From Escherichia coli (lineage in GTDB: Bacteria; Pseudomonadota; Gammaproteobacteria; Enterobacterales; Enterobacteriaceae): a stretch of 64,000 nucleotides of DNA. A model generated the notes under the pieces. The model made no database searches. It was given only the letters and a program-made list of their open reading frames with translations, and was not told where the DNA came from. The stretch is from the NCBI RefSeq assembly GCF_044324875.1, contig NZ_CP172187.1. The stretch is one strand, 5' to 3'. Of this stretch, positions 1 through 64,000 are shown piece by piece (within the stretch, counting starts at the first letter, position 1; the number at the start of each line of letters is the position of its first letter). The position numbers and the translations under genes are program-made.

Positions 1-993
1 TAAGGCTCTGCATGCGGCGGCAATAATGTCCCGGCTGTCCTGTGTGGGCAATGGAAGCTTTTCCACAGCGGCATTGCTGTAACAGGGTTCTTTTACTGCA
101 AAGGGGGATGTCCGTACAAATGTCGTCACCTGCCGGCAATACTGACGTTCCCCACGTAGTTTCTCTGCGGCCCGCTCTGCATACTGAACAACAGCCTGGT
201 GCATGGCATCTTTGTCTGTGATTCGTTCACCAAAACTGCGACTACAGACAATCTGCTGTTTTGCCGGTGGTGCTTCTTCCAGGGATATGCAGGACTCGCC
301 GTTGAGTTCGCGTACCGTACGCTCAAGAATGACGCTGAAGTTTTTCCGGATGAATGCCGTGTTAGCCTGCGCCAGCTGCAGTGCTGTGTTAATACCCAGC
401 GCATTCAGCTTTTCCGTCAGTCTGCGTCCTACTCCCCAGACCTCACCAACTGGCTGCAGCCCCAGTAGCTTCAAGGTCCGATTACGGTTTTCTGCCGTCA
501 GCGCGACCACTCCGGAAAACTGTGGCCATTGCTTTGTTGCCCACTGTGCACTTTTAGCCAGCGTTTTTGTAGGCGCAATGCCCACCCCCATGGTGAGTCC
601 TGTCCAGCTCTTTACCTGTTCCCTGAGCTGATGACCAAAAACCTCCGGAGAGATGCAATGATTTATCCCCCGCAAATCAATGAACATTTCATCAATTGAG
701 TAGGGCTCAACTGCGGGAGAAAGCGACTCCAGAACAGCCATAACCCGTTGGCTCATGCTGTGGTACAGCGCATAATTGCTGGAAAATACATGTATTTTCT
801 TCTCCAGGCGCATTTGTCTCACCTGAAACCAGGGCTGCCCCATTCTGATGCCAAGGGCTTTTGCCTCCGGGCTGCGCGCGATCACACAGCCATCGTTATT
901 GCTGAGTACGATGACCGGTTCGTTGCGAAGGTCCGGGCGGAAAACTTTTTCACATGAGGCGTAGAAACTGTTGATATCAGCCAGTGCAAACAT
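1..993 (-). CDS. impB: Y-family translesion DNA polymerase subunit (UmuC/MucB/ImpB-like); 5' part only, gene continues past the left edge
   Basis: Minus-strand ATG is the reverse complement of 991-993 and overlaps the impA stop by 1 nt. Hand translation gives MFALADINSFYASCEKVFRPDLRNEPVIVLS, the conserved UmuC-family N-terminus. Absent from the ORF track because there is no in-window stop; frame beyond ~30 codons not checked by hand. Confidence 0.65.
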   Translation of the reverse strand, partial: MFALADINSFYASCEKVFRPDLRNEPVIVLSNNDGCVIARSPEAKALGIRMGQPWFQVRQMRLEKKIHVFSSNYALYHSMSQRVMAVLESLSPAVEPYSIDEMFIDLRGINHCISPEVFGHQLREQVKSWTGLTMGVGIAPTKTLAKSAQWATKQWPQFSGVVALTAENRNRTLKLLGLQPVGEVWGVGRRLTEKLNALGINTALQLAQANTAFIRKNFSVILERTVRELNGESCISLEEAPPAKQQIVCSRSFGERITDKDAMHQAVVQYAERAAEKLRGERQYCRQVTTFVRTSPFAVKEPCYSNAAVEKLPLPTQDSRDIIAAACRAL

Positions 994-1430
994 CAGCGTA
1001 ACTCCCGCGTCCTGTGTATCACGTGAGTGACAACACCAAAAATACAGATGTTTTCCGGATACAGTGTGCGGAACTCCGGGCTGTCTGAAACCGGCTCCAG
1101 TGCCGGGCGTGGGCGCAACAGCAGTCGTTTGACGGTGAACTCACCATCGATCTCAGCGATAACGATGTCCCCGTGTTGTGGTTTTTCGGCCCTGTCCACT
1201 ACCAGCAGATCACCATTCTGCACGCCAGCCTGGTTCATCGATTCACCGCTGGCGCGCAGAAAGAAGGTGGCTGCAGGTCTGCTGATGCAATAGCTGTTCA
1301 GATCCAGTTCCTGCTCAGCATAATCAGTGGCAGGCGAAGGAAAACCGGCCTGGCAACGATCGGCAAACAACGGTCGCACGTAACTGTCATTGCCTGAAGG
1401 GTCAGCCGGACGGTGATAAACGGTACTCAT
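993..1430 (-). CDS. impA: UmuD/MucA/ImpA-like SOS mutagenesis protein (LexA-type self-cleaving S24 peptidase fold)
   Basis: 145-aa ORF with the conserved segment FFLRASGESMNQAGVQNGDLLVVDR and a catalytic-Lys region typical of UmuD/LexA C-domains; sits between impC and impB. Confidence 0.85.
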   Translation of the reverse strand: MSTVYHRPADPSGNDSYVRPLFADRCQAGFPSPATDYAEQELDLNSYCISRPAATFFLRASGESMNQAGVQNGDLLVVDRAEKPQHGDIVIAEIDGEFTVKRLLLRPRPALEPVSDSPEFRTLYPENICIFGVVTHVIHRTRELR

Positions 1431-1675
1431 GCTGCAGGCAGCCAGCTGTCGTCCTGCCAGATTTCTTCCAGCAGAGACAGGATACGTTCTTTATCCTTGT
1501 CGTTGCGGGCTCCTGTGACAGATACAGACGGGGCGCTGCCCTGGTCTATACGCAGCCAGATTTCCGGGTAGTGTGGTTTCAGACGTCGTTCGATTTCATT
1601 CTGTAGCGCCTGAAGTGTGCCTGATTTGAGGTTTTTTGTGCTCTGGCGGTCGAAAAGAATTTCAATGCGGATCAT
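1427..1675 (-). CDS. impC: ImpC-like small protein, first gene of the impCAB operon
   Basis: ORF-track frame 1427..1735; chosen start is the internal ATG (MIRIEILFDRQ...) preceded by AAGGGAG, which leaves the LexA box outside the CDS. 4-nt overlap with impA. Confidence 0.7.
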   Translation of the reverse strand: MIRIEILFDRQSTKNLKSGTLQALQNEIERRLKPHYPEIWLRIDQGSAPSVSVTGARNDKDKERILSLLEEIWQDDSWLPAA

Positions 1676-1698
1676 GTTCTCATCTCCCTTTTCTTTTG

Positions 1699-1714
1699 CT
1701 GTATGTATATACAG
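1699..1714. promoter_or_regulatory. LexA (SOS) operator upstream of impC
   Basis: Perfect palindromic CTGTATGTATATACAG (CTGT-N8-ACAG) 24 nt upstream of the impC start. Confidence 0.65.
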
Positions 1715-1984
1715 TATTCTAATAACTGAATCCACACACAGTCAAATGTCATTATTGTGACTAAAAAACGCTCAATTCTCTGAGGGTGTGGCTGTATGCC
1801 TGCTGTGGACTGCTGTGTCCAGCTTATCCACAGCATTTTGCGCACGGTTCTGTGAATAAAATACCTGGTTACCCAGGCCGTGCCGGCACGTTAACCGGGC
1901 TGCATCCAATGCAAGTGTGTCGCTGTCGCCGGCATCCTCACCAGGTCACTCAGCAGTCAGGGAGAAAAATGGCGGATGAAGTAT

Positions 1985-2340
1985 GACGGAGACGGTCGGG
2001 CAAGTGCCCGTTTCTTTTCCGACAAAGGATGTCGCCGTGCTCCTCTTTTTACTGCGCCGGCTGACGCGGCGCGGCATAAACGCTGCCTGTGGTCAGTGTC
2101 CCGCGTCCGGCGGGCACGGGACGGGCGCTTTTACCGCTCCCGGCTGGCGTCGGTGACAGTGTACGCCAGCCCGTCGCCCTTTTCTGATGAACGCCCTTCA
2201 AGCCGCTTTCGCGGCATAGCCTTGCCGTCAAAAAGACGACGGCTGCGGTATTCCACGGTCGGCCTGACCCGTTACCGGACGCGGTGAACAGCCCACAGGC
2301 AGCGGGGAACGGGCACCACAGGGGGGCCCTCCCGGTGCTC
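1985..2340. repeat. Leading-region repeat family A, copy 1 (~350 bp, GC-rich, hairpin-rich); candidate Frpo/ssi-like single-strand promoter
   Basis: Near-identical to 3290-3650 (shown by near-identical translations of ORFs 1976..2287 and 3248..3592 and by direct reading); ends immediately upstream of the ATG at 2343. Confidence 0.8.
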
Positions 2341-2342
2341 CT

Positions 2343-3284
2343 GTGAGGAGAATTCCCATGCCAAACTGGTGCTCAAATCGTATGTATTTTTCTGGTGAAC
2401 CAGCACAGATCGCTGAGATTAAACGACTGGCCAGCGGTGCAGTCACACCGCTTTATCGCCGCGCCACAGATGAAGGTATTCAGCTGTTTCTGGCCGGTAG
2501 TGCCGGACTTCTGCAGACCACTGAAGATGTGCGGTTTGAACCATGCCCCGGACTGACGGCTGCCGGACGTGGTGTTGTATCGCCGGAGAATATCGCGTTC
2601 ACCCGCTGGCTGACACACCTGCAGAACGGTGTGCTACTGGATGAAAAAAACTGCCTGATGCTGCATGAACTCTGGCTGCAGAGTGGTACTGGCCAGCGTC
2701 GCTGGGAAGGATTACCGGATGAGGTCAGGGAAAGCATCACCGTGCATTTCACCGCCAAAAGAGGTAACTGGTGTGGCTTCTGGAGTAACGAGGATGTATC
2801 GGTGTGGTGGAACCGTCTGTGTGACAATGTACTGCCGGAAAAAACCATGCCGTTTGACCTGCTGACGGTTCTGCCCACCCGCCTGGATGTTGAAGTGAAT
2901 GGCTTTAACGGTGGTGTTCTGAACGGTGTTCCTTCTGCGTATCACTGGTATACGGAACAGTATGGCGTGAAGTGGCCTGTGGGGTATGAGGTGAATATCA
3001 GCAGTCAGGGAGACAACTTCATTCAGGTTGATTTCGACACGCCGTGGTGTCAGCCGGAAAGCGACGTTATTGCAGAATTAAGCCGCCGTTTCAGTTGCAC
3101 ACTGGAGCACTGGTATGCCGAGCAGGGCTGCAATTTCTGTGGCTGGCAGCGATATGAGCGTGGAGAGCTTGTTGATGTCCTGTGGGGGGAATTGGAATGG
3201 TCTTCCCCGACAGATGACGATGAGCTGCCGGAAGTCACCGGACCTGCGTGGATTGTCGACAAGGTGGCGCATTACGGTGGATGA
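2343..3284 (+). CDS. Hypothetical leading-region protein (313 aa; Cys/Trp-rich), function unknown
   Basis: Long ORF immediately downstream of repeat A copy 1; alternative start ATG at 2358 (MPNWCS...). No motif I can assign. Confidence 0.55.
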   Translation: MRRIPMPNWCSNRMYFSGEPAQIAEIKRLASGAVTPLYRRATDEGIQLFLAGSAGLLQTTEDVRFEPCPGLTAAGRGVVSPENIAFTRWLTHLQNGVLLDEKNCLMLHELWLQSGTGQRRWEGLPDEVRESITVHFTAKRGNWCGFWSNEDVSVWWNRLCDNVLPEKTMPFDLLTVLPTRLDVEVNGFNGGVLNGVPSAYHWYTEQYGVKWPVGYEVNISSQGDNFIQVDFDTPWCQPESDVIAELSRRFSCTLEHWYAEQGCNFCGWQRYERGELVDVLWGELEWSSPTDDDELPEVTGPAWIVDKVAHYGG

Positions 3285-3289
3285 ATTCT

Positions 3290-3650
3290 GACGGAGACGG
3301 GCGGGCAACCGCCCGTTTCTTTTCCGACAAAGGATGTCGCCGTGCTCCTCTTTTTACTGCGCCGGCTGACGCGGCGCGGCATAAACGCTGCCTGTGGTCA
3401 GTGTCCCGCGTCCGGCGGGCACGGGACGGGCGCTTTTACCGCTCCCGGCTGGCACCGGTGACAGTGTACGCCAGCCCGTCGCCCTTTTCTGATGAACGCC
3501 CTTCAAGCCGCTTTCGCGGCATAGCCTTGCCGTCAAAAAGACGACGGCTGCGGTATTCCACGGTCGGCCTGACCCGTTACCGGACGCGGTGAACAGCCCA
3601 CAGGCAGCGGGGAACGGGCACCACAGGGGTGCCCTCCCGGTGCCTTCTGT
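3290..3650. repeat. Leading-region repeat family A, copy 2
   Basis: Direct repeat of 1985-2340 with a few substitutions; ends at the RBS (AAGGAGG) of the methyltransferase gene at 3668. Confidence 0.8.
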
Positions 3651-3667
3651 AAGAGAAGGAGGCTTTT

Positions 3668-4351
3668 ATGTCCCGTTTTATCCTGGGTGACTGCGTGCGA
3701 GTTATGGCCACGTTTCCGGACAATGCTGTCGATTTCATCCTCACCGACCCGCCGTATCTCGTCGGTTTCCGTGACCGTTCCGGGCGCACCATTGCCGGTG
3801 ACGTTAACGATGACTGGTTGCAACCTGCCAGCAATGAGATGTACCGCGTACTCAAAAAAGACGCTCTGTTGGTCAGCTTCTACGGCTGGAACCGTATTGA
3901 CCGCTTTATGGCGGCCTGGAAACGCGCCGGATTCAGCGTGGCAGGGCACCTCGTGTTCACCAAAAACTACACATCCAAATCTGCGTATGTCGCGTACCGC
4001 CACGAATGCGCCTACATCCTGGCAAAAGGCCGTCCACGTCTGCCACAAAACCCGCTGCCGGACGTGCTGGGCTGGAAATATTCGGGCAATCGTCATCACC
4101 CGACGGAAAAGCCTGTTACCAGCCTGCAACCGCTGATTGAGAGCTTCACACACCCGAACGCAATTGTGCTGGACCCGTTTGCAGGCAGCGGCTCAACCTG
4201 CGTTGCCGCCCTCCAGTCCGGACGCCGGTATATCGGTATCGAGCTGCTTGAGCAGTATCACCGTGCCGGACAGCAACGACTGGCTGCCGTTCAACGGGCC
4301 ATGCAGCAGGGGGCCGCGAATGATGACTGGTTTATGCCGGAGGCTGCGTAA
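3668..4351 (+). CDS. Orphan DNA methyltransferase, beta-class (N6-adenine/N4-cytosine type; DPPY motif precedes the SAM-binding FAGSGST motif)
   Basis: 227-aa ORF with TDPPYLVGF near the N-terminus and DPFAGSGSTCVAA near the C-terminus; no adjacent restriction endonuclease gene. Confidence 0.85.
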   Translation: MSRFILGDCVRVMATFPDNAVDFILTDPPYLVGFRDRSGRTIAGDVNDDWLQPASNEMYRVLKKDALLVSFYGWNRIDRFMAAWKRAGFSVAGHLVFTKNYTSKSAYVAYRHECAYILAKGRPRLPQNPLPDVLGWKYSGNRHHPTEKPVTSLQPLIESFTHPNAIVLDPFAGSGSTCVAALQSGRRYIGIELLEQYHRAGQQRLAAVQRAMQQGAANDDWFMPEAA

Positions 4352-4573
4352 ATGAACTATGCCGGACACGAAAAACTTCGCGCCGAAGTGGCGGAGGTGG
4401 CCAACACCATGTGTGACCTTCGGGCCAGGCTGAACGATATGGAGCATCGCTGTCGTTTTGATTCCGATGTGCTTGTTGAACGCCTGACACGCCAGACGCT
4501 GTATCGCGCCAATCGCCTGTTTATGGAGGCGTATACCGAAATTCTTGAACTGGATGCGTGCTTCAAAGATTAA
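4352..4573 (+). CDS. Hypothetical small protein (73 aa)
   Basis: ATG abuts the methyltransferase stop; same strand as all leading-region genes. Confidence 0.5.
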   Translation: MNYAGHEKLRAEVAEVANTMCDLRARLNDMEHRCRFDSDVLVERLTRQTLYRANRLFMEAYTEILELDACFKD

Positions 4574-4585
4574 GGGGGAGACGAA

Positions 4586-5020
4586 ATGTACGGAACATGC
4601 GAAACACTCTGCCGGGAGCTGGCAGCGCAGTATCCGGGAGACACGCCGCTGATGCTGGTTGTCTGGTCCCCGGAAGAGATTCAGGCACTGGCTGACGGTA
4701 TGGAAATTTCTCTGACCGATCATGAAATCAGGACCGTCCTGTCGCGCCTGGAGGACATCCCGGAAGACCAGCGGAGTGAATCCGGTATTTCTTCTGCCGC
4801 TGCGATGGAGATTATCAGCAACGTGAGCGAAAACCGCCAGGTGACCGTCCCTGCTGAACTGCTGGCGTCCCTGATTCAGACCGCCGAACAGGCACTGTGG
4901 AAACGTGAATGGGCCGCCCGTGATAACGGCCTTGCCGTCCCGGAATGTGTTACCCGCCGTCAGGCAGTGATTAATCAGGCCCGCACCCTGCTGAAAAACA
5001 ACACACACGAAAACAACTGA
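4586..5020 (+). CDS. Hypothetical acidic protein (144 aa); paralog of ORF 6497..6919
   Basis: Shares the R(Q/H)VTVPA motif and a similar N-terminal pattern with ORF 6497..6919; RBS GGGGGAG upstream. Confidence 0.6.
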   Translation: MYGTCETLCRELAAQYPGDTPLMLVVWSPEEIQALADGMEISLTDHEIRTVLSRLEDIPEDQRSESGISSAAAMEIISNVSENRQVTVPAELLASLIQTAEQALWKREWAARDNGLAVPECVTRRQAVINQARTLLKNNTHENN

Positions 5021-5134
5021 TGTTATCGCCGCCTGCCCTCTGCCATTCAGAGACTGACCGGAACCGGGGCGGAACTGGTACTGTCCGGCAGTCAGTGGCA
5101 GTCGCTGCCGGTACTTCCGGCAGACGGAACGCAG

Positions 5135-5608
5135 GTGTCTTTCCCGTATGCCGGAGAATGGCTGACCGAAGACGAAATCAGGGCTGTTCTTGATGCGGTG
5201 CACGATGCGGTACGAAGCATCTGTTACCAGGTGGCAGAAGATACGCGGCGTATCCGTGCGGCGCTGACCACCACCGGTCAGACGTTGCTGACCCGCCAGA
5301 CGCGCCGCTTTCGCCTGGTCGTGAAGGAAAGCGATCATCCCTGCTGGCTCGATGAAGATGACGAAAACCTGCCCGTAGTGCTCGATGTCATCGTGAACCG
5401 GGGCGCACGTTTTTCGGCAGTGGAAATGTACCTGGTCAGCGATTGTATTGAGCATATCCTGTCCAGTGGGCTGGCCTGCGATGTGCTGCGTATACCGGAT
5501 GAACCGCCCCGCCGCTGGTTTGACCGTGGTGTTCTGCGGGAGGTGGTCCGGGAAGCCCGGACCGAAATCCGCAGCATGGCGGATGCCCTGGCAAAAATCC
5601 GTAAATGA
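5135..5608 (+). CDS. Hypothetical protein (157 aa)
   Basis: Co-oriented ORF; no recognisable motif. Confidence 0.5.
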
Positions 5609-5749
5609 TGACACTGGCGGGGTAAATCCCCGCCTTTTTCCTGCCGGTCCCCGGACAGAGCACAAAGGAAGTCGCCGCCGGCTCCGCTTTACCCGGCCAT
5701 GCGGGGCATGGCCTTGTGGATTTTCAGTTATGTGGCCTCAGCGTCGTGT

Positions 5750-5990
5750 GCGGGCTGTGCCGTGCCTCCATCGTAGCCGGGCTTCTGCGGGCGGGTTGCA
5801 AGGTAAGGTGAACCGCTGCGGTCACCCGGTCCCTCCTTCCCGTCTGCCGTGATTTTCCGGTCGTTCACCCGCTCAGATTTCGCGGTCTCACCCTCCAACT
5901 CCCGCCAGCCGTGTGCGTCAGGCTGCGGCTTCCCTTGCGCCCTTGCAACCCTGCAGGCCCGGCAAAGATGGAGGCACGGCACCGCCCGGT
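5750..5990. other. Long-range inverted repeat in a GC-rich 415-bp intergenic region upstream of klcA; candidate single-strand hairpin promoter/ssi element
   Basis: GCCGTGCCTCCATC (about 5763) pairs with GATGGAGGCACGGC (about 5968) about 190 nt apart, with further local palindromes; no ORF of note. Confidence 0.4.
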
Positions 5991-6024
5991 GTCGCGGAAT
6001 ATGTGAACAACGGAGGAAAACATC

Positions 6025-6450
6025 ATGCAATATGCGAAACCTGTCACTCTGAATGTTGAAGAGTGCGACCGTCTGTTTTTTCTGCCTTACCTGTTTGGCC
6101 AGGATTTTCTGTATGCCGAGGCATCTGTGTACGCGCTGGCGAAAAAAATGATGCCGGAATATGACGGCGGATTCTGGCACTTCATCCGCCTGCCGGACGG
6201 TGGCGGTTACATGATGCCGGATGGCGACCGTTTTCATCTGGTCAACGGTGAAAACTGGTTTGACCGTACGGTCAGCGCCGATGCCGCAGGCATCATTGTG
6301 ACTTCCCTTGTGATTAACCGTCAGTTGTGGCTGTACCACGACAGCGGTGATGCAGGACTGACTCACCTGTACAGGATGCGCGATGCGCAGTTGTGGAGCC
6401 ACATCGAATTTCACCCCGAATGCAATGCGATTTACGCGGCACTGGACTGA
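6025..6450 (+). CDS. klcA: KlcA/ArdB-family anti-restriction protein
   Basis: 141 aa with family hallmarks FLPYLFG...[16 protein letters not shown]...[11 protein letters not shown], matching my recollection of KlcA/YfjX-type proteins. Confidence 0.8.
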
Positions 6451-6496
6451 TTAACGGACGGGGCGGCAATGCCGCCCCTGTAAAGGAGACGAGAAC

Positions 6497-6919
6497 ATGT
6501 ACTGTACTGTTAAAGAAATTATCCGCGAAGTGCTGGATACAGACGTGCCGGACAGTGAATGCGTTTTTGCCGTGGTGCTGACCCGTGGGGATGTGCGCCA
6601 CATAGCTCAGGACTGGAGTCTGGCAGACGATGAGCTGGAAACCGTCATGCAGCGGCTGGACGATGCCTTTGAGCATGGTGCGGATGTCAGCGTTGTTCAC
6701 GACGTTGTTCGTGAACTGATGGAAGAAAAGCGCGCCAGCCGTCATGTGACAGTCCCGGCGATGATGCTGGAAAAAGTGATGGCGCTGGCAGGCAGTGAAA
6801 TGAAGCGCCTGTATGCCGTCGGAAGTGAGAACGGGGGCGACGGTGACGCATTCGTCAGGGAGGAACGCGAAGCAATGGACGTTGTGTTACAGGCGCTGGA
6901 CGGGGAGACGATGTCATGA
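6497..6919 (+). CDS. Hypothetical acidic protein (140 aa); paralog of ORF 4586..5020
   Basis: Shares the RHVTVPA motif and N-terminal pattern with ORF 4586..5020; RBS AAGGAG upstream. Confidence 0.6.
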   Translation: MYCTVKEIIREVLDTDVPDSECVFAVVLTRGDVRHIAQDWSLADDELETVMQRLDDAFEHGADVSVVHDVVRELMEEKRASRHVTVPAMMLEKVMALAGSEMKRLYAVGSENGGDGDAFVREEREAMDVVLQALDGETMS

Positions 6920-7107
6920 ATATCAGCACAGAAACCCGCGAAATTCTGCGTAATTACAGGGCCGTGATTAATGCGCGGCGTCGTGAAATGGGGCAGAAAC
7001 CGCTCACCACCGCGCAGATTGTTGATGAAATCTGCGATTTTGTGGCGAATCAGCAGGCGGTTTTCCTGGGCGGTCACTACATCTTACAGGGCAGCAGAAA
7101 CAGGTGA
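6916..7107 (+). CDS. Hypothetical small protein (63 aa)
   Basis: ATG overlaps the preceding stop (ATGA), suggesting translational coupling. Confidence 0.4.
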   Translation: MNISTETREILRNYRAVINARRREMGQKPLTTAQIVDEICDFVANQQAVFLGGHYILQGSRNR

Positions 7108-7295
7108 TACAGGGGCAGGCGGTGGAGGCCGCCTGTCAGCCCGCGCGAAAACCCCTGGCAGGCTGACGCCTGCCGGAAGGGAAGCGGGCCACGCTGGCGC
7201 GTCGCCCGTTACCCTTCCCGTCTGTGATGTGTCTGACTCAGGAGTGTTTCTTTCTTATGTTGCGGAACTGTTCCTGATGTTGTTGTTGTTCCTTT

Positions 7296-7895
7296 ATCTG
7301 CTGCTCTGATTCTGACTACTGCAGTGTTGTTCTGTCTGCCGGGCGCACCTTCGGCTCCCGGCTGCCTGGCGGCATCCGGTCGTCAGGCCCGACTCCGACA
7401 GGCAGCTGCTGGCGCACCTGCCAGTCTCCGCCGAACCCGCTGGCGCGGCTTCGGGCTGCCGCTACGGTCCGATGCGTGAAAACCCCGGGCTTGCAGCGAC
7501 CGTTCTGGTCGCGCCGCCTCTGTCGCGCCGTGGCCTGCGCTCCAGGCATCCCGGCAAAAAGACGCCGGGATGTAAGGCGCAACGCCGTTTCGCAAACCGC
7601 GCTTCACGTCGTTGCTGCGGGTCCCTGCTCATTGCCTGCCGGGTGCCACACACCCGTATGAGTCCCTGTCGCCGGGGGCATAGACAGCCACAACCTGCCG
7701 CACTGACTGTCCAGGGTAAATGAACAGCCCACAAAATTTTTTACCCAAAACCCGGTAAAAAATTTTGCGTTCTGCCCAGGACAGGTGCGTCAGGCCGTGG
7801 CAGTGATGCCCCTTGCGGCGAAGGTTCTCAAACGGGTGAAGTTCATACCACAGGGAATACAGCAGCAGGTTCCCGCGAAACGTCAAAACCGCGGC
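7296..7895. repeat. Leading-region repeat family B, copy 1 (~600 bp, GC-rich); candidate Frpo/ssi-like single-strand promoter
   Basis: Shares ...CTGATTCTGACTACTGCAGTGTTGTTCTGTCTGCCGGGCGCACCTTCGGCTCCCGGCTGCC... through ...CGCGGCTCCCGAAACTCAAC with copies at 10651-11280 and 18720-19340. Confidence 0.8.
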
Positions 7896-8148
7896 TCCCG
7901 AAACTCAACGGGTGATGTTCTTTAAAAATCAGGATTTATTTCAGGCTCCGGCAATACGCATTTATGTGTTCTGTCAGTCATCCGGCTGGCAGGTAATGAG
8001 AACGCAGGAACAGAAGGAGGAAAACACCGGAGAACGTCAGACGCAGATATGAAAAAAGCAGGCCGGGGAGGACCTGCTTAATCCACACCGCAAAAACTGT
8101 TCGAGCAGTTTCTGCGGTTCCATTCAACAGTCATAAGGAGTTTCATTT

Positions 8149-8379
8149 ATGACGGTAAGTATTGTTTCACCTTCCGCAGCGGCTGTAAAGCCCCGCCGTC
8201 ATCCCCGTTTCAGACGCGAAGACATCCCCGCGCCGGAAATTGACCCCGTGCTGAAAGCCTTCGGGCGACACATAGCCCGGAGTTTTCACCGGGGGCGTGG
8301 TGTACACATCCCCGCCATGAAAAACACGGCCTTCGGGCAGGTGCTCCGCACACTCGAACTGAAACGCGCTTTTAACTGA
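8149..8379 (+). CDS. Hypothetical small basic protein (76 aa)
   Basis: ORF downstream of repeat B copy 1 with RBS AGGAG. Confidence 0.4.
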   Translation: MTVSIVSPSAAAVKPRRHPRFRREDIPAPEIDPVLKAFGRHIARSFHRGRGVHIPAMKNTAFGQVLRTLELKRAFN

Positions 8380-8430
8380 TGAGGTGAGCCGCCCCGCGAG
8401 GGGCGGCAACAGATGGAAGGAGAACATTTT

Positions 8431-9792
8431 ATGACATTAGCAGCAATCACCATGACCGCCCCGGAAGCCGCCAACCCTGTGCAGATGTACCGCGCGACCT
8501 ACTCACCGGATGACAACAAACTGCGCCTGTATGCCGCGTCACGTCTTGACCCGGAGACGTATAAAAAAGTGCATGATGCCGGTTTTCGCTGGGCACCCAA
8601 ACAGGCGCTGTTTGTCGCGCCAGCCTGGACACCGGGCCGGGAAGACGTGCTCCTCTCACTTGCCGGAGAGATTGAGGATGAAGACAGCACGCTCGCTGAA
8701 CGTCAGGAAGCACGGGCGGAGCGGTTTACCGGATACAGCGGAAAGCGGGCCAGTGAATCCGCACAGGCACTTGATGAAGTGGAAAGACTGGCCGCGATGA
8801 TCCCGCCCGGTCAGCCCATTCTTGTGGGGCATCACAGCGAACGCCGCGCCCGTCGTGATGCGCAGCGTATTGAAAACGGCATGAAACGTGCCGTGATGCT
8901 CTTTGAGCGTGCGGAATACTGGGAGGAGCGGGCGCGGTCGGCACTGCTTCACGCGAAGTATAAAGAACGCCCGGACGTTCGCTGGCGTCGTATCAAAAAA
9001 ATCGAAGCGGATTTGCGCAAGGCTGAAAAGACCATCGCGCAGTCGCAGAAATATCTGACGATGTGGCGGGCTGAATCGCTGGATCTGAATATGGCAAAAC
9101 TCATCAGCAGTCATGACCATATCAGCGCCTGTTTCCCGCTGGACAGGTATCCGCGCCCGGCAGAAAAAAGCCAGTATGAAGGAAGTCGATCGTTATGGTC
9201 GGCCCTGGATGATGACATCATCACCACGGAGCAGGCCCGCGAAATTGCGATCCGCTGTCATGAACGGCAGATTCAGCATCAACAACGCTGGGTTAACCAC
9301 TATCATAACCGCCTGATCTATGAGCGTGCCATGCTGGACGAAAGCGGCGGCGTGGTTACCCGGACACAGGATTTTGAGCCGGGCGGACAGGTTTTCAGCC
9401 GGGGCGAGTGGCTGACCATCATCCGCGTGAACAAAAGCAACGGGGCGGTGAGTTCAGTCACAACGCCGAATTACAGTTTTCTCGGGTACAGCGGCACGAT
9501 GAAAGTGACACCCGATCGCATCACGGACTACAAAGCACCATCGGCAGAAGAGGCTGCCGTCGCCAGTCAGGCCGCGAAGCGTCCGCCGGTAGTCAACTAT
9601 CCGGGGGAAGGTTTCCGGGAAATGACAAAGGCGCAGTGGGCCGCCCTGCCCCGGGACTGTAAGGCCGTGCGCAGTGTGGCAGAGACAGAAGACCACGGGG
9701 CATACCGCTACCGCCGCACAATGGACAATAATTTCCGCCTGGTGAATGTGTATATCACTGACATGAAAATCACGGAAATCCCACAGAAATAA
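8431..9792 (+). CDS. Conserved hypothetical leading-region protein (~453 aa)
   Basis: ORF-track frame 8413..9792; ATG at 8431 follows AAGGAGAA. Charged and coiled-coil-like; no catalytic motif recognised. Confidence 0.55.
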   Translation: MTLAAITMTAPEAANPVQMYRATYSPDDNKLRLYAASRLDPETYKKVHDAGFRWAPKQALFVAPAWTPGREDVLLSLAGEIEDEDSTLAERQEARAERFTGYSGKRASESAQALDEVERLAAMIPPGQPILVGHHSERRARRDAQRIENGMKRAVMLFERAEYWEERARSALLHAKYKERPDVRWRRIKKIEADLRKAEKTIAQSQKYLTMWRAESLDLNMAKLISSHDHISACFPLDRYPRPAEKSQYEGSRSLWSALDDDIITTEQAREIAIRCHERQIQHQQRWVNHYHNRLIYERAMLDESGGVVTRTQDFEPGGQVFSRGEWLTIIRVNKSNGAVSSVTTPNYSFLGYSGTMKVTPDRITDYKAPSAEEAAVASQAAKRPPVVNYPGEGFREMTKAQWAALPRDCKAVRSVAETEDHGAYRYRRTMDNNFRLVNVYITDMKITEIPQK

Positions 9793-9838
9793 GGTATATC
9801 CCCCCGGGAAATCCCCGGGGGATGACGGAGATAATGAC

Positions 9839-10402
9839 ATGCACAGTCAGTTAAGAGAACGTATCCGGCTGATGCGCGCAAGGCTGGATAACGCCGCGCC
9901 GGTTGCTGAAATCCGGGCTGAATCTCAGCTTTTTGTGACTCCTGCCCCGGTCTGTGATCGCCTGGTGACGCTGGCGGAAATCAGCAACCGTGATCACATT
10001 CTGGAACCCTCTGCCGGCACCGGGGCCATACTGCTGGCGATTCGGGATACCGCGCCGGAGGCCATGTGTGATGCGGTGGAGATTAACAGCGGGCTGGTCC
10101 GGTATCTGCGGGAAAATTTTAACGGTGTCAGGGTACAGTGTGGCGACTTCATGGAATGGCAGCCGGTGCAGTATTACAGCCGGATCATTATGAATCCGCC
10201 GTTCAGTCACGGGCAGGATATCCGGCATATCCTGCGGGCTTTTTCCCTGTTGCGTCCGGGGGGCGTTCTGGTTGCCGTCTGTCTCAACGGGCCGCGCCAG
10301 CAGGAGAAGCTGTTACCGTTTTCTGACGTCCGCGAGGAGCTGCCGCGCGGCACGTTTGCTTATACCGATGTCCCGACGATGATTATTCGTTTGCGTGCCT
10401 GA
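9839..10402 (+). CDS. Small SAM-dependent methyltransferase (187 aa); probable second orphan N6-adenine DNA methyltransferase
   Basis: SAM-binding-like LEPSAGTGAILLA followed by IMNPPF (NPPF-type motif IV); too short for a separate target-recognition domain, so substrate is uncertain. Confidence 0.65.
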   Translation: MHSQLRERIRLMRARLDNAAPVAEIRAESQLFVTPAPVCDRLVTLAEISNRDHILEPSAGTGAILLAIRDTAPEAMCDAVEINSGLVRYLRENFNGVRVQCGDFMEWQPVQYYSRIIMNPPFSHGQDIRHILRAFSLLRPGGVLVAVCLNGPRQQEKLLPFSDVREELPRGTFAYTDVPTMIIRLRA

Positions 10403-10581
10403 TGACACAGGGCTGGCGGGAGGATAAATGCCCGTCTGTCCGCGCCGGGAAAAGACCGCGCGCCGGTGGCGCTGAAAGGGGCCGCGCTCACGCGCCGCCC
10501 CTTTCATTACGCGGACGTTCTGATGGGGGCTTCTGTCTTTTCAGACCTGTCATTTGTCTGTTACTGATGATGTTGTTGTTC

Positions 10582-10647
10582 CTGCTACTGCTACTGCTAC
10601 TGCTACTGCTACTGCTACTGCTACTGCTACTGCTACTGCTACTGCTC
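10582..10647. repeat. Hexanucleotide tandem repeat (CTGCTA)x11
   Basis: Eleven perfect units counted directly at the 5' edge of repeat B copy 2; the equivalent position in copies 1 and 3 is not expanded. Confidence 0.9.
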
Positions 10648-10650
10648 TTC

Positions 10651-11280
10651 TTTTTCCTGCTGCTCTGATTCTGACTACTGCAGTGTTGTTCTGTCTGCCG
10701 GGCGCACCTTCGGCTCCCGGCTGCCTGGCGGCATCCGGTCGTCAGGCCCGACTCCGACAGGCAGCTGCTGGCGCACCTGCCAGTCTCCGCCGAACCCGCT
10801 GGCGCGGTTTCGGGCTGCCGCTACGGTCCGATGCGTGAAAACCCGGCTTGCAGCGACCGTTCCGGTCGCGCCGCCCCTGTCGCGCCGTGACCTGCGCTCC
10901 AGGCATCCCGGCAAAAAGACGCCGGGATGTAAGGCGCAACGCCGTTTCGCAAACCGCGCTTCACGTCGTTGCGGCGGGTCCCTGCCCGTTGTTGTGTCCG
11001 GTGCCATTCACCTGTTTAAGCCCCTGTCGCCGGGGGCTGATACAGCCACAACCTGCCGCACTGACTGTCCAGGGTAAATGAACAGCCCACAAAATTTTTT
11101 ACCCAAAACCCGGTAAAAAATTTTGCGTTCTGCCCAGGACAGGTGCGTCAGGCCGTGGCAGTGATGCCCCATGCGGCGAAGGTTCTCAAACAGGTGATGG
11201 TGAATACCGGAGGGAACAAAGAGCAGGTCCCCGCAAAACGTCAAAACCGCGGCTCCCGAAACTCAACAGATGATGGGGGC
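10651..11280. repeat. Leading-region repeat family B, copy 2, directly upstream of ssb
   Basis: Direct sequence identity with copies 1 and 3; the 3' end ...CGAAACTCAACAGATGATGGGGGCTGAAAAC is shared exactly with copy 3. Confidence 0.8.
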
Positions 11281-11308
11281 TGAAAACATCAACAGAAGGA
11301 GACACATC

Positions 11309-11347
11309 ATGGCAGTTCGTGGCATTAACAAGGTCATTCTTGTCGGT
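11309..11347 (+). CDS. ssb: Plasmid single-stranded DNA-binding protein, exon 1 (codons 1-13, MAVRGINKVILVG)
   Basis: ATG with RBS AAGGAG; the 13 codons are the canonical SSB N-terminus; the reading frame is interrupted by GTGCG at 11348. Confidence 0.8.
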
Positions 11348-11960
11348 GTGCGCCGTTGAAGCGCGGTGTTTTATGGAGTGTTGCCTGAAAAGCAACATGG
11401 CTTAGTGGTATAGCCATTGCATACTGTGGTTAGCCTTGCTTGGTAACAGGCTCGGAGATCCTGAAAAGGAGAGGTGAACATAGCATCCACAGAAAAGGGT
11501 GGTGAATATGGAAATCGTTATAAGTATCACCATTCAATGCAAGATGTATATGGATAAACTGGGTTTGTTGAAGTCGAGATCTATGTGGGAAACAGGAAAC
11601 CAATAACGCAGAACGATTGAAGCGTTATTCCCGTACTAGCACAAGAAATCCGTCCGACGTTGATTGTGACCACTCTAACGGGCCAGCTATTGATGAAATA
11701 GTTAAACGATCGAAAGACATCCTAAGTACATCGCATCTCCACACCGTGAAACTACGGGACTACCTAAACTGGATTTATACCCAGCATGGTAGCGGAGTCT
11801 CCATAGTACTCAAGGTCGGCCTGTAATGGGTTCCGGCAGTCCGCATTATACGGAAGCAGCAAAGGTATAAATCAACCGGAAGGAAGATGAAAGCCTCACA
11901 GTGCTGCGGGGAAGGGAGACAGTTGTTAGATACATCAATCTCTAAGAGGAGGGTTAGCCA

Positions 11961-13862
11961 ATGCTGCCTGATGAACTTGAGAAAAGATTAGATGGAATTG
12001 AGGATGCTTCAAAAAAAGGGTATCCAGTACGTAATCTATACAAAATTGCGTGTGAGCCCGGACTGTGGCTGCAAGCCTACGTGAATATACGGGCCAATGC
12101 AGGTGCACTGACTCAAGGTGTATCAACAGATACCATTGATGGCTTTTCTATCGAAAGAGCAGAGAAGCTGGCAAAAACATTGCGGAGTAGAGAATACGTA
12201 GCGAAACCTGTACGCAGAGTTCAGATCCCAAAAAAGGACGGAAAAACCAGACCGCTGGGGATTCCAGGTGGAGACGATAAACTGGCGCAAGAAGTAGCAA
12301 GAATTATTCTGGAAAGGGTTTATGAACCAGTATTCTCTGAACACTCTCATGGATTCAGACCAAAACGTTCGTGTGAAACTGCGCTCAGATCTATTCGTCC
12401 AGTCTGGAACGGAGTTAAATGGATCGTGGATGTTGATATCAAAGGTTTCTTTGACAATATCCCCCACAAACTATTGCTGAATACACTGGCAGAGAAAATT
12501 AAGGATAAGAATTTCCTGAAATTAATCGAACAGTGGCTGAAGGCAGGATATGTGGACAATTGGAAATACCATCGCTCATATTCTGGCACGCCACAAGGTG
12601 GGATAATTTCTCCCTTACTGGCAAATATATACCTCGACAAACTGGACCGTTTTGTAGAACAGAATTTAATTCCTGCATATACAAGCGGTACAAAACGAAG
12701 AGCGAATCCAGATATGAACAGGCTGGCCCATAAGATTCATAAACTACGAAAGAAAGTAGACGGTATGGCAACTGATTCTGAATCAGAAAAAGAAGCCATA
12801 AAGAAAGAAATTGAACGACTGCTTGAAGAAAAACGTTCTATACCATCTCAGGTCATGAACGATCCAAACTTCAGGCGTATGTACTATGTTCGATATGCTG
12901 ATGACTTCGTAATCGGTGTCATCGGCTCGAAGAAAGATGCTGAACATATATCAAGACAGGTCAGAAACTTTATTACTACTTCACTGGGATTGGAAGTTAA
13001 TGAAGCAAAGACCAGGATCCGCCATATCTCAGAAGGAGTTAATTTTTTAGGCTATGAAATCAGACAGGCAGATGCAAAGAAATTGCTGAAGCAGAAAATG
13101 CAAGGGCGGCACGCTCTCCGGAGATCCACCACAGGAATTGTGCAGCTCTTCGTTCCTGACAATATAGCCGCTAAATTTTGTCACCAAAAGAAATATGGCT
13201 GTTATGAGAATGTGAAGGCTGTACATCGTTCAAGTCTACAAAATCTCAGTGAAGCTGAAATTGTTCTGACTTTCAACGCGGAAATGCGCGGATTGGCGAA
13301 CTACTACAGTCTGGCGCTGGACATGAAATATAAATTATCAAAATTATATTTCATATGGCAAATAAGCCTTTTTAAGACCCTGGCGAATAAACGACGTAGT
13401 TCAGTGAATAAAGTCGCCAAATCGCTACGGCAAAATAATGGAGATCTGGCTATTACCGTTCAGGCCAAAAATGGATCCCGAAAGATTGAGGTTTTCAAAC
13501 TCAAACATGTCAATCGCAACCGAACAACGATTGTCGATACGGAACCGAGAACCGCACATATCACAACCCGCACAACAGAGATCATGCGTCGATTAGGGGC
13601 AAGGATCTGCGAGTATTGTGCGAAGACTGGGCGCTGCGAAGTACATCATGTCAGAAAGCTAAAAGACCTGAAGAAAGGTCGTAAGGCCGGATATAAACCC
13701 AGCTTGTGGCAACTAATGATGATCGCACGCCGCCGGAAAACGATGATTTTGTGCGCAAGTTGCCACGACAAGTTACATAGCGGAAAACTACCCGATTTGA
13801 GACAGGAAAAGGGAAGAATACTCCTGCAACCACCTGTCTCAAGCGGGGATTCTGCTAAATGA
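11961..13862 (+). CDS. Group II intron-encoded protein: reverse transcriptase, maturase (X) and HNH endonuclease domains
   Basis: 633 aa with RT motifs (LGIPGGDDKLAQE, SHGFRPKRSCETAL, FFDNIPH, GTPQGGIISPLLANIYL, YVRYADDFVIGV) and a C-terminal Cys/His HNH-like cluster (CEYCAKTGRCEVHHV...CASCHDKLH). Confidence 0.9.
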   Translation: MLPDELEKRLDGIEDASKKGYPVRNLYKIACEPGLWLQAYVNIRANAGALTQGVSTDTIDGFSIERAEKLAKTLRSREYVAKPVRRVQIPKKDGKTRPLGIPGGDDKLAQEVARIILERVYEPVFSEHSHGFRPKRSCETALRSIRPVWNGVKWIVDVDIKGFFDNIPHKLLLNTLAEKIKDKNFLKLIEQWLKAGYVDNWKYHRSYSGTPQGGIISPLLANIYLDKLDRFVEQNLIPAYTSGTKRRANPDMNRLAHKIHKLRKKVDGMATDSESEKEAIKKEIERLLEEKRSIPSQVMNDPNFRRMYYVRYADDFVIGVIGSKKDAEHISRQVRNFITTSLGLEVNEAKTRIRHISEGVNFLGYEIRQADAKKLLKQKMQGRHALRRSTTGIVQLFVPDNIAAKFCHQKKYGCYENVKAVHRSSLQNLSEAEIVLTFNAEMRGLANYYSLALDMKYKLSKLYFIWQISLFKTLANKRRSSVNKVAKSLRQNNGDLAITVQAKNGSRKIEVFKLKHVNRNRTTIVDTEPRTAHITTRTTEIMRRLGARICEYCAKTGRCEVHHVRKLKDLKKGRKAGYKPSLWQLMMIARRRKTMILCASCHDKLHSGKLPDLRQEKGRILLQPPVSSGDSAK

Positions 13863-13888
13863 GTTTATCCCCAATAAGCTAGCAATGG

Positions 13889-13926
13889 AGAGCCGTATGC
13901 ACTGAAAGGTGCACGTACGGTTCGGA
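13889..13926 (+). ncRNA. Group II intron domain V (catalytic hairpin)
   Basis: Matches the conserved domain V consensus as I recall it (GAGCCGUAUGC...GCACGUACGGUUC), about 80 nt from the 3' splice site. Confidence 0.7.
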
Positions 13927-14008
13927 GGGGGGGTAACGGTGATCTAACTCAAGATAAGCAGGACATATTCGCCATTTATCTTGAAAGACCACACGTACCC
14001 TACCCTAC

Positions 14009-14497
14009 CGTCTGGGAAAAGATCCGGAAGTCCGTTACATCCCAAACGGGGGCGCAGTGGCAAACCTGCAGGTGGCCACGTCAGAAAGCTGGCGCGACAA
14101 ACAGACGGGGGAGATACGGGAGCAGACAGAATGGCATCGCGTGGTGCTGTTCGGCAAGCTCGCGGAAGTGGCTGGTGAGTATCTGCGCAAGGGCGCGCAG
14201 GTCTACATCGAAGGTCAGCTTCGCACCCGTAGCTGGGAGGATAACGGTATCACCCGTTACGTCACCGAAATTCTTGTTAAGACCACGGGCACCATGCAGA
14301 TGCTGGGACGTGCCGCAGGTACTCAGACTCAGCCGGAAGAGGCGCAACAGTTCAGCGGTCAGCCTCAGCCGGAATCACAGCCGGAACCGAAAAAAGGAGG
14401 CGCGAAAACGAAAGGCCGTGGACGTAAGGCCGCGCAGCCGGAGCCTCAGCAGCCGTCTGAACCCGCGTATGACTTCGATGACGACATTCCGTTCTAA
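14009..14497 (+). CDS. ssb: Plasmid single-stranded DNA-binding protein, exon 2
   Basis: In frame with ORF 14057..14497 ([19 protein letters not shown]...DDDIPF, acidic SSB tail); upstream in-frame codons [17 protein letters not shown] continue the SSB OB-fold. Confidence 0.8.
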
Positions 14498-14510
14498 CGA
14501 AAGACAGTGA

Positions 14511-14786
<276 letters not shown>

Positions 14787-14849
14787 GAGAGGTGCCGGAC
14801 GGGAACGCGTCCGGCAGACATACAACCATCCCGGTCAAAGGAGAAATAT

Positions 14850-16807
14850 ATGTCAGTTACAGAGTCTAAGACAAAAACGGAGCGTAAATCCAGCCGTAAA
14901 CCTGCAAAAACGCAGGAAACTGCACTGTCTGCCCTGCTGGCGCAGACGGAGGAAGTGAGCGTGCCGCTGGATTCACTGATTAAATCACCGCTGAATGTGC
15001 GCACGGTGCCGTATTCTGCGGAGTCCGTCAGTGAACTGGCTGATTCCATTAAGGGAGTCGGCCTGCTGCAGAATCTGGTTGTTCATGCCCTGCCAGGTGA
15101 CCGTTACGGTGTCGCCGCAGGTGGTCGCCGACTGGCAGCACTCAACATGCTGGCAGAGCGTGACATCATTCAGGCTGACTGGCCTGTCCGCGTGAAAATT
15201 ATTCCGCAGGAGCTGGCGACGGCTGCATCGATGACCGAGAACGGTCATCGTCGGGATATGCACCCTGCCGAACAGATTGCCGGATTCCGCGCAATGGCGC
15301 AGGAAGGCAAAACACCTGCGCAAATCGGTGATTTGCTGGGCTATTCACCCCGCCATGTCCAGCGAATGCTGAAACTGGCTGACCTTGCGCCTGTCATCCT
15401 CGATGCGCTGGCAGAAGACCGCATCACCACCGAACACTGTCAGGCGCTGGCGCTGGAGAACGACACCGCGCGTCAGGTGCAGGTGTTTGAAGCCGCTGCC
15501 AGTCAGGATGGGGTGGAAAACCGGATGTGCGGGTTATCCGCAACCTGATTACGGAAAGTGAAGTGGCGGTGAAGGACAACACTAAATTTCGCTTTGTGGG
15601 GGCTGATGCTTTCTCGCCTGACGAACTGCGCACCGATTTGTTCAGCGATGACGGGGACGGTTATGTCGACCGCGTGGCGCTCGATGCCGCCCTGCTGGAA
15701 AAACTCCAGGTTGTTGCAGAGTCCCTTCGGGAAGCAGAAGGCTGGGAATGGTGCGCCGGGCGCATGGAGCCAGTCGGTGAGTGCCGTGAGGATGCCGGAA
15801 CATACCGCTGTCTGCCGGAGCCGGAAGCGGTGCTGACGGAGGCGGAAGAAGAACGCCTGAACGAACTGATGACGCGTTACGACGCGCTGGAAAACCAGTG
15901 TGAGGAATCCGACCTGCTGGAAGCAGAAATGAAGCTGATGCGCTGCATGGCGAAGGTCAGAGCGTGGACGCCGGAGATACGTGCCGGAAGCGGTGTGGTG
16001 GTGTCCTGGCGTTATGGCAACGTATGTGTCCAGCGTGGTGTGCAGTTGCGCAGTGAAGATGACGCGACTGACGACGCTGACCGCACGGAACAGGTGCAGG
16101 AGAAAGCGTCAGTGGAGGAAATCAGTCTGCCACTGCTGACGAAAATGTCTTCCGAACGCACGCTGGCAGTCCAGGCGGCACTGATGCAGCAACCGGACAA
16201 ATCCCTGACACTGCTGGCATGGACGCTCTGCCTGAATGTGTTTGGCAGCGGAGCGTACAGTAAACCAGCACAAATCAGCCTGGAATGTAAACATTATTCG
16301 CTGACCAGCGATGCGCCGTCAGGGAAGGAAGGTGCCGCATTCATGGCGCTGATGGCAGAAAAAGCCCGTCTTGCGGCCCTGTTACCGGAGGGATGGTCAC
16401 GGGACATGACGACATTCCTTTCACTCAGTCAGGAGGTGCTGTTATCCCTGCTCAGTTTCTGCACCGCGTGCAGCATCCACGGCGTTCAGACCCGCGAGTG
16501 TGGTCACACGTCACGCAGCCCGCTGGACACGCTGGAGAGCGCCATCGGTTTTCACATGCGCGACTGGTGGCAGCCGACAAAAGCAAACTTCTTCGGACAC
16601 CTGAAAAAGCCGCAGATTATCGCAGCCCTGAATGAGGCAGGACTGTCCGGTGCCGCACGGGACGCGGAGAAGATGAAGAAAGGCGATGCGGCTGAACATG
16701 CAGAGTTCCATATGAAAGACAACCGCTGGGTGCCTGGCTGGATGTGTGCACCACGTCCACAGACGGATACCACTGAACGCACTGATAACCTGGCTGATGC
16801 CGCCTGA
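14850..16807 (+). CDS. ParB-like nuclease-domain protein, apparently split by a frameshift into 14850..15548 and 15527..16807
   Basis: N-terminal part has ParB/Srx-like motifs (LQNLVVHALPGDRYGVAAGGRRLAALN, HTH-like region); the second ORF continues in another frame with a 22-nt overlap. Combined length (~650 aa) is that of intact homologues as I recall them. Confidence 0.6.
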
Positions 16808-16858
16808 TGAACAACCACACCGCCCCGCCGGAGACGGGGCGGCAGCAAGGGAGATACC

Positions 16859-17296
16859 GTGATGAAAACTGAACTGACCCTGAATGTCCTGCAGACCATG
16901 AACGCACAGGAATATGAAGATATCCGTGCTGCGGGAAGCGATATGCGCCGTAATCTCACTCACGAGGTGATGCGTAAAGTGGACGCACCGGCTAACTGGA
17001 TGATGAATGGCGAGTATGGCAGTGAGTTCGGGGGCTTTTTCCCCGTCCAGGTTCGTTTCACGCCAGCCCACGAACGTTTTCACCTGGCGTTATGTTCACC
17101 GGGCGATGTCTCTCAGGTCTGGGTGCTGGTTCTGGTGAATGCCGGTGGTGAGCCGTTTGCGGTGGTTCAGGTGCAGCGGCGGTTTGCACCGGAAGCTGTC
17201 AGCCATTCACTGGCACTGGCGGCGTCACTGGATGCGCAGGGGTACAGCGTTAACGACATCATTCATATCCTGATGGCGGAAGGAGGTCAGGCATGA
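16859..17296 (+). CDS. psiB: PsiB, plasmid SOS-inhibition protein
   Basis: 145 aa matching F-plasmid PsiB nearly end to end from memory ([25 protein letters not shown]...). Confidence 0.9.
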
Positions 17297-18012
17297 GCGC
17301 ACGTTCACAGGCACTGGTTCCTCTCAGCACAGAGCAACAGGCCGCATGGCGGGCGGTGGCGGAGACCGAAAAACGCCGCCATCAGGGTAACACGCTGGCT
17401 GAATATCCGTATGCGGGTGCGTTTTTCCGCTGTCTGAACGGAAGCCGCAGGATATCGCTGTCTGACCTGCGATTTTTCATGCCGTCCCTGACCGCAGAAG
17501 AACTGCACGGCAACCGTCTTCAGTGGCTGTATGCCATCGATGTGCTGATTGAAACACAGGGCGAGGTCTGCCTCCTTCCCCTTCCCGGTGATGCAGCAGA
17601 GCGCTTGTTCCCGTCGGTGCGGTTTCGTGTCAGGGAACGCAGTCGCCATAAATCCGCGCTGGTCATGCAGAAGTACAGCCGCCAGCAGGCGAGGGAGGCA
17701 GAGCAGAAAGCCCGTGCGTACCAGGCGCTGGTCGCTCAGGCTGAAATCGAACTGGCATTCCATTCGCCGGAAACAGTCGGAAGCTGGCATGCACGCTGGA
17801 GTGACCGGGTGGCAGAGCATGACCTGGAAACCCTGTTCTGGCAGTGGGGCGAGCGTTTTCCGTCACTGGCCGGAATGGAACGCTGGCAGTGGCAGGATAT
17901 GCCGTTCTGGCAGGTTATTGCGGAAGCCAGTCTTGCAGCAAGAGAGGCCGGTCACGCTGTCCGTGAGATGGAGCGGTGGATGGTGCCGAACAAACTCCGG
18001 GAGGCAGCGTGA
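17293..18012 (+). CDS. psiA: PsiA
   Basis: 239-aa ORF overlapping psiB by 4 nt in the canonical psiB-psiA arrangement; sequence consistent with F PsiA. Confidence 0.85.
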
Positions 18013-18199
18013 TGCGGCAACAATCACACGGATTTCCCGTGAACGGTCTGAATGAGCGGATTATTTTCAGGGAAAGTGAGTGTGGTCAGCGTGCAGGTAT
18101 ATGGGCTATGATGTGCCCGGCGCTTGAGGCTTTCTGCCTCATGACGTGAAGGTGGTTTGTTGCCGTGTTGTGTGGCAGAAAGAAGATAGCCCCGTAGTA

Positions 18200-18270
18200 A
18201 GTTAATTTTCATTAACCACCACGAGGCATCCCTATGTCTAGTCCACATCAGGATAGCCTCTTACCGCGCT
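18200..18270 (-). ncRNA. sok: Sok-type antisense RNA of the hok/mok/sok locus; approximate position
   Basis: Placed by analogy with type I hok/sok systems, where the antisense overlaps the mok start region; exact ends not determinable by eye. Confidence 0.35.
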
Positions 18271-18446
18271 TTGCGCAAGGAGAAGAAGGCCATGAAACTA
18301 CCACGAAGTTCCCTTGTCTGGTGTGTGTTGATCGTGTGTCTCACACTGTTGATATTCACTTATCTGACACGAAAATCGCTGTGCGAGATTCGTTACAGAG
18401 ACGGACACAGGGAGGTGGCGGCTTTCATGGCTTACGAATCCGGTAA
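18234..18446 (+). CDS. mok: Mok/FlmC-like overlapping reading frame that couples hok translation
   Basis: 70-aa ORF overlapping hok in a different frame. Confidence 0.55.
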
Positions 18447-18450
18447 GTAG
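18292..18450 (+). CDS. hok: Hok/FlmA type I toxin (52 aa)
   Basis: Hand translation: [52 protein letters not shown]; too short for the ORF track. Confidence 0.85.
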
Positions 18451-18719
18451 CAACCTGGAGGCGGGCGCAGGCCCGCCTTTTCAGGACTGATGCTGGTCTG
18501 ACTACTGAAGCGCCTTTATAAAGGGGCTGCTGGTTCGCCGGTAGCCCCTTTCTCCTTGCTGATGTTGTACGGGCATGAACAACCTGACTTCAGGAAGGTC
18601 GTTTCCCTTCAGGAACGGGGATGAACGCGCGCCTGCGGCGCCCGTTCTTTTCCCCCGCCTTCTCTGGTTATGGCCTGTCAGAAATCACATCACCTTCCCT
18701 GTGATTATTCTCTTTTTCT

Positions 18720-19340
18720 TCCTGCTCTGATTCTGACTACTGCAGTGTTGTCCTGTCTGCCGGCGCACCTTCGGCTCCCGGCTGCCTGGCGGCATCCGGT
18801 CGTCAGGCCCGACTCCGACAGGCAGCTGCTGGCGCACCTGCCAGTCTCCGCCGAACCCGCTGGCGCGGTTTCGGGCTGTCGCTACGGTCCGATGCGTGAA
18901 AACCCCGGGCTTGCAGCGACCGTTCCGGTCGCGCCGCCTCTGTCGCGCCGTGGCCTGCGCTCCTGGCATCCCGGCAAAAAGACGCCGGGATGTAAGGCGC
19001 AACGCCGTTTCGCAAACCGCGCTTCACGTCGTTGCTGCGGGTCCCTGCCCGTTGTTGTGTCCGGTGCCATTCACCTGTTTAAGCCCCTGTCGCCGGGGGC
19101 TGATACAGCCACAACCTGCCGCACTGACTGTCCAGGGTAAATGAACAGCCCACAAAATTTTTTACCCAAAACCCGGTAAAAAATTTTGCGTTCTGCCCAG
19201 GACAGGTGCGTCAGGCCGTGGCAGTGATGCCCCATGCGGCGAAGGTTCTCAAACAGGTGATGGTGAATACCGGAGGGAACAAAGAGCAGGTCCCCGCAAA
19301 ACGTCAAAACCGCGGCTCCCGAAACTCAACAGATGATGGG
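18720..19340. repeat. Leading-region repeat family B, copy 3
   Basis: Direct identity with copies 1 and 2; ends about 30 nt upstream of the ATG at 19371. Confidence 0.8.
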
Positions 19341-19370
19341 GGCTGAAAACCAGAGAGAGGAGAAAGCTGG

Positions 19371-19658
19371 ATGAGTACCCGAAATATCCACGTTAACACC
19401 GCGTCGTACACGATTCTTGTTGCCGGGAGGGAAAAAAACACCGGGGAAGAGTGGGACGTCCTGGAATTCAGCAGCCTGACTGAGCTGAAAAAATATCGCA
19501 AAAGCCACCCGGAAAAGATGGCCTTCAGCTATAGCTACGCGCTCAGCCGGGGTGTGGATACGCAGTTCCGCCATATCAACATTGCGGAAGCCGATCACTT
19601 CAAACAGTTCCTGCGTCAGATTAAGCGTGCCGGCCTCGATATCCGGGCGATCTGCTGA
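19371..19658 (+). CDS. Hypothetical protein (95 aa) downstream of repeat B copy 3
   Basis: ORF with RBS GGAGAAAG. Confidence 0.5.
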   Translation: MSTRNIHVNTASYTILVAGREKNTGEEWDVLEFSSLTELKKYRKSHPEKMAFSYSYALSRGVDTQFRHINIAEADHFKQFLRQIKRAGLDIRAIC

Positions 19659-19776
19659 CCGGATGTGATGAATATCCCTCCTGATTGTTGCAATCTTGTT
19701 AATGGAGATCGGGAGAGATGATATTAAGCGGAAAAATTTTTTATTAAATTTATTCTTTCATAAAGGAGTAGCTGTT

Positions 19777-20598
19777 ATGCGATTAGCTTCCCGTTTTGGT
19801 CGGTATAATTCCATCCGTCGTGAACGTCCTTTAACGGATGATGAATTAATGCAGTTCGTGCCTTCGGTATTTTCCGGTGATAAACATGAGTCCCGGAGTG
19901 AACGTTATACGTATATTCCAACAATCAATATCATCAATAAGTTACGTGATGAAGGTTTCCAGCCATTCTTTGCCTGTCAGAGTCGGGTTCGTGATTTGGG
20001 ACGCCGCGAATACAGTAAACATATGTTACGTCTTCGCAGGGAAGGGCATATTAACGGGCAGGAAGTTCCTGAAATTATCCTGCTTAATTCACATGATGGT
20101 TCATCCAGTTATCAGATGATCCCCGGAATTTTTCGTTTTGTCTGCACAAATGGCCTGGTGTGCGGAAATAATTTTGGCGAAATCCGTGTTCCACATAAAG
20201 GTGATATTGTCGGGCAGGTTATCGAGGGAGCGTATGAAGTGCTCGGTGTCTTTGATAAGGTCACTGATAATATGGAGGCGATGAAAGAAATTCATCTTAA
20301 CAGTGACGAGCAACATTTATTTGGCAGAGCTGCACTGATGGTCAGGTATGAAGATGAAAATAAAACGCCAGTGACACCTGAACAGATAATTACTCCCCGT
20401 CGTCGGGAAGATAAACAGAACGATCTCTGGACAACCTGGCAGCGGGTTCAGGAGAATATGATAAAAGGTGGATTATCGGGGCGAAGTGCCTCCGGGAAAA
20501 ATACCAGGACAAGAGCCATTACAGGTATTGATGGTGATATAAGAATCAACAAGGCGTTATGGGTGATTGCCGAACAGTTCAGAAAGTGGAAGTCATGA
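19777..20598 (+). CDS. Conserved leading-region protein (273 aa), possibly DUF932/YubP-like
   Basis: ORF-track frame 19696..20598; ATG at 19777 preceded by AAGGAG. Family assignment is from memory and uncertain. Confidence 0.5.
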   Translation: MRLASRFGRYNSIRRERPLTDDELMQFVPSVFSGDKHESRSERYTYIPTINIINKLRDEGFQPFFACQSRVRDLGRREYSKHMLRLRREGHINGQEVPEIILLNSHDGSSSYQMIPGIFRFVCTNGLVCGNNFGEIRVPHKGDIVGQVIEGAYEVLGVFDKVTDNMEAMKEIHLNSDEQHLFGRAALMVRYEDENKTPVTPEQIITPRRREDKQNDLWTTWQRVQENMIKGGLSGRSASGKNTRTRAITGIDGDIRINKALWVIAEQFRKWKS

Positions 20599-20603
20599 TA
20601 ATA

Positions 20604-20641
20604 TAAGTAAAGCCCCGAAAAAATTTTCGGGGCTTTACTTA
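20604..20641. terminator. Bidirectional hairpin terminator between the leading-region genes and gene X
   Basis: Perfect inverted repeat TAAGTAAAGCCCCGAAAA / TTTTCGGGGCTTTACTTA flanked by A/T runs. Confidence 0.6.
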
Positions 20642-20894
20642 TATTATCATTTTTCGGCATTGCTGTGTCGTCTGATATACCTCAATTTCATCGACCGGCT
20701 TTCCGGTTGTCTGTAAATATTGTGCCCGCGAAAAATGGTCTGGCAGGAGGCTGCGCAGTTACCGGGTATATATAAGATGGGTTCCCGCTTCGCGGGGCTT
20801 CGGCCAGTCAGTATTGTCACTCATATGATATTTTTGTGTGTGGCCTTCCATGCCGCTTTTGCGGCATAACCGGTATCTGACAATGTCTGTAAGA

Positions 20895-21404
20895 TTAATT
20901 GTTCTGCACGCTGTTAATTTCCGGAAGTGATTTCTTCGTGGCCGGAAGCCGGATACCTTTACTGCTTTTTATCCCGGTATAAATCCGGTAAACCTCTGAT
21001 GCGTAGGCAAGACGTCTCTGGTTCTGGCGTTCGGATTTCCTGAATCCTGCATTGTATGCACCAACGGCCTCCCAGGTGACGCCCCATTTTTTAAATGCTA
21101 TTGCCAGATAATAAGCACCGGTATAAATGTTCATGCAGGGATCTGTTGTCAGATGTTCTGGCTTAATTCCGTAGCGGGCCAGTTCGTTAAAATGCTGGGA
21201 ATCTACCTGCATCAGTCCGCTGCCATATCCCGTTACCGGATTAATACCGATGGCATTAACCCGGTAACGGGATTCTTTCCATGATATTGCTCTCAGTAAA
21301 TCAGGATCTATTTTGTAATCCCGGCCTGCAAGATCAAAGCAATCAGTGGCATGGCAGATCTCATTTATAAACATCAGGCAGATGGCTAACATCCATTTTT
21401 TCAT
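20895..21404 (-). CDS. Gene X / orf169-type lytic transglycosylase
   Basis: ORF-track frame 20895..21497; internal start [12 protein letters not shown] gives a 169-aa signal-peptide protein with a lytic transglycosylase-like region; adjacent to oriT as in F-like plasmids. Confidence 0.8.
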
Positions 21405-21469
21405 TTTTCCACCTCTGGTGACTTTATCCGTAAATAATTTAACCCACTCCACAAAAAGGCTCAACAGGT

Positions 21470-21830
21470 TGGTGGTTCTCACCACCAAAAGCACCACACA
21501 CTACGCAAAAACAAGTTTTTGCTGATTTGCCACTTGAATCATTAACTTATGTTTTAAATAATGTATTTTAATTTATTTTACATTATAAAAAGGATTCATT
21601 GGTGAATCGCATATGATTCACCAATGAATTTAACACAACTCATAGATGAATCAGTAATAATAAAACAACGAGTTAAAGCGAATTGACTCTAGATTCAATT
21701 CGTGATGTGATTTGCTGCATGAATCGTAATTTTCGTAACTTGCGTCACGATTCGATTCATCGATGAATTGTCATTTTTTTATATGTGAAATAAATTTGAT
21801 GCGATAAGAAAATAAAGAGGTATACATATG
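21470..21830. other. oriT region; predicted nic site on the minus strand at about 21495/21496
   Basis: Minus strand reads ...TTTTTGCGTAGTGTGT|GGTGCTTTTGGTGGTGAG, the F-like nic consensus as I recall it; AT-rich with multiple inverted repeats (e.g. 21590-21630, 21690-21770) in the expected TraM/IHF/TraY binding zone upstream of traM. Confidence 0.7.
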
Positions 21831-22211
21831 GCGAAAGTGCAGGCTTATGTCAGTGACGAAATTGTCTATAAAATAAATAAAATTGTGGAAAGAAGACGTG
21901 CAGAAGGAGCTAAAAGTACAGATGTAAGTTTCTCAAGCATATCCACTATGCTTCTCGAATTAGGGCTTCGTGTATATGAGGCTCAGATGGAGCGTAAAGA
22001 GTCAGCGTTCAATCAGGCTGAGTTTAATAAGGTGCTTCTTGAATGTGCGGTAAAAACACAGTCAACAGTTGCTAAGATTTTAGGTATTGAGTCACTAAGC
22101 CCTCATGTTTCCGGGAATCCAAAGTTTGAATATGCGAATATGGTCGAAGATATCAGGGAGAAGGTGTCATCTGAGATGGAGAGGTTCTTTCCAGAAAATG
22201 ATGAGGATTAA
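21828..22211 (+). CDS. traM: TraM, relaxosome accessory protein
   Basis: 127 aa beginning MAKVQAYVSDEIVYKINKIVERRR. Confidence 0.9.
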   Translation: MAKVQAYVSDEIVYKINKIVERRRAEGAKSTDVSFSSISTMLLELGLRVYEAQMERKESAFNQAEFNKVLLECAVKTQSTVAKILGIESLSPHVSGNPKFEYANMVEDIREKVSSEMERFFPENDED

Positions 22212-22334
22212 AAAAGAATTAAAAGTTGATTTGCTTCAAATAACAGGATTTTGATCTGGTTCAATTTGATGACAATTAACCGCATAAAGGTTATATTAAT
22301 TACGTGGTTAATGCCACGTTAAAAATTGAAACTG

Positions 22335-22415
22335 AAAATCGCCGATGCAGGGAGTTCAGACCTCCCTGCATCGACTGTCCATAGAATCCTTAACGGAGGT
22401 TCCTATGTGTGCGCT
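22335..22415 (-). ncRNA. finP: FinP antisense RNA (approximate)
   Basis: Two stem-loops in the traJ leader: hairpin 22341-22378 and a second hairpin at about 22381-22410 whose loop holds the traJ Shine-Dalgarno (AACGGAGG) and whose stem holds the start codon. Confidence 0.5.
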
Positions 22416-23091
22416 GGATCGTAGAGAAAGGCCACTTAACAGTCAATCTGTAAATAAATACATCCTTAACGTTCAGAATATCTACAGAAATTCTCCCGTT
22501 CCGGTTTGTGTCCGTAACAAAAACCGGAAAATCCTTTATGCCAATGGGGCTTTTATTGAACTCTTTTCCAGAGAAGATAAACCCTTATCCGGAGAGAGTT
22601 ATATACGTCTGCAGGTTGAAATTTTTCTTTCATCACTTGAACTGGAATGCCAGGCTCTTGGACATGGCTCTGCATTTTGTCGTCGTTTTAATTTTCATGG
22701 CGAAATCTATCAGATAAGGATGGAGAATGTTTCTTTTTATAATGACGAATCTGTTGTTTTATGGCAAATTAATCCGTTTCCTGATTATCCATTTTTTGCG
22801 TTAAATCAGAGTGGAAGTAATACAAATACTTCTGATAAATTAACGATATGGAATGATCTTTCTCCAGGGACATTGGTTGTTTTCTCTTTTTATATGCTGG
22901 GTGTTGGTCACGCAACAATTGCCAGAGAGTTGGGTATTACAGACAGAGCATCTGAGGATCGAATTAAACCAGTTAAACGGAAAATAAAAGAATTTTTTGA
23001 ACACTTTGATTTATTCAGAGTGTCATGTATCTATAAAGGAGAAATAGATTCGCTATTAAGTATAATTCGTGAATTTTATAGTATTAAGTAA
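22405..23091 (+). CDS. traJ: TraJ, tra operon activator
   Basis: ORF-track frame 22345..23091; ATG at 22405 follows GGAGG and gives an [10 protein letters not shown]... start. Confidence 0.8.
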
Positions 23092-23102
23092 ATGTTAAAT
23101 AA

Positions 23103-23130
23103 GGCACGCCAATTTTGGCGTGTTTTTTTT
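23103..23130 (+). terminator. Rho-independent terminator after traJ
   Basis: Hairpin CACGCCAA/TTGGCGTG followed by T8. Confidence 0.7.
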
Positions 23131-23184
23131 CGTCGGTTTCTGTGCAATCATGATTTTATTAGTCAGGAAACAGAGGTGAATTGA

Positions 23185-23412
23185 GTGAGGAGGCGTAACG
23201 CGAGAGGCGGGATAAGCAGAACAGTCTCAGTGTATCTCGATGAAGATACAAATAACCGACTTATTCGGGCCAAAGATCGTAGCGGTAGAAGTAAAACTAT
23301 AGAGGTTCAGATCCGTCTCAGAGATCATCTGAAACGGTTTCCTGATTTCTATAATGAAGAAATATTCAGGGAGGTGATCGAAGAGAACGAGTCAACATTT
23401 AAAGAACTTTAG
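23185..23412 (+). CDS. traY: TraY, relaxosome accessory protein (short R100-type)
   Basis: 75-aa ORF with a non-ATG start, in the canonical position. Confidence 0.75.
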   Translation: MRRRNARGGISRTVSVYLDEDTNNRLIRAKDRSGRSKTIEVQIRLRDHLKRFPDFYNEEIFREVIEENESTFKEL

Positions 23413-23445
23413 TTTTTATCTATCAATATTAAACAGAGGAATCAT

Positions 23446-23805
23446 ATGAATACTGTTTTAAGTGTTCAGGGTGCTTCTGCGCCTGTTGAAAAGAAATCGT
23501 TTTTTTCTAAATTCACTCGTCTGAATATGCTTCGCCTGGTTCGCGCAGTGATCCCGGTTGCTGTTCTGATGATGTTCTTCCCGCAACTGGCAATGGCAGC
23601 ACAGGGCCAGGACCTGATGCAGAGTGGTAACTCCACGGTTAAGGCGACCTTCGGTAAGGACTCCAGTGTTGTTAAATGGGTTGTTCTGGCTGAAGTTCTG
23701 GTCGGTGCTGTCATGTACATGATGACCAAAAACGTCAAGTTCCTGGCCGGTTTTGCCATCATCTCTGTATTTATTGCTGTGGGTATGGCCGTCGTTGGCC
23801 TCTGA
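23446..23805 (+). CDS. traA: TraA propilin
   Basis: 119 aa; long leader then hydrophobic pilin core. Confidence 0.9.
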
Positions 23806-23819
23806 CAGGAAATAAAACG

Positions 23820-24131
23820 ATGTCGGGAGACGAGAATAAACTTAAGAAATATCGTTTCCCGGAAACACTGACCAACCAGAGCCGCTGGTTTGGCCTGCCA
23901 CTGGATGAACTGATCCCCGCAGCAATCTGTGTTGGCTGGGGTATCACAACATCGAAATATCTGTTCGGTATTGGTGCAGCTGTTCTGGTTTATTTCGGGA
24001 TTAAAAAACTGAAAAAAGGGCGGGGCAGTTCCTGGTTACGTGACCTGATTTACTGGTATATGCCAACAGCCCTGCTGCGCGGTATTTTTCATAATGTTCC
24101 CGATTCGTGTTTCCGGCAGTGGATTAAATAG
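23820..24131 (+). CDS. traL: TraL
   Basis: Small membrane protein in canonical position. Confidence 0.85.
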
Positions 24132-24152
24132 AACTGATATCAGGATTGTTAT

Positions 24153-24719
24153 ATGGAACACGGTGCCCGTTTAAGTACCAGTCGTGTAATGGCCATCGCC
24201 TTTATATTTATGTCAGTGCTTATTGTTCTCAGCCTCTCTGTTAACGTCATTCAGGGGGTGAATAACTACCGCCTTCAGAATGAGCAACGCACTGCCGTGA
24301 CGCCAATGGCATTTAATGCCCCCTTTGCCGTGTCACAGAACAGTGCCGACGCCTCTTATTTACAGCAGATGGCGCTGTCATTTATTGCCCTCCGTCTGAA
24401 TGTTTCATCAGAAACCGTCGATGCCTCACATCAGGCGCTTCTGCAATATATCCGCCCGGGCGCACAGAACCAGATGAAAGTTATTCTGGCTGAAGAAGCG
24501 AAGCGTATTAAAAACGATAACGTGAACTCAGCCTTTTTCCAGACCAGTGTTCGTGTCTGGCCTCAGTATGGCCGTGTGGAAATTCGTGGTGTGCTTAAAA
24601 CCTGGATTGGTGATTCAAAACCTTTCACTGATATCAAACATTACATCCTTATTCTGAAGCGGGAAAACGGGGTGACCTGGCTGGATAATTTCGGGGAAAC
24701 AGACGATGAGAAAAAATAA
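24153..24719 (+). CDS. traE: TraE
   Basis: 188 aa, N-terminal transmembrane segment; canonical position. Confidence 0.85.
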
Positions 24720-25434
24720 TACGGCAATAATATTCGGCGGCCTGTTTTTTTCCTGCAGCGTGATGGCCGCAAACGGTACGCTGGCCCCCACTGTGGTGCC
24801 AATGGTGAACGGTGGTCAGGCCAGTATTGCCATCAGCAATACCAGCCCGAATCTGTTTACCGTTCCCGGTGACCGGATTATCGCCGTGAACAGTCTGGAT
24901 GGTGCCCTGACCAATAATGAGCAGACCTCCTCCGGCGGTGTGGTGGTGGCCACCGTCAACAAAAAGCCCTTTACGTTCATTCTGGAAACAGAACGTGGTC
25001 TGAATCTTTCCATTCAGGCCGTTCCCCGTGAAGGCGCGGGGCGTACCATTCAGCTGGTCAGTGACCTGCGCGGAACCGGAGAAGAAGCCGGTGCGTGGGA
25101 AACGTCCACGCCTTACGAATCCCTGCTTGTGACCATCAGCCAGGCTGTCCGTGGCGGAAAATTACCTGCAGGCTGGTATCAGGTTCCTGTGACAAAGGAA
25201 ACCCTGCAGGCCCCGGCGGGGCTGTCTTCAGTGGCAGATGCCGTATGGACGGGGAATCACCTGAAGATGGTCCGCTTTACCGTGGAAAATAAAACGCTGT
25301 CTGCCCTGAATATCCGGGAAAGTGATTTCTGGCAGCCGGGAACCCGTGCCGTGATGTTCAGCCAGCCTGCCAGCCAGTTACTGGCAGGTGCGCGCATGGA
25401 TGTGTATGTCATCCGTGACGGGGAGGGCAACTGA
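24706..25434 (+). CDS. traK: TraK
   Basis: 242 aa; canonical position. Confidence 0.85.
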
Positions 25435-26861
25435 TGGCCAGTATCAACACCATTGTGAAACGCAAGCAGTACCTGTGGCTGGGGATTGTGGTTGTCGGTG
25501 CAGCCTCCGCGATTGGTGGGGCACTGTATCTGTCTGATGTGGACATGTCCGGTAACGGTGAGGCGGTGGCTGAACAGGAGCCTGTACCGGATATGACCGG
25601 TGTGGTGGATACGACCTTTGATGACAAGGTGCGTCAGCATGCCACCACAGAGATGCAGGTGACGGCAGCGCAGATGCAGAAGCAGTATGAGGAAATCCGT
25701 CGTGAGCTGGATGTCCTGAACAAACAGCGCGGTGATGACCAGCGTCGTATTGAAAAGCTGGGACAGGATAATGCTGCCCTGGCAGAGCAGGTAAAAGCCC
25801 TGGGTGCAAATCCCGTCACCGCGACCGGTGAGCCAGTACCGCAGACGCCAGCCTCACCGCCCGGCCCGGAAGGCGAACCACAGCCAGGAAACACACCCGT
25901 ATCTTTCCCGCCGCAGGGCAGCGTTGCTGTTCCACCGCCGACGGCGTTTTATCCCGGGAATGGTGTCACGCCACCACCACAGGTGACGTACCAGTCTGTG
26001 CCGGTGCCTAACCGGATACAGCGTAAGGTGTTTACCCGTAATGAGGGAAAACAGGGACCATCACTGCCGTACATTCCGTCAGGAAGTTTTGCGAAAGCCA
26101 TGCTGATTGAAGGGGCGGATGCCAATGCCTCTGTCACCGGTAATGAATCCACGGTGCCGATGCAGCTGCGTATCACCGGCCTGGTGGAAATGCCGAACAG
26201 CAAGACGTATGACGCAACGGGATGTTTTGTGGGTCTGGAAGCCTGGGGGGATGTGTCCAGTGAGCGTGCCATTGTACGCACCCGCAATATCAGCTGCCTG
26301 AAGGACGGCAAAACTATTGATATGCCGATTAAGGGGCATGTCAGCTTCCGGGGTAAAAACGGTATCAAGGGCGAAGTGGTGATGCGTAACGGCAAAATCC
26401 TCGGCTGGGCATGGGGCGCGGGATTTGTTGACGGTATCGGTCAGGGAATGGAGCGTGCCTCCCAGCCGGCTGTCGGGCTGGGTGCCACCGCTGCTTACGG
26501 GGCCGGCGATGTCCTTAAAATGGGTATCGGTGGCGGCGCATCGAAAGCCGCACAGACGCTCAGTGACTACTACATCAAACGTGCCGAACAGTATCACCCG
26601 GTGATACCGATTGGTGCGGGCAACGAAGTGACCGTGGTGTTCCAGGACGGCTTCCAGCTGAAAACCGTGGAAGAGATGGCGCTGGAACGCACGCAGAGCA
26701 GAGCTGAAGAAGACAATCCGGAAAGTCCGGTTCCTGTTCCGCCATCGGCTGAAAGTCATCTTAACGGCTTTAATACTGACCAGATGCTGAAGCAGCTGGG
26801 CAACCTGAATCCGCAGCAGTTTATGTCCGGCAGCCAGGGAGGGGGCAACGATGGCAAATAA
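25434..26861 (+). CDS. traB: TraB
   Basis: 475 aa with N-terminal TM segment, coiled coil and Pro-rich linker. Confidence 0.85.
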   Translation: MASINTIVKRKQYLWLGIVVVGAASAIGGALYLSDVDMSGNGEAVAEQEPVPDMTGVVDTTFDDKVRQHATTEMQVTAAQMQKQYEEIRRELDVLNKQRGDDQRRIEKLGQDNAALAEQVKALGANPVTATGEPVPQTPASPPGPEGEPQPGNTPVSFPPQGSVAVPPPTAFYPGNGVTPPPQVTYQSVPVPNRIQRKVFTRNEGKQGPSLPYIPSGSFAKAMLIEGADANASVTGNESTVPMQLRITGLVEMPNSKTYDATGCFVGLEAWGDVSSERAIVRTRNISCLKDGKTIDMPIKGHVSFRGKNGIKGEVVMRNGKILGWAWGAGFVDGIGQGMERASQPAVGLGATAAYGAGDVLKMGIGGGASKAAQTLSDYYIKRAEQYHPVIPIGAGNEVTVVFQDGFQLKTVEEMALERTQSRAEEDNPESPVPVPPSAESHLNGFNTDQMLKQLGNLNPQQFMSGSQGGGNDGK

Positions 26862-27435
26862 TATGTCACTCCGTCAGATATGCCATGCCACCCGGTATGT
26901 TGTTGTCCGGGGCCTGTGTTGGTTGTTCTGGTGTCTGAAATACGCCGTCATTCTGCCACTGGCCACAATGGCCCTGATGGCTCTGTTTGTTTTATGGAAG
27001 GACAACACCACACCGGGAAAATTACTGGTTCAGGAAATTGACTTCGTAAGACAAACAGCCCCTGCCGGGCAGTTTCCTGTAAGAGAATGTTTGCCTTCTC
27101 TGCATGATCTTCCAGGAGCAGAAGAGAAAATCTGCCGTTACCGTGCTGCTGATGCTGCAGATTATGTCAGGGAGACTGACCGGTCACTGATGCAACTGGT
27201 CACCGCATTCTGGGCAACGCTGGCACTTATGTATATGTCGTTTGCGGCAGGCACCGGGAAATATCCGGTGCGACCCGGAAAAATGAAATGTGTCCGTGTG
27301 GCAACAGCAGATGAGCGTCTGAAGGAAGTTCTTGCAGAAGACACTTCCCTGCCGGGAAAAATCAGGGAATGCCATGTTTATTTCCCTGATGACAGAACAA
27401 TCAGAAACAACGGAGATAAAAATGAACATGCGTAA
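26851..27435 (+). CDS. traP: TraP
   Basis: 194-aa membrane protein in canonical position. Confidence 0.75.
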   Translation: MANNMSLRQICHATRYVVVRGLCWLFWCLKYAVILPLATMALMALFVLWKDNTTPGKLLVQEIDFVRQTAPAGQFPVRECLPSLHDLPGAEEKICRYRAADAADYVRETDRSLMQLVTAFWATLALMYMSFAAGTGKYPVRPGKMKCVRVATADERLKEVLAEDTSLPGKIRECHVYFPDDRTIRNNGDKNEHA

Positions 27436-27742
27436 TATTAATGTTATTACTGCCCGCTCTGTACCGGATAAAAGCGTATCAGATGATTTTATGCATGCTG
27501 TTCTCAGTAACTGCACCACAAGAATCGTACTTCCTGCACCGAAGGAATTCAGTTCTGAATCATTGCCGCACAATTTTAATATGGCTGCTGTCGGTGTGAT
27601 GAAGAAGGGTATGTCGATGAGCTTATTTTCTTCTCCGGGGCATATTGTGGTTGCCGGACAATCCGGTGGCGGAAAATCTGTTCCGGTGAAAGAACTAATC
27701 GACAGAATTATTCAGAAATATAAGGAACCCTTCGATGAATAA
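27422..27742 (+). CDS. trbD: TrbD (start uncertain)
   Basis: ORF-track frame 27332..27742; ATG at 27422 overlaps the traP stop; contains a P-loop-like GQSGGGKS. Confidence 0.55.
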   Translation: MNMRNINVITARSVPDKSVSDDFMHAVLSNCTTRIVLPAPKEFSSESLPHNFNMAAVGVMKKGMSMSLFSSPGHIVVAGQSGGGKSVPVKELIDRIIQKYKEPFDE

Positions 27743-27986
27743 GCTGGTTTCTGATGGCAGCGTCAAAAAAATAAATTATCCGGTGCTGTATGAATCCGGA
27801 ATAACACCTCCGTTATGTGAAGTCAGTGCGCCAGAACCTGATGCGGGGGGGAAACGCATTGTGGCATATGTTTATAAATCATCACGGAATACGGTTTTTG
27901 AAAATCCTGACATTGTAAAAACCTGTACGGTCAGGGATTTGAAGAATGATTTTGTGAACTGCGATGAGAAAGGTGAGGGACAATGA
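27735..27986 (+). CDS. trbG: TrbG
   Basis: 83 aa; canonical position. Confidence 0.75.
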   Translation: MNKLVSDGSVKKINYPVLYESGITPPLCEVSAPEPDAGGKRIVAYVYKSSRNTVFENPDIVKTCTVRDLKNDFVNCDEKGEGQ

Positions 27987-28498
27987 AACAGATTTCTTTA
28001 TTTATTCCTCTGCTGGGGACCTTATTACTTTCCGGCTGTGCCGGAACCAGTACGGAATTTGAGTGTAACGCCACCACATCCGATACCTGTATGACGATGG
28101 AGCAGGCCAATGAGAAGGCCAAAAAACTGGAGCAGTCCTCAGAAGCAAAGCCGGTTGCGGCATCACTGCCGCGCCTGGCTGAAGGGAACTTCCGGACAAT
28201 GCCGGTGCAGACCATTACCGCGACCACTCCGTCCGGCAGCAGACCTGCGGTGACAGCACATCCGGAGCAGAAACTGCTGGCACCACGCCCGCTGTTTACC
28301 GCTGCCCGGGAAGTGAAAACGGTTGTTCCGGTCAGTTCAGTTACGCCGGTAACACCTCCTCGTCCGCTAAGAACGGGTGAGCAGACGGCAGCATTATGGA
28401 TAGCGCCTTATATTGATAACCAGGATGTTTATCATCAGCCATCCAGCGTGTTTTTTGTTATTAAACCGTCTGCGTGGGGAAAGCCACGTATTAATTAA
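27983..28498 (+). CDS. traV: TraV lipoprotein
   Basis: 171 aa with lipobox LLLSGCAG. Confidence 0.85.
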   Translation: MKQISLFIPLLGTLLLSGCAGTSTEFECNATTSDTCMTMEQANEKAKKLEQSSEAKPVAASLPRLAEGNFRTMPVQTITATTPSGSRPAVTAHPEQKLLAPRPLFTAAREVKTVVPVSSVTPVTPPRPLRTGEQTAALWIAPYIDNQDVYHQPSSVFFVIKPSAWGKPRIN

Positions 28499-28632
28499 CT
28501 GGCCCTGAAGTTGTATATCAGCCGGCAATGTCGGCGGGCTTTCTGTATTCAAAATCTGCCTGTAAAACGAGTGCCCTGTGCGTGAAAAGGGATGGGCGGT
28601 AGCGTGTCAGAACATGTCGGGAGGAATATTCC

Positions 28633-28854
28633 GTGAGTGATGAAGCCGATGAAGCATATTCAGTGACAGAACAACTGACCATGACAGGAATAAACCTGAT
28701 ACGCCAGAAAATAAATGCTCATGGTATTCCTGTTTATCTCTGTGAAGCATGCGGAAATCCTATTCCGGAAGCCCGGCGGAAAATATTTCCCGGTGTGACG
28801 TTGTGCGTTGAATGTCAGGCGTATCAGGAAAGGCAGAGGAAACACTATGCATAA
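28633..28854 (+). CDS. traR: TraR (DksA/TraR-family zinc finger)
   Basis: 73 aa with CEACGNPIPEARRKIFPGVTLCVECQ. Confidence 0.85.
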   Translation: MSDEADEAYSVTEQLTMTGINLIRQKINAHGIPVYLCEACGNPIPEARRKIFPGVTLCVECQAYQERQRKHYA

Positions 28855-29320
28855 ATCAGAAGCTGAAAAAATAGATTCTATTCTGGATGAACATCAACAG
28901 ATATATCGCAGACATAACCGAATAGATAACATCCTGGCGTTTTGTGCGTGTATTGCATGGGTTCCCTGTATTATTGCTGCGTTCGGCGTTGATGGTATAT
29001 ATCTGAAAATACTGTTTGCGGTCCTTGCCTGCTGTGGTGCGGTATGCTTTTTTATTTTCTTCTTCACCCTCCTGCCGGAATCACTCATGGTCCTCAGCCG
29101 TCAGAGCCTGCTTCAGCTTATGCGTCTGACTGAAGACGTACCGGATGCGAGACAGGAACTGCTTAACCGTCTGCTGTCCGGTAAAAAACTGACTGGTCGG
29201 GATGAACAGGATATCCGGCGTCTCTGGCAGGAGAAAGTGGATGCAATGCAGGAGTCTGCCACCCGTCAGCGTGAACAGGATACTATTCGGAAGTTTACTG
29301 AAGGGAATAAATCCGAATGA
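28847..29320 (+). CDS. Hypothetical membrane protein, accessory ORF between traR and traC
   Basis: ORF-track frame 28808..29320; ATG at 28847 overlaps the traR stop; two predicted TM helices. Confidence 0.5.
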   Translation: MHKSEAEKIDSILDEHQQIYRRHNRIDNILAFCACIAWVPCIIAAFGVDGIYLKILFAVLACCGAVCFFIFFFTLLPESLMVLSRQSLLQLMRLTEDVPDARQELLNRLLSGKKLTGRDEQDIRRLWQEKVDAMQESATRQREQDTIRKFTEGNKSE

Positions 29321-29368
29321 GAATCTGCAGTGTTTTATGACCTCATAAGTTAACTGAAGGGATATTCA

Positions 29369-29614
29369 GTGATTAATATACAAGCGGAGATAATAAAGAA
29401 TGCATACCTTTATTTTTCTTGTGCTGATAAAAATATTAACGGTGGCGGAAGCTGGAATATTACACCCATGCCAAATACGGACGTATGCGTGCAGGTTCTT
29501 CGGACAATCGAGTCACACGGAGGCAGGGGATTTGGAAATACAGGGGAATGTATTGAAGTTAAAACAAATAAACCTTTGAACAACGTGATGGATACACTGA
29601 ATGGGGGGCAATGA
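29369..29614 (+). CDS. Hypothetical small protein (81 aa)
   Basis: AT-rich ORF between traR and traC. Confidence 0.4.
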   Translation: MINIQAEIIKNAYLYFSCADKNINGGGSWNITPMPNTDVCVQVLRTIESHGGRGFGNTGECIEVKTNKPLNNVMDTLNGGQ

Positions 29615-30004
29615 GTGCTTACTGCTTCAAAGGAAAATGAAATGAAGTCGATATATTTAGAATCTGTTCTGGCTTTTATATTTGTTGGCGTTATGGCTAT
29701 GTTGATATGTGGTCTTTTTTACAATGACTACCTTGAGCAACAACCTGCAACACCAGAACAACTGAGAGAGATTACACAGGATATCCCCTGTGCAGCAGAA
29801 GCATTTAAGGAAGCTATTAAGTCTGACACATCTGATTATCAGCCTGAACCTTTAAGTCTTGGTAAGGCAAAAGAGCTTGCATCAGCGTGTAGAGAAAGAA
29901 ACGAAATGGCAGAGGTGAAACGGGTAAGAGAAAATGAGCGCAATAAGATTCGCGAAAAACAAATTCAGGCATTAAATGATGCTCATTCAGTAAAGGAACG
30001 TTAA
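29615..30004 (+). CDS. Hypothetical protein with N-terminal TM segment (129 aa)
   Basis: AT-rich ORF; alternative start ATG at 29642. Confidence 0.45.
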   Translation: MLTASKENEMKSIYLESVLAFIFVGVMAMLICGLFYNDYLEQQPATPEQLREITQDIPCAAEAFKEAIKSDTSDYQPEPLSLGKAKELASACRERNEMAEVKRVRENERNKIREKQIQALNDAHSVKER

Positions 30005-30129
30005 TCCTGGTTTCCTGTTAAAAGCCTCCATCTCTTATTTGTGCTGTGGTTTCAGGAATGGCACTGCGTGATATATCCACGGCCACAGACTGATATTTTC
30101 CTTTTTTAAACGCACTAAGGAATACGCAT

Positions 30130-32760
30130 ATGAGTAATAACCCACTTGAGGCCGTCACTCAGGCGGTTAACTCCCTCGTCACAGCACTGAAACTGCCTGA
30201 CGAATCAGCAAAGGCCAATGAAGTGCTGGGCGAAATGAGCTTCCCGCAGTTCAGCCGTCTGCTGCCGTACCGTGATTACAACCAGGAATCCGGTCTGTTC
30301 ATGAATGACACCACGATGGGCTTTATGCTGGAAGCCATTCCCATCAATGGGGCGAATAAGTCCATTGTGGAGGCACTCGATCACATGCTGCGCACCAAAC
30401 TGCCGCGCGATATTCCGTTGTGTATCCATCTGATGTCCAGTCAGCTGGTTGGTGACAGGATTGAATACGGGCTGCGTGAGTTCTCCTGGTCAGGTGAACA
30501 GGCTGAACGGTTTAACGCCATTACCCGGGCCTATTATATGAAAGCGGCAGCGACACAGTTTCCGCTGCCGGAGGGGATGAATCTGGCCCTGACCCTGCGC
30601 CATTACCGGGTGTTTATCTCGTACTGTTCTCCTTCGAAGAAAAAAAGCCGGGCCGACATTCTGGAAATGGAAAACCTGGTGAAAATCATCCGGGCGTCGT
30701 TACAGGGGGCCAGTATCACCACACAGACGGTGGATGCACAGGCCTTTATCGATATTGTCGGGGAGATGATTAACCATAACCCGGACTCCCTGTACCCGAA
30801 AAGACGTCAGCTGGACCCGTATTCTGATCTGAATTATCAGTGTGTGGAGGACAGTTTTGATCTGAAAGTCCGGGCTGATTACCTGACGCTGGGCCTGCGT
30901 GAGAACGGCAGGAACAGCACGGCCCGCATCCTGAATTTCCATCTGGCCCGTAACCCGGAAATCGCCTTCCTGTGGAACATGGCCGACAACTACAGCAACC
31001 TGCTGAACCCGGAACTGTCCATCTCCTGTCCGTTCATCCTGACGCTGACTCTGGTGGTGGAAGACCAGGTGAAAACCCACAGCGAAGCCAACCTGAAGTA
31101 CATGGACCTGGAGAAAAAGTCGAAGACCTCCTATGCCAAATGGTTTCCGTCCGTGGAGAAAGAGGCGAAGGAGTGGGGGGAACTGCGTCAGCGGCTGGGC
31201 TCCGGTCAGTCCTCCGTGGTGTCCTACTTCCTCAACATCACAGCATTCTGCAAGGACAATAATGAAACGGCGCTGAAAGTGGAGCAGGACATCCTGAACA
31301 GCTTTCGTAAAAACGGTTTTGAGCTGATTTCACCGCGCTTTAACCACATGCGCAATTTCCTGACCTGCCTGCCCTTTATGGCCGGGAAAGGGCTGTTTAA
31401 ACAGCTGAAAGAGGCCGGAGTGGTTCAGCGCGCAGAGAGCTTTAATGTGGCCAACCTGATGCCGTTAGTGGCGGATAACCCCCTGACACCGGCAGGTCTG
31501 CTGGCACCCACCTACCGTAACCAGCTGGCGTTTATCGATATTTTCTTCCGGGGGATGAATAACACCAATTACAACATGGCGGTCTGTGGCACCTCCGGGG
31601 CCGGTAAAACCGGGCTGATACAGCCACTTATCCGCAGCGTGCTGGACTCCGGGGGCTTTGCCGTGGTGTTCGACATGGGGGATGGCTACAAGTCCCTGTG
31701 TGAGAACATGGGGGGCGTATATCTGGACGGTGAAACCCTGCGCTTTAACCCGTTTGCGAACATCACCGATATTGACCAGTCAGCGGAGCGTGTCCGCGAC
31801 CAGCTGTCGGTGATGGCCAGCCCCAACGGTAACCTGGATGAAGTGCATGAAGGTCTGCTGCTGCAGGCGGTCAGGGCATCATGGCTGGCCAAAGAGAACA
31901 GGGCTCGTATTGATGACGTGGTGGATTTCCTGAAAAACGCCAGTGACAGCGAGCAGTATGCCGGGTCACCGACTATCCGCAGCCGTCTGGACGAAATGAT
32001 TGTGCTGCTTGACCAGTACACTGCCAACGGCACTTACGGCCAGTATTTTAACTCTGATGAGCCGTCCCTGCGGGATGACGCAAAAATGGTGGTGCTGGAG
32101 CTGGGCGGACTGGAAGACCGTCCGTCACTGCTGGTTGCGGTGATGTTCTCCCTGATTATCTACATCGAGAACAGGATGTACCGCACGCCGCGTAACCTCA
32201 AGAAACTGAACGTTATTGATGAAGGCTGGCGTCTGCTGGACTTCAAAAATCACAAGGTCGGTGAATTTATTGAGAAAGGCTACCGTACGGCCCGCCGTCA
32301 TACCGGTGCCTATATCACCATCACACAGAACATCGTCGACTTTGACTCTGACAAGGCCTCCAGTGCTGCCCGCGCGGCATGGGGTAACTCCTCCTACAAA
32401 ATTATCCTCAGACAGAGTGCGAAGGAGTTCGCGAAATACAACCAGCTGTATCCGGACCAGTTCCAGCCACTGCAGCGCGACATGATTGGTAAGTTTGGTG
32501 CGGCCAAAGACCAGTGGTTCAGTTCCTTCCTGCTGCAGGTGGAAAACCATTCCTCCTGGCACCGCCTGTTTGTGGACCCGTTAAGCCGCGCCATGTACAG
32601 CTCTGACGGCCCGGATTTTGAGTTTGTGCAGCAGAAACGTAAAGAGGGGCTGAGTATTCATGAGGCGGTGTGGCAGCTGGCGTGGAAGAAGTCAGGGCCG
32701 GAGATGGCTTCGCTGGAAGCCTGGCTGGAAGAACATGAGAAATACAGGAGTGTTGCATGA
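30130..32760 (+). CDS. traC: TraC, VirB4-family type IV secretion ATPase
   Basis: 876 aa with Walker A GTSGAGKTG. Confidence 0.95.
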   Translation: MSNNPLEAVTQAVNSLVTALKLPDESAKANEVLGEMSFPQFSRLLPYRDYNQESGLFMNDTTMGFMLEAIPINGANKSIVEALDHMLRTKLPRDIPLCIHLMSSQLVGDRIEYGLREFSWSGEQAERFNAITRAYYMKAAATQFPLPEGMNLALTLRHYRVFISYCSPSKKKSRADILEMENLVKIIRASLQGASITTQTVDAQAFIDIVGEMINHNPDSLYPKRRQLDPYSDLNYQCVEDSFDLKVRADYLTLGLRENGRNSTARILNFHLARNPEIAFLWNMADNYSNLLNPELSISCPFILTLTLVVEDQVKTHSEANLKYMDLEKKSKTSYAKWFPSVEKEAKEWGELRQRLGSGQSSVVSYFLNITAFCKDNNETALKVEQDILNSFRKNGFELISPRFNHMRNFLTCLPFMAGKGLFKQLKEAGVVQRAESFNVANLMPLVADNPLTPAGLLAPTYRNQLAFIDIFFRGMNNTNYNMAVCGTSGAGKTGLIQPLIRSVLDSGGFAVVFDMGDGYKSLCENMGGVYLDGETLRFNPFANITDIDQSAERVRDQLSVMASPNGNLDEVHEGLLLQAVRASWLAKENRARIDDVVDFLKNASDSEQYAGSPTIRSRLDEMIVLLDQYTANGTYGQYFNSDEPSLRDDAKMVVLELGGLEDRPSLLVAVMFSLIIYIENRMYRTPRNLKKLNVIDEGWRLLDFKNHKVGEFIEKGYRTARRHTGAYITITQNIVDFDSDKASSAARAAWGNSSYKIILRQSAKEFAKYNQLYPDQFQPLQRDMIGKFGAAKDQWFSSFLLQVENHSSWHRLFVDPLSRAMYSSDGPDFEFVQQKRKEGLSIHEAVWQLAWKKSGPEMASLEAWLEEHEKYRSVA

Positions 32761-33143
32761 CCATAACGCAAAAAACGACGGATGTTACAGCCCCCCGACG
32801 CAGCCACTGGTGGTGGACGGTGCCGGGATACCTGGCAATGGTGTTACTGAACGCAGCCATCAGTTACGGCATTGTCAGACTGAACGCACCGGTGACTGCC
32901 GCCTTCAACATGAAACAGACCGTGGATGCGTTTTTTGACAGCGCCAGTCAGAAACAACTGTCAGAAGCACAGTCAAAAGCCCTTTCAGCGCGTTTTAACA
33001 CGGCACTGGAAGCCAGCCTGCAGGCGTGGCAGCAGAAACACCACGCGGTCATTCTGGTGTCGCCTGCTGTGGTACAGGGGGCACCGGATATCACCCGGGA
33101 AATCCAGCAGGATATTGCCCGGCGAATGAGGGCGGAGCCATGA
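32757..33143 (+). CDS. trbI: TrbI
   Basis: 128 aa; start overlaps the traC stop. Confidence 0.8.
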   Translation: MTITQKTTDVTAPRRSHWWWTVPGYLAMVLLNAAISYGIVRLNAPVTAAFNMKQTVDAFFDSASQKQLSEAQSKALSARFNTALEASLQAWQQKHHAVILVSPAVVQGAPDITREIQQDIARRMRAEP

Positions 33144-33772
33144 GATGCCGGGGGCTGATTGCCCTGCTGATATGGGGGCAGAGTGTGGCCGCCGCCGATC
33201 TTGGTACCTGGGGCGATCTGTGGCCGGTAAATGAGCCGGACATGCTGACGGTGATCATGCAGCGCCTGACGGCACTGGAGCAGTCCGGTGAGATGGGCCG
33301 GAAAATGGATGCCTTTAAGGAGCGGGTGATCCGCAACAGTCTGCGGCCCCCTGCCGTGCCCGGTATCGGACGCACGGAGAAATACGGCAGCCGGTTGTTT
33401 GACCCGTCCGTCAGACTGGCTGCGGATATCCGGGATAACGAAGGGCGGGTGTTTGCCCGTCAGGGTGAAGTGATGAATCCATTGCAGTATGTTCCTTTTA
33501 ACCAGACGCTGTATTTCATCAATGGCGATGATCCGGCGCAGGTGGCCTGGATGAAACGCCAGACGCCGCCCACACTGGAGAGCAAAATTATCCTCGTGCA
33601 GGGCAGTATCCCGGAGACGCAGAAGTCTCTGGACAACCGTGTTTACTTTGACCAGAACGGTGTGCTCTGCCAGCGCCTCGGCATTGATCAGGTCCCGGCA
33701 CGGGTGAGCGCCGTTCCCGGCGATCGCTTCCTGAAGGTGGAATTTATTCCGGCAGAGGAGGGCAGAAAATGA
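33140..33772 (+). CDS. traW: TraW
   Basis: ORF-track frame 33026..33772; internal ATG at 33140 gives a 210-aa signal-peptide protein overlapping the trbI stop. Confidence 0.8.
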   Translation: MRCRGLIALLIWGQSVAAADLGTWGDLWPVNEPDMLTVIMQRLTALEQSGEMGRKMDAFKERVIRNSLRPPAVPGIGRTEKYGSRLFDPSVRLAADIRDNEGRVFARQGEVMNPLQYVPFNQTLYFINGDDPAQVAWMKRQTPPTLESKIILVQGSIPETQKSLDNRVYFDQNGVLCQRLGIDQVPARVSAVPGDRFLKVEFIPAEEGRK

Positions 33773-34761
33773 AGCGAAGCCTGTGGCTGCTGATGTTATT
33801 CCTTCTCGCCGGTCATGTCCCTGCAGCGTCTGCGGATTCTGCCTGTGAGGGGCGTTTTGTAAACCCGATCACGGATATCTGCTGGAGCTGTATTTTCCCG
33901 CTCTCGCTGGGCAGTATCAAAGTCAGTCAGGGTAAGGTCCCCGACACGGCGAACCCGTCGATGCCCATTCAGATTTGTCCGGCACCGCCGCCGCTGTTCA
34001 GGCGTATCGGGCTGGCCATTGGTTACTGGGAGCCGATGGCGCTGACGGACGTCACCCGATCACCGGGATGCATGGTTAACCTGGGCTTCAGCCTGCCGGC
34101 TTTTGGTAAAACGGCACAGGGAACGGCGAAAAAGGATGAGAAGCAGGTGAACGGGGCGTTCTATCACGTTCACTGGTACAAATACCCGCTGACGTACTGG
34201 CTTAACATCATCACATCGCTGGGCTGTCTGGAAGGTGGTGACCTGGATATCGCTTATCTTTCTGAAATCGACCCCACCTGGACGGACAGCAGCCTGACCA
34301 CCATTCTCAATCCGGAAGCTGTCATCTTTGCCAATCCGATAGCACAGGGGGCCTGTGCAGCAGATGCCATTGCCAGCGCCTTTAATATGCCTCTCGATGT
34401 TCTGTTCTGGTGTGCCGGTTCGCAGGGCAGTATGTACCCGTTCAATGGCTGGGTGAGTAATGAGTCCAGTCCGTTGCAGTCCTCCCTGCTGGTCAGTGAA
34501 CGCATGGCGTTCAAGCTGCACCGTCAGGGCATGATTATGGAAACCATCGGGAAAAATAACGCCGTCTGTAATGAATATCCGTCCCCAATCCTGCCCAAAG
34601 AACGCTGGCGTTACCAGATGGTGAATATGTACCCGGACAGCGGACAGTGCCACCCGTTCGGGCGCAGTGTGACCCGCTGGGAGACGGGAAAAAATCCGCC
34701 CAACACAAAGAAAAACTTCGGCTACCTGATGTGGCGTAAACGTAACTGTGTGTTCCTGTAA
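33769..34761 (+). CDS. traU: TraU
   Basis: 330 aa with signal peptide. Confidence 0.9.
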   Translation: MKRSLWLLMLFLLAGHVPAASADSACEGRFVNPITDICWSCIFPLSLGSIKVSQGKVPDTANPSMPIQICPAPPPLFRRIGLAIGYWEPMALTDVTRSPGCMVNLGFSLPAFGKTAQGTAKKDEKQVNGAFYHVHWYKYPLTYWLNIITSLGCLEGGDLDIAYLSEIDPTWTDSSLTTILNPEAVIFANPIAQGACAADAIASAFNMPLDVLFWCAGSQGSMYPFNGWVSNESSPLQSSLLVSERMAFKLHRQGMIMETIGKNNAVCNEYPSPILPKERWRYQMVNMYPDSGQCHPFGRSVTRWETGKNPPNTKKNFGYLMWRKRNCVFL

Positions 34762-34789
34762 GTCATGTTAATCAATAAGAGGATCGATT

Positions 34790-35101
34790 ATGAAGGTGGG
34801 GGTAATAAGAAATAAGCACGCAGAGGACTTCAGAAAAATATGTCTTCTGTTTATCCGGTTAACGAGCAATGTATTAAAACTGTTTCCTTTTGCTATGGTG
34901 ATGTGCTCTGTGGTGTGGTTTTATTTTTGCCCTGAACATATTCTCTCAGACATTGTTAACGACTGGCACGATGCAGATACACTGGAAAAAATACGGATTG
35001 TCAGACTGTATCTGAAGACGTCTTTTATTCTGACAGTGGTGGGCGTTGTTATTTCATATCTTTCTTCAGATAAGTTTATGCCCGTTAAGCGCAGGAAATG
35101 A
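34790..35101 (+). CDS. Hypothetical membrane protein (103 aa), accessory ORF between traU and trbC
   Basis: AT-rich ORF with two predicted TM helices. Confidence 0.45.
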   Translation: MKVGVIRNKHAEDFRKICLLFIRLTSNVLKLFPFAMVMCSVVWFYFCPEHILSDIVNDWHDADTLEKIRIVRLYLKTSFILTVVGVVISYLSSDKFMPVKRRK

Positions 35102-35163
35102 GTCTGGCGGTTCTCATAAATATAACCGTGTGTGCATGTGTACAATATAAGTAAAGGTGCGTT

Positions 35164-35685
35164 ATGGGATTTTTCTCGTTTTTACGAAAGATAAGTAATA
35201 AAGAAAAAGGGGTGGTTATCTATGAGAAGCAGTGGTTCTCACTGCTGGAAAAGGTGAGTGCTTTTGATGAGGTCAGACAATGGGCTGAAAGTAATGGTGG
35301 AGCATATTATCCTCTGCTGGAGTGTCGTCGGCTTACAGACAGTGAAGATGTCAGGAAATCAGAGGATATACTGAACCGACTGGAGTTTATTGACAGAAGA
35401 TTTCGGGAATTCATCAGCATTATGTCTGAACATATTAATAATGATAAAACTAAATCCATGTGGGAGAGGGAATTGTCTGAATATCCACCGGAAAAAATAT
35501 ACCAGGTCCGGAGAGAGGGAGAACATCTGTCATTAAAAAATTACGGTGATGATATTACTCTGAACAGAGATACCGCCGTGGCTACGGTGCAGATTACTGT
35601 CAGCAGAAAATGCATTACTCAGGAAGAAATGGATGAATTATATGCATTGTCTGAGAGACTGAAAGAAAAGTGCGCCGGTAATTAA
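35164..35685 (+). CDS. Hypothetical protein (173 aa), accessory ORF between traU and trbC
   Basis: AT-rich ORF; no recognised motif. Confidence 0.45.
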   Translation: MGFFSFLRKISNKEKGVVIYEKQWFSLLEKVSAFDEVRQWAESNGGAYYPLLECRRLTDSEDVRKSEDILNRLEFIDRRFREFISIMSEHINNDKTKSMWERELSEYPPEKIYQVRREGEHLSLKNYGDDITLNRDTAVATVQITVSRKCITQEEMDELYALSERLKEKCAGN

Positions 35686-35711
35686 ATTATATCACTGTGC
35701 CGGGAGATGAT

Positions 35712-36350
35712 ATGAGCCGGAAAATATTTGTACTTTTTGCCCTGACAGCAGGACTGTTTATTTCTGCCCATGCTTCGGAAAATGTGAATACACCCGAAAA
35801 CCGCCAGTTCCTGAAGCAGCAGGAAACACTGAGTCAGCAGTTACGTGAAAAACCGGACACACAGCTGCAGGCATGGGCAGAACAGCAGGTCAGGGCGAAT
35901 CCCCTTCAGCATTCCGATAACCAGTTTCTCGATGAACTGGTCCGTAAACAGCAGGCTTCGCAGGGTGATAAACCACAGCAGGGTGCCCTGTATTTTGTGT
36001 CGTTTTCCATACCCGAAGAGGGGCTGAAACGGATGCTGGGTGAAACCCGGCACTACGGTATTCCGGCCACGCTGCGGGGCATGGTGAACAACGACCTGAA
36101 GACCACCGCTGAAGCCGTGCTGTCCCTGGTGAAAGACGGCGCGACTGATGGTGTTCAGATCGACCCGACGCTGTTTTCACAGTACGGCATTCGCAGCGTT
36201 CCGGCCCTGGTGGTGTTCTGCAGCCAGGGGCACGACATCATCCGGGGAAACCTGCGCGTCAGGCAGGCGCTGGAGAAAGTGGCCGCCACAGGAGACTGCC
36301 GGCAGGTGGCTCAGGGACTGCTGGACGGCACCGGGGATAAATCGCAATAA
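35712..36350 (+). CDS. trbC: TrbC
   Basis: ORF-track frame 35697..36350; ATG at 35712 gives a 212-aa protein with signal peptide (MSRKIFVLFALTAGLFISAHA). Confidence 0.85.
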   Translation: MSRKIFVLFALTAGLFISAHASENVNTPENRQFLKQQETLSQQLREKPDTQLQAWAEQQVRANPLQHSDNQFLDELVRKQQASQGDKPQQGALYFVSFSIPEEGLKRMLGETRHYGIPATLRGMVNNDLKTTAEAVLSLVKDGATDGVQIDPTLFSQYGIRSVPALVVFCSQGHDIIRGNLRVRQALEKVAATGDCRQVAQGLLDGTGDKSQ

Positions 36351-36406
36351 GTTTACCTGCAGGCTATTACCGGATTGACCCGGACATCCGTGCACTGGTG
36401 TCCGCG

Positions 36407-36718
36407 ATGAACGTGCATGGATTTCGTACATATGCGTCCTGTCAGGGGCATGGCTTCCCTGTTACGAAACTGCCGCCTTATATCGCCTTTTCCTGTCCGG
36501 TAAAAATGGCTGCCCTTCTGGAGCAGCGACTGCGGCAGGATGCTGAATCAGCAATACCACGTCTGACATGGGGATGGTCGGTGAAGGGGACTTTTAACAG
36601 TGATTTTCAGCTTTGCTTCCGGCTTCAGCCTGAAAGCCCTCATCACTGGTATCACCGGTACTGTCGCCGCTCACTGCGTGCAGACTTCAGGACGCTGGTC
36701 CGCTTACTGAATCCGTAA
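36407..36718 (+). CDS. Hypothetical Cys/His/Trp-rich protein (start uncertain)
   Basis: ORF-track frame 36398..36718; the frame stays open upstream of the first ATG. Confidence 0.4.
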   Translation: MNVHGFRTYASCQGHGFPVTKLPPYIAFSCPVKMAALLEQRLRQDAESAIPRLTWGWSVKGTFNSDFQLCFRLQPESPHHWYHRYCRRSLRADFRTLVRLLNP

Positions 36719-36742
36719 ATCTGTTCCCGTAAGGAGGCATTG

Positions 36743-37165
36743 ATGGCGCTGACAAAGAAGCAGCGGGAAAAACTGCGTATGAAATTCGGCGGTCGTTGTG
36801 CGTACTGCGGCTGTGAACTGCCGGAAAAAGGCTGGCATGCCGACCATGTTCAGGCGGTGCTCCGCAAGTCAGAGCAGTGCATGAAGGCTGCAGAAAAGCG
36901 CATTTTCAGGCTGAAATCCACCGGTGATGTTTTCAGACCGGAGGCCGACTGTCCGGAAAACCTCGTCCCGGCCTGTGCGCCGTGCAACCTGCTGAAAACA
37001 ACATATTCGCTGGAGATGTTCAGAACGCAGGTGTCCCTGCAGGTTGAACGGGGGCGAAGAAGCAGCGTGAATTTCAGGACCGCAGAACGGTTCGGGCTGA
37101 TTCAGGTGGTGAACAAACCAGTCGTGTTCTGGTTTGAGCAATATCAGAGGGAGAGTGAGGTATGA
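36743..37165 (+). CDS. HNH endonuclease
   Basis: CAYCGCEL...HADHV...CAPCNLLK motif set; ATG at 36743 follows AAGGAGG. Confidence 0.75.
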   Translation: MALTKKQREKLRMKFGGRCAYCGCELPEKGWHADHVQAVLRKSEQCMKAAEKRIFRLKSTGDVFRPEADCPENLVPACAPCNLLKTTYSLEMFRTQVSLQVERGRRSSVNFRTAERFGLIQVVNKPVVFWFEQYQRESEV

Positions 37166-39012
37166 AACGTCTTCTGCCATTGCTGCTGGGGCTGGCAGTC
37201 AGTGTGGCACAGGCTGACAGCAACAGTGATTACCGGGCGGGTTCTGATTTTGCCCGTCAGATTCAGGGGCAGGGTACAGGCAGTATTCAGGGCTTTAAGC
37301 CACAGGAGAGTATCCCCGGCTATAACGCGAATCCGGACGAGACAAAATATTACGGTGGAGTGACTGCCGGCGGGGATGGCGGCCTGAAAAATGACGGCAC
37401 CACGGAATGGGCGACCGGTGAAACCGGAAAAACTATCACAGAGTCATTCATGAACAAGCCGAAAGACATTCTTTCACCGGATGCGCCGTTTATCCAGACC
37501 GGCAGGGATGTGGTGAACCGGGCTGACAGCATTGTGGGAAACACCGGGCAGCAGTGCAGTGCGCAGGAGATAAACCGCAGTGAATTCACAAACTATACCT
37601 GTGAGCGGGACACGATGGTGGAGGAGTACTGCACACGGACTGCCAGTATCACCGGGGACTGGAAATACACGGATGAATATCGTGAGGTGACGATACCGCA
37701 CTCACAGTTCCAGTTCAGTATGAACGGGCTGAAACTGGTGTTCAGTGTCACGGCTCCGGTAACCGGTACAGTGGAAAGTGCATCATTGTCTGTATACGCC
37801 GCTTTTTTCTTCCTGAATTCTCGTTATACCTTCATGAATTCGACGTTCAATGTTGGCCTGGTAAACGGGCAGTCGGGTACTTTCCCCTTGTCCGGGGCGA
37901 CAGGTTTGCAGGTGACACAGGGGCAGGTTCTGACCGGTAGTGGCTGTACTGCAAACGGTAATTGCCTCCCGCACGGGAACGGTGACAGGAAAGTCTATGA
38001 ATCGCTTGTCAGTGGTGCTTCCACCTTTACGCTGAAACTCAGGATGAAGGTCCGTGATAAAGAATGGGTTCCCCGGGTGGAGTGGGTGGAGAGTTGTCCG
38101 TTTAATAAAGCGGATGGCGTGCTGAAAGGCACTGAGTGTTCAGAGCCGGGGGGTACGAAAACGGGTGTGATGGAAGGTAAACCCTGGAGCATCACACAGG
38201 CATGCTGGGCATACCGGGATAAATATGTCACACAGTCCGCAGATAACGGCACCTGTCAGAAATATGTCGATAATCCGGCCTGTACGCTGGCCTCACGTCA
38301 GTGCGCGTTTTATTCCGATGAGGGAATCTGTCTGCATGAGTATGCCACGTACTCCTGCGAGTCCAGAACATCAGGAAAAGTGATGGTCTGTGGTGGTGAT
38401 GTCTTCTGCCTTGACGGTGAATGCGATAAGGCACAGAGCGGAAAAAGCAGTGATTTTGGTGAGGCTGTATCACAGCTGGCTGCGCTTGCCGCCGCAGGTA
38501 AGGATGTTGCCGCCCTGAATGGTGTGGATGTCAGGGCTTTCACGGGCGAGGCGAAATTCTGCCGTAAGGCCGCAGCCGGCTTCAGTAACTGCTGTAAGGA
38601 TGGTGGCTGGGGTCAGGATGTGGGGCTGGCGAAGTGCAACAGTGAAGAAAAGGCACTGGGAAAGGCAAAGGACAACAAACTGACGGTGAGTGTGGGCGAG
38701 TTCTGTTCGAAAAAGGTACTCGGTGTCTGCCTGCAGAAAAAGCGCAGCTACTGCCAGTTTGATTCGAAACTGGCGCAGATAGTCCAGCAGCAGGGGCGTA
38801 ACGGGCAGCTGCGTATCGGGTTTGGCAGCGCCAAAAGTCCTGACTGCCGTGGAATAACCGTGGATGAACTACAGCGTATTAAGTTCGACCAGCTGGACTT
38901 CACTAACTTCTACGAAGACCTGATGAATAACCAGAAAATCCCGGACAGTGGCGTTCTGACGCAGAAAGTGAAAGAGCAGATTGCTGACCAGCTGAAGCAG
39001 GCAGGACAATAA
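37162..39012 (+). CDS. traN: TraN, outer-membrane mating-pair stabilisation protein
   Basis: 616 aa, signal peptide, Cys-rich. Confidence 0.9.
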   Translation: MKRLLPLLLGLAVSVAQADSNSDYRAGSDFARQIQGQGTGSIQGFKPQESIPGYNANPDETKYYGGVTAGGDGGLKNDGTTEWATGETGKTITESFMNKPKDILSPDAPFIQTGRDVVNRADSIVGNTGQQCSAQEINRSEFTNYTCERDTMVEEYCTRTASITGDWKYTDEYREVTIPHSQFQFSMNGLKLVFSVTAPVTGTVESASLSVYAAFFFLNSRYTFMNSTFNVGLVNGQSGTFPLSGATGLQVTQGQVLTGSGCTANGNCLPHGNGDRKVYESLVSGASTFTLKLRMKVRDKEWVPRVEWVESCPFNKADGVLKGTECSEPGGTKTGVMEGKPWSITQACWAYRDKYVTQSADNGTCQKYVDNPACTLASRQCAFYSDEGICLHEYATYSCESRTSGKVMVCGGDVFCLDGECDKAQSGKSSDFGEAVSQLAALAAAGKDVAALNGVDVRAFTGEAKFCRKAAAGFSNCCKDGGWGQDVGLAKCNSEEKALGKAKDNKLTVSVGEFCSKKVLGVCLQKKRSYCQFDSKLAQIVQQQGRNGQLRIGFGSAKSPDCRGITVDELQRIKFDQLDFTNFYEDLMNNQKIPDSGVLTQKVKEQIADQLKQAGQ

Positions 39013-39035
39013 GGTATGGAAAATAACCGGGGGAA

Positions 39036-39284
39036 ATGATGAAGGTCATATTCACGTCGAACCGTTTTATTGATTTTCTTATCCGGCTTTTGATTACAGC
39101 GATTGTCATTTCCCCGGTAATTATCTGGTCGTGGGATACGGTAAAAGAAACCACGGCAGACGGGATGCCTGCCGCTGCTTTCGTTATCCTTTACTCCGGT
39201 GTGCTCCTGTTTATTCTGTATTTTTGTTTTTCTGCCCTGACCTGCAGAAAACCGATGAAAGAAAAAATGATGAAAGGAATGAAG
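39036..39284 (+). CDS. trbE: TrbE-like small membrane protein; reading frame continues into traF without a stop
   Basis: Upstream portion of ORF-track frame 39036..40028; no in-frame stop separates it from the traF start at 39285. Confidence 0.45.
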
Positions 39285-40028
39285 ATGAATAAAGCATTAC
39301 TGCCACTGTTACTCTGCTGCTTTATTTTTCCGGCGTCAGGGAAAGATGCAGGCTGGCAGTGGTATAACGAGAAAATAAATCCGAAGGAAAAAGAAAATAA
39401 ACCTGTACCTGCAGCCCCCCGTCAGGAGCCGGATATTATGCAGAAACTGGCCGCGCTGCAGACGGCAACAAAGCGGGCGCTGTACGAAGCCATTCTGTAT
39501 CCCGGCGTGGATAATTTTGTGAAATATTTCCGGCTGCAGAATTACTGGACTCAGCAGGCCGGGCTTTTCACCATGAGTGCTAAAAAAGCTATGCTGGCAC
39601 ATCCCGAACTGGACTATAACCTGCAGTACAGCCATTACAACGGCACGGTCCGGAACCAGCTGGCGGCAGACCAGGCGCAGCAGCGACAGGCCATTGCGAA
39701 ACTGGCTGAACACTACGGCATCATGTTCTTTTACCGGGGGCAGGACCCCATCGACGGGCAGCTGGCGCAGGTCATTAATGGCTTCAGGGATACCTATGGT
39801 CTGAGTGTTATTCCCGTTTCCGTGGATGGTGTGATTAATCCGCTGTTGCCGGATTCCCGGACTGACCAGGGGCAGGCGCAGCGCCTCGGCGTGAAATATT
39901 TCCCGGCCATGATGCTGGTTGACCCGAAACAGGGCAGTGTTCGCCCGTTATCATACGGCTTTATTTCGCAGGACGACCTGGCAAAACAATTCCTGAACGT
40001 TTCTGAAGATTTTAAACCCAATTTTTAA
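39285..40028 (+). CDS. traF: TraF, thioredoxin-fold pilus assembly protein
   Basis: Internal ATG giving MNKALLPLLLCCFIFPASG..., 247 aa. Confidence 0.85.
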   Translation: MNKALLPLLLCCFIFPASGKDAGWQWYNEKINPKEKENKPVPAAPRQEPDIMQKLAALQTATKRALYEAILYPGVDNFVKYFRLQNYWTQQAGLFTMSAKKAMLAHPELDYNLQYSHYNGTVRNQLAADQAQQRQAIAKLAEHYGIMFFYRGQDPIDGQLAQVINGFRDTYGLSVIPVSVDGVINPLLPDSRTDQGQAQRLGVKYFPAMMLVDPKQGSVRPLSYGFISQDDLAKQFLNVSEDFKPNF

Positions 40029-40043
40029 TCGCGGATTTGATTT

Positions 40044-40391
40044 ATGAGTGAAGATTATTTGAAACTGTTTACAGGTGTTGTTCTGTTAATATTTGTCATT
40101 ATTGCCGGTTATTTCTTTTCTGAGCGTAATGACAGGAAAATGTTTCTCCTGGGCTCACTGGTTTTCCTTGTTATTAATATCGCGTGTTTATATGTGCTGA
40201 CTGCCAGTCTCTGGTTTCTGTGTGGTGCAATTATGAATCAGGGCGCAGCAATGGTTGTTCCAATGGTTATTGGCTCATTACCGAACGTTACGAGCTTCGA
40301 CGGGTTCAGAAGAATATTTATCTGTATTATGTTGTCATCAGTATGGTCCGGAGTGATGTGGTTTTTTATAAGGGGGCTTATGACAGGCTAA
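40044..40391 (+). CDS. trbA: TrbA
   Basis: 115-aa membrane protein in canonical position. Confidence 0.75.
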   Translation: MSEDYLKLFTGVVLLIFVIIAGYFFSERNDRKMFLLGSLVFLVINIACLYVLTASLWFLCGAIMNQGAAMVVPMVIGSLPNVTSFDGFRRIFICIMLSSVWSGVMWFFIRGLMTG

Positions 40392-40392
40392 G

Positions 40393-40707
40393 TCATATAA
40401 AACGGTCATAAAAACCATGCAAAATAATGAGGTTGATTACTGAAGACCATATGATAAACCATACCGCAATCCAGTGGCTTCTGAATAGCTCACAAAAATA
40501 AATATAGATAATTGAAAATAACCATAATACAACGATGCCTGCTGCGATACTTAATAAACTTATTACAAGATAGTCAGGGAAGGCATTGACCGGTAATGAA
40601 TGTGATGCTGCATATATCAGCGCAATAATTGCCGCATTTCCCAGTAACGACTCTCTTATTATGTTTCTGATTATTTCCAGTTTTTCTTTAAAAGATCGCT
40701 TTTCCAT
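40393..40707 (-). CDS. artA: ArtA (anti-tra strand ORF)
   Basis: 104-aa minus-strand ORF between trbA and traQ, same length and position as F artA. Confidence 0.65.
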   Translation of the reverse strand: MEKRSFKEKLEIIRNIIRESLLGNAAIIALIYAASHSLPVNAFPDYLVISLLSIAAGIVVLWLFSIIYIYFCELFRSHWIAVWFIIWSSVINLIILHGFYDRFI

Positions 40708-40787
40708 TTGTACCTCTGATTAATATCACACAAACGCGAATATTACAGACATGAATACTCTCATGTAAATAATAACCGGAGTTTAAC

Positions 40788-41072
40788 ATGATAAGTAAAC
40801 GCAGATTCTCTTTACCCCGGCTTGATATTACGGGAATGTGGGTATTTTCCCTGGGTGTCTGGTTTCATATCGTCGCCCGTCTTGTTTACAGCAAACCCTG
40901 GATGGCTTTTTTTCTGGCGGAGCTGATTGCGGCCATCCTTGTGCTGTTCGGCGCATACCAGGTGCTGGATGCATGGATTGCCCGTGTCAGCCGGGAAGAG
41001 CGTGAGGCACTGGAAGCCAGGCAACAGGCCATGATGGCAGAGCAGCAGGAGGGCGGACATGTCTCTCACTAA
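40788..41072 (+). CDS. traQ: TraQ, pilin chaperone
   Basis: 94-aa membrane protein in canonical position. Confidence 0.8.
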   Translation: MISKRRFSLPRLDITGMWVFSLGVWFHIVARLVYSKPWMAFFLAELIAAILVLFGAYQVLDAWIARVSREEREALEARQQAMMAEQQEGGHVSH

Positions 41073-41604
41073 ATTACTGCCGGTCATTTTGTTGATGATG
41101 GCCACAGGTGTGCAGGCCTCCACCCGGGATGAAATTGAACGACTCTGGAATCCGCAGGGTATGGCCGCGCAGCCTGCACAACCGGCAGCAGGCACGTCAG
41201 CCAGGACAGAAAAGCCGGCCCCCCGCTGGTTCCGCCTCAGCAACGGCAGGCAGGTTAACCTGGCCGACTGGAAGGTGGTGCTGTTTATGCAGGGGCATTG
41301 CCCTTACTGTCACCAGTTTGACCCGGTACTGAAACAGCTGGCACAGCAGTACGGCTTTTCCGTTTTTCCCTACACCCTGGATGGTCAGGGTGATACCGCC
41401 TTTCCAGAGGCATTGCCGGTGCCACCGGACGTGATGCAGACCTTCTTCCCGAATATCCCGGTGGCCACACCGACCACCTTCCTGGTCAACGTCAACACGC
41501 TGGAAGCATTACCGCTTTTACAGGGGGCAACGGATGCCGCCGGTTTTATGGCGCGGATGGATACCGTTCTGCAGATGTACGGAGGAAAAAAGGGTGCGAA
41601 ATAA
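41059..41604 (+). CDS. trbB: TrbB, thioredoxin-like disulfide isomerase
   Basis: 181 aa with CPYC motif and signal peptide. Confidence 0.85.
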   Translation: MSLTKLLPVILLMMATGVQASTRDEIERLWNPQGMAAQPAQPAAGTSARTEKPAPRWFRLSNGRQVNLADWKVVLFMQGHCPYCHQFDPVLKQLAQQYGFSVFPYTLDGQGDTAFPEALPVPPDVMQTFFPNIPVATPTTFLVNVNTLEALPLLQGATDAAGFMARMDTVLQMYGGKKGAK

Positions 41605-41908
41605 GCAGGTGGTGTTACTCATTGCCGGAATATCCGGCATCGCGACGGGAATAATCGTCAGCCTGAATATCACCTTTATTCGTCAGGGACTTTTTTATCC
41701 CGCCAGCCCTGTAGAAATTGTCGTTTCGCTGTGTCTTACCTTTTCTGTTTCTGTTGTGTTTTTTGTGGGGGCAATTGTGGGATGGATTTTGGTGTCTGAA
41801 ATATATTACAGCCGCATGACCGGTCTGAATGAATCATCAGTAATTTCAGAGGAAACTTATAATGACAGAAAACAAAAAGAATCAGGAATTCAAAATAAGA
41901 AAAATTAG
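41534..41908 (+). CDS. trbJ: TrbJ (start uncertain)
   Basis: Membrane-protein ORF in canonical position; the true start is probably internal (about 41594). Confidence 0.6.
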   Translation: MPPVLWRGWIPFCRCTEEKRVRNKQVVLLIAGISGIATGIIVSLNITFIRQGLFYPASPVEIVVSLCLTFSVSVVFFVGAIVGWILVSEIYYSRMTGLNESSVISEETYNDRKQKESGIQNKKN

Positions 41909-42254
41909 ACGGAATATTGAGTATAGTTTCAGAGGTTCTGACAGATATTTTGATTTGTTTTTTGTTTTCCTTGTTGCCGGAATTGTTTTATGGGCAGTTA
42001 TGCACGTTATTTTCGATGTCTGTATTGATTCGTGGATGGCCGACCCGAAATTACTTAATTTCCAGTATATGTGGAATGTTCTGATGAAAGTCATTCCGTT
42101 TACGTTATGGGCGCTGGCAGCAGGGTTTCTTGTTACATTTTTTCTGTCCCCAATGTGCGAATTAATATTCGGAAATATCGGGATATTCCTGCTGAAATGT
42201 CGTATGCGCCGGGAGAACAAATTAAGGGAGGGCAAGAATGATGCCACGCATTAA
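41862..42254 (+). CDS. trbF: TrbF
   Basis: 130-aa membrane protein in canonical position. Confidence 0.7.
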   Translation: MTENKKNQEFKIRKIRRNIEYSFRGSDRYFDLFFVFLVAGIVLWAVMHVIFDVCIDSWMADPKLLNFQYMWNVLMKVIPFTLWALAAGFLVTFFLSPMCELIFGNIGIFLLKCRMRRENKLREGKNDATH

Positions 42255-43614
42255 ACCTCTTCTGGTTCTTTGTGCCGCTTTACTGACGGTCACACCCGCA
42301 GCGTCAGCGGATGTGAACAGCGACATGAATCAGTTCTTTAATAAGCTGGGATTTGCTTCCAATACCACACAGCCGGGCGTCTGGCAGGGGCAGGCCGCCG
42401 GCTATGCTTACGGTGGCTCCCTGTATGCCCGTACTCAGGTCAAAAATGTTCAGCTGATTTCCATGACGCTGCCGGATATCAATGCCGGATGTGGTGGCAT
42501 CGACGCCTACCTCGGTTCGTTCAGTTTTATTAATGGCGAGCAGTTGCAGCGTTTTGTTAAGCAGATTATGAGCAATGCTGCCGGTTACTTTTTTGACCTT
42601 GCCCTGCAGACAACGGTGCCGGAAATAAAAACCGCAAAAGACTTCGTACAGAAAATGGCAAGCGACATTAACAGTATGAACCTCAGTTCCTGCCAGGCTG
42701 CACAGGGGATTATCGGCGGGCTTTTCCCCCGGACGCAGGTGTCCCAGCAGAAAGTCTGTCAGGACATTGCCGGTGAGAGCAATATTTTTGCTGACTGGGC
42801 GGCTTCCCGGCAGGGATGTACCGTTGGCGGGAAATCTGACAGCGTCAGGGATAAAGCCAGCGACAAGGATAAGGAGCGGGTGACCAAAAACATCAACATC
42901 ATGTGGAATGCGCTTTCCAAAAACAGAATGTTTGACGGCAACAAAGAGCTGAAAGAGTTTGTGATGACGCTGACCGGCTCACTGGTGTTTGGTCCCAACG
43001 GCGAAATCACACCGCTGTCGGCCAGAACCACTGACCGCTCAATTATCCGGGCCATGATGGAAGGCGGCACAGCAAAAATTTATCACTGCAACGATTCGGA
43101 CAAGTGTCTGAAGGTGGTGGCGGATGCAAATGTGACCATCGCCCGGGATAAAGCCCTGAAGTCACAGATTACAAAACTGCTCACCAGTATTCAGAATAAA
43201 GCGGTCAGCGACACGCCTCTGGATGACAGGGAAAAAGGCTTCATTTCCAGCACCACCATCCCCGTCTTTAAATATCTGATTGACCCGCAGATGCTCGGTG
43301 TTTCCAACAGTATGATTTACCAGCTGACGGACTATATCGGTTACGACATCCTGCTGCAGTACATTCAGGAGCTGATACAGCAGGCCCGGGCGATGGTGGC
43401 CACAGGAAATTATGACGAAGCAGTTATCGAACATATTAACGACAACATGAATGATGCCACCCAGCAGATTGCGGCGTTTCAGTCACAGGTGCAGGTACAG
43501 CAGGATGCGCTGCTGGTTGTCGATCGTCAGATGAGCTACATGCGTCAGCAGCTTTCCGCCCGCATGCTCAGTCGTTACCAGAACAACTATCACTTCGGAG
43601 GGAGCACGCTGTGA
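42238..43614 (+). CDS. traH: TraH
   Basis: 458 aa with signal peptide. Confidence 0.9.
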   Translation: MMPRIKPLLVLCAALLTVTPAASADVNSDMNQFFNKLGFASNTTQPGVWQGQAAGYAYGGSLYARTQVKNVQLISMTLPDINAGCGGIDAYLGSFSFINGEQLQRFVKQIMSNAAGYFFDLALQTTVPEIKTAKDFVQKMASDINSMNLSSCQAAQGIIGGLFPRTQVSQQKVCQDIAGESNIFADWAASRQGCTVGGKSDSVRDKASDKDKERVTKNINIMWNALSKNRMFDGNKELKEFVMTLTGSLVFGPNGEITPLSARTTDRSIIRAMMEGGTAKIYHCNDSDKCLKVVADANVTIARDKALKSQITKLLTSIQNKAVSDTPLDDREKGFISSTTIPVFKYLIDPQMLGVSNSMIYQLTDYIGYDILLQYIQELIQQARAMVATGNYDEAVIEHINDNMNDATQQIAAFQSQVQVQQDALLVVDRQMSYMRQQLSARMLSRYQNNYHFGGSTL

Positions 43615-46433
43615 ATGAAGTTTATGTGATTGCCGGTGGTGAGTGGTTGCGGAATAACCTGAATGCCATTGCCGCCTTTATGGGAACCAGAACGTGGGAT
43701 TCCATTGAAAAAATTGCGCTCACATTGTCTGTTCTCGCGGTGGCCGTAATGTGGGTACAGCGGCACAACGTGATGGATTTGCTGGGCTGGGTGGCCGTGT
43801 TTGTGCTTATCAGCCTGCTGGTTAATGTCCGTACATCGGTGCAGATTATTGATAACAGTGACCTGGTCAAAGTTCACCGGGTGGATAATGTGCCGGTCGG
43901 ACTGGCGATGCCACTTTCACTGACGACCCGTATCGGGCATGCAATGGTGGCCAGTTACGAGATGATCTTCACGCAACCGGACAGTGTCACCTACAGCAAA
44001 ACGGGGATGCTGTTTGGCGCAGAACTGGTATCAAAAAGCACCGACTTTTTGTCCCGTAATCCGGAAATCGCCAATCTTTTCCAGGATTATGTGCAGAACT
44101 GCGTGATGGGGGATATTTACCTGAACCACAAATATACGCTGGAGGAGCTGATGGCCTCCGCTGATCCCTACACGCTGATTTTTTCCCGCCCCAGCCCGCT
44201 GCGGGGCGTTTATGACAGCAATAATAATTTCGTAACCTGTAAGGACGCTTCGGTTTCGCTGAAAGACAAGCTGAATCTGGACACACAGAGTGGCGGAAAA
44301 ACCTGGCATTATTATGCCCAGCAGCTATTTGGCGGACGCCCTGATCCTAACCTGCTGTTCAGTACGCTGATTGGCGACAGTTACAGTTACTTCTATGGCT
44401 CAAGTAAATCAGCCAGCCAGATCATCCGCCAGAATGTCACCATCAATGCGCTGAAGGAGGGGATCACCAGTTATGCCGCACGTAATGGTGATTCGGCCAG
44501 CCTGGTGAATCTGGCCACCACGTCATCGATGGAGAAACAACGTCTGGCACATGTATCAATCGGTCATGTGGCGATGCGGACACTGCCCATGACGCAGACC
44601 ATCCTGACGGGGATCGCCATCGGTATTTTCCCGCTCCTGGTACTGGCGGCTGTATTCAACAAACTGACGCTGTCCGTCCTGAAAGGCTATGTGTTTGCCC
44701 TGATGTGGTTGCAGTCATGGCCAATGTTGTACGCCATTCTGAACAGCGCCATGACATTTTATGCAAAGCAGAATGGTGCACCGGTGGTGCTCTCGGAAAT
44801 TTCACAGATACAGCTGAAATACTCCGATCTGGCTTCCACTGCCGGGTATCTTTCCATGATGATCCCGCCATTATCCTGGATGATGGTCAGGGGGCTCGGG
44901 GCAGGATTTTCCAGTGTGTACAGCCATTTCGCTTCCTCTGCTATCAGCCCGACCGCCAGTGCAGCAGGCAGTGTGGTTGACGGTAATTACTCCTACGGCA
45001 ACATGCAGACGGAGAACGTGAACGGCTTCAGCTGGAGCACCAACAGCACCACGTCGTTTGGTCAGATGATGTACCAGACCGGCAGTGGCGCAACTGCCAC
45101 ACAGACCCGTGACGGTAATATGGTGATGGATGCAAGCGGAGCGATGTCCCGGTTACCGGTCGGCATCAATGCAACGCGTCAGATTGCGGCGGCACAACAG
45201 GAAATGGCCCGGGAAGCATCGAACAGAGCAGAAAGTGCCCTGCATGGGTTCAGCAGCAGTATTGCCAGTGCCTGGAACACGCTCAGTCAGTTTGGTTCTA
45301 ACCGGGGGAGCAGTGATTCTGTCACCGGTGGCGCTGACAGTACGATGAGCGCACAGGACTCCATGATGGCCAGCCGTATGCGCAGTGCAGTGGAAAGCTA
45401 TGCGAAGGCGCATAATATCAGTAATGAGCAGGCGACTCAGGAACTGGCATCCAGAAGTACGAGAGCTTCTGCCGGGATGTATGGAGATGCTCATGCTGAA
45501 TGGGGGGTTAAACCTAAAATTCTTGGTGTTGGTGGAGGATTAGGTGTTAAAGGTGGTGGTCGCGCTGGTATTGATTGGGAAGATAATGATGCGCATACGG
45601 CAAGTAGTAATACTCAGTCGAGCCATAATGCTCGTCATGATATCGATGCCAGAGCTACACAAGACTTTAAAGAGGCCAGCGATTACTTTACCAGTCGCAA
45701 GGTCAGTGAGTCCGGCAGCCATACTGACAATAATGCTGATTCCCGTGTGGATCAGTTGTCTGCAGCCCTGAACTCAGCAAAACAGAGTTACGACCAGTTC
45801 ACGACGAATATGACCCGCAGCCATGAATATGCTGAAATGGCATCCCGTACTGAAAGCATGAGTGGGCAGATGAGTGAAGACCTGTCGCAACAGTTTGCAC
45901 AGTATGTGATGAAACACGCGCCGCAGGATGCCGAAGCTATTCTGACAAACACCAGTTCACCGGAGATTGCAGAACGCCGTCGGGCTATGGCGTGGTCTTT
46001 TGTTCAGGAACAGGTGCAGCCTGGTGTTGATAATGCCTGGCGTGAATCCCGTGGGGACATCGGTAAAGGAATGGAGAGCGTACCTTCGGGTGGTGGCAGC
46101 CAGGATATTATTGCTGATCATCAGGGGCATCAGGCCATTATTGAGCAAAGAACGCAGGACAGTAATATCCGTAATGATGTAAAACATCAGGTTGATAATA
46201 TGGTCACAGAATACCGAGGCAATATCGGAGATACTCAGAGCAGCATACGTGGCGAAGAAAATATTGTAGGAAGACAGTATTCTGAACTACAAAATCACCA
46301 TAAAACAGAGGCATTATCTCAGAATAATAAATATAATGAAGAAAAATCGGGTCAGGAAAGAATGCCCGGGGCTGACAGTCCACAGGAACTGATGAAAAGA
46401 GCAAAGGAGTATCAGGATAAGCACAAGCAATAA
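43611..46433 (+). CDS. traG: TraG, mating-pair stabilisation and entry-exclusion determinant
   Basis: 940-aa polytopic membrane protein. Confidence 0.9.
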   Translation: MNEVYVIAGGEWLRNNLNAIAAFMGTRTWDSIEKIALTLSVLAVAVMWVQRHNVMDLLGWVAVFVLISLLVNVRTSVQIIDNSDLVKVHRVDNVPVGLAMPLSLTTRIGHAMVASYEMIFTQPDSVTYSKTGMLFGAELVSKSTDFLSRNPEIANLFQDYVQNCVMGDIYLNHKYTLEELMASADPYTLIFSRPSPLRGVYDSNNNFVTCKDASVSLKDKLNLDTQSGGKTWHYYAQQLFGGRPDPNLLFSTLIGDSYSYFYGSSKSASQIIRQNVTINALKEGITSYAARNGDSASLVNLATTSSMEKQRLAHVSIGHVAMRTLPMTQTILTGIAIGIFPLLVLAAVFNKLTLSVLKGYVFALMWLQSWPMLYAILNSAMTFYAKQNGAPVVLSEISQIQLKYSDLASTAGYLSMMIPPLSWMMVRGLGAGFSSVYSHFASSAISPTASAAGSVVDGNYSYGNMQTENVNGFSWSTNSTTSFGQMMYQTGSGATATQTRDGNMVMDASGAMSRLPVGINATRQIAAAQQEMAREASNRAESALHGFSSSIASAWNTLSQFGSNRGSSDSVTGGADSTMSAQDSMMASRMRSAVESYAKAHNISNEQATQELASRSTRASAGMYGDAHAEWGVKPKILGVGGGLGVKGGGRAGIDWEDNDAHTASSNTQSSHNARHDIDARATQDFKEASDYFTSRKVSESGSHTDNNADSRVDQLSAALNSAKQSYDQFTTNMTRSHEYAEMASRTESMSGQMSEDLSQQFAQYVMKHAPQDAEAILTNTSSPEIAERRRAMAWSFVQEQVQPGVDNAWRESRGDIGKGMESVPSGGGSQDIIADHQGHQAIIEQRTQDSNIRNDVKHQVDNMVTEYRGNIGDTQSSIRGEENIVGRQYSELQNHHKTEALSQNNKYNEEKSGQERMPGADSPQELMKRAKEYQDKHKQ

Positions 46434-46435
46434 TA

Positions 46436-46933
46436 TTGTATGGGGAGATGATAATGAGATGTTTAACCCATATTGCTCTGGTAACGGTGATACAGTTTAT
46501 CGCCTGTTATCTGGCTGGTTGGGGGAATGCCGAAACAATTTTTATGCTGTTCTTCATAGTACTATGGCAGGGACTGTTTATATGGTTGTTCTCTCAAATA
46601 CGAAAAAAACGGAATGTGTCGGATGAGTTTAAGTTTAGTAAAGGCGTTTGGTATATAACGATGCCAGTATCTTCCTTACTCTCTCCATTATTAAGCCTGA
46701 TGGTTTTTATCATTGGTACACTATACGAATTAAGGCGAGTTAGTGGTTGTGTAAGTGTAAGAGAATGGATGCAATCTCAGGTAAATGAACAAACTAATGA
46801 AGATTTGCATCTGGATTTTGATAATATGGATTTTCATCGTACTAATCCTGCAACAGGGTTACCTATGTCAGGTATTGGTGTGGATATCGGCGGTAATTCA
46901 TATGGTTATAGTTCAAAACGATATGATGAGTGA
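46436..46933 (+). CDS. traS: TraS, entry exclusion
   Basis: 165-aa AT-rich membrane protein between traG and traT. Confidence 0.75.
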   Translation: MYGEMIMRCLTHIALVTVIQFIACYLAGWGNAETIFMLFFIVLWQGLFIWLFSQIRKKRNVSDEFKFSKGVWYITMPVSSLLSPLLSLMVFIIGTLYELRRVSGCVSVREWMQSQVNEQTNEDLHLDFDNMDFHRTNPATGLPMSGIGVDIGGNSYGYSSKRYDE

Positions 46934-46978
46934 ATCTTAATTTGTATATTATGACGTTTTATTCAATATGAAGGAACA

Positions 46979-47713
46979 TTGATGAAAATGAAAAAATTGA
47001 TGATGGTTGCACTGGTCAGTTCCACTCTGGCCCTTTCAGGGTGTGGTGCGATGAGCACAGCAATCAAGAAGCGTAACCTTGAGGTGAAGACTCAGATGAG
47101 TGAGACCATCTGGCTTGAACCCGCCAGCGAACGCACGGTATTTCTGCAGATCAAAAACACGTCTGATAAAGACATGAGTGGGCTGCAGGGTAAAATTGCT
47201 GATGCTGTGAAAGCAAAAGGATATCAGGTGGTGACTTCTCCGGATAAAGCCTACTACTGGATTCAGGCGAATGTGCTGAAGGCCGATAAGATGGATCTGC
47301 GGGAGTCTCAGGGATGGCTGAACCGTGGTTATGAAGGCGCAGCTGTTGGTGCAGCGTTAGGTGCCGGTATTACCGGCTATAACTCAAATTCTGCCGGTGC
47401 CACACTCGGTGTAGGCCTTGCTGCTGGTCTGGTGGGTATGGCTGCAGATGCGATGGTGGAAGATGTGAACTATACCATGATCACGGATGTGCAGATTGCA
47501 GAGCGTACTAAGGCAACGGTGACAACGGATAATGTTGCCGCCCTGCGTCAGGGCACATCAGGTGCGAAAATTCAGACCAGTACTGAAACAGGTAACCAGC
47601 ATAAATACCAGACCCGTGTGGTCTCAAATGCGAACAAGGTTAACCTGAAATTTGAAGAGGCGAAGCCTGTTCTCGAAGACCAGCTGGCCAAATCAATCGC
47701 AAATATTCTCTGA
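46979..47713 (+). CDS. traT: TraT, surface exclusion lipoprotein
   Basis: 244 aa with lipobox LALSGCGA; matches F TraT from memory. Confidence 0.95.
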
Positions 47714-47915
47714 ACCTCGTCAGGAGGCTGATCTGACCGGCCTCCTTGCTGACGCCTCGCGTTGCTCGTTGTCCAACCCCGGGATGTAACAAAATAAATT
47801 TTGTCACCTCCCGGCGTTTCCGAAATAAATATGAAAACACTGAGCGGTTGTGCAAATTCTTTGTGCGACCGTGAAGTGTTGCCGGCGAAGCCGGGATCTT
47901 CCGGAGAAAGTCATT

Positions 47916-48704
47916 ATGACATCAGACAATATCGCTGAATATGTTGGTGAGAATAATCAATTTACTGAGAAGCCTGTAACTGAATACCCCCCGGTGATAC
48001 AGGATAATACAGTGACCACTAAAGACTATCTGTACAGCAATAATATTGATACTGACCTTTTAGTGGTTATCGGAGGGCTTATTGTTATATTGTTTCTCAT
48101 GATGCTTATCATGTACTTTATTAATTCTCTCAGGCATAAGGAATTAACTGAAATACTGACAAAAATATCTTTTCCTGAAAAATCCGGGAGCAATTCGCTT
48201 AAACCGGAAGCGGTCAGCTGTAATTTGTTGTCCCTGTGTGTGCTGGCACCGGTATTCTGTACACCCAAAAAGCTGGCTGAAGTTTCCAGGGAGATCATCG
48301 TGGCGAGTGCGCAGGAGATTGCATGGACGCCGGGGAGCAGTCGTATTGATGGTCATCAGGGCGAAAATATTACCTGGTCTCTGTCGTCACAGTCTCATGC
48401 CGATAAATACGAGCTCATCAATAAAACGTCCCGTGTTTCTCCTGACAGTGGCCGTTTTTATGAACCGGACACAGTTCTGGATCACCGTGAACGGGTACGC
48501 CTTTTTATTCAGATCCAGTTTCCGCATGGGAGTGACTGGTCTGAAGTATTGCGCCTGACTGACATTGTTGCAGAGAAGGTCTCTTCCGGCAGGACTGCAG
48601 GTGCGTATTCCGCTCTATTCGATCACGGATTGGCATCGAAGTCCGATCAGCGATTCGCATCCATTCGATCAACCGGGAACTTAACTTTTTCTACCGCTTT
48701 TTAA
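47916..48704 (+). CDS. Hypothetical single-pass membrane protein (262 aa) inserted between traT and traD; 3' end runs into the IS terminal repeats
   Basis: ORF-track frame 47850..48704; ATG at 47916; TM helix LLVVIGGLIVILFLMMLIMYFI; the last ~30 codons overlap the IS21-type terminal repeats beginning at about 48602. Confidence 0.5.
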   Translation: MTSDNIAEYVGENNQFTEKPVTEYPPVIQDNTVTTKDYLYSNNIDTDLLVVIGGLIVILFLMMLIMYFINSLRHKELTEILTKISFPEKSGSNSLKPEAVSCNLLSLCVLAPVFCTPKKLAEVSREIIVASAQEIAWTPGSSRIDGHQGENITWSLSSQSHADKYELINKTSRVSPDSGRFYEPDTVLDHRERVRLFIQIQFPHGSDWSEVLRLTDIVAEKVSSGRTAGAYSALFDHGLASKSDQRFASIRSTGNLTFSTAF

Positions 48705-49456
48705 CGCGTTTTTTCGCTGCTTTCCACTACCGGGGGATTTTTCCTCAGTGACTCTCCCTGAAGGACCACTCGGTGTGAGTTATGTACCAGTCTGTCCAGG
48801 ATGGCATCTGCTGTTGTTGGGTTCTCCATCAGACCATGCCATTTATCTACCGGGAACTGGCTTACCACTATCGTGCTGCTTTGTCCGTAACGATCCTCTA
48901 TGAGCTCCAGAAGGTCATTACACTGGGCGTTACTTAACTGTTCCAGCCCCAGATCGTCCAGGATTAGAACCTGTATTTTTTGCAACTGTTTCAGATATTT
49001 CAGCCAGCTGCCATCAACACGTCCCTGAGCCAGTTGTTCCAGTAATCGCCCGGTTCTACAGTACCGGACGCTGTGTTTCTGTCGACATGCCTGTTCGCCC
49101 AGCGCATTGGCTATCCAGCTCTTGCCACATCCTGTCGGACCGGTTATCAGCAGGTTTTTCCTGTGGGTTATGTAGTGGCCGTTCAGCAGTTCTCTCATCT
49201 GTTCAGCCCGCAGACCTCTTGAGGCCGGATAGCGCAGCCCTTCCGGTGTTGCCTGGTATTTCAGGCCGGCATTTTTTCTCAACCGTGCCACACGGCTGTT
49301 TTCCCTGCTCAGAAGCTCGTCATCAACCAGCAGCGTCAGCCTTTCCTCGAACGACAGTTCGTCGTAGGTCTGAGGCGTTTCCCGCTGCCGTATCAGGCTC
49401 CCGGCCATCGCCGGGAGTTTCAGTTGGGTCAGTTTGTTTAACAGGTTATCACTCAT
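48701..49456 (-). CDS. istB: IstB-like AAA+ ATPase transposition helper
   Basis: ORF-track frame 48701..49699; internal start MSDNLL...; Walker A GPTGCGKSW and Walker B LILDDLG. Confidence 0.8.
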   Translation of the reverse strand: MSDNLLNKLTQLKLPAMAGSLIRQRETPQTYDELSFEERLTLLVDDELLSRENSRVARLRKNAGLKYQATPEGLRYPASRGLRAEQMRELLNGHYITHRKNLLITGPTGCGKSWIANALGEQACRQKHSVRYCRTGRLLEQLAQGRVDGSWLKYLKQLQKIQVLILDDLGLEQLSNAQCNDLLELIEDRYGQSSTIVVSQFPVDKWHGLMENPTTADAILDRLVHNSHRVVLQGESLRKNPPVVESSEKTR

Positions 49457-49472
49457 ACTGTTGTTCCTTCTG

Positions 49473-51119
49473 TCAGTGGTAGTAGCCCGGACCACGCAGG
49501 TTTTCATGCTCTGAAGCATATGCCGGATGTTGTTCGCCCTGGCGGGATAATGGAAGCTCCAGGTTCTCCCGATGGTGACGCAGCAGATTGTCGATAAAGC
49601 GTCTGTCAGGGGCGTTATAGTGCAGGGCAACGTAACAGGCCTTTTCCAGCCGTTCCGGGCCGTATTTTTTCTGAAGTGCCAGCAGCCCCAGAACTGCACG
49701 ATAAGCCAGTTCCGGATGGGGTTTTGCCTTCAGCATGGATTCAACCACCCGGCCTGTGGACGGGCCCGTACGTTTTCCCTGCTCGATCAGGCGTTCCGGT
49801 GTCCATGTCCCGTGCTGCCGGTGGCGCTCTGGCATGTGAAGCGGATTGGTTGTGTGTTTATATTCATGTGTGCTGCGCGGATGTTGCGCCACACACTGCC
49901 CCTTGTGCCAGAGCTGTACCACCGACTGCCCCGCCTTCAGTGACAGACGCTGACCGACCAGTTCGTGTGGAACGGAGTACCAGTGACGGGCATATTCAAC
50001 GTGGTAGTCAGGGCCAACCTTCACAGCTTTGTATTCCGTGTATTCATAAGGTGCCAGAGGCAGCGGAGAGAGTGCTGGCGCATCCAGTATGCGGAAGCGT
50101 TCTGCACGGGTTTGATTGCCGTACCCCTTCATTGGCCGGTTATTCATGTCTGTCAGTAACTCCCTAAGGCGCGCATTCAGCGCCCTGAGCGTGTGGAAGG
50201 TTTCATTACGGATGCGGGCAAGAAGCCATCGTTCAACGATGAGGACGCCGTTTTCTGCTTTTGGTTTATCTTTAGGTTTGCGTGGTCGGGCCGGGATGAT
50301 AACCGTGCCATAGTGCTCAGCCAGTGCCTGATAACTGTCGTTGATGACAGGCTCATATCGATCGGCCTTTTTCACTGCGCTTCTGAGGTTATCGGGGATG
50401 AGCAGCTTCGGTACGCCGCCCAGGAAGGTCAGGCAACGGCTGTGGGCATTTAACCATGACATCATGTCCTGACCTTCGCACGCTTCAACGTAGGTATAGT
50501 TGGACGCCCCCATTACGGCCACGAAGATTGCCACGCGGCGTATCTCACCGGTGTCCGGATTAATAACAGGAACCGTAGGACCACAGAAGTCGATAAAAAG
50601 CTTTTCGCCGGCACGATGCTCCTGGCGCATGGAGAGACGTCGCGTTTTTTTCCACTCCCGGTAGCAACGGCAGAAGTGCGAGTATCCCATCGCTTTGTTA
50701 CCCGCCTGTGCCTTGTATTCCATCCACAACAGTTGCCGCGTCACACCTGGTTTTCTCATTTCCGTATCGAAGTACAACATGTCAGGCATTACAAGCTCTG
50801 ATGCAAAGGTGTCTTTGGGCGGAAAAATGAGTTTCTCCAGCGTGTCATGGGATATATCAGCAGGTAATGGCCATGACAGAGAAGAGGCTTTGAAGCGGGC
50901 AAGAACCTCAAAAACGGTTGAGGCGCTGATGTGTAACGTCAGTCCGATACAACGGTTAGTCAGCTTCTTGTCGAACTTGAGCTGAAGGATCTTAAAACAG
51001 GTTTCCATAGTGCTCCTGGATTTTCTCTTTCTGGACATTGACGTCTCCACTGGTTTAAACACGGCAATGGAGACTGTGGTGAAAAGAGTTAATTCCCGGA
51101 GTGACTGGCAGGATGCCAA
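49473..51119 (-). CDS. istA: IstA-like transposase (start uncertain)
   Basis: 548-aa ORF whose 3' end overlaps istB; HTH-like N-terminus; two-gene arrangement diagnostic of the IS21 family. Confidence 0.75.
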   Translation of the reverse strand: MASCQSLRELTLFTTVSIAVFKPVETSMSRKRKSRSTMETCFKILQLKFDKKLTNRCIGLTLHISASTVFEVLARFKASSLSWPLPADISHDTLEKLIFPPKDTFASELVMPDMLYFDTEMRKPGVTRQLLWMEYKAQAGNKAMGYSHFCRCYREWKKTRRLSMRQEHRAGEKLFIDFCGPTVPVINPDTGEIRRVAIFVAVMGASNYTYVEACEGQDMMSWLNAHSRCLTFLGGVPKLLIPDNLRSAVKKADRYEPVINDSYQALAEHYGTVIIPARPRKPKDKPKAENGVLIVERWLLARIRNETFHTLRALNARLRELLTDMNNRPMKGYGNQTRAERFRILDAPALSPLPLAPYEYTEYKAVKVGPDYHVEYARHWYSVPHELVGQRLSLKAGQSVVQLWHKGQCVAQHPRSTHEYKHTTNPLHMPERHRQHGTWTPERLIEQGKRTGPSTGRVVESMLKAKPHPELAYRAVLGLLALQKKYGPERLEKACYVALHYNAPDRRFIDNLLRHHRENLELPLSRQGEQHPAYASEHENLRGPGYYH

Positions 51120-51347
51120 TCAATGATCGGAAGCATGCCAAATCGTGATCGATTGTGATGCCAAACTGTGATCGGAGATGGATGCCAAATCATGATCGAT
51201 TCGAATGCCAAACTGCGATCGATTCAGATGCCATTTTGCAGCAGGCGGGTATCACCACCGGCATACAGGGTACACCTGGTCTGTTTCTGTGAATTAACCC
51301 CACATCATCCTTTTCTGCCCTGTTCCAGATTTTCCCGGAGTTTCATC

Positions 51348-53546
51348 ATGAGTTTTAACGCAAAGGATATGACCCAGGGCGGTCAGATTGCGTCCATGCG
51401 TATCCGCATGTTCAGCCAGATCGCCAATATCATGCTTTACTGCCTGTTTATTTTTTTCTGGATACTCGTTGGTCTGGTTTTATGGGTAAAAATAAGCTGG
51501 CAGACGTTTGTGAACGGCTGTATTTACTGGTGGTGTACCACGCTGGAAGGCATGCGGGATTTAATCAAGTCCCAGCCAGTATATGAGATTCAGTATTACG
51601 GCAAAACCTTCCGGATGAACGCTGCCCAGGTACTGCATGATAAATATATGATCTGGTGCGGTGAGCAGCTATGGTCCGCATTCGTTCTGGCGTCTGTCGT
51701 GGCCCTGGTTATTTGCCTGATCACCTTCTTTGTTGTCTCCTGGATTCTGGGGCGTCAGGGTAAACAACAGAGCGAAAATGAAGTCACAGGTGGTCGTCAG
51801 CTGACAGACAATCCGAAAGACGTTGCCCGGATGCTGAAAAAAGACGGCAAGGACTCCGATATCCGGATTGGCGACCTGCCGATTATCCGGGATTCCGAAA
51901 TCCAGAACTTCTGTCTGCACGGCACGGTCGGGGCCGGTAAGTCGGAGGTTATCCGTCGTCTGGCCAACTACGCCCGTCAGCGCGGTGATATGGTGGTGAT
52001 TTATGACCGTTCAGGGGAATTTGTTAAAAGTTACTATGATCCCTCCATCGATAAAATCCTGAATCCGCTGGATGCCCGCTGTGCCGCATGGGATTTGTGG
52101 AAGGAGTGCCTGACACAGCCGGATTTTGATAATACCGCAAATACTCTGATCCCTATGGGTACAAAAGAGGACCCGTTCTGGCAGGGTTCAGGACGTACCA
52201 TTTTTGCGGAAGCGGCGTACCTGATGCGTAATGACCCCAACCGCAGCTACAGCAAACTGGTGGACACACTGCTTTCCATCAAAATTGAAAAACTGCGTAC
52301 CTTCCTGCGTAATTCACCGGCAGCCAACCTGGTGGAAGAGAAAATTGAGAAAACGGCGATTTCCATCCGTGCTGTGCTGACCAACTACGTGAAAGCCATC
52401 CGTTACCTGCAGGGGATTGAGCATAACGGTGAGTCTTTTACCATCCGTGACTGGATGCGTGGTGTCCGGGAAGATCAGAAAAACGGCTGGCTGTTTATCT
52501 CGTCGAATGCCGACACCCATGCCTCCCTGAAGCCGGTGATCTCCATGTGGCTGTCCATTGCCATTCGTGGTCTGCTGGCAATGGGAGAAAACCGTAACCG
52601 TCGTGTGTGGTTTTTCTGTGACGAGTTACCCACGTTACACAAACTGCCGGACCTGGTGGAGATCCTGCCGGAAGCCCGTAAGTTCGGAGGCTGTTATGTG
52701 TTTGGTATCCAGTCCTATGCCCAGCTGGAAGATATCTACGGTGAGAAAGCGGCGGCCACGCTGTTTGACGTCATGAACACCCGTGCTTTTTTCCGTTCCC
52801 CGAGCCATAAGATTGCAGAGTTCGCTGCCGGTGAGATTGGTGAGAAAGAGCACCTGAAAGCCAGCGAGCAGTATTCCTACGGTGCTGACCCGGTACGTGA
52901 CGGGGTATCGACCGGTAAGGATATGGAGCGTCAGACACTGGTCAGTTATTCCGACATTCAGTCTCTGCCGGATCTGACCTGCTATGTCACTCTGCCCGGA
53001 CCGTATCCGGCAGTAAAACTCTCCCTGAAATATCAGGCACGACCGAAGGTCGCTCCGGAGTTTATTCCGCGTGACATCAACCCGGAAATGGAGAACCGTC
53101 TGAGTGCCGTACTTGCTGCAAGGGAAGCAGAAGGTCGCCAGATGGCCAGCCTCTTCGAACCGGAGGTTGCCTCCGGAGAAGGCGTGACTCAGGCTGAACA
53201 GCCACAACAGCCACAACAGCCACAACAGCCACAACAGCCACAACAGCCACAACAGCCACAACAGCCAGTGTCTTCTGTCATGAATGATAAGAAGTCAGAT
53301 GCAGGTGTGAGTGTTCCGGCAGGGGGGATCGAGCAGGAGCTGAAAATGAAACCGGAAGAAGAGATGGAACAGCAACTGCCACCCGGGATCAGTGAATCCG
53401 GTGAAGTGGTGGATATGGCCGCTTATGAGGCATGGCAACAGGAAAATCATCCGGACATCCAGCAGCAGATGCAGCGTCGTGAAGAGGTGAACATTAATGT
53501 GCACCGGGAGCGCGGGGAGGATGTTGAGCCGGGAGATGATTTCTGA
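51348..53546 (+). CDS. traD: TraD, type IV coupling protein
   Basis: ORF-track frame 51168..53546; true start [22 protein letters not shown] at 51348; Walker A GTVGAGKS; matches F TraD from memory. Confidence 0.95.
53199..53261 (+). repeat. 9-bp tandem repeat (CAGCCACAA)x7 encoding the TraD C-terminal (QQP)n tract
   Basis: Counted directly in the sequence. Confidence 0.9.
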
Positions 53547-56500
53547 TGTTGAGTTTTAGCGTTGTTAAATCGGCAGGCAGTGCCGGAAACTATTACACCG
53601 ACAAGGATAATTACTATGTGCTGGGTAGCATGGGAGAACGCTGGGCCGGTCAGGGGGCTGAACAGCTTGGGCTGCAGGGCAGCGTCGATAAGGATGTTTT
53701 TACCCGTCTTCTGGAGGGCAGGCTGCCGGACGGGGCGGATTTAAGCCGCATGCAGGATGGCAGTAATAAGCATCGTCCCGGCTACGACCTGACCTTCTCC
53801 GCCCCCAAAAGTGTCTCCATGATGGCCATGCTCGGGGGGGATAAACGTCTTATTGATGCACATAACCAGGCTGTGGATTTTGCTGTCCGTCAGGTGGAGG
53901 CGCTGGCTTCCACACGGGTGATGACGGACGGACAGTCAGAAACGGTGCTGACCGGTAATCTGGTGATGGCACTGTTTAACCATGACACCAGTCGCGATCA
54001 GGACCCACAGTTACACACGCATGTGGTGGTGGCTAATGTCACGCAGCATAACGGCGAGTGGAAGACACTGAGCAGTGACAAAGTGGGGAAAACCGGATTT
54101 TCCGAGAACGTGCTCGCGAACCGGATTGCGTTCGGGAAAATATATCAGAGTGAGTTACGTCAGCGCGTTGAGGCGCTGGGTTATGAAACCGAAGTGGTCG
54201 GTAAGCACGGTATGTGGGAGATGCCGGGCGTACCGGTGGAGGCCTTTTCCGGACGCTCACAGGCTATCCGGGAGGCCGTCGGGGAAGATGCCTCGCTGAA
54301 ATCCCGGGATGTGGCGGCACTGGATACGCGAAAATCCAAACAGCACGTCGATCCGGAAATCAGAATGGCTGAATGGATGCAGACGCTGAAGGAAACCGGG
54401 TTCGACATCCGGGCATATCGTGACGCGGCGGATCAGCGTGCGGAGACCCGCACGCAGGCGCCCGGGGCTGTTTCACAGGAGGGGCCGGATGTGCAGCAGG
54501 CGGTGACACAGGCCATTGCCGGATTAAGTGAACGAAAAGTGCAGTTCACGTATACGGACGTGCTGGCCAGGACGGTCGGCATACTGCCGCCGGAAAATGG
54601 TGTGATTGAACGGGCACGCGCCGGTATCGATGAGGCCATCAGCCGTGAGCAGCTTGTCCCCCTCGATCGTGAGAAGGGGCTGTTCACGTCCGGGATTCAT
54701 GTGCTCGATGAGCTGTCAGTCCGGGCACTCAGTCGTGACATCATGAAACAGAACCGGGTGACCGTACATCCGGAGAAAAGTGTCCCCCGGACGGCCGGTT
54801 ACAGCGATGCCGTCAGTGTTCTGGCACAGGATCGCCCGTCGCTGGCCATTGTGTCCGGGCAGGGCGGTGCAGCCGGGCAGCGTGAGCGGGTGGCTGAACT
54901 GGTCATGATGGCCCGGGAGCAGGGGCGGGAGGTGCAGATTATCGCTGCTGACCGTCGCTCGCAGATGAACCTGAAGCAGGATGAACGGCTGTCCGGTGAG
55001 CTGATAACCGGACGTCGTCAGCTGCAGGAGGGCATGGTCTTCACGCCGGGCAGTACCGTTATCGTTGACCAGGGCGAAAAACTCTCCCTGAAAGAGACGT
55101 TAACCCTGCTGGACGGTGCCGCACGTCATAACGTACAGGTCCTGATAACCGACAGCGGGCAGCGAACCGGTACAGGCAGTGCGCTGATGGCCATGAAGGA
55201 TGCCGGGGTGAACACGTATCGCTGGCAGGGCGGAGAACAGCGACCGGCCACCATCATCAGTGAACCGGACCGGAATGTCCGCTATGACCGGCTGGCCGGA
55301 GATTTTGCGGCCAGCGTGAAAGCCGGAGAAGAGAGCGTGGCACAGGTCAGCGGGGTACGGGAACAGGCCATACTGACACAGGCCATTCGCAGTGAGCTGA
55401 AAACACAGGGCGTGCTCGGACACCCGGAGGTGACCATGACCGCCCTGTCACCGGTCTGGCTGGACAGCCGGAGCCGTTATCTGCGGGATATGTACCGACC
55501 GGGGATGGTGATGGAGCAGTGGAACCCGGAGACACGCAGTCATGACCGCTATGTTATCGACCGGGTGACGGCGCAGAGTCACAGCCTGACCCTGCGGGAT
55601 GCGCAGGGCGAAACGCAGGTGGTGCGTATTTCCTCCCTGGACAGCAGCTGGTCGCTGTTCCGGCCGGAAAAAATGCCGGTGGCAGACGGCGAGCGACTGA
55701 GGGTGACAGGGAAAATTCCCGGACTCCGCGTCTCCGGCGGTGACCGCCTGCAGGTGGCATCCGTCAGTGAAGATGCGATGACGGTTGTTGTGCCGGGGCG
55801 GGCTGAACCGGCCACCCTGCCTGTGGCTGATTCACCGTTCACGGCACTGAAGCTGGAGAACGGCTGGGTGGAAACGCCCGGGCATTCCGTCAGCGACAGT
55901 GCGAAGGTTTTTGCCTCCGTCACACAGATGGCAATGGACAACGCCACCCTGAACGGTCTGGCCCGCAGTGGTCGTGATGTCCGGCTGTATTCTTCACTGG
56001 ATGAAACCCGTACTGCGGAAAAACTTGCCCGCCATCCCTCCTTTACGGTGGTTTCTGAGCAGATAAAGGCGCGTGCCGGTGAGACATTGCTGGAAACCGC
56101 TATCAGTCTGCAGAAAGCCGGGCTTCACACGCCGGCACAGCAGGCTATTCATCTGGCCCTTCCTGTGCTGGAAAGTAAAAACCTGGCCTTCAGCATGGTG
56201 GACCTGCTGACAGAGGCGAAGTCGTTTGCTGCAGAAGGAACCAGTTTTACTGAACTGGGAGGGGAAATCAATGCGCAGATAAAACGCGGTGATTTACTGT
56301 ATGTGGATGTGGCAAAAGGCTATGGCACAGGCCTGCTGGTTTCCCGTGCGTCGTATGAGGCAGAAAAGAGCATTCTTCGCCATATTCTCGAAGGTAAGGA
56401 GGCGGTCACGCCGCTGATGGAGAGAGTACCTGGCGAACTCATGGAGAAACTGACATCAGGACAGCGTGCCGCCACCCGCATGATACTGGAAACGTCCGAC

Positions 56501-58816
56501 CGTTTCACGGTGGTGCAGGGCTATGCCGGTGTGGGTAAGACCACACAGTTCCGGGCGGTGATGTCAGCCGTGAACATGCTGCCGGAGAGTGAGCGTCCCC
56601 GTGTCGTTGGGCTGGGTCCCACGCACCGCGCGGTCGGGGAGATGCGCAGCGCCGGCGTGGATGCACAGACACTGGCGTCCTTTCTGCATGACACGCAGCT
56701 GCAGCAGCGCAGCGGAGAAACGCCGGATTTCAGCAACACGCTGTTCCTGCTCGATGAGAGCTCAATGGTGGGCAATACCGACATGGCACGGGCATACGCC
56801 CTGATTGCGGCCGGTGGCGGTCGTGCTGTGGCCAGCGGTGACACGGACCAGCTGCAGGCCATCGCGCCCGGTCAGCCTTTCCGTCTCCAGCAGACGCGCA
56901 GTGCTGCCGATGTGGTCATCATGAAGGAGATTGTGCGTCAGACGCCGGAACTGCGGGAGGCGGTATACAGCCTGATTAACCGGGATGTGGAAAGGGCACT
57001 GTCCGGGCTTGAGAGTGTGAAACCGTCTCAGGTTCCCCGTCAGGAGGGCGCATGGGCACCGGAGCACTCCGTGACGGAGTTCAGTCACAGCCAGGAAGCG
57101 AAACTGGCAGAAGCGCAGCAGAAGGCGATGCTGAAAGGCGAGGCTTTCCCGGATATCCCCATGACACTGTATGAAGCCATTGTCCGCGACTATACCGGCA
57201 GGACACCGGAAGCACGGGAGCAGACGCTGATTGTCACACACCTGAATGAGGACCGGCGCGTACTGAACAGCATGATTCATGATGCACGGGAAAAGGCCGG
57301 TGAGCTGGGCAAAGAGCAGGTCATGGTGCCTGTCCTGAACACAGCGAATATACGTGACGGAGAACTGCGTCGTCTCTCCACCTGGGAGAATAACCCGGAT
57401 GCCCTTGCCCTGGTGGATAGTGTGTATCACCGGATTGCCGGTATCAGCAAGGATGACGGGCTGATAACCCTGCAGGATGCGGAAGGTAACACGCGGCTGA
57501 TTTCGCCCCGGGAGGCGGTGGCTGAAGGCGTCACACTGTACACCCCGGACACCATCCGGGTGGGAACCGGTGACCGGATGCGCTTCACGAAGAGTGACCG
57601 GGAGCGCGGTTATGTGGCCAACAGCGTCTGGACGGTGACAGCGGTTTTAGGTGACAGTGTCACGTTGTCGGACGGACAGCAGACCCGGGTGATTCGCCCC
57701 GGTCAGGAGCGGGCAGAGCAACATATTGACCTGGCTTATGCCATCACCGCCCACGGTGCGCAGGGGGCAAGTGAAACCTTTGCCATCGCGCTTGAAGGCA
57801 CGGAAGGTAACCGGAAACTGATGGCAGGCTTTGAGTCAGCTTATGTAGCCCTGTCGCGTATGAAGCAGCATGTGCAGGTGTACACCGATAACCGTCAGGG
57901 CTGGACGGATGCCATCAACAATGCCGTACAGAAAGGAACTGCCCACGATGTGTTTGAACCGAAACCGGACCGGGAGGTCATGAATGCAGAGCGGCTGTTC
58001 AGTACGGCGCGGGAGCTGCGGGACGTGGCGGCAGGCCGTGCCGTTCTTCGTCAGGCGGGACTTGCCGGGGGAGACAGTCCTGCACGGTTTATTGCTCCGG
58101 GACGTAAATATCCGCAACCGTATGTGGCACTGCCGGCTTTTGACCGTAACGGCAGGTCCGCCGGTATCTGGCTGAACCCGCTGACCACGGATGACGGAAA
58201 CGGGCTGCGGGGATTCAGCGGTGAAGGCCGGGTGAAAGGCAGCGGGGATGCACAGTTTGTGGCCCTGCAGGGCAGCCGTAACGGAGAGAGCCTGCTGGCT
58301 GATAATATGCAGGATGGTGTCCGGATTGCCCGTGATAATCCTGACAGCGGTGTGGTGGTGAGAATCGCCGGTGAAGGCCGTCCGTGGAATCCCGGTGCCA
58401 TCACCGGTGGTCGCGTGTGGGGGGATATCCCGGACAACAGCGTCCAGCCGGGGGCCGGAAATGGTGAACCGGTTACAGCTGAAGTGCTGGCACAGCGGCA
58501 GGCTGAAGAGGCCATCCGCCGTGAAACGGAACGTCGCGCAGATGAAATTGTCCGTAAAATGGCAGAGAACAAACCTGACCTGCCGGATGGCAGAACAGAG
58601 CAGGCTGTCAGGGAGATTGCCGGGCAGGAGCGTGACCGGGCTGCCATAACTGAACGGGAAGCCGCGCTGCCGGAGAGTGTGCTGCGTGAATCACAACGGG
58701 AGCGGGAAGCGGTCCGGGAGGTTGCCCGGGAAAATCTGCTGCAGGAGCGTCTGCAGCAGATGGAGCGGGATATGGTCCGTGACCTGCAGAAAGAGAAAAC
58801 CCTGGGCGGAGACTGA
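53546..58816 (+). CDS. traI: TraI, relaxase-helicase
   Basis: 1756 aa; start overlaps the traD stop; matches F TraI from memory. Confidence 0.95.
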   Translation: MLSFSVVKSAGSAGNYYTDKDNYYVLGSMGERWAGQGAEQLGLQGSVDKDVFTRLLEGRLPDGADLSRMQDGSNKHRPGYDLTFSAPKSVSMMAMLGGDKRLIDAHNQAVDFAVRQVEALASTRVMTDGQSETVLTGNLVMALFNHDTSRDQDPQLHTHVVVANVTQHNGEWKTLSSDKVGKTGFSENVLANRIAFGKIYQSELRQRVEALGYETEVVGKHGMWEMPGVPVEAFSGRSQAIREAVGEDASLKSRDVAALDTRKSKQHVDPEIRMAEWMQTLKETGFDIRAYRDAADQRAETRTQAPGAVSQEGPDVQQAVTQAIAGLSERKVQFTYTDVLARTVGILPPENGVIERARAGIDEAISREQLVPLDREKGLFTSGIHVLDELSVRALSRDIMKQNRVTVHPEKSVPRTAGYSDAVSVLAQDRPSLAIVSGQGGAAGQRERVAELVMMAREQGREVQIIAADRRSQMNLKQDERLSGELITGRRQLQEGMVFTPGSTVIVDQGEKLSLKETLTLLDGAARHNVQVLITDSGQRTGTGSALMAMKDAGVNTYRWQGGEQRPATIISEPDRNVRYDRLAGDFAASVKAGEESVAQVSGVREQAILTQAIRSELKTQGVLGHPEVTMTALSPVWLDSRSRYLRDMYRPGMVMEQWNPETRSHDRYVIDRVTAQSHSLTLRDAQGETQVVRISSLDSSWSLFRPEKMPVADGERLRVTGKIPGLRVSGGDRLQVASVSEDAMTVVVPGRAEPATLPVADSPFTALKLENGWVETPGHSVSDSAKVFASVTQMAMDNATLNGLARSGRDVRLYSSLDETRTAEKLARHPSFTVVSEQIKARAGETLLETAISLQKAGLHTPAQQAIHLALPVLESKNLAFSMVDLLTEAKSFAAEGTSFTELGGEINAQIKRGDLLYVDVAKGYGTGLLVSRASYEAEKSILRHILEGKEAVTPLMERVPGELMEKLTSGQRAATRMILETSDRFTVVQGYAGVGKTTQFRAVMSAVNMLPESERPRVVGLGPTHRAVGEMRSAGVDAQTLASFLHDTQLQQRSGETPDFSNTLFLLDESSMVGNTDMARAYALIAAGGGRAVASGDTDQLQAIAPGQPFRLQQTRSAADVVIMKEIVRQTPELREAVYSLINRDVERALSGLESVKPSQVPRQEGAWAPEHSVTEFSHSQEAKLAEAQQKAMLKGEAFPDIPMTLYEAIVRDYTGRTPEAREQTLIVTHLNEDRRVLNSMIHDAREKAGELGKEQVMVPVLNTANIRDGELRRLSTWENNPDALALVDSVYHRIAGISKDDGLITLQDAEGNTRLISPREAVAEGVTLYTPDTIRVGTGDRMRFTKSDRERGYVANSVWTVTAVLGDSVTLSDGQQTRVIRPGQERAEQHIDLAYAITAHGAQGASETFAIALEGTEGNRKLMAGFESAYVALSRMKQHVQVYTDNRQGWTDAINNAVQKGTAHDVFEPKPDREVMNAERLFSTARELRDVAAGRAVLRQAGLAGGDSPARFIAPGRKYPQPYVALPAFDRNGRSAGIWLNPLTTDDGNGLRGFSGEGRVKGSGDAQFVALQGSRNGESLLADNMQDGVRIARDNPDSGVVVRIAGEGRPWNPGAITGGRVWGDIPDNSVQPGAGNGEPVTAEVLAQRQAEEAIRRETERRADEIVRKMAENKPDLPDGRTEQAVREIAGQERDRAAITEREAALPESVLRESQREREAVREVARENLLQERLQQMERDMVRDLQKEKTLGGD

Positions 58817-58835
58817 TACAGGAAGACAAACACTG

Positions 58836-59582
58836 ATGACAACGGATAACACGAATACGACACGTAACGATTCACTGGCTGCACGGACCGATACCTGGTT
58901 GCAGTCGTTTCTGGTCTGGTCACCCGGACAGCGGGATATCATCAAAACGGTGGCACTGGTGCTGATGGTACTGGACCACATCAATCTGATATTCCAGCTG
59001 AAGCAGGAATGGATGTTTCTGGCCGGGCGAGGAGCCTTTCCGCTGTTTGCCCTGGTGTGGGGGCTGAATCTGTCCCGTCATGCGCATATCCGGCAACCGG
59101 CCATTAACCGGCTGTGGGGATGGGGAATTATTGCCCAGTTCGCATATTATCTGGCCGGCTTTCCCTGGTATGAGGGGAATATCCTGTTTGCCTTTGCAGT
59201 GGCGGCACAGGTGCTGACGTGGTGTGAAACGCGCAGTGGGTGGCGTACAGCAGCGGCCATTCTTCTGATGGCCCTGTGGGGGCCCTTGTCCGGCACCAGT
59301 TACGGCATTGCCGGGCTGCTGATGCTGGCAGTCAGCCACCGGCTGTACCGGGCGGAAGACAGAGCGGAACGTCTGGCGCTGGTCGCCTGCCTGCTGGCTG
59401 TTATTCCGGCGCTTAACCTTGCCACCAGTGATGCAGCGGCGGTGGCCGGTCTTGTGATGACGGTGCTGACCGTTGGTCTGGTGTCGTGTGCAGGAAAATC
59501 ATTACCCCGTTTCTGGCCCGGGGATTTTTTCCCGGTATTCTACGCCTGTCATCTGGCTGTGCTGGGCGTTCTGGCGCCGTGA
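58836..59582 (+). CDS. traX: TraX, pilin N-acetylase
   Basis: ORF-track frame 58677..59582; ATG at 58836 (MTTDNTNTTRNDS...) gives a 248-aa membrane protein. Confidence 0.85.
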   Translation: MTTDNTNTTRNDSLAARTDTWLQSFLVWSPGQRDIIKTVALVLMVLDHINLIFQLKQEWMFLAGRGAFPLFALVWGLNLSRHAHIRQPAINRLWGWGIIAQFAYYLAGFPWYEGNILFAFAVAAQVLTWCETRSGWRTAAAILLMALWGPLSGTSYGIAGLLMLAVSHRLYRAEDRAERLALVACLLAVIPALNLATSDAAAVAGLVMTVLTVGLVSCAGKSLPRFWPGDFFPVFYACHLAVLGVLAP

Positions 59583-59636
59583 CGGGTGTGGTATCTTTGA
59601 CCGTAACAGGATGATTCGTCAGAGGCAGAACACAGC

Positions 59637-60197
59637 ATGACAGAGCAGAAGCGACCGGTACTGACACTGAAGCGGAAAACGGAAGGGGAGACGCCTGTCC
59701 GCAGCCGGAAAACCATCATCAATGTCACCACGCCACCAAAGTGGAAGGTGAAAAAGCAGAAGCTGGCCGAGAAAGCAGCCCGGGAAGCAGAGCTGGCGGC
59801 AAAAAAAGCGCAGGCCAGACAGGCACTGTCCATTTATCTGAACCTGCCCACGCTGGATGAGGCCGTGAATACCCTGAAACCCTGGTGGCCGGGATTGTTT
59901 GACGGTGACACGCCCCGGCTTCTGGCCTGCGGTATCCGGGACGTGTTACTGGAAGACGTGGCGCAGCGGAATATCCCGCTCTCGCATAAAAAACTGCGCA
60001 GGGCGCTGAAGGCCATCACCCGTTCAGAAAGCTATCTGTGTGCCATGAAAGCCGGTGCCTGCCGGTATGACACGGAAGGGTATGTGACGGAGCATATTTC
60101 TCAGGAGGAGGAAGCGTATGCGGCAGCGCGTCTGGATAAAATCCGCCGCCAGAACCGGATAAAGGCAGAACTTCAGGCCGTGCTTGATGAGAAATAA
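59637..60197 (+). CDS. finO: FinO, RNA chaperone for fertility inhibition; intact
   Basis: 186 aa, basic N-terminus; uninterrupted. Confidence 0.9.
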
Positions 60198-60327
60198 AAA
60201 AGCCTCCGTCAGAGAGAGGAGGCAGGGAAATAAGGCTTAAAGGAAATAACTTCCGTACCCAAAAGGAAATCGGTCCACTGAATTATTTAACACCATAATG
60301 CTGACGGGTTAAAGAGGAGTGATAAAG

Positions 60328-60540
60328 ATGAATGGATTCAGAAACAGTTCACGGAACGGTCAGGTCTGGCGCTGGCAGCGTGCCGGAAGCCGGGCCGTTA
60401 TTCTGGAGGTCAGTGGACGCTGGATGGAAGCGGCAGAAGCATGGCGACGGGCTGCCGGTGTTGCACCCCGGACAGACTGGCAGCAGTTTGCCCGAAAAAG
60501 GGCTGAACAATGCCACCGACGCTGCCGGGGAAGGGTGTAA
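60328..60540 (+). CDS. Hypothetical small Arg/Trp-rich protein
   Basis: Short ORF; could be spurious. Confidence 0.3.
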   Translation: MNGFRNSSRNGQVWRWQRAGSRAVILEVSGRWMEAAEAWRRAAGVAPRTDWQQFARKRAEQCHRRCRGRV

Positions 60541-60787
60541 CGAAAAAGCAGCCTTCATTACTCCAGGGATTCAGAAGGCTGAATAATGCATGAGATTTGC
60601 TTTTTTTAATATCCGGTCGGGCAGTATGACCGGACAGTTCTGAGTAGCACAGAGTTTTTTCCGTATTAAGTCGTGATTTTATATTTTGTGATTAATTTCG
60701 CAAAATAAGGTGTTATTCAGTGTGTGCTGCGATATTCAGGATTACCTGAAATACAGGTGCCATTTATCTGATATGGAGAATAATATG

Positions 60788-61246
60788 AGGAAATATATTC
60801 CACTGGTATTATTTATCTTTTCATGGCCGGTATTGTGTGCAGATATTCATGGACGGGTTGTTCGTGTACTGGACGGTGATACCATCGAGGTCATGGACTC
60901 ACGGAAGGCAGTGCGGATCAGGCTGGTAAATATTGATGCACCGGAAAGGAAACAGGATTATGGCCGGTGGTCAACGGACATGATGAAATCACTGGTTGCA
61001 GGAAAAACGGTTACCGTCACATATTTTCAGCGAGATCGTTATGGTCGTATTCTCGGGCAGGTTTATGCACCAGACGGAATGAATGTTAATCAGTTTATGG
61101 TCCGGGCCGGGGCTGCCTGGGTATATGAGCAGTACAACACAGATCCCGTGCTGCCTGTCCTTCAGAACGAAGCCAGACAACAAAAACGTGGGCTCTGGTC
61201 AGATGCTGATCCGGTTCCCCCCTGGATATGGAGACACCGTAAATAA
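60788..61246 (+). CDS. Secreted thermonuclease (SNase/micrococcal nuclease-like)
   Basis: ORF-track frame 60710..61246; internal start MRKYIPLVLFIFSWPVLCA (signal peptide); motifs VRVLDGDTIEV, RLVNIDAPE. Confidence 0.8.
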   Translation, partial: RKYIPLVLFIFSWPVLCADIHGRVVRVLDGDTIEVMDSRKAVRIRLVNIDAPERKQDYGRWSTDMMKSLVAGKTVTVTYFQRDRYGRILGQVYAPDGMNVNQFMVRAGAAWVYEQYNTDPVLPVLQNEARQQKRGLWSDADPVPPWIWRHRK

Positions 61247-61291
61247 AGCGATGGCAATCTTATCATTCATCTGTTCTCAGCGGGAATAAAA

Positions 61292-61501
61292 ATGGCGAAA
61301 ACAAAACAGGAATGGCTGTATCAGTTACGGCGATGTTCATCAGTCAATACGCTGGAAAAAATTATTCATAAAAACAGAGACAGTTTATTAAACAGTGAAC
61401 GTGAATCATTTAATTCAGCAGCAGACCACCGGTTAGCGGAATTAATCACCGGAAAGTTATATGACAGGATACCAAAAGAGATATGGAAATATGTAAGGTA
61501 A
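61292..61501 (+). CDS. Hypothetical small protein (69 aa)
   Basis: AT-rich ORF. Confidence 0.4.
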   Translation: MAKTKQEWLYQLRRCSSVNTLEKIIHKNRDSLLNSERESFNSAADHRLAELITGKLYDRIPKEIWKYVR

Positions 61502-61538
61502 TAATTCAACATAATTAATTTCCAGGAACAGATAAATA

Positions 61539-62129
61539 ATGAAGTTGATTATTTTTATTCTCATTGTTCTGATTATTGCAGCGTTACTTATCCGGATTAT
61601 CCTCAGAAGTGTAAATCAGCATTCTCCTTTGCTGATGCAGTTACATGCGGCAGGTATACGGACCGGTGATGCAGAGCGAATACTGTCCGGCGGTGAATAC
61701 TGGCAACGTCAGAAGACGCTGCTGACAGAAAGGGAAGTCAGTTTTATGAAAGGACTGTTCAGAATTGTGGATATGAAGCGGTGGTATCTGTGTCCGCAGG
61801 TACGGGTCGCGGATATCGTCCAGCTGAACGGGAATATCCGGCCACGATCACGCCAGTGGTGGCAGTTATTCAGGATGGTGTCTCAGTGGCATGTTGATGT
61901 GGTTATCGTTGAGCAGCGTTCGTTCAGTATTGTTGCAGCAGTAGAGCTGGATGATGCCAGCCATTTACGACCGGAACGCAGACGCCGGGATATTCTTCTG
62001 GAAGAGGTTCTGAGGCAGGCTGGTATTCCGTTGCTCAGAAGCCACGATGCCAGAAAACTGCTGCAGATGACCGGAGAATGGCTGAATACAACAGGGGCTG
62101 ATCAGCAGTCCCCGGAACATCGTAGCTGA
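61539..62129 (+). CDS. Membrane-anchored protein, possibly DUF2726-like
   Basis: 196 aa with N-terminal TM helix; family assignment from memory and uncertain. Confidence 0.5.
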   Translation: MKLIIFILIVLIIAALLIRIILRSVNQHSPLLMQLHAAGIRTGDAERILSGGEYWQRQKTLLTEREVSFMKGLFRIVDMKRWYLCPQVRVADIVQLNGNIRPRSRQWWQLFRMVSQWHVDVVIVEQRSFSIVAAVELDDASHLRPERRRRDILLEEVLRQAGIPLLRSHDARKLLQMTGEWLNTTGADQQSPEHRS

Positions 62130-62283
62130 CGCCTTCGCGTTGCTCAGTTGTCCAACCCCGGAAACGGGAAAAAGCAAGTTTTCCCCGCTCCCGGCGTTTC
62201 CGTAATAAAAAACGGGAAATGGTGGTCACAGAATAAATTCCGGAACTACCTGTACCCAAACTTTATATAATAAAGGTGAATAT

Positions 62284-62733
62284 ATGGAATATGATGATGT
62301 ATCAGAATTGATGATTAAGCGTGAACACAATATTCTTATTGTTGGGAATTCTGCCTCCCACATTGATAAGTTTTTTAAGGAGTATTCTATACCAAGTTCT
62401 AAATATTATGATTTCACTCAGATTAACAGTGATTCAGATGTAGAGAGAAATGAGAATGCTGTCTCTTTTATCAGGGATGCAATGAATAGTGAAGAGCTCA
62501 CAATCATTTTTAATTGCGTTGGGTGGCCTGATTTAGGTGGTGGAGCAGCAGTATCACAGTTTGCAATGATGGCCAGAAAATTTGGTAAACAACTTATTGT
62601 CGCTGTAAGTGAAAAGGATGCCATCAAATTAAAAGACAACTTTGATATTATTGGGATGTTGTCATATGGTAAAGAAAATTTTATTGCCATGAGTCATACG
62701 AAAAGCGAGTTAACTGGAGGGAAACGTCGGTAA
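62284..62733 (+). CDS. Hypothetical protein (149 aa), markedly AT-rich
   Basis: ORF with RBS AAAGGTG; Rossmann-like pattern (ILIVGNS...IIFNCVGWPDLGGGAA). Confidence 0.5.
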   Translation: MEYDDVSELMIKREHNILIVGNSASHIDKFFKEYSIPSSKYYDFTQINSDSDVERNENAVSFIRDAMNSEELTIIFNCVGWPDLGGGAAVSQFAMMARKFGKQLIVAVSEKDAIKLKDNFDIIGMLSYGKENFIAMSHTKSELTGGKRR

Positions 62734-62947
62734 CGGATTAAAAATAGATGTAAATAAAAAGCATACTTATTGGCTGGAGTGACGCCTTCGTGCTTCGGTA
62801 GTAAAAAACGGGAAATGAAGGTAATAGTCAGCAACAGGGAATGTGGTATTATCGCGGCGGGTGTCTGAGCCTTTCTGGTTCAGGCAAGACGCAGGTACCA
62901 GAAATGCGAAGACCCCACTTGTTAATCCATTAACTCGTGAGGTCTGC

Positions 62948-63154
62948 ATGAAGTACTTGAACACTACTGATTGTAGCCTCTTCCTTGCAGAGAGGTCAAA
63001 GTTTATGACGAAATATGCCCTTATCGGGTTGCTCGCCGTGTGCGCCACGGTGTTGTGTTTTTCACTGATATTCAGGGAACGGTTATGTGAACTGAATATT
63101 CACAGGGGAAATACAGTGGTGCAGGTAACTCTGGCCTACGAAGCACGGAAGTAA
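62948..63154 (+). CDS. SrnB' leader reading frame (mok analogue)
   Basis: ATG at 62948 (MKYLNTTD...) in frame with srnB. Confidence 0.5.
   Translation: MKYLNTTDCSLFLAERSKFMTKYALIGLLAVCATVLCFSLIFRERLCELNIHRGNTVVQVTLAYEARK
63005..63154 (+). CDS. srnB: SrnB/PndA-type Hok-family toxin (49 aa)
   Basis: MTKYALIGLLAVCATVLCFSLIFRERLCELNIHRGNTVVQVTLAYEARK. Confidence 0.85.
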   Translation: MTKYALIGLLAVCATVLCFSLIFRERLCELNIHRGNTVVQVTLAYEARK

Positions 63155-63437
63155 GCTGCCGGGCGGGGACGGAAGTCCCCGCTTTCCGGGAGTGTGAGGT
63201 ATTTCAGGGGCAGACACCCTACACGTCAGAAACCGCCGGTCCCGCCCGGGGCCGGCACACAGGTTAAGGCATTTCCTGTTTTTCAGCCATTTCGCAACAA
63301 AATTCACACTAAACGACAGTAATCCCCGTTGATTTGTGCGCCAACACAGATCTTCGTCACAATTCTCAAGTCGCTGATTTCAAAAAACTGTAGTATCCTC
63401 TGCGAAACGATCCCTGTTTGAGTATTGAGGAGGCGGG

Positions 63438-63698
63438 ATGTCGCAGATCGAAAATGCAGTAACTTCCTCACCGAAACGCATTTACAGAAAAGGTAATCCG
63501 TTAACCGGAGCCGAGAAACAACGTATATCTGTTTCCCGGAAAAAGGGGACACATAAAGCGATTAATGTTTTCATCCAGAGTGAACTCAAAGATGATTTGA
63601 CACAGCTTTGTAAAGATTCGGGCTTAACTCAAAAAGAAATGATAGAGCACTGGATTTTGAAAGAAAAAGCTGCGATGGATAATGCGAATAGAAGGTAA
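63438..63698 (+). CDS. copB: CopB/RepA2 repressor of the RepFIIA replicon
   Basis: 86-aa basic protein resembling IncFII CopB from memory (MSQ.ENAVTSS...). Confidence 0.75.
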   Translation: MSQIENAVTSSPKRIYRKGNPLTGAEKQRISVSRKKGTHKAINVFIQSELKDDLTQLCKDSGLTQKEMIEHWILKEKAAMDNANRR

Positions 63699-63933
63699 CT
63701 AAGTTACTTTCTTGAACATTTGAATTGCGGATGCTAGATTACTGATCGTTTAAGGAATTTTGTGGCTGGCCACGCCGTAAGGTGGCAGGGAACTGGTTCT
63801 GATGTGGATTTACAGGAGCCAGAAAAGTGAAAACCCCGATAATCTTCAGCAAGTTTGGCGACTAAGAGAAGATTAACGGGGCCATCTAAAAACCGTATAG
63901 CCAACAATTCAGCTATGCGGGGAGTATAGTTAT

Positions 63934-64000
63934 ATGCCCGGAAAAGTTCAAGACTTCTTTCTGTGCTCGCTCCTTCTGCGCATTGTAAGTGCAGGATGGT
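63934..64000 (+). CDS. Leader peptide (tap/repA6-like) preceding repA1; truncated by the window end
   Basis: ATG at 63934 ([22 protein letters not shown]...), about 235 nt downstream of copB, where the CopA/CopT region is expected. Confidence 0.4.

What the first reader, a model, noticed from the sequence alone, without database searches (positions are those of the whole stretch)
39036..40028. trbE and traF lie in one continuous reading frame
No in-frame stop separates the small TrbE-like membrane segment from the traF start at 39285, so a TrbE-TraF fusion, an internal traF initiation, or a lost stop codon are all possible.
Basis: seen in the sequence. Interest (0 to 1): 0.25.

Follow-up and report, generated by a model that had tools for sequence, protein, structure and literature searches.

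The report
Four-base deletion fuses trbE to traF
A 4-base deletion in the small accessory gene trbE of this F-like plasmid shifts its reading frame into the next gene, traF, making one 330-codon ORF; this is an ordinary frameshift allele that RefSeq already flags as a pseudogene.

Summary
Window 39036..40028 (+) is one uninterrupted 330-codon ORF with a TrbE domain (aa 12-67) and a complete TraF (aa 84-330).

It is not the reference state. In F, R100 and about 99.8% of F-like plasmids, trbE is a separate 85-codon gene. Its TAA stop lies inside an 8-nt ATGAATAA overlap with traF, and the traF frame is closed by a TGA 16 codons upstream of its ATG.

The window lacks 4 bp. The closest intact allele reads CC-CTGA-CTGA-CC, and the window has one CTGA (39237..39240). 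This looks like slipped-strand loss of one repeat unit. Both stop triplets are still present (TGA 39238..39240, TAA 39290..39292), but neither is now in the frame being read.

The allele is real. It occurs in 6 complete plasmids in PLSDB (6 of 3413 matching records) and 6 in E. coli RefSeq, seven distinct records in all. The exact 329-aa product is on hundreds of draft contigs, always on the same 616-aa-TraN backbone.

RefSeq annotates "TrbE, frameshifted" plus a normal 247-aa traF. That TraF is identical to R100 TraF and keeps its own Shine-Dalgarno sequence and ATG.

I infer that TraF supply is unaffected. Any TrbE'-TraF read-through product should place the TraF signal peptide correctly for signal-peptidase cleavage. 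Low interest.

The parts
39036..40028 (+). Continuous 330-codon ORF, the trbE'-traF fusion frame. PGAP and GenBank start it at the second ATG (39039), giving 329 aa.
   Evidence: The exact 329-aa product is in public databases as AYW28424.1, named 'TraF'.
39039..39292 (+). trbE pseudogene as RefSeq annotates it in the near-identical plasmid pTB-nb3: 254 nt, 'frameshifted'. Codons 1-69 (both hydrophobic segments and the whole Pfam TrbE core) are intact.
   Evidence: (locus coordinate + 1 = window coordinate)
39237..39240 (+). Single CTGA unit marking the deletion junction. The closest intact allele has CTGACTGA (as does F); R100-type alleles have CTGACTGG. Four bases are missing here.
   Evidence: alignments; junction check across 21 loci
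39238..39240 (+). TGA that closes the traF frame 16 codons upstream of the ATG in intact plasmids. It is still present here but lies 47 nt upstream of the ATG, so it is out of frame.
   Evidence: plus direct reading
39243..39284 (+). Fourteen codons of former untranslated traF-frame sequence, now read as a linker (CRKPMKEKMMKGMK). With traF codons 1-3 (MNK) this forms a stretch of aa 70-86 with net charge +6. It replaces the acidic TrbE tail (GLQK.DERKNDERNEDE, net charge -3).
39273..39279 (+). traF Shine-Dalgarno sequence AAAGGAA, 5 nt before the ATG, identical to F and R100.
   Evidence: duplex with the 16S 3' end, -5.6 kcal/mol
39285..40028 (+). traF: 247 codons plus stop. Same RefSeq protein accession (WP_001030371.1) in pTB-nb3, which matches window 38950-40100 at 100%, and in R100. 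Signal peptide is MNKALLPLLLCCFIFPASG, followed by mature KDAG...
39290..39292 (+). TAA that terminates trbE in intact plasmids, inside the ATGAATAA overlap. It is still present but no longer in the frame read from the trbE start.

Best explanation
This is a lineage-specific frameshift allele of trbE, a small accessory inner-membrane protein gene of the F-type transfer operon. One unit of a two-unit tandem repeat (CTGA)2 near the 3' end of trbE was lost, most likely by replication slippage. The resulting shift moves translation, after TrbE codon 69, into the frame of the downstream gene traF. The deletion lies between the TGA that normally closes the traF frame upstream and the TAA that normally ends trbE, so neither stop is read and the two genes form one 330-codon ORF.

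Expected consequences (inferred, not shown):
(i) TraF, which is essential for pilus assembly, is still made from its own unchanged Shine-Dalgarno sequence and ATG at 39285.
(ii) Ribosomes starting at the strong trbE start make a TrbE'-linker-preTraF polypeptide. Its topology would be N-in, TM1, a short acidic periplasmic loop, TM2, then a +6 cytoplasmic linker. That places the TraF signal peptide as an N-in/C-out third hydrophobic segment with its Ala-x-Gly site facing the periplasm, so leader peptidase should still release normal mature TraF.
(iii) Only the 16-residue acidic tail of TrbE is lost.

The net effect is a near-neutral pseudogenisation or tail swap of a dispensable gene. It is not a new functional architecture.
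For: SHOWN:
- The ORF is continuous and carries both domains.
- There is a 4-bp gap relative to F, R100 and pNDM5_020007, and trbE and traF are separate overlapping genes in those plasmids.
- The closest intact allele (NZ_CP027554, also with a 616-aa TraN) matches the 95-nt junction probe exactly apart from the 4 bp and reads CTGACTGA.
- The allele is in 6 of 3413 PLSDB plasmids and 6 of 2783 complete E. coli RefSeq records, from China, Japan, Switzerland and a US FDA reference strain, from chicken and human hosts.
- The exact 329-aa product is on 346 contigs / 453 index blocks, and in all 10 places shown it lies behind the same 616-aa TraN. This rules out a sequencing error and points to one origin.
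- RefSeq annotates 'TrbE, frameshifted' plus a normal 247-aa traF.
- The traF protein in pTB-nb3, which matches window 38950-40100 at 100%, has the same accession as R100 TraF.
- The SD sequence is unchanged.
- None of the best 120 of 389 TraF-homologue cluster representatives covers more than 76% of the fused query, so no other fused architecture appears.
- trbE carries an independent frameshift (a 1-bp deletion) in another plasmid, as expected for a dispensable gene.
- Hydropathy and charge distribution support the proposed topology.
- pGZM7d, which carries the allele, reached transconjugants at 2.3e-4 (PMC11067769).

FROM KNOWLEDGE:
- trbE insertion mutants of F transfer normally (Maneewannakul, Kathir & Ippen-Ihler 1992, J Mol Biol 225:299). 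The citation was verified; the content is from memory.
- TraF is a periplasmic protein with a cleaved 19-residue signal peptide (Wu et al. 1988, J Bacteriol 170:3633; from memory).
Against: No expression data exist for this allele. Whether the fusion protein accumulates, is cleaved, or interferes with TraF-TraH interaction is inferred only.

The pGZM7d transfer result is not a clean test. pGZM7d was recovered only together with a second conjugative IncFII plasmid, pGZM7e, under double selection, and pGZM7e could have supplied TraF or TrbE in trans.

The topology argument rests on a simple hydropathy and positive-inside calculation, not a dedicated predictor.

Ribosomes reading through from trbE could partly occlude the traF start and change TraF stoichiometry.

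The window's own plasmid also has an IS21-family insertion just upstream of traD, so its transfer proficiency is uncertain for unrelated reasons.
Confidence: 0.88

Rival explanations
1. Normal reference architecture: in F-like plasmids generally, trbE and traF share one frame and traF simply initiates internally.
For: In intact plasmids the traF frame is open for 16 codons upstream of the ATG and contains several in-frame ATGs.
Against: F, R100, pNDM5_020007 and NZ_CP027554 all have 4 more bp, a separate 258-nt trbE ending at TAA, and a TGA in the traF frame 16 codons upstream of the ATG. More than 99% of matching plasmids align to the junction probe with the 4-bp gap.
Confidence: 0.01
2. Sequencing or assembly artefact: the missing 4 bp is an error in this one record.
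For: The near-identical plasmid pTB-nb3 carries many 'frameshifted' annotations, which can indicate a noisy long-read assembly.
Against: The same junction occurs in seven distinct complete plasmid records from different laboratories and countries. It is also in all 10 draft or metagenome contigs fetched for the exact 329-aa product, which is indexed in 453 blocks. The change is a 4-bp loss outside any homopolymer, which is not a typical long-read error.
Confidence: 0.01
3. Selected functional fusion: TrbE'-TraF is a new membrane-anchored form of TraF that this plasmid lineage uses, for example to tether TraF at the inner membrane or to tie TraF synthesis to trbE translation.
For: The allele persists in a widespread lineage of hundreds of contigs, with recombinationally different downstream trbA/artA regions. 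The TrbE core and all of TraF are intact. A carrier plasmid was recovered in transconjugants.
Against: The allele is confined to one backbone. None of the best 120 of 389 TraF-homologue cluster representatives covers more than 76% of the fused query, so no second fused architecture is seen. The traF SD/ATG and signal-peptidase site are retained, so normal TraF is still expected. The 14-residue linker is simply the old untranslated leader read in frame. Because trbE is dispensable, persistence is expected without selection.
Confidence: 0.06
4. Switchable or recoded locus: the (CTGA)n repeat acts as a phase-variable switch, or the A6 run at 39262..39267 supports ribosomal or transcriptional slippage that restores the TrbE tail or mixes the two frames.
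For: The deletion is exactly one unit of a tandem tetranucleotide. An A6 run lies 20 nt downstream of the junction. A -1 slip there would restore the ...KNDERNEDE* tail.
Against: Two repeat units are far too few for useful switching rates, and one remaining unit cannot expand by slippage. GAA-AAA-ATG is not a canonical X XXY YYZ heptamer in the frame being read, and no downstream stimulatory structure was looked for. All carriers share one backbone, which fits a single event rather than repeated switching.
Confidence: 0.03

Closest known systems
trbE-traF of plasmid F (NC_002483: 80848..81105 and 81098..81841) and R100 (NC_002134: 66863..67120 and 67113..67856)
   Same: [quoted passage not shown] About 97-98% nucleotide identity. 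TrbE residues 1-69 are nearly identical. The traF protein accession in pTB-nb3, which is 100% identical to window 38950-40100, is the same as in R100. The traF SD/ATG is the same, and the ATGAATAA sequence is present.
   Different: The references have CTGACTGA or CTGACTGG where the window has CTGA. In the references trbE is a separate 85-codon gene overlapping traF by 8 nt in a different frame. In the window the two form one ORF.
RefSeq pseudogene 'conjugal transfer protein TrbE, frameshifted' in pTB-nb3 (CQP61_RS32485) and pGF4-A (ACHP5D_RS27305), and GenBank AYW28424.1 (329-aa 'TraF')
   Same: Identical sequence across the junction, and the same allele.
   Different: None. This is the same feature already in public annotation, interpreted either as a pseudogene plus traF (RefSeq) or as a long TraF (GenBank and gene callers).
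Independent trbE frameshift in the ETEC-2264 plasmid (NZ_CP023351, CJU63_RS26635)
   Same: trbE is inactivated by a small deletion while traF is annotated as a normal 744-nt (247-codon) gene with a protein accession. This shows trbE decay recurs.
   Different: It is a 1-bp deletion early in the gene (around codon 29), upstream of the TGA in the traF frame, so it should truncate TrbE rather than fuse it to TraF (I did not translate it).

Membership tests
TraF, type-F pilin-assembly protein (Pfam PF13728) | Full-length match to the TraF profile above the curated cutoff | tested here: met
   234.5 bits against a cutoff of 23, profile positions 1-224 of 224. The traF protein in pTB-nb3, 100% identical to the window here, has the same accession as R100 TraF, WP_001030371.1.
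TraF, type-F pilin-assembly protein (Pfam PF13728) | N-terminal Sec signal peptide and periplasmic location | tested here: inconclusive
   The sequence has an n-region (MNK), a 12-residue hydrophobic core, and PASG followed by KD, which fits the -3/-1 rule. No dedicated predictor or experiment was used. In the fused product this signal would be internal.
TraF, type-F pilin-assembly protein (Pfam PF13728) | Own translation start (SD plus ATG) in the conserved position after trbE | tested here: met
   AAAGGAA lies 5 nt upstream of ATG 39285, identical to F and R100.
TrbE of F-like plasmids (Pfam PF11100) | Match to the TrbE profile above the curated cutoff, with two hydrophobic segments | tested here: met
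   53.4 bits against a cutoff of 25, aa 12-67. Hydrophobic cores are centred at aa 17-26 and 50-64.
TrbE of F-like plasmids (Pfam PF11100) | Intact ~85-codon gene ending at the TAA inside ATGAATAA, with the acidic C-terminal tail | tested here: not met
   The 4-bp deletion after codon 69 replaces the tail and bypasses the stop. RefSeq flags it as frameshifted.
Natural TrbE-TraF fusion protein as a recurrent architecture | Fused proteins present in several independent lineages | tested here: not met
   None of the best 120 of 389 TraF-homologue cluster representatives covers more than 76% of the fused query. All carriers of the exact 329-aa protein that were inspected share the 616-aa-TraN backbone.
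Programmed ribosomal frameshift or phase-variable repeat | Canonical slippery heptamer in frame with a stimulatory structure, or a long tandem repeat tract with copy-number variation among close relatives | tested here: not met
   Only 1 or 2 CTGA units are seen across the loci. By inspection, GAA-AAA-ATG is not an X XXY YYZ site in the frame being read. No RNA structure was searched for.

The most novel reading that the evidence does not exclude
The TrbE'-TraF read-through polypeptide is actually made and matters. It could be a three-segment membrane precursor whose internal TraF signal peptide is cleaved by leader peptidase, so that traF output is driven by the strong trbE start instead of by termination-reinitiation at ATGAATAA. 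Alternatively, an uncleaved inner-membrane-tethered TraF could alter pilus assembly in this poultry- and human-associated IncFII lineage.
Probability: 0.06. Interest if true: 0.35.

Novelty: already known. Interest (0 to 1): 0.1.

Why it matters
The main value is for annotation. Gene callers and GenBank report a 329-aa "TraF" for this allele, while RefSeq reports a trbE pseudogene plus a 247-aa TraF, and users comparing TraF lengths may be misled.

It also adds natural-population evidence that trbE, or at least its acidic tail, is dispensable. The allele has spread to hundreds of isolates on several continents, and a second, independent trbE frameshift exists.

If the fusion protein were shown to be processed, it would be a tidy natural example of leader-peptidase cleavage of an internal signal sequence. 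Nothing here challenges current understanding of F-type conjugation.

Tried and rejected
Alignment with F and R100 rejects it.
- Considered a sequencing error. Rejected because the allele recurs in independent assemblies.
- Looked for other fused TrbE+TraF proteins with one large protein search. No fused representative appeared among the best 120 of 389 clusters. The fused protein itself is hidden in a 90% cluster whose representative is a TraN, so cluster-level searches under-report it.
- Looked for published transfer data on carrier plasmids. Only pGZM7d had any, and it is confounded by co-transfer with pGZM7e.
- Tried to retrieve explicit text on trbE dispensability (Frost 1994 review, Wu 1988). 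Those papers are not held, and the reviews that are held only cite Maneewannakul 1992. The statement therefore rests on memory.
- The promoter and terminator scan of 38800..40200 found no more than shuffled sequence gives.
- Minus-strand ORFs inside traF (for example 39336..39713, 125 aa) were not pursued. They overlap a gene whose product is 100% conserved with R100 TraF and have no support.
- Tried to identify the window's exact source. The tra region is identical to pTB-nb3, but the leading region and an IS differ, and no complete E. coli RefSeq record matches the first 20 kb at more than 97%.

Full report
**1. Observation**

The window between 39036 and 40028 on the + strand is a single ORF of 330 codons. 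Its product matches Pfam TrbE (PF11100) at aa 12-67 and Pfam TraF (PF13728) at aa 106-320.

The conventional traF start (ATG 39285, MNKALLPLLL...) is codon 84 of this ORF. The nearest in-frame stop upstream of it is TAA at 39024, before the trbE start.

The surrounding genes are those of a classical F-type transfer operon: traN (37162..39012, 616 aa), trbA, an artA-like ORF on the minus strand, traQ and trbB.

**2. What the reference plasmids show**

In F (NC_002483), R100 (NC_002134) and a typical modern IncF plasmid (pNDM5_020007), trbE is annotated as a separate 258-nt gene (85 codons plus stop). It overlaps traF by 8 nt.

Alignment shows these plasmids carry four more bases than the window at one point. 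They read CCCTGA-CTGA-CCTGCAG (F) or CCCTGA-CTGG-CCTGCAG (R100, pNDM5), against CCCTGA-CCTGCAG in the window.

In the references, trbE reads ...SALT(G/D)LQK.DERK.DERNEDE and stops at the TAA inside ATGAATAA. The traF frame is closed by a TGA 16 codons upstream of its ATG.

The continuous frame is a real deviation.

**3. Cause**

The closest intact allele found is in NZ_CP027554, which also lies behind a 616-aa TraN. It matches the 95-nt junction probe exactly apart from the four bases, and it reads CC-CTGA-CTGA-CC, a perfect two-unit tandem repeat. The window has one unit, at 39237..39240. Loss of one unit by slipped-strand mispairing is the simplest mechanism; this is inference.

A 4-bp loss shifts the frame by one. 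After TrbE codon 69, translation enters the traF frame.

Both relevant stop triplets are still physically present:
- TGA at 39238..39240, which closes the traF frame in intact plasmids.
- TAA at 39290..39292, which ends trbE in intact plasmids.

The deletion lies between them, so neither is read. Nothing was "lost" except phase.

**4. Is it real, and how common is it?**

A 95-nt probe across the junction matches at 100% over its full length in 6 of 3413 PLSDB plasmids and in 6 of 2783 complete E. coli RefSeq records. Five records are in both lists, so there are seven distinct records. Almost all other records align with the 4-bp gap.

Carriers come from chickens in China, chicken meat in Switzerland, a Japanese isolate and a human FDA-ARGOS strain.

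The exact 329-aa product (starting at the second ATG) is recorded on 346 contigs and in 453 index blocks. In the 10 places shown, it always follows the same 616-aa TraN, while the downstream trbA/artA region varies. All of these loci have the deleted junction.

Over 22 kb of tra DNA the carriers are 98.3-100% identical to the window, and the next-best plasmids are about 94% identical.

The allele is therefore genuine, arose once, and has been inherited and spread on one tra backbone.

**5. Existing annotation**

RefSeq (PGAP) annotates the stretch corresponding to window 39039..39292 as "conjugal transfer protein TrbE, frameshifted" (pseudogene). It annotates traF as a normal 247-codon gene.

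The GenBank version and automatic gene callers instead report the 329-aa ORF under the name TraF.

The feature is thus already in public records, with two conflicting interpretations.

**6. Likely consequences (inferred)**

*traF.* The traF Shine-Dalgarno sequence (AAAGGAA, 5 nt from the ATG) and start codon are unchanged from F and R100. The traF protein annotated in pTB-nb3, which matches window 38950-40100 at 100%, carries the same RefSeq accession as R100 TraF. TraF should therefore still be made independently.

*The read-through product.* The trbE start has a strong SD (GGGGGA, -8.6 kcal/mol), so a read-through TrbE'-TraF polypeptide is probably also made. Simple hydropathy and charge analysis gives this layout:
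- N-terminus, charge +2
- hydrophobic segment 1, aa 12-33
- acidic 11-residue loop, charge -2
- hydrophobic segment 2, aa 45-69
- linker CRKPMKEKMMKGMKMNK, charge +6
- TraF signal-peptide core ALLPLLLCCFIF
- PASG, then KDAG...

By the positive-inside rule, the linker stays in the cytoplasm. The TraF signal sequence then inserts N-in/C-out, which is the orientation of a normal signal peptide. Its Ala-x-Gly site would be exposed to leader peptidase, so mature TraF identical to wild type could still be released.

*TrbE.* TrbE keeps its entire conserved core and loses only its 16-residue acidic tail.

*Dispensability of trbE.* From the literature (from memory; the citation was verified), trbE insertion mutants of F show no transfer defect (Maneewannakul et al. 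1992). A second, independent trbE frameshift, in an ETEC plasmid, fits with this.

*Transfer data.* One carrier, pGZM7d, was recovered in transconjugants at 2.3e-4. It was recovered only together with another conjugative IncFII plasmid under double selection (PMC11067769), so this is weak support.

**7. Rivals**

- The "normal architecture" and "sequencing error" readings are refuted by the alignments and by recurrence of the allele.
- A selected functional fusion is not excluded but is unsupported. No TrbE+TraF fusion appears among the best 120 of 389 TraF-homologue cluster representatives. The linker is merely the former leader read in frame, and persistence is expected for a neutral change in a dispensable gene.
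- Phase variation or programmed frameshifting is unlikely. There are at most two repeat units, and no canonical slippery site lies in the frame being read.
- The promoter and terminator scan of the region found nothing beyond chance.

**8. Verdict**

The explanation is an ordinary 4-bp frameshift deletion that pseudogenises, or swaps the tail of, trbE and incidentally fuses its frame to traF.

It is already annotated in RefSeq. Interest is low; the residual interest is in annotation consistency and in a possible natural case of internal signal-peptide processing.

**9. Context and things noticed in passing**

- The window is not identical to any complete record searched. Its tra region equals pTB-nb3, but the leading region differs.
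- It carries an IS21-family element at 48602..51240, with a 5-bp GCAGG target duplication, about 100 nt upstream of traD.
- It carries a group II intron at about 11.25-14.05 kb.
- A ParB-like gene is split by a 1-bp deletion near 15495.
- The IS insertion could affect transfer proficiency independently of trbE.

Noticed in passing
window 48602..51240 (TSD GCAGG at 48597..48601 and 51241..51245): An IS21-family element on the minus strand (istA-like ORF 49473..51119, istB-like ORF 48701..49699). It is absent from the otherwise identical pTB-nb3 tra region. It is inserted in the ORF between traT and traD, about 100 nt upstream of traD, and may be polar on traD/traI/traX.
   Followed up: partly
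window ~11250..14050 (+): A group II intron in the plasmid leading region. Its intron-encoded protein (11961..13862) has RVT_1, maturase and HNH domains. Rfam Intron_gpII (domain V/VI) matches at 13888..14008. The intron is absent from pTB-nb3.
   Followed up: partly
window 14850..16807 (+): The ParB/Spo0J-like leading-region gene (one 652-aa ORF in pTB-nb3) is split into 232-aa and 426-aa ORFs by a 1-bp deletion near 15495. This is another frameshift in an accessory gene.
   Followed up: partly
L023 (NZ_CP023351, ETEC-2264 plasmid), locus 245..501: An independent trbE frameshift: a 1-bp deletion, AATTATC to AATATC, around codon 29. RefSeq annotates it as a pseudogene. This shows that trbE decay recurs in F-like plasmids.
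   Followed up: partly
protein P0001 (329 aa), cluster 1: The fused 329-aa TrbE'-TraF protein is filed in a 90%-identity cluster whose representative and most listed members are 616-aa TraN proteins. Cluster-representative searches therefore do not reveal it. This is probably a clustering artefact.
   Followed up: no
L011-L013 versus L014-L020, about 3500..4400 in each locus: Downstream of the fused ORF, carriers fall into two types. One has trbA (115 aa) plus an artA-like minus-strand ORF, as in the window. The other has short 31-78-aa ORFs instead. This indicates recombination or replacement at trbA/artA within the lineage.
   Followed up: no
window 22302..22411 and 18118..18294: The expected regulatory RNAs are present: the traJ 5' UTR with antisense FinP, and the sok antitoxin RNA of hok/sok. 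Nothing unusual was seen.
   Followed up: no
window 36347..37165 (+): Two extra ORFs lie between trbC and traN (a 123-aa hypothetical protein and a 140-aa HNH endonuclease in the pTB-nb3 annotation). F does not have them. They accompany the 616-aa TraN in all carriers of the deletion allele that were inspected.
   Followed up: no

Follow-up and report, generated by a model that had tools for sequence, protein, structure and literature searches.

In the window, as we call the whole 64-kb stretch of DNA that was analysed, the interval between traT and traD is an R100-type traT-yhfA-traD backbone that received one IS21-family insertion within yhfA, a reading that is very probable when taken jointly with the consequences discussed below. 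The insertion lies after yhfA codon 229 and is flanked by a 5-bp duplication, GCAGG. It is an ordinary landing of an IS in the tail of yhfA, and probably a recent one. The first-pass annotation had described a 3.6-kb insertion between the two tra genes; the feature is real, but it falls into two unrelated parts, a yhfA module of 791 bp and an IS of 2,639 bp. Its central proposal, that a single-TM ORF located between traT and traD has had its 3' end truncated and fused by an IS21-family element, is confirmed here. The features of the region are as follows.

46979-47713, plus strand: traT, the upstream neighbour (244-aa ORF; 99% nucleotide identity to R100 traT; annotated as traT in the collinear plasmid pGZM7d)
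47714-47894, plus strand: spacer 3' of traT, common to plasmid F (F traT-traD spacer aligned by blastn to the reconstructed spacer)
47895-48601, plus strand: left portion of the yhfA module of R100-type plasmids, which F lacks (F homology is lost at 47895)
47916-48601, plus strand: yhfA codons 1-228 plus 2 nt, within the left part of the module
47916-48704, plus strand: chimeric ORF of 262 aa, YhfA residues 1-229 followed by 33 IS-encoded residues
48597-48601, no strand: target-site duplication (TSD) GCAGG, left copy (perfect 5-bp direct repeat)
48602-51240, minus strand: IS21-family insertion sequence, 2,639 bp, TG..CA termini
48602-48664, no strand: istB-proximal IS terminus, 2-3 copies of a ~20-bp terminal repeat (..CGATCACGGATTGGCATC..; repeat search)
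48701-49456, minus strand: istB, helper AAA+ ATPase, 251 aa (coordinates derived from the size of the RefSeq istB, 756 bp, in pE203449_106)
49473-51008, minus strand: istA, IS21-family DDE transposase, 511 aa (coordinates derived from the size of the RefSeq istA, 1,536 bp)
51112-51240, no strand: istA-proximal IS terminus, 5-6 copies of the repeat GATGCCAAAnnnTGATCG (repeat search)
51241-51245, no strand: target-site duplication GCAGG, right copy
51246-51297, plus strand: orphaned yhfA 3' remnant, namely the last base of codon 229, codons 230-245 and the stop (reconstruction and translation; matches the pGZM7d gene)
51348-53546, plus strand: traD, coupling protein, the downstream neighbour, intact and with its native GGAG ribosome-binding site (RBS)

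The IS21-family element and its insertion site

The element starts with TGCG and ends with TGCA (TGCGTATT... / ...TTTTGCA), and it carries the imperfect terminal inverted repeats and multiple internal repeats of the IS21 type, two to three at one end and five to six at the other. Its two genes, istA and then istB, are both on the minus strand with a gap of 16 bp between them, and their products exceed the curated NCBIfam cut-offs: IstA matched the DDE transposase family NF033546 (transpos_IS21) with 284.4 bits (cut-off 160; E 1e-84), and IstB matched NF038214 with 256.6 bits (cut-off 200). The extent first given for the element, about 48602-51242, was exact at its start and has to be shortened to 51240 at its end. 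Inspection of the two termini, which the same annotation had recommended, disclosed TG..CA ends and perfect flanking GCAGG copies at 48597-48601 and 51241-51245, a duplication whose 5 bp are inside the 4-8 bp expected of the IS21 family. These ends are backed by about 20 plasmid copies of 100.0% identity (among the matches listed), whose own limits fall within 1-3 bp of them, as well as by an independent copy in pE203449_106, in which homology breaks at the same bases.

Within the 64-kb window this is the sole copy of the IS. Its only label is that of NCBI, 'IS21-like element ISSso4 family', and we refer to it as an ISSso4/ISEc12-like element. It shares with the ISSso4/ISEc12-type elements of E. 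coli and Shigella the istA-istB pair, the TG..CA ends, the terminal-repeat arrays and the 5-bp TSD, and differs from them only in the insertion site. A 5-bp TSD has also been described for an ISEc12 insertion in tssM of E. coli ST131 (PMC10711316). The intact istA and istB, together with the copies of 100.0% identity elsewhere (among the matches listed), are an indirect sign, read from sequence, that the element may be active in transposition. We propose that the IstA transposase, with the help of the IstB ATPase, would have put the 2,639-bp element after yhfA codon 229 and duplicated GCAGG in doing so.

When the IS and one GCAGG were removed in silico, the resulting spacer was 99.9% identical to those of uninterrupted plasmids such as pGZM7d. 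The reconstructed spacer (1,003 bp) matched four plasmids from end to end at 99.8-99.9% identity, and was covered to at least 80% in 1,771 PLSDB records. The 120-bp junction probes behaved differently, neither of them being covered to at least 80% in any of the 72,556 PLSDB plasmids, and a 5-kb query spanning the region was covered by no E. coli complete genome. Since neither junction is present in PLSDB, and since IS copies elsewhere are identical at 100.0% (among the matches listed), the event would be private to this plasmid lineage and recent. Many E. coli genomes contain several copies of the same IS and such elements can mislead short-read assemblers, and a repeat-induced misjoin at the junctions was therefore considered. 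However, it is true transposition, and not a misjoin, that leaves a perfect 5-bp TSD and an empty site restored to the exact base once the element is taken out, and we give an assembly artefact next to no probability.

The plasmid pE203449_106 (NZ_JBRERN010000003.1) carries the same IS in the same orientation, also abutting traD, and was examined as a possible relative with the same insertion. It was ruled out: there the IS joins traD within the 5' end of that gene, a matching TSD is missing, and a truncated antirestriction gene is found on the other side. The insertion in that plasmid is an independent event, followed by deletion or rearrangement.

yhfA, a gene of the R100-type backbone

The 262-aa ORF reported at 47916-48704 is present, with its ATG preceded by GGAG. 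It had been taken for unusual cargo; instead, it is yhfA, a standard gene of the R100-type backbone, and "common conserved backbone variant", which the first-pass annotation had named as a refuting outcome, is an apt description of the ORF and not of the IS. A search for the intact ORF elsewhere, suggested at the outset, found it uninterrupted in R100 and in about 1,800 PLSDB plasmids. R100 (NC_002134.1) carries between traT and traD a gene of 245 aa (WP_000199905.1, 'conserved hypothetical protein YhfA'), a name also borne by the AFDB entries, and the ORF of the window is identical to R100 YhfA at 220 of 231 positions (95%) up to the IS junction (residues 1-229). The gene of pGZM7d, likewise of 245 aa (WP_123891608.1), matches the reconstruction. 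By tblastn, yhfA was detected in 1,934 PLSDB plasmids. It sits in the traT-traD interval and reads in the direction of the tra operon, and this synteny is kept at five further loci, including one with a subfamily of 35% identity.

It had also been assumed that traD closely follows traT in F-like backbones. This is correct for F, where the spacer measures 252 bp, but not for R100-type plasmids, in which yhfA is standard; the presence of YhfA in R100 and its absence from F have been noted before (PMC2762410). Homology to the F spacer extends over the 181 bp that follow traT and the 18 bp that precede traD: the block 3' of traT is 93% identical (traT 3' end included) and F homology resumes at 51330, ahead of traD (blastn in both cases). 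Between these blocks F has 52 bp at the site of the 791-bp yhfA module. An interrupted yhfA is known from the ETEC Ent plasmid pEntH10407, whose tra region is R100-like and in which the gene, just upstream of traD, is likewise truncated by IS elements (PMC2762410). There, however, the elements are ISEc8-like (IS66-type) and about half of the tra operon has been lost, whereas the larger tra ORFs of the window appear intact.

It could be argued that the IS hit non-coding DNA, a long spacer in which the ORF is open merely by chance, since a family annotation was absent everywhere searched (NCBIfam, Pfam) and many frameshifted variants of 213 aa exist in public assemblies. We regard this as extremely improbable. 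The dN/dS of yhfA is about 0.2 (0.19-0.28 in the C-domain), indicating purifying selection; copies of 83-91% identity retain a length of 243-246 aa, and even the 35%-identity subfamily shares the architecture; the RBS is good; 1,795 of the 1,934 plasmid copies (93%) are near full length; and the AF2 domain model is confident. On the basis of dN/dS, synteny and the domain model, yhfA is a real gene.

The prediction for YhfA, based partly on this model, is an inner-membrane protein that crosses the membrane once and has an acidic periplasmic tail of ~47 aa and a cytoplasmic alpha/beta domain of ~150 aa. The single TM segment proposed earlier was recovered as one strong hydrophobic segment at residues 48-66, and in four alleles the N-tail contains 1-2 K/R versus 6-9 D/E, with K/R after the TM segment. 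The full-length AF2 model was unusable (pLDDT 42.6), and only that of the C-domain (pLDDT 80, pTM 0.79) was considered. AGG and GYTW, which are invariant across YhfA subfamilies, are on predicted strands of this domain (model positions 131-136 and 139-147, corresponding to residues 228-233 and 236-244). A possible lipobox at LSLC (residues 105-108) was discarded, the L at -1 being unfit and the segment a beta-strand in the model. Similarity searches yielded no YhfA match in Pfam (with the single protein at E<=10, and with the alignment) or in NCBIfam, and no relative in a PDB sequence profile search. An HMM search of 1.84 billion representatives returned 55 matches, all of them YhfA family members or their fragments, and word-indexed remote-homology searches added to the family the P0140 subfamily alone. 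The literature searched contained no tested YhfA function.

The window gene is a disrupted member of this family. Native residues 1-229 are kept and the last 16 are swapped for 33 encoded by the IS; the earlier statement that the last ~30 codons lie in IS repeats is right in that the tail is IS-derived, and the count has to be corrected to 33. An intact homologue of equal length ending at this point, which would have argued against truncation, was not what the search returned: the intact gene (245 aa) continues for 16 codons beyond the junction. Being cut after residue 229, the window copy lies outside the definition of a full-length member (243-246 aa with a C-terminal AGG-x6-GYTW). According to the domain model, the lost segment contains the final two predicted beta-strands of the sheet together with the conserved GYTW motif, and YhfA would exchange these for unrelated residues. 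We believe that yhfA is probably inactivated and the chimera non-functional. The protein could keep partial function despite its substitute tail, and the loss of yhfA may be phenotypically silent because F-type plasmids transfer well without it.

The first-pass annotation had considered the ORF as exclusion- or defence-related cargo that entered the traT-traD gap within the 3.6-kb insertion. The gene does come directly after traS and traT. Moreover, its first ~300 nt are hypervariable, with no nucleotide similarity between alleles and a 3' part that is 71-95% identical, a behaviour resembling that of traS alleles, and the variable part is the predicted periplasmic tail. Nevertheless, R100 and about 1,800 plasmids carry the ORF without any IS, and the IS is an event separate from the acquisition of yhfA because it carries its own TSD. 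A defence function found no backing in PADLOC (0 families at E<=1), and Pfam and NCBIfam were blank. Neither was there similarity to TraS or TraT, since no homology to the TraT (PF05818) or TraS families was detected in Pfam at E<=10 and a profile search of 1.84 billion proteins yielded YhfA relatives only. In six loci, a small sample, linkage of the yhfA 5' allele to the traS allele was not supported; for example, loci L005 and L007 share a related traS and their yhfA 5' alleles differ. Finally, F shows full exclusion without yhfA. We conclude that an origin as such cargo is improbable and that an exclusion role of YhfA is unsupported, the sole hint being the traS-like hypervariable 5' cassette. 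Our own tentative suggestion, which we consider doubtful, is that YhfA might be a functional component of R100-type conjugation, either through allele-specific recognition by the tail/TM cassette (as a third exclusion or mating-specificity factor beside TraS and TraT) or through modulation of TraD by the C-domain.

Expression of traD and downstream transfer genes

With the insertion in place, tra transcripts would arrive at traD-traI-traX only after traversing 2.6 kb of IS sequence that is not translated and runs antisense to istAB. Because of this passage, polar (Rho-type) attenuation of traD-traI-traX and lower transfer would be expected, not promoter activation, and the IS may dampen the expression of the downstream transfer genes. 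Terminator-like motifs in the IS were not in excess (7 versus 4.0 +/- 2.1 expected in shuffles). Secondary traD and traI promoters are reported for F, and these would lessen polarity.

The opposite effect, an outward promoter in the IS acting on traD, had been put forward initially and would make the insertion adaptive by driving or raising traD-traI expression. Some IS families do create outward or hybrid promoters, and the native sequence ahead of traD is kept over 107 bp, together with the traD RBS. However, a consensus scan of the plus strand from 48184 to traD, crude enough for weak or non-canonical sites in the terminal IS sequence or the 107 bp before traD to escape it, detected no sigma-70-like promoter, and manual inspection of the TTGCAG at the junction (51236-51241) found no -10 at a spacing of 16-18 bp. 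In addition, transcription of istAB from its promoter is directed away from traD. Classic IS21 has an outward -35 at one end, the istB-distal one, which here faces yhfA and traT, not traD. We consider activation of traD by the IS very improbable and, since no outward promoter toward traD is predicted, a polar effect appears more likely from the sequence. The literature searched offered nothing usable on the traT-traD interval, the traD promoter or pHK01 transcription starts.

Significance for R100-type plasmids

In itself, the insertion is of little weight, being one more IS landing in a tra operon. It serves chiefly to mark the lineage, with two junctions that are unique against 72,556 PLSDB plasmids, and it would be a likely reason for the reduced transfer expected of this plasmid. 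Of more use is what emerged about the interrupted gene, which R100 and about 1,900 sequenced F-like plasmids have in their tra operon. Purifying selection acts on it, its domain model is confident and looks novel, and its 5' cassette is mosaic and hypervariable; as an object for knock-out and exclusion studies it is inexpensive and clearly delimited. If YhfA did have a role in conjugation, this plasmid would be a natural C-terminal knock-out, and ~1,900 sequenced plasmids, many of them likely with resistance or virulence genes, would hold an uncharacterised transfer determinant.

Delimitation of the IS21-family element and its empty site

A stretch of 3,634 bp separates traT, which ends with its stop codon at 47713, from traD, whose start codon is at 51348; it contains the following features:

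47916-48704, + strand, ORF of 262 codons, ATG start with GGAG upstream
48701-49456, minus strand, istB (helper ATPase), NF038214, 257 bits against an NCBIfam curated cut-off of 200
49473-51008, minus strand, istA (IS21-family transposase), NF033546, 284 bits against an NCBIfam curated cut-off of 160
51246-51297, orphaned 3' remnant of yhfA encoding its last 16 residues

The istA and istB coordinates were trimmed to the RefSeq gene-call sizes of an identical IS copy. A megablast of positions 47000-52000 against the 72,556 plasmids of PLSDB yielded many copies of the element, among the matches listed at 100.0% identity, with the first base at window position 48602-48603 and the last at 51240-51242. 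A perfect 5-bp direct repeat, GCAGG, was found at 48597-48601 and 51241-51245, and the homology between the window and pE203449_106, a plasmid with an independent copy of the element, stops on both sides at exactly the 48602/51240 boundary bases. Since these three lines of evidence agree, the element, present once in the window, spans 48602-51240 (2,639 bp). It starts with TGCG, ends with TGCA and carries arrays of ~20-bp repeats at both ends (2-3 copies on the istB side and 5-6 on the istA side), and at the sequence level displays all the features that characterize the IS21 family. IstB from identical copies is labelled 'IS21-like element ISSso4 family' by NCBI, and 5-bp duplications have been reported for ISEc12, an E. 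coli element that is related to this one or identical with it (PMC10711316). The IS ends and target-site duplication that the first-pass annotation had proposed to define are thus established.

We rebuilt the empty site by removing the IS plus one GCAGG copy. The resulting 1,003-bp traT-traD spacer matched four plasmids end to end (99.8-99.9% identity) and was covered over at least 80% of its length by 1,771 PLSDB records. In one uninterrupted plasmid, pGZM7d, which is 99.8% identical to the window over the entire traG-traI stretch, the spacer encodes a 245-aa 'hypothetical protein' (WP_123891608.1) with traT and traD on either side. No record among the 72,556 PLSDB plasmids covered at least 80% of either IS-junction probe (2 x 120 bp), and none of the complete E. 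coli genomes in RefSeq covered the 5-kb query. The precise empty site and the absence of these junctions indicate a genuine transposition event, found in this plasmid alone across the collections searched and presumably recent, because the IS copies elsewhere are identical.

yhfA, a backbone gene of R100-type plasmids

R100, the prototype IncFII plasmid, carries the same 245-aa gene, likewise between traT and traD; its product and that of the window ORF share 95% identity through residue 229, beyond which the window copy turns into IS sequence. Entries for this protein in AlphaFold-DB are named YhfA. Ochi et al. (2009) found YhfA in R100 but not in F, and truncated by ISEc8-like elements in pEntH10407 (PMC2762410). 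By tblastn, YhfA was detected in 1,934 PLSDB plasmids (Escherichia, Klebsiella, Shigella, Salmonella and others), near full length in 1,795 of them, so that the intact homologue sought was found and the ORF is not the unusual cargo initially suggested. F and the window are homologous from traT up to 47894 and again from 51330 onwards; therefore, a 791-bp yhfA module stands where F has 52 bp. Accordingly, the interval described as a 3.6-kb insertion is real, but it combines an old backbone polymorphism with a new IS, and the expectation that traD closely follows traT holds for F-type and not for R100-type plasmids.

Codons 98-245 showed dN/dS values of 0.19-0.28 (Nei-Gojobori, window allele against four diverged alleles), and the N-terminal part 0.34-0.56 where computable. 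The traT-yhfA-traD synteny was kept in all loci fetched, and a subfamily of only ~35% identity (P0140, 675 member sequences) also occurs directly after traT in p204A1-64K, where a DUF2726 gene, vapBC and traD follow. The low dN/dS of the 3' part, the synteny and the position of this subfamily argue that yhfA is a real gene. When 1.84 billion representative proteins were searched with a profile, only 55 matched, all of the same family. Many database copies (P0045, P0063, P0066, P0076, P0084, P0088 and others), most of them singletons, are 213-aa frameshift variants that shift into the +1-frame ORF of window 48238-48558 (ending ...MGVTGLKYCA); repeated pseudogenisation, or homopolymer errors in the assemblies, could explain them.

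The traT-traD-traI stretch is an accessory-gene hotspot in F-like plasmids: p204A1-64K carries its yhfA-like gene, DUF2726 gene and vapBC in the traT-traD gap (3737-7888 of that locus), and F carries vapBC in the traD-traI gap (5967-6592 of the F locus compared). Elsewhere in the window, the following were observed:

11961-14008, group II intron in the leading region, encoding a 633-aa reverse transcriptase/maturase (TIGR04416, 310.7 bits, cut-off 300), with an Rfam Intron_gpII hit after it at 13888-14008 (67 bits)
14850-15548, ParB/Srx-domain ORF of 232 aa, overlapping the next by 22 nt
15527-16807, adjoining 426-aa ORF with no family match
39036-40028, trbE and traF as a single uninterrupted 330-codon ORF (the frame runs without a stop codon from TrbE, model positions 1-75 of 84, into TraF, residue 83 onwards)
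18118-18294, 62859-63015, 22302-22411, 63825-63916, 8053-8154, 44330-44415, 56395-56471 and 60437-60620, Rfam gathering-threshold matches typical of an IncFII plasmid (two sok RNAs, FinP/traJ 5' UTR, CopA and the four pHK01-type antisense RNAs AS-pc01, AS-traG, AS-traI and AS-pc02)

The ParB/Srx and 426-aa ORFs look like the two parts of a single long ParB-like leading-region gene; the putative frameshift between them could mark a true pseudogene or stem from an error in sequencing. The trbE-traF junction was 100% identical in six listed matches, including pGZM7d, and at least 99% identical in 11 records, while most F-like plasmids were just 90-95% identical; the trbE stop codon may have been lost specifically in this lineage.

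Consequences of the insertion for yhfA and traD

The IS sits between the second and third bases of codon 229, and the chimeric ORF retains YhfA residues 1-229 followed by 33 IS-encoded residues instead of the native 16, in agreement with the truncation or fusion proposed from the sequence. The lost segment contains a GYTW motif, invariant in both subfamilies, and, in the C-domain model, most of strand 5 and all of strand 6; on these grounds, YhfA has likely lost its function.

The insertion left intact the ribosome-binding site and start codon of traD, together with 107 bp of its native upstream sequence. On the tra strand, the 2.6-kb IS is untranslated and antisense to istAB, and transcripts from the tra operon or the traT-proximal spacer would have to cross it before traD. 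Since IS insertions within operons are classically polar, Rho-dependent polarity on traD-traI-traX would be the expected outcome; terminator-like hairpins within the IS were not commoner than in shuffled sequence. The opposite suggestion, an outward IS promoter serving traD, is unsupported, because a crude consensus scan of the + strand from 48184 to traD gave no sigma-70-like site and no hybrid promoter using the TTGCAG at the IS tip could be constructed by hand. In F, secondary promoters are reported for traD and traI. Upstream of its start, the traD frame remains open as far as a GTG at 51168, inside the IS end (51168-51347), so ORF finders may report a 792-aa 'TraD' whose N-terminus is extended by IS-derived sequence; the true start is likely the native ATG (51348), which has a GGAG ribosome-binding site.

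Predicted architecture and mosaic 5' end of yhfA

Residues 48-66 are the one strongly hydrophobic stretch of YhfA. In four alleles, an acidic N-tail (~45 aa; 1-2 K/R against 6-9 D/E) precedes this transmembrane segment and K/R residues follow it, which by the positive-inside rule predicts an N-out, C-in topology. The AF2 model of the full-length protein failed (pLDDT 42.6), whereas that of the C-terminal 148 residues was confident (pLDDT 80, pTM 0.79), with the order beta-alpha-beta-beta-loop-beta-alpha-beta-beta; its AFDB50 matches were YhfA itself and uncharacterised enterobacterial and Pseudomonas proteins (E around 1e-6). The first ~300 nt of the gene (tail, transmembrane segment and linker) had no detectable nucleotide similarity between alleles, while the remaining ~430 nt were 71-95% identical. 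The four mutually dissimilar alleles of this hypervariable 5' cassette lie at:

47916-48215, window
3001-3240, comparison locus L006
3001-3300, comparison locus L007
3737-4000, p204A1-64K locus

Three of the four share only their first ~10 residues (M-x-SDNI-x-EYV).

The exclusion or defence role first proposed found no positive evidence, YhfA having no match in Pfam, NCBIfam, PADLOC or PDB sequences. F, which lacks yhfA, displays complete exclusion. What keeps the exclusion idea alive is the mosaic 5' cassette, a behaviour shared with the neighbouring traS; compared across six loci, 5' alleles of yhfA did not simply track those of traS. Overall, we regard an exclusion role as improbable. Besides Ochi et al. 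(2009), the open-access literature searched held two mentions of YhfA, as a backbone gene (PMC7174561) and in co-variation with traC in ST131 plasmids (bioRxiv 10.64898/2025.12.08.692488), and no tested function.

Thus, the first-pass observation is confirmed and its interpretation was partly right. The case is an ordinary one, a known IS within a backbone gene that is itself known yet uncharacterised. Within the open-access literature searched there are precedents for IS insertion in or adjoining yhfA (pEntH10407, pE203449_106), and only the insertion site is new. The remaining interest lies in yhfA itself, a conserved, unstudied member of the R100-type tra operon whose 5' end is mosaic.

Follow-up and report, generated by a model that had tools for sequence, protein, structure and literature searches.

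A conserved two-hairpin module at gene-unit junctions of F-like conjugative plasmids keeps its pairing on the transferred strand

A short non-coding module located between traT and traD, and again close to the replicon, of an Escherichia coli plasmid is, judging by its distribution, a conserved backbone element of F-like (IncF) conjugative plasmids, in which comparison of flanking sequences shows it to be the common junction of many different upstream and downstream sequences. The module contains two hairpins (H1 and H2), and comparison of its variants shows that pairing in H2 has been kept by compensatory change while the sequence diverged, and that it has been kept on the minus strand only, which is the strand transferred in conjugation. 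Taking this strand bias as our only guide, we tentatively propose, with a probability of roughly 40%, that H2 is a structure acting in the single-stranded transferred strand, in the recipient, and that the module also anchors recombination.

The window, by which we mean the whole 64-kb stretch of DNA that was analysed, comes from a conjugative plasmid of the F-like (IncF) group, whose tra operon lies on the plus strand. The features of the window to which the module relates are the following:

7480-7908, 10839-11337 and 18900-19350, minus strand folds better: three copies of a Frpo-like repeat of ~450 bp, homologous to two sites in F, one of them immediately 5' of ssb
46979-47713, plus strand: traT (open reading frame and translation; annotated traT in near-identical plasmids)
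47720-47746, plus strand: H0, a GC-rich hairpin directly 3' of traT (from folds; found in F too)
~47748-47765, 47768-47777 and 47775-47818, plus strand: H1, spacer GTTGTCCAAC and H2 of module copy 1 (F orthologue at L025 39585-39661)
47916-48594, plus strand: optional ORF between module copy 1 and traD, split by an IS21-family insertion (remainder at 51242-51292)
~48595-51241, istA/istB on the minus strand: IS21-family element, ISSso4-like (terminal repeats 51130-51244)
51349 onwards, plus strand: traD
53546-58816, plus strand: traI
59637-60197, plus strand: finO
61539-62129, plus strand: DUF2726-family gene, its stop codon supplied by the TGA at the start of module copy 2
62124-62144, 62147-62156 and 62154-62198, plus strand: H1, spacer and H2 of module copy 2 (covariance model and arm searches)
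62197-62219, plus strand: H3, a context-specific hairpin, TTTCCG..CGGGAAA (repeat family D18 and folds; homologues in L004, L005 and L028)
62227-62793, plus strand: ORF149 unit (ORF 62284-62733), missing from related plasmids
62780-62817, plus strand: module copy 3, at the end of the ORF149 unit; TGACGCCTTCG followed by H3-like sequence (repeat family D18)
62825-63015, plus strand: hok/sok (srnB-like), in which a promoter-like site (62825-62852) precedes an Rfam match to sok (62859-63015)
63825-63916: CopA (Rfam)

Other observations on this stretch concern a run of CTGCTA and 12-nt repeats in the leading region (10558-10680), about nine tandem copies of CAGCCACAA, encoding Gln-Pro-Gln repeats, close to the 3' end of traD (53181-53270), and, in the interval from finO to the nuclease gene, a strong minus-strand Rfam match (60437-60620; 202 bits) to the antisense RNA AS-pc02, originally reported from plasmid pHK01.

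The module is about 73 bp long. Copy 1 occupies 47750-47822 (plus strand) in the traT-traD intergenic region, 37 nt past the traT stop codon (47711-47713), and copy 2 lies at 62127-62202 (plus strand), with a leading TGA that doubles as the stop codon of the DUF2726 ORF. The internally deleted copy 3, on the plus strand 3' of ORF149, consists of TGACGCCTTCG at 62780-62790 and TAAAAAACGGGAAATG at 62802-62817; relative to copy 2, it has lost ~56 nt between two GCGTT repeats, comprising the 3' half of H1, the spacer and H2. A covariance model of the module, built from 14 variants, identified the two full copies and nothing else in the 64-kb window, scoring copy 1 at 73.9 bits (E = 3.5e-14) and copy 2 at 100.3 bits (E = 5e-20), and neither the 34-nt left arm nor the 15-nt right arm had any chance match in shuffled sequences. 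The original prediction had described two full copies and a partial one, with different hairpins between the conserved arms, and in this it was accurate: the motif lies where it was reported and both versions of the hairpin pair.

The elements of the module follow one another in the order H1, spacer GTTGTCCAAC and H2, between a sharply conserved 5' start, (C)TGACGCC, and a GTTTC 3' end. The sequence of H1 is GACGC-CTTC-GCGTT in copies of the E. coli type and GACGCC-N7-GGCGTC in those of the Klebsiella type, and the spacer that separates it from H2 is nearly invariant and unpaired. H2 has a 19-bp stem in which a variable stem and loop are enclosed by AAC-C-CCGG on one side and CCGG-C-GTT on the other. 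The H2 sequences of copies 1 and 2 are wholly unlike and their flanks are alike, and both fold into paired stems. Because their H2 sequences differ completely while the flanks are shared, the two copies are, on this comparison, old paralogues under selection.

The sequences adjoining the two full copies have features of their own. H0 shows a slight preference for the mRNA strand (RNA fold of -15.4 kcal/mol on the plus strand and -13.3 kcal/mol on the minus strand), and it is possible that it constitutes the true traT 3' hairpin. A hairpin at 47833-47880, just past copy 1 in the conserved traT-traD leader, folds far better on the plus strand (-24.7 vs -10.6 kcal/mol) and perhaps represents a feature of the mRNA in the 5' region of traD. 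Like H3, both H0 and this hairpin are specific to their context. Weak similarity is also apparent between 47720-47749 and 62095-62126, reaching ~35 nt beyond the 5' edge of the module in both copies (GG(A)GGCTGATC..CCGG..), and an H0-like non-coding sequence may be the source of the final ~12 codons of the DUF2726 gene.

We detected the module in at least 5000 PLSDB records, at no fewer than 8201 places, from plasmids of Escherichia, Klebsiella, Shigella, Salmonella, Enterobacter, Citrobacter, Yersinia, Serratia and Pantoea, and a Buttiauxella contig was also among the carriers. Complete E. coli genomes contain it in 3419 of 5426 cases, at a median of two places per genome, and 6705 of these 6766 places (99%) lie on plasmids, the other 61 lying elsewhere. 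A scan for exact arms in one genome per species returned 19 loci, all of them on plasmid-like enterobacterial contigs or evident contaminants. The usual placement is one copy between traT and traD and one to three more closing variable units between traX/finO and the RepFIIA replicon. According to the covariance model, run over the whole of F, the F plasmid carries a single copy, in the traT-traD position, and since an orthologue sits in F itself, copy 1 can be taken as ordinary F-like backbone. Like REP/BIME elements, the modules are short and repeated, form imperfect palindromes and lie 3' of stop codons in intergenic sequence that is transcribed; unlike them, they are present in one to three copies per plasmid, are nearly absent from chromosomes (61 of 6766 places) and have neither the GTAG motif nor an associated RAYT transposase. 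A REP-like genome-wide repeat was ruled out on the basis of this restriction to plasmids (6705 of 6766 places). Searches of both module regions against Rfam at E <= 10 returned no match to the module, with the nearby sok, CopA and AS-pc02 being detected. A literature search covering the motif sequence, traT-traD terminators, ssi and ProQ/FinO targets revealed no description of the module family, its arrays or its strand bias; the older primary literature lay mostly outside its scope, and an earlier description there is possible.

To characterize the sequences joined by the module, we clustered the 200-nt flanks of 33 occurrences with complete flanks. This yielded 13 upstream and 11 downstream clusters in 17 combinations, with several upstream clusters pairing with two or three downstream clusters, and conversely. 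The upstream neighbours comprise traT, the DUF2726 gene, a DsbA-family gene, a 102-119-aa ORF ending in ..YWFR.., a 337-aa ORF, a 64-aa ORF, an 86-aa ORF between traT and the module, and remnants beside an MFS-transporter island. Downstream lie the traD leader, H3 followed by hok/sok, ORF149, a PLD-family nuclease gene, repA2 and others. The module is always located 3' of co-oriented genes, 0-200 nt from the stop codon, and the reading frames of three unrelated ORF families (197, 108-119 and 344 codons) end at its TGA. In every locus compared, homology to the window starts and stops at the module edges, with a fuzzy 3' boundary (GTTTC..AATAA). Tandem arrays of gene(s) plus module were found in L027 and L029 (Shigella / E. 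coli plasmids), each with three units and three different module variants, and the Buttiauxella contig (L012) has two modules 2.5 kb apart; no recombinase or integrase annotation was found near the arrays. The 86-aa ORF (5742-6002 of L031, E. coli pOkiPb01703_2) is an extra gene between traT and the module, and genes can therefore insert on the upstream side of the traT-traD copy too. Ten module-flanking ORFs, among them 47916-48594 and 62284-62733 of the window, 5755-8803 of L027 and 4601-5448 of L012, gave no matches against NCBIfam and PADLOC, and the junction units thus represent a reservoir of uncharacterised genes.

Within the window, H3 follows the module where hok/sok is downstream and is repeated at 62794-62827. 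L004, L005 and L028 have no ORF149, and in them the module and H3 are joined straight to the hok/sok leader, a comparison by which ORF149 and the deleted module are an extra inserted unit in the window. The optional ORF 3' of traT (47916 onward) is membrane-protein-like, with no second module behind it; F lacks it, and it occurs in 1773 of the 4020 PLSDB records that matched. The IS21-family element that interrupts it is 99.7-100% identical to copies in many plasmids, and, because no PLSDB record covers more than 60% of the region 46900-51300, its insertion here looks specific to this plasmid. The original prediction regarded the module as a boundary of inserted gene cassettes, and the flank comparison supports this reading as a pattern: the motif recurs at the borders of many unrelated units in F-like plasmids, and both the ORF149 unit and the tandem arrays conform to it. 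The traT copy is backbone, and the variable gene at its site lies downstream of it rather than between modules.

The MAFFT alignments of the module were partly out of register in H2, and pair statistics were accordingly taken from per-sequence folds. The 17-19 distinct H2 variants all fold to the same stem, in which many pair positions are occupied by three or four Watson-Crick pair types. RNAalifold showed stronger covariation for the minus-strand alignment (-15.6, with five compensatory pairs) than for the plus-strand alignment (-11.2, with two). Across 17 variants, the minus strand forms 312 pairs, 32 of which are G·T, with no AxC; these 32 positions read A·C on the plus (mRNA) strand (32 vs 0), although the variants are related and the 32 G·T correspond to an estimated 8-10 independent events. 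Mismatches on the minus strand are limited to a GxG present in 17/17 variants, three CxT and one GxA. Summed over the H2 variants, the folding energy is -475 kcal/mol for minus-strand RNA vs -325 kcal/mol for plus-strand RNA, and -263 vs -188 kcal/mol when computed for DNA. Both full copies in the window behave accordingly, and the H2 of copy 1 shows compensatory changes with respect to the F and L031 variants:

47775-47818, minus strand: H2 of copy 1; RNA fold -24.3 (minus) and -17.4 (plus) kcal/mol, DNA fold -15.7 (minus) and -10.0 (plus)
62154-62198, minus strand: H2 of copy 2; 19 pairs including 3 G·T, and the conserved GxG mismatch; RNA fold -28.7 (minus) and -15.0 (plus) kcal/mol

Among 144 strong 48-nt hairpin windows in the 64-kb stretch, 82 favour the plus strand and 48 the minus strand, with copy 2 being the most minus-biased of all 144 (-14.2 kcal/mol). 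Controls favouring the minus strand in the same stretch are the three Frpo-like regions, oriT, finP, copA and sok, and the neighbouring H0 and H3 favour the plus strand. We rejected an artefact of strand-biased mutation, since the window as a whole has no minus bias and the adjoining H0 and H3 lean to plus. These patterns of substitution indicate that the module is under purifying and compensatory selection, and the suggestion that it is a recombination scar was therefore a misnomer: under selection, the module would be a functional sequence where exchanges happen, not a leftover. Contrasting G·T with A·C in this way is a reusable test, able to tell mRNA hairpins from transferred-strand or antisense elements in plasmids.

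The nic-region sequence of oriT lies on the minus strand at 21488-21506, and the leading region, recognised by its homology to the F leading region, is found at lower coordinates. Conjugative transfer proceeds 5'->3' and the leading region enters first (PMC7690428, PMC11541004), and together these three observations show that it is the minus strand that is transferred. The backbone genes all share one orientation, so that the orientation of transfer and that of transcription are inseparable by comparison.

The placement of the module agrees best with a plus-strand mRNA 3'-end element, either a weak or partial terminator or an exonuclease-blocking hairpin, that would shield the hok, repA2/copB, PLD nuclease gene and traD promoters from tra read-through; the strand bias contradicts this explanation, and we consider it rather unlikely. 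Its location after the stop codons of co-oriented genes and 5' of promoters (hok, repA2, the PLD nuclease gene and traD) is the pattern of an insulating terminator, with the promoter-like site for hok directly downstream of the module, and the adjoining H0 and H3 are plus-biased. Plus-strand H2 RNA still folds, at -9 to -31 kcal/mol across variants and -15 to -17 kcal/mol in the window copies. The region after traT in F was assayed for terminator activity, to go by the title of a study of F traS/traT that refers to "terminator activities" (Jalajakumari et al. 1987, J Mol Biol 198:1), and copy 1 is the orthologue of the F traT-traD region to which these traT-distal "terminators" belong. Yet the stem is followed by CGUUUCCG, with no U-tract, and a scan for consensus terminators in both copies and on both strands produced no match. 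Each non-Watson-Crick position of H2 is A·C on the plus strand, with no G·U there, which is the opposite of what selection on an mRNA hairpin would leave, and terminators have neither an invariant unpaired spacer nor a conserved CxC/GxG mismatch. The module is thus probably not a simple terminator, and the role of shared terminator originally predicted for it is at odds with RNA folding that favours the minus strand, with the missing U-tract and with the empty terminator scan. The strand bias fits equally well a minus-strand antisense RNA, FinP/CopA-like, that the module would encode or form part of, with H2 followed by H1 as two stem-loops in ~75 nt. FinO RIP-seq on pSLT identified FinP and RepX as dominant ligands and mentions no such RNA (PMC8136791). 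The minus bias is shared with finP, copA and sok of the window, all minus-strand H2 loops are YUNR-like (C-U-N-G or U-U-U-A), and a short U-run follows minus-strand H1 in Klebsiella-type and DsbA-type copies. No such run follows H1 in E. coli-type, DUF2726-type or traT-type copies, so that, unlike FinP, CopA and Sok, the module has no consistent U-tail, just as it has no adjacent promoter, Rfam family or fixed target gene. Sigma-70 scores beside minus-strand H2 were no better than those of shuffles in 22 of 24 contexts, a consensus promoter scan found nothing at the modules on either strand, and the downstream sequence that would bear the promoter differs among contexts; an antisense RNA consequently appears improbable.

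Integron attC sites carry an R'' core RYYYAAC on the 5' side and, complementary to it, an R' core GTTRRRY on the 3' side. That the module is an attC-like site for site-specific recombination in a cassette system, folded on the bottom strand and mobilized together with its gene(s) as a unit, would account for the tandem units with unlike modules and the combinatorial flanks. As in attC, an imperfect palindrome lies at the 3' end of promoter-less units, the ORF stop codon can fall within its start, and AAC...GTT triplets flank a variable stem; GTCCAAC fits the R'' core in nearly all variants, and the folding bias is towards the bottom strand, on which attC is functional. However, no integrase (intI) or other recombinase is annotated around the arrays, and the 3' core is GTTTCCG, GTTTCTG or GTTTTTG instead of GTTRRRY, limiting pairing to the AAC/GTT triplets. 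The stem is continuous except for the single conserved 1x1 GxG mismatch, with neither the unpaired central spacer nor the extrahelical bases of attC sites; the module has an additional hairpin, H1, and its sequence is far more conserved than theirs. The fuzzy 3' homology boundary (GTTTC..AATAA) offers no fixed crossover point, and ordinary homologous recombination in a 73-bp conserved island explains the shuffling. The module is not a member of the attC family, and a site of this general kind seems to us quite improbable. A fortuitous likeness, or one recent duplication of the traT 3' UTR, would agree with the presence of only two full copies in the window, and verges on the negligible: shuffles gave no matches, the module occurs in thousands of plasmids and at least 13 upstream contexts, and the window copies, with unlike H2 and like flanks, are old paralogues. 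Absence of the motif from other cassette boundaries, the outcome that would have pointed to such a one-off duplication, was not what the plasmid comparison revealed. On the minus strand we also considered a likeness of the module to the pMB1/ColE1 origin (GGAAAAACGCC..AGCAACGCG), which proved to be a chance one, with authentic ColE1 (L032) lacking AGCAACGCG and the alignment score being reached by 59 of 200 shuffles. Similarity to the F and R388 nic sites (the relaxase site) is weak.

As a signal on the transferred strand, H2 would be read while the plasmid is single-stranded in the recipient. By analogy with the Frpo/ssi sites of the leading region, its likeliest role would be to start or position complementary-strand synthesis, as a priming or primosome site just 5' of both the replicon and traD. 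Synthesis primed at the module would proceed in the plus direction, from copy 2 into hok/sok, repA2, copA and repA, and from copy 1 into traD and traI, in an arrangement that may be likened to that of Frpo upstream of ssb and psiB. In both cases the structure is favoured on the transferred strand, with the three Frpo-like regions of the window sharing the direction of the bias, and lies just 5' (in the mRNA sense) of genes needed early; the three ~450-bp leading-region repeats are themselves, from their homology, likely Frpo-type single-stranded-DNA promoters. The differences are also clear. Frpo spans ~300 nt, contains a -35/-10 mimic and lies in the leading region (PMC7690428, PMC11541004), whereas the module measures 73 nt (45 nt for H2), has no hexamers and is situated in the part of the plasmid that enters last. 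No -35/-10 mimic was found in H2, and comparison of repeat families revealed no similarity between the module and the Frpo-like repeats of the window.

The recombination attributed to the module could follow from the same conservation. In a region that otherwise varies, the module is the sole conserved stretch of homology, so that exchanges between co-resident plasmids, by homologous recombination or by template switching, would resolve inside it and could generate cassette-like shuffling and tandem arrays with no dedicated recombinase. A broader proposal, which we hold to be doubtful but worth stating, is that F-like plasmids carry an unrecognised class of transferred-strand signal, a 73-nt two-hairpin element serving, for instance, as a second-strand priming origin, and perhaps also as an exchange site for promoter-less units through a single-strand, attC-like or template-switch mechanism.

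If this were true, the region from finO to repA would be a cassette array without an integron, and a transferred-strand signal outside the leading region would bear on how the remainder of the incoming strand is converted to duplex and how the replicon starts. In E. coli, Klebsiella and Shigella, resistance and virulence genes are carried chiefly by IncF plasmids. Whatever its function, the module pinpoints the swap points of the tra-distal accessory units in these plasmids, and provides a landmark for annotating their backbone, for comparing them and for locating new cargo genes.

Follow-up and report, generated by a model that had tools for sequence, protein, structure and literature searches.

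What is a perfect 9-bp tandem repeat doing inside a conjugation gene, and does it matter how many units the repeat holds? The question is raised by a short segment of the 64-kb stretch of Escherichia coli DNA analysed here (hereinafter, the window), in which seven consecutive perfect CAGCCACAA units occupy positions 53199-53261 of the plus strand, preceded by GAA and followed directly on the 3' side by CAGCCA and then by GTG. An earlier note on this DNA, made from the letters alone, had given these coordinates and described the units as perfect, and both statements are borne out: Tandem Repeats Finder reports 53197-53267 with a period of 9, 7.9 copies, 100% matches, 0 indels and a score of 142, and a three-unit probe hits this site alone in the window (5 overlapping matches), with 0.00 matches expected from 100 dinucleotide-preserving shuffles. 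Because the CAGCCA is a partial eighth unit, the run that codes for glutamine and proline is 69 nt long (53199-53267) rather than 63 nt. The reading frame of the tract is that of traD, the plus-strand open reading frame (ORF) ending at 53546, and the encoded peptide is AE-QP(QQP)7-VSS, in which QP(QQP)7 makes up a 23-residue Q/P run, residues 618-640 of the 732 residues of TraD as numbered from the ATG at 51348 (MSFNAKDM...). The repeat, its host gene and the neighbour of that gene are:

53199-53261, plus strand: seven perfect CAGCCACAA units (sequence read, Tandem Repeats Finder, probe against shuffles)
53199-53267, plus strand: the whole Q/P-coding tract, seven full units and the partial CAGCCA, encoding QP(QQP)7 (sequence, ORF listing)
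51348-53546, plus strand: traD, type IV coupling protein of an F-like plasmid, 732 aa and stop (ORF listing, Pfam, TrwB homology, traD annotation in matching plasmid records)
53546-58816, plus strand: traI, relaxase/helicase of 1,756 residues, its start overlapping the stop codon of traD (ORF listing, annotation of matching records)

That the gene is traD, as the earlier note had supposed, is supported by the Pfam domains of the product, by its homology to TrwB and by the annotation of matching records. The ORF product contains TraD_N (residues 32-128, E 2.8e-35), TrwB_AAD_bind (residues 172-561, E 4.2e-117) and TraG-D_C (residues 419-541, E 2.8e-19), and the TrwB chains 1e9r and 1gl6 in the PDB match residues 161-573 with E 3e-47; it combines the TraD_N membrane domain with the TrwB-like nucleotide-binding/all-alpha domain, the architecture of an F-type type IV coupling protein (T4CP) TraD. 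In thousands of IncF plasmid records, matching DNA is annotated as traD and traI. With regard to the immediate surroundings, the traD of the window lies just downstream of an IS21-family insertion; no identical IS-traD junction turned up in the plasmid collection or in the complete E. coli genomes, and the one plasmid in which the same IS adjoins traD differs in carrying a deletion.

Which part of the protein, then, does the repeat encode? C-terminal to the TrwB-homologous region, TraD has a further 159 residues, and this long extension, with its acidic tail (...EPGDDF) and with traI adjoining, is of the kind for which TraM binding is predicted. The tract begins 44 residues past the end of the TrwB-alignable region (573), and also past the end of the Pfam core (561), in agreement with the earlier note, which had assigned it to the C-terminal extension; from the end of the tract to the C-terminus of TraD there are 92 residues. 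An alignment of 10 tails, that of the window together with nine F-like TraD tails (50-74% identity), reveals conserved blocks on both sides, namely LAAREAE...LFxPD N-terminal to the tract and GGxEQEL...LPPGI..SGE..D..A..W...QRREEVNIN...ExG C-terminal to it, and the terminal QRREEVNIN...ExG part is invariant across all 10. The segment between LFxPD and GGxEQEL is gapped and non-conserved and is the sole length-variable part of the tail. In TraD of the E. coli type, this segment consists of Q/P repeats; in the TraD types of Klebsiella, Salmonella, Serratia and others, it lacks QQP and contains A/P/T/Q-rich runs of various lengths, poly-Ala included. The spacers of these distant clades were seen via a protein-database search with the TraD tail, which returned only fragments and short-tract cluster representatives and is unfit for a distribution of copy numbers. 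Two parts of the tail are distinguished in what follows:

53169-53369, plus strand: low-confidence, non-conserved spacer segment containing the tract (AlphaFold2 model, 10-tail alignment)
53430-53543, plus strand: last 38 codons of traD, the putative TraM-binding end of the tail (invariant QRREEVNIN...ExG block; function assigned from literature)

An AlphaFold2 model of the last 248 residues of TraD, built on the ten-sequence alignment, is poor overall (mean pLDDT 54.7) and is used here for the contrast between flanks and tract only. In this model, fragment residues 124-190 have a pLDDT below 50 and no secondary structure, with the exception of residue 135 (the listed segments are 124-134 and 136-190), and the tract itself, fragment residues 134-156, has a pLDDT of 31-35, likewise with no secondary structure; on either side of the segment, helices are predicted with confidence (fragment residues 95-119 and 206-230). 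As for function, TraM binding was reportedly mapped in R1 TraD to the 38 C-terminal residues (Beranek and co-workers, 2004) and in F TraD to the last 8 residues (Lu and co-workers, 2008); Sastre and co-workers reportedly showed in 1998 that the C-terminal ~140 residues add both specificity and efficiency to F transfer. In a published scheme of the TraD extension, the QQP motif and the TraM interaction domain are separate parts (Lang et al., 2011, PMC3245843, Fig. 8). The earlier note had the tract lying in the extension that contacts the relaxosome; the location in the extension stands, but the tract is not itself the contact, given the separate TraM domain (Lang et al., 2011, PMC3245843). Nor would its position suggest otherwise: 92 residues separate the tract from the C-terminus, and the segment that holds it is the one part of the tail that is not conserved.

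How new is such a repeat? It is said to have been noted already when the traD of R100 was sequenced, around 1990. Moreover, we have to conclude that the feature is already known as the QQP-motif variable region of F-like TraD (Lang et al., 2011, Mol Microbiol 82:1071, PMC3245843), with which the window shares the protein, the position in the extension and the tripeptide repeat, agreeing in every feature tested: sequential QQP in the extension, upstream of the TraM domain, and a length that differs among related plasmids. According to the same study, F TraD carries QPQQP and R1 TraD a tract of 23 residues. The latter has the same length as the tract of the window, and nothing essential differs between the two. 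F TraD is orthologous, with the same flanks (..VTQAE, then QP.., then VS..NDKKSD..) and the same end (...EPGDDF), but has one full unit, too short to slip easily, where the window has seven. To this picture the present analysis adds the scale of the variation (0-40 units), its tempo, two synonymous unit types and hybrid arrays.

The earlier note had suspected that a slippage-prone tract of this kind may vary in length and had proposed a comparison of unit number among related plasmids. A 597-nt query across the tract matched 3,983 plasmid records, 3,874 of them in full length, mostly from Escherichia and then from Klebsiella, Shigella and Salmonella; among complete E. coli genomes it matched 3,213 replicons in 2,803 of 5,426, and the spans were sampled from 3,162 replicon records. 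From each ranking 58 evenly spaced records were taken, and matched-span lengths were calibrated on 25 fetched sequences. BLAST identity was dropped as a means of counting records with a given number of units, since split, overlapping alignment pieces give 100% identity despite differing unit numbers. Among the 58 plasmid records sampled from 3,874 there are 18 distinct spans of 543-684 nt, and among the 58 of 3,162 E. coli replicon records 19 distinct spans of 543-777 nt; the difference between span and query is a multiple of 9 in 55/58 and 56/58 records, respectively. The single-unit allele (the F-like QPQQP) is the commonest single state, at ~20% of these spread samples. In the 25 fetched plasmid and replicon records, which are non-random and were chosen partly for extreme spans, the counts are 1, 3, 4, 5, 7, 8, 9, 10, 11, 12, 14, 15, 17, 18, 26, 27, 33 and 40; the longest array, in CP145701, consists of 40 units (A35G5 in the notation introduced below) and encodes a Q/P run of 122 residues. 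A 20-nt left-boundary pattern, conserved in all alleles, located 120 loci with 0-16 units in metagenome contigs, and a scan of species-representative genomes yielded 2 loci only. Overall, the number of units ranges from 1 to 40 in complete plasmids and goes down to 0 in metagenome contigs.

The tempo of this variation is evident from arrays on identical backgrounds. Four 146-kb plasmids of bloodstream E. coli with an ISEc23 insertion common to all of them (CP088462, CP088579, CP088633 and CP088819) are identical over 6,528 bases of flanking sequence and contain 15, 17, 14 and 18 units, respectively, and CP095511 and LR130565 contain 10 and 26 units with 0 differences in 3,988 bases, which is the largest difference in unit number, 16, at zero flanking substitutions. 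The record nearest to the window over the 597-nt 3' end of traD, AP026457, has flanks that are 100% identical and 4 units instead of 7. Unit number varies far faster than point substitution, and the tract is a hypermutable in-frame repeat. The comparison that the earlier note proposed refutes invariance, and its claim of length variation is strongly borne out by the direct counts and the zero-substitution flanks; taken as a whole, that note was right about length variation and imprecise about relaxosome contact, and what it had picked out is a real, known and modest feature.

Could the differences in unit number instead result from mis-resolution of a short tandem repeat in sequencing or assembly? 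There are signs of such trouble in the metagenomes: of the 122 contigs from metagenomes or species genomes, 12 terminate within the tract or at its edge, the metagenome counts cluster at 3 and 6 units, near the expectation for collapse at common k-mer sizes, and the mixed metagenome arrays are suspiciously symmetric (A2G2, A3G3 and A5G5), resembling collapse products. Peaks, symmetry and broken contigs are all to be expected if repeats that exceed k are collapsed by de Bruijn assemblers or interrupt their contigs, and the metagenome counts are probably distorted by assembly; for this reason these loci are used here for the existence of variants and for junction types rather than for the distribution. 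Similarly, arrays above ~15-30 units exceed the length of short reads, so that some database values may be assembly estimates for which long reads are needed. The existence of variation is unaffected, because ordinary reads cover arrays of 1-15 units (15-141 nt) in full, and because finished circular plasmids from numerous laboratories differ in length strictly in steps of 9 nt, their units being perfect and their flanks undamaged; furthermore, Sanger-era sequences already differ, with QPQQP in F and 23 residues in R1 (Lang et al., 2011, PMC3245843). Mis-assembly bears on the exact metagenome values and on the longest arrays, and as an account of the variation as such it is very improbable.

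The fine structure of the arrays sheds light on what is being preserved. There are two dominant unit types, CAGCCACAA (A, the type of the window) and CAGCCGCAA (G), which are told apart solely by a synonymous change in the third position of the proline codon and have their own flanks: EPEVASGE(G/D) on the left and VSSV(I/M)NDKK on the right for the A type, EPDVPEVVSGED on the left and VSPAINDKK on the right for the G type. The arrays are pure for the most part, with a single unit type in 20/24 clean plasmid arrays and in 100/107 clean metagenome arrays. The rare other unit variants found in good assemblies (CCC, a terminal CCT, CAG for CAA) are nearly all synonymous, and the few non-synonymous or frameshifted variants come from very low-coverage contigs or contig ends. 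Because nearly all unit variants in good assemblies are synonymous, the peptide is not free to drift, and the tract is not junk. The frame is preserved as well: the tract measures 9n+6 nt in 24/25 fetched plasmid and replicon records, the exception being CP048854 (L006), with a 6-nt in-frame deletion, and across 132 loci with intact boundaries the same length rule applies, the exceptions among clean arrays being L006 again and the low-coverage contig L126. All arrays from annotated, complete plasmid records are in frame, and traD is annotated as full length in the fetched plasmids. When an array is mixed, the A units always come first and the G units follow, an A-type left flank being joined to a B-type right flank; the hybrids in complete plasmids are A35G5, A29G4, A26G1, A10 followed by a G-type partial unit, and A3G2. 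Such an arrangement is what is left by a crossover within the array, or by a junction in it that goes back to an ancestor, both blocks having afterwards expanded and contracted independently.

These data also bear on the idea that the repeat acts at the level of DNA or RNA, as an array of protein-binding sites, as a regulator of traI translation or as the start of an antisense gene. The array forms a regular DNA motif and lies 280 nt ahead of traI, which could be taken to point in this direction, and so could the minus-strand ORF at 52635-53261, which starts inside the array (MWLLWLLW...). Against this, the unit variants keep the frame and the amino acids of TraD, and related TraD clades have unrelated DNA that encodes a similarly biased peptide. 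The RNA-structure reading was dropped because the region folds no better than shuffles (z = -0.96), the tract being unpaired in the centroid structure. The antisense ORF, too, was set aside as a mechanical by-product: it lies wholly within traD, and each round of slippage would give it a different N-terminus. An action of the repeat as nucleic acid is, in our estimation, barely credible.

What, then, keeps the number of units in motion, and to what effect? Slippage is an established behaviour of perfect short tandem repeats, and slipped-strand mispairing during replication would most likely raise and lower the number of units in traD, with occasional recombination inside the array; sequence data do not distinguish slippage from unequal recombination. 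Because the unit is three codons, a change in length adds or removes QQP and never turns the gene off. The Q/P run may serve as a flexible tether that connects the ATPase motor, together with one flanking helix, to the conserved terminal module, the end of which would bind TraM in the relaxosome, and each unit would add three residues of reach. Comparable connectors exist elsewhere: the linker of FtsK and the proline-rich spacer of TonB are, like the tract in TraD, P/Q-rich low-complexity segments that join modules and tolerate changes in length, and the broad family of hexameric DNA-pumping ATPases that includes TraD and TrwB also includes FtsK. These spacers, however, are not known to be encoded by perfect, hypermutable repeats.

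Tethers of widely different lengths seem to be tolerated by TraD, so that the variation is for the most part probably neutral or close to neutral, and the great spread of lengths among circulating plasmids suggests weak constraint rather than fine tuning. The broad spread of lengths, with no evident preferred state save the single unit, which is too short to slip, fits mutation pressure on a weakly constrained spacer. Near-neutrality is inferred from the tolerance of many lengths; some extreme alleles could be impaired in transfer, and the 'conjugative' typing of these plasmids in PLSDB is a prediction from gene content. The single-unit allele could owe its commonness to selection no less than to the stability that comes with being too short for slippage. 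On balance, we consider it probable that the tract is a hypermutable, in-frame 9-bp repeat that encodes a disordered Q/P spacer, with length variation that is driven by slippage, weakly constrained and mostly near-neutral.

The principal competitor of this near-neutral account is an adaptive one, in which mutability itself is selected. The length of the tether would set the reach of the six TraD tails to the TraM tetramers on oriT and, as in a rheostat, would tune the efficiency of transfer, the specificity for substrates (the plasmid's own DNA as opposed to mobilisable plasmids) or the susceptibility to F-pilus RNA phages that require TraD; a plasmid population would then always hold variants suited to different conditions. 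The extreme mutability of the tract and the purity that is kept in arrays of up to 40 units are compatible with this proposal, as are the synonymous unit variants, which imply a constrained peptide, and the fact that other F-like TraD clades keep a length-variable, compositionally biased segment at the same position. It has also been proposed that heterogeneity of the extension, including the length of the QQP motif, may underlie the different requirements of R1 and F for R17 infection, and that phage pressure drives the diversification of T4CPs (Lang et al., 2011, PMC3245843). Nevertheless, slippage-prone perfect repeats are hypermutable whether selected or not, and mutation pressure suffices to account for a distribution that is broad and without an obvious preferred length besides the non-slipping single unit. 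A search of the full-text literature found no experiment on the effect of tract length on transfer, the specificity or efficiency of which the earlier note had suggested it may tune, and none linking it to any other phenotype.

The comparison with classical systems of this kind is instructive. Phase-variable contingency loci are known from genes of Haemophilus, Neisseria and Campylobacter, and the tract resembles them in being a perfect short coding repeat whose copy number changes far faster than point mutations accumulate. The 9-bp unit of traD, in contrast, never shifts the frame, so that the length of the protein varies and there is no switching on and off. Because a change of frame or expression, the defining feature of those loci, is absent, the tract should not be filed as a phase-variable locus. 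All things considered, selected tuning of the tether is unlikely, although not negligibly so. A more elaborate version of it, which we regard as quite unlikely, would have the QQP array as a selected mutator of tether length that, through frequent slippage, keeps all populations of F-like plasmids polymorphic for the reach of the TraD tail, efficient docking of the plasmid's own TraM-bound relaxosome being traded against mobilisation of foreign plasmids and entry of R17/MS2-type phages, and recombination within the array would reshuffle motor and TraM-binding tail between alleles, as the hybrid arrays may suggest.

TraD is the gatekeeper through which IncF plasmids with resistance and virulence genes reach the secretion channel, and its tail decides which DNA is accepted. 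If the length of the spacer affected transfer or phage entry, the spread of plasmids in E. coli, Klebsiella, Shigella and Salmonella would be under a control that evolves rapidly, and the tract offers a natural allelic series of 0-40 units on identical backbones. In practical terms, the lengths of traD in databases and annotations of 'partial TraD' need care, because short-read assemblies break or collapse at the tract; and because it is among the fastest-changing sites in these plasmids, the tract could discriminate between outbreak plasmids that are otherwise identical.

In hybrid traD alleles the array of the QQP tract begins with CAGCCACAA units and changes within the array to CAGCCGCAA units, the upstream flank being A-type and the downstream flank B-type. 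Such arrays are found at the tract-bearing loci L142 (CP145701), L144 (CP091706), L146 (CP032165), L143 and L145, and further at L017, L021, L023, L032, L043, L064, L124 and L131; the longest, A35G5, encodes a Q/P tract of 122 residues. Because an A-type upstream flank is joined here to a B-type downstream flank, the hybrid array marks, judging by its sequence, the point at which two alleles of the traD tail recombined.

Many contigs end at or within the QQP tract (loci L031, L033, L045, L057, L075, L089, L100, L114, L120, L122 and L133), which is apparently a place where short-read assemblies break or misjoin, and the TraD lengths recorded in databases therefore need to be treated with care. 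In public protein sets, 'partial TraD' fragments are numerous, and the TraD C-terminal tail is also present in some proteins annotated as TraB or TraC; examples of these two kinds of entry among the matches of the protein-database search are P0014, P0062, P0064 and P0085. One of the truncated contigs, L133 (CAAGKF010000127.1), is assigned to a metagenome-assembled genome of a 'Lachnospiraceae bacterium' and carries an enterobacterial traD tract; this is probably a plasmid contig that was placed in the wrong genome bin.

Upstream of traD, the window carries an insertion sequence with the following parts:

~48609-51240, IS21-family element, between traT and traD
48701-49699, minus strand, istB
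49473-51119, minus strand, istA
51111-51233, terminal repeats

The element, which RefSeq names ISSso4-like where it occurs in another plasmid, is inserted within the 3' end of a small hypothetical gene, and traD begins approximately 100 bp farther downstream. It may be that traD and traI are severed from tra-operon transcription by the insertion. The insertion at this position, between traT and traD, is absent from all plasmid-collection records, with the best coverage in any one place reaching 61%. In other plasmids, the traT-traD gap contains IS66-family insertions (ISEc23 and ISCro1). The window's IS21-family element also lies directly upstream of traD in plasmid pE203449_106 (L147, NZ_JBRERN010000003.1), where the gene order is antirestriction pseudogene, IS and traD, the upstream tra genes being deleted and the traD array consisting of 10 units.

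The window contains a second simple repeat:

10582-10646, leading region, perfect (CTGCTA) repeat, 10.8 copies, 100% match

This repeat closely follows a SAM-dependent methyltransferase gene, on the downstream side of that gene, and the only ORFs that overlap the repeat are short mechanical ones (poly-Leu or Ala-Thr runs). The matched span varies by plasmid, from 620 to 649 of a 651-nt query, with differences that are not clean multiples of 6.

Follow-up and report, generated by a model that had tools for sequence, protein, structure and literature searches.

Does the stretch at positions 60788-62733, between finO and a srnB-type hok locus, act as a defence or competition module, or does it belong to the ordinary plasmid backbone? 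The original prediction leaned towards the former, reading a secreted nuclease, a membrane-anchored nuclease-related protein and a third protein of 149 amino acids as parts of one functional unit. Our analysis of the window (the whole 64-kb stretch of DNA examined) points elsewhere: the segment is quite likely the R100-type stretch found next to finO on a plasmid of the IncFII-like kind, assembled as a mosaic of independent cassettes and not as one system. What it carries is routine cargo for plasmid housekeeping and host adaptation and does not form a recognised defence system; the conserved trio nuc-hha-yihA consists of already known R100-type plasmid genes.

The segment holds four genes, which encode the nuclease, an Hha/RmoA protein, a DUF2726 protein and the 149-residue protein (orf149). 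Three of these had been listed before; all three are real and lie about where they had been placed, but the Hha/RmoA gene at 61292-61501 had been overlooked. The nuclease frame that had been started at 60788 is likewise real, with its true start 3 nt further out, at 60785. The G+C content of the segment is 43.7%, compared with 52.1% for the whole window and 57-60% for traI, traX and finO, in line with the earlier remark that it is more AT-rich than the tra backbone. This AT-richness is patchy, however. Gene by gene, G+C amounts to 48.5% in nuc, 36.7% in hha, 49.7% in the DUF2726 gene and 35.6% in orf149, so only hha and orf149 are clearly low, while nuc and the DUF2726 gene are close to the window mean.

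The first gene, nuc (also called yigB; 60785-61246, plus strand), encodes a 153-residue protein whose SNase domain (PF00565) spans residues 44-140 (Pfam, E 1.6e-30); phmmer also matches it to thermonuclease chains in the PDB (E 2.4e-14). It is about 30% identical to the S. aureus nuclease, and the Ca2+-binding and catalytic residues of the two proteins align: D30/D32 (corresponding to D19/D21 in S. aureus), R46 (R35), D51 (D40), E54 (E43) and Y86/R88 (Y85/R87) are all kept. The set of Ca2+ ligands and catalytic amino acids of the S. aureus enzyme (D21, D40, R35, E43 and R87) is conserved as D32, D51, R46, E54 and R88, respectively. S. aureus T41, which contacts Ca2+ via its backbone, is replaced by A52. 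Unlike the S. aureus enzyme, the nuc product is encoded on a plasmid of gram-negative bacteria and has a putative signal peptide of its own: by eye, the N-terminus, MRKYIPLVLFIFSWPVLCA/D, resembles a Sec signal peptide (MRK, a hydrophobic core and LCA/D). Together, the Pfam match and this N-terminus agree with the earlier assignment of a secreted SNase-like nuclease, with export judged here by hydropathy and by eye rather than by a dedicated predictor. The nuc product may thus be a Sec-exported SNase-fold enzyme with a predicted intact active site and, by analogy to its family, would cut DNA or RNA in a Ca2+-dependent manner, either periplasmically or extracellularly. Among plasmid proteins, the nearest counterpart would be RP4 ParB, a Ca2+-dependent SNase-like nuclease.

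The second gene, hha (or rmoA; 61292-61501, plus strand), encodes 69 amino acids that match NCBIfam NF008191 over the full length of the model (95.7 bits, cut-off 90), which places the protein in the Hha/YmoA family of H-NS co-regulators. We found no difference from the known members of this family (chromosomal Hha and YdgT, and RmoA of R100), and the product is an RmoA-type Hha protein as in R100. Hha-type proteins, together with host H-NS, silence AT-rich plasmid genes more tightly, transfer genes included. Among the partners of H-NS, a review names the Hha/RmoA proteins encoded on plasmids (PMC6606824). The hha gene is easily overlooked in annotation.

The third gene, yihA (61539-62129, plus strand), encodes 196 amino acids with a DUF2726 domain at residues 59-170 (PF10881, E 1.5e-21) and a secondary match to REase MTES_1575 (E 1.2e-4). 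DUF2726 has been placed in the PD-(D/E)XK superfamily (PMC3424549). When the yihA sequence is read by eye, the acidic and His residues D120, E137, D139 and H143 seem to fall at the positions expected of a putative Vsr/DUF559-type site. The N-terminus is strongly hydrophobic (Kyte-Doolittle 19-residue mean of 3.45 at residues 4-22). The domain and this candidate anchor support the earlier description of a DUF2726-like membrane protein; as for nuc, topology was judged by hydropathy and by eye, not by a dedicated predictor. We therefore picture the yihA product as a probable inner-membrane-anchored protein of the PD-(D/E)xK fold. A sequence search of the PDB for a solved relative returned nothing relevant. 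The name itself is a trap for annotators, as the plasmid 'yihA' is repeatedly mistaken for the chromosomal GTPase YihA or named a helicase.

Because the spacers between the three genes are short (45 nt between nuc and hha, 37 nt between hha and the DUF2726 gene) and folding of both gave no meaningful hairpin, nuc, hha and yihA are likely to be co-transcribed. Judged from this spacing, they probably form one transcription unit; a consensus promoter scan upstream of nuc gave nothing convincing.

Comparison with R100 (NR1) makes the backbone character of the trio apparent. Between finO and repA2, R100 carries yigA, yigB, rmoA and yihA in the same order and orientation, and its proteins are nearly identical to those of the window (152 of 153 residues for nuc, 69 of 69 for hha and 195 of 196 for yihA); only the small ANR-like ORF diverges (49 of 70). 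In R100, yihA is followed by the same junction sequence and then directly by repA2, whereas in the window the orf149 cassette and hok/sok lie in between. The same gene order is listed for pEntH10407 (PMC2762410) and, in part, for pS88 (PMC3438092), and sequencing papers name the trio yigB, YmoA-like and yihA without attaching a phenotype (PMC2762410, PMC3438092, PMC4794485). The region is 100% identical at the DNA level to pTB-nb3, and at least 5,000 PLSDB records match it. Among 5,426 complete E. coli genomes, 3,255 contain matches to trio DNA and 1,613 (~30%) contain the trio in full; 4,166 of 4,207 places are on plasmids. In short, nuc, hha and yihA are ordinary conserved genes of the finO-to-replicon backbone, the outcome that the original prediction had itself named as counting against it.

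The fourth gene is rarer than the trio (615 carrier genomes with any match, 314 at ≥80%), and the genes also occur apart from each other. In L016, orf149 accompanies the nuclease, but hha and DUF2726 are missing; L014 combines hha and orf149 with two other genes; the orf149 homologues of L017 and L019 are divergent and come with PIN7 or unknown genes; and in other plasmids the same slot is occupied by PIN, NYN or aphA. Because the genes occur independently in other plasmids, the trio is not an obligate three-part system. Rather, the finO-to-repA2 interval is a set of interchangeable cassettes.

The fourth gene, orf149, is absent from R100; its 149-residue frame is borne out at 62284-62733 on the plus strand. 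Searches of Pfam, NCBIfam, PADLOC and PHROG with orf149 and its active relatives found no family and gave only short Walker-A matches, and a literature search found no paper on orf149 or on the mini P-loop ATPase family to which it is related. By contrast, hhalign aligns it with a clade of ~145-residue Walker A/B ATPases at 99.6% (E 4.4e-24). The homology, at 24-36% identity, extends over the whole length, and the proteins share their size and predicted order of strands and helices. This points to an origin in a family of small RecA/KaiC-like P-loop ATPases found within conjugation gene clusters. The description of orf149 as 'Rossmann-like' is right for a generic three-layer alpha/beta fold, but its homology is to the P-loop (RecA/KaiC-like ASCE) lineage, and it has neither the conserved glycine-rich loop nor the specific fold match of a Rossmann dinucleotide-binding protein. 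An FtsZ/tubulin-like or Toprim-like identity, suggested by the string 'ILIVGNS ... GGGAAVSQF ... LIVAV', was rejected, since homology leads to proteins with Walker A/B motifs and conservation does not extend to the GGG.

Upon alignment with these relatives, both catalytic motifs of orf149 prove to be altered. Where the Walker A consensus reads GxxGxGK[ST], orf149 has GNSASHID (aligned as G-NSASHID); in all nine members of the F clade, the lysine is replaced by I or V and the S/T by D, and the Walker B position reads IIFN where the active clade has LILD. Intact motifs are present in 37 of 39 members of the active clade and in none of the nine of the F clade. Having lost the lysine of Walker A and the aspartate of Walker B, orf149 is predicted to be unable to hydrolyse NTP, and is thus a putatively catalytically dead P-loop-derived protein.

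Is orf149 then a decaying, functionless ATPase remnant, a pseudogene that hitch-hikes beside hok and repA2? Besides the loss of both motifs, its very low G+C would fit such a remnant, as would the window copy itself, which stops five codons sooner than most relatives. About half of the 615 carrier genomes hold only a truncated copy, IS1-mediated deletions among them, and the copy in L011 is frameshifted. The surviving copies argue the other way. The frame stays open at the same locus over protein identities of 58-61% in E. coli, E. albertii, Citrobacter and a metagenomic F-like plasmid, and dN/dS lies between 0.20 and 0.61 in all 15 pairs, which indicates purifying selection, though values of 0.2-0.6 are relaxed for a bacterial gene. 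Thirty-seven residues are invariant across the clade, including those in FNCVGW-D-G and KxLIVAV, and what has taken the place of the lost motifs is itself conserved (NSAS-x-[IV]-D and IIFN), a pattern that suggests new constraint rather than drift. We consider the remnant explanation unlikely. Most likely, orf149 would instead be a regulator without catalytic activity that works through binding to a partner.

For the segment as a whole, the rival explanation is a defence module in which two nucleases, the exported SNase and a DUF2726 protein anchored in the membrane, would destroy foreign DNA (from phages, competing plasmids or transformation) at the envelope, with orf149 as an accessory. Two nuclease folds with a predicted envelope location are indeed adjacent, and the slot can instead be filled by nuclease-fold proteins of the PIN, PIN7 or NYN type; these features are compatible with a role in mobile-element conflict. 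A comparative-genomics study also notes presumed defence proteins in which a DUF2726 REase-fold domain is fused to the N-terminal domain of AbiJ (PMC3710099). The only PADLOC match joins the SNase domain of nuc, and that domain only, to the candidate model C3a212 'SNc+LTD' (E 4.8e-15); PADLOC-DB v2 gave no family-level match for the four proteins, the ANR-like ORF or seven alternative slot occupants. Moreover, the trio is 99-100% identical to R100, widespread and nearly invariant, which resembles a backbone and not the turnover of defence islands, and nuc, hha, yihA and orf149 are found independently of each other. In F transfer, the finO end is also the last part of the plasmid to enter the recipient. 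In the searchable literature, we found no phenotype experiment on the nuclease, yihA or orf149, so that the activities proposed here follow from their families; searches on yigB, yihA, plasmid thermonuclease, EcnA, YfdA/IncI2 and pEC958 returned only annotation or expression tables and mis-annotations. We therefore regard a defence module as quite improbable, and to flag these very often sequenced E. coli plasmid genes as one would be a false lead.

The mosaic of independent cassettes thus remains our reading of the segment, and orf149 ties one of these cassettes to an uncurated family of mini P-loop ATPases in transfer clusters. The active relatives are plasmid proteins of ~140-165 amino acids with Walker A and B motifs, labelled 'YfdA protein' (in IncI2), 'ATP-binding protein' or, wrongly, 'sigma 54-interacting transcriptional regulator'. 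Their genes belong to transfer clusters of plasmids that are IncI2, IncX-like or, in some cases, IncF. Their neighbours are the coupling protein and pilN in IncI2, traU and trbC in IncF, and topB in IncX-like plasmids; they also occur between trbC and virB4 and between pilQ and pilR. A tblastn search with a member of the active clade matched ~975 PLSDB plasmids, a count that includes weaker matches of the orf149 type. Whereas the active proteins keep both Walker motifs and sit inside transfer clusters, orf149 has lost both, and its position between yihA and hok is not within the tra operon. Among the closest systems to the orf149 family are mini-ATPases of the KaiC/RecA superfamily that regulate secretion-type ATPases, such as archaeal FlaH.

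That orf149 is a decoy of the conjugation-associated mini-ATPase, with fold and surface kept but ATP hydrolysis lost, which in co-resident or incoming IncI2, IncX or IncF plasmids poisons the active homologue or its partner (a VirB11/PilQ-type ATPase or coupling protein) strikes us as a long shot, though if true it would make orf149 a new fertility-inhibition or exclusion factor beside finO. As a weaker corollary, the active ~145-residue family might belong to several conjugation systems as an accessory part that has gone unrecognised. Were the active proteins such accessory factors, the dead lineage on F plasmids would lend itself naturally to probing their partners. The resistance genes CTX-M and mcr-1 travel on IncF and IncI2 plasmids, which would lend some interest to a transfer factor not recognised so far. 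In pT156A, the single data point on co-occurrence of the two forms, the active form is present and orf149 is absent. The 64-kb window contains no paralogue of orf149 and no active ATPase of this family elsewhere. Its traU-trbC gap is filled by two unrelated ORFs.

The orf149 gene is framed by a direct repeat at the cassette junctions. Copy 1 (TGACGCCTTCGCG ... TTCCGTAATAAAAAACGGGAAATGG; 62127-62231) is full and starts at the DUF2726 stop codon; copy 2 (62780-62827) lacks ~58 nt internally and lies directly upstream of the promoter-like site of hok (62825-62852, promoter scan). The original prediction had each gene followed by this module. Instead, exactly two copies exist in the whole window, after DUF2726 and after orf149, with none after the nuclease or hha, so that they bracket orf149 only. 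The repeat sequence also occurs after DUF2726 in R100 and before hok in L011. In this arrangement, orf149 would be a separate cassette with a split direct repeat on both sides; in every case, it apparently lies immediately before hok or repA2. We rejected the module as a terminator: copy 1 folds no better than shuffled sequence (z -1.0), and copy 2 folds modestly better (z -2.75) but has no T-run.

On either side, the segment is flanked by small loci. Upstream lies the ANR-like ORF 'yigA' (60319-60540, plus strand; annotated by NCBI as 70 amino acids from 60328), which scores 26.8 bits against NCBIfam ANR_neg_reg, below the cut-off of 32, and is labelled 'ANR family transcriptional regulator' in many plasmids. 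Its 3' end is overlapped on the minus strand by the antisense RNA AS-pc02 (Rfam RF02876; 60437-60620), which cmscan matches over the full length of the model (E 1.5e-53; 202.2 bits, where the gathering score is 40). Downstream, the srnB-type hok/mok toxin locus with its sok region (62859-63154, plus strand) is identified by Hok NCBIfam matches and by Rfam sok (93.5 bits at 62859-63015), and the corresponding locus is annotated as Hok/Gef in pTB-nb3.

The end of the window is that of an F-like (IncFII-type) plasmid. traI (53546-58816) is followed by traX and finO (59637-60197), with a small ANR-like ORF (60319-60540) 3' of finO. Four co-directional genes come next: nuc, for an SNase-fold nuclease (60785-61246); hha, for a 69-amino-acid protein of the Hha/YmoA family (61292-61501); yihA, the DUF2726 gene (61539-62129); and orf149, for a protein of 149 amino acids (62284-62733). 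They precede a srnB-type hok/sok locus (about 62859-63154) and repA2/copB (63438-63698). At 63825-63954, the CopA antisense RNA is matched on the minus strand (Rfam, 99.7 bits), and the repA leader in this region carries a sub-threshold plus-strand match to the PK-repZ pseudoknot; both are expected for an IncFII replicon. All three genes of the original prediction are present, although its nuclease start (60788) lies 3 nt inside the true one and its list overlooked hha (NCBIfam NF008191, 95.7 bits; curated cut-off, 90 bits). Across 60600-62900, the window and E. coli plasmid pTB-nb3 (NZ_CP033634.1) show 100% identity; the annotation of pTB-nb3 names a thermonuclease family protein, Hha, a DUF2726 domain-containing protein and a hypothetical protein. 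On the minus strand, 60437-60620 matches the Rfam model AS-pc02 (RF02876, 'antisense to pHK01_099') over its full length at 202 bits and overlaps, in antisense, the 3' part of the ANR-like ORF. ANR and Hha place two small regulator-type proteins within one finO-downstream interval.

Our interpretation is that the segment carries standard cargo of the R100 type. The nuclease, Hha and DUF2726 proteins match those of R100 (NC_002134.1) at 152/153, 69/69 and 195/196 residues, and in R100 the genes run finO, ANR-like, nuclease, hha, DUF2726, repA2. This arrangement recurs in the gene table of pEntH10407, where Hha is called 'YmoA' and the DUF2726 protein is mis-called 'Superfamily I DNA/RNA helicase' (PMC2762410), and pS88 carries yigA and a 'putative nuclease YigB' between finO and repA2 (PMC3438092). 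Among 5,426 complete E. coli genomes, 3,255 match DNA of this trio and 1,613 hold all of it, almost always on plasmids; at least 5,000 PLSDB records match the segment. The cluster is thus ordinary and already known as annotation. The cluster had been proposed to be accessory rather than backbone; the trio's R100 identity and its presence in 1,613 genomes mark these three instead as ordinary conserved finO-to-replicon genes. Our literature search found no paper giving nuc, hha or the DUF2726 gene a phenotype. The plasmid name yihA clashes with that of the chromosomal GTPase YihA, and one paper mixes up the two (PMC4794485); GTPase and helicase labels both misfit the DUF2726 domain.

The finO-to-repA2 interval is a mosaic rather than one system. 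R100 carries the trio alone, lacking orf149 and hok, whereas the window and pTB-nb3 carry the trio, orf149 and hok. In pRb3 (locus L016) the slot holds the nuclease, a 72-aa ORF, orf149 and hok, and in an E. albertii plasmid (L014) hha, two unrelated genes, orf149 and hok. F-like plasmids from Citrobacter and a metagenome (L017, L019) have orf149 homologues (~60% identity) alongside PIN7 or unknown genes; other plasmids have PIN, NYN or aphA, or an ANR-like ORF and hok alone. A large plasmid class retains only the 3' half of orf149, its matches covering nt 282-531 of a 531-nt query (window 62240-62770), that is, window 62521-62770. In p123 (L010:2627-3560), the sole member of this class examined, IS1 deleted the stretch from nuc codon ~18 through mid-orf149. 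An E. coli 2013C-4282 plasmid (L011:3500-3900) has a divergent, apparently frameshifted orf149 homologue (~68% DNA identity; this type occurs in ~154 PLSDB records) directly 3' of the nuclease gene, with neither hha nor DUF2726.

Base composition varies along the segment. The region is AT-rich as a mean (43.7% GC, against 52.1% for the window and 57-60% for traI, traX and finO), but nuc (48.5%) and the DUF2726 gene (49.7%) are individually unremarkable; the low value traces to hha (36.7%), orf149 (35.6%) and the spacer that precedes nuc (37.7%). A repeat thought to follow each gene has exactly two copies within the 64-kb window: one at 62127-62231, beginning at the DUF2726 stop codon, and one at 62780-62827, 3' of orf149 and missing ~58 internal nt. 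No meaningful structure was found in the spacers after nuc (45 nt) and hha (37 nt). The junction sequence lies 3' of DUF2726 in both R100 and the window, lies 5' of hok in L011 and brackets orf149 in the window, a placement compatible with cassette gain or loss by recombination there.

Searches of Pfam, NCBIfam, PADLOC and PHROG with orf149 found no family. Its close relatives (58-95% identity), on plasmids of E. coli, Shigella, Salmonella, Klebsiella and Citrobacter, are all 'hypothetical'. An exhaustive phmmer search reached more distant relatives, ~140-165 aa long and 24-36% identical (best E 8.9e-11), in which Walker A (GxTGSGK[ST]) and Walker B (LILD) are both perfect. Profile-profile comparison joins the two clades across 129 columns (99.6% probability, E 4.4e-24), which places the supposedly 'Rossmann-like' protein with Walker A/B P-loop proteins and not with dinucleotide binders. 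In an alignment of 48 sequences, 37/39 members of the active clade keep both motifs, whereas all 9 of the F-plasmid clade replace Walker A by G-NSAS-x-[I/V]-D and Walker B by IIFN. Judged by these replacements, orf149 belongs to a coherent branch of a P-loop family in which catalysis has been lost. This branch remains under constraint: 37 residues are invariant across the clade, and dN/dS is 0.20-0.61 in 15/15 pairwise comparisons. That orf149 is a dead remnant is unlikely, given this purifying selection and the conservation of the replacement residues at the lost motifs. We favor a non-catalytic protein of P-loop descent that was acquired separately and could act only through binding. Some orf149 match occurs in 615 complete E. 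coli genomes and at least 80% of the gene in 314; in roughly half of the E. coli genomes with orf149 DNA, the only copy is truncated. The window allele stops 5 codons short of most relatives, with a TAA stop at 62728-62733 where most have TAY (Tyr) and 5 further codons (…RRYRIKN).

The nuclease has a clear SNase fold (Pfam E 1.6e-30) and would by default be expected to be an active Ca2+-dependent enzyme, because it keeps D30/D32, R46, D51, E54 and Y86/R88, aligned with D19/D21, R35, D40, E43 and Y85/R87 of the S. aureus nuclease. Its N-terminus (MRK, hydrophobic core, LCA|D) looks, on inspection of the sequence, like a Sec signal peptide, and the product may be an exported non-specific nuclease. 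R100 rmoA reportedly influences conjugation. The DUF2726 protein is strongly hydrophobic at residues 4-22 (Kyte-Doolittle 3.45), followed by its domain (E 1.5e-21); a restriction-endonuclease-fold family also matches, less strongly. DUF2726 has been placed in the PD-(D/E)XK superfamily (PMC3424549), and the product may be a membrane-anchored nuclease-fold protein. Plasmid Hha/RmoA proteins are H-NS partners (PMC6606824), and Hha would co-silence AT-rich plasmid genes with host H-NS, plausibly including hha and orf149. Tight spacing and the lack of hairpins suggest a single nuc-hha-yihA operon; a consensus promoter scan was unhelpful on this point. The original prediction had raised a defence or competition module, here an envelope nuclease system, and the domain types are the one point in its favor. 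We consider it improbable: neither the four proteins nor seven alternative slot occupants match a PADLOC family (only a domain-level SNase match was returned), the trio are common R100 genes, and the genes form a mosaic.

What is worth keeping is the link from orf149 to an undescribed small-ATPase family tied to conjugation clusters. All contexts examined for the active relatives are conjugative plasmids. The relatives lie between the coupling protein and pilN in an IncI2 plasmid (pCTX-M-15, L012:4965-5483, labelled 'YfdA protein'), between pilQ and pilR in a thin-pilus operon, between traU and trbC in an IncFII plasmid (pT156A, L013:5001-5465), between trbC/virB2 and virB4, and next to the plasmid topoisomerase gene topB in IncX-like contigs; other compared loci of the family are L004:1271-1753, L007:8001-8480, L006:8001-8456 and L002:8001-8456. 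One active-clade member matched ~975 PLSDB plasmids (tblastn), mostly ~60 kb, a count that includes orf149-type copies on IncF plasmids as its weakest matches. Labels also include 'ATP-binding protein' and the mislabel 'sigma 54-interacting transcriptional regulator'. A structural model (pLDDT 91.9) has a RecA/KaiC/FlaH-like core. The active relatives form an uncurated family of ~140-165-aa P-loop ATPases of IncI2, IncF and IncX-like plasmids. That orf149 is a decoy interfering with the active mini-ATPase or its partner in competing plasmids is highly improbable; if true, it would have a fertility-inhibition-like role next to finO.

The gap between traU (33769-34761) and trbC (35697-36350) is a second variable slot, since its contents in pT156A differ from those of the window. 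The window has two ORFs there with no assigned function, 34790-35101 (103 aa, hydrophobic) and 35164-35685 (173 aa); pT156A has the active Walker A/B homologue of orf149 and a protein that shares 31% identity with the window's 173-aa ORF.
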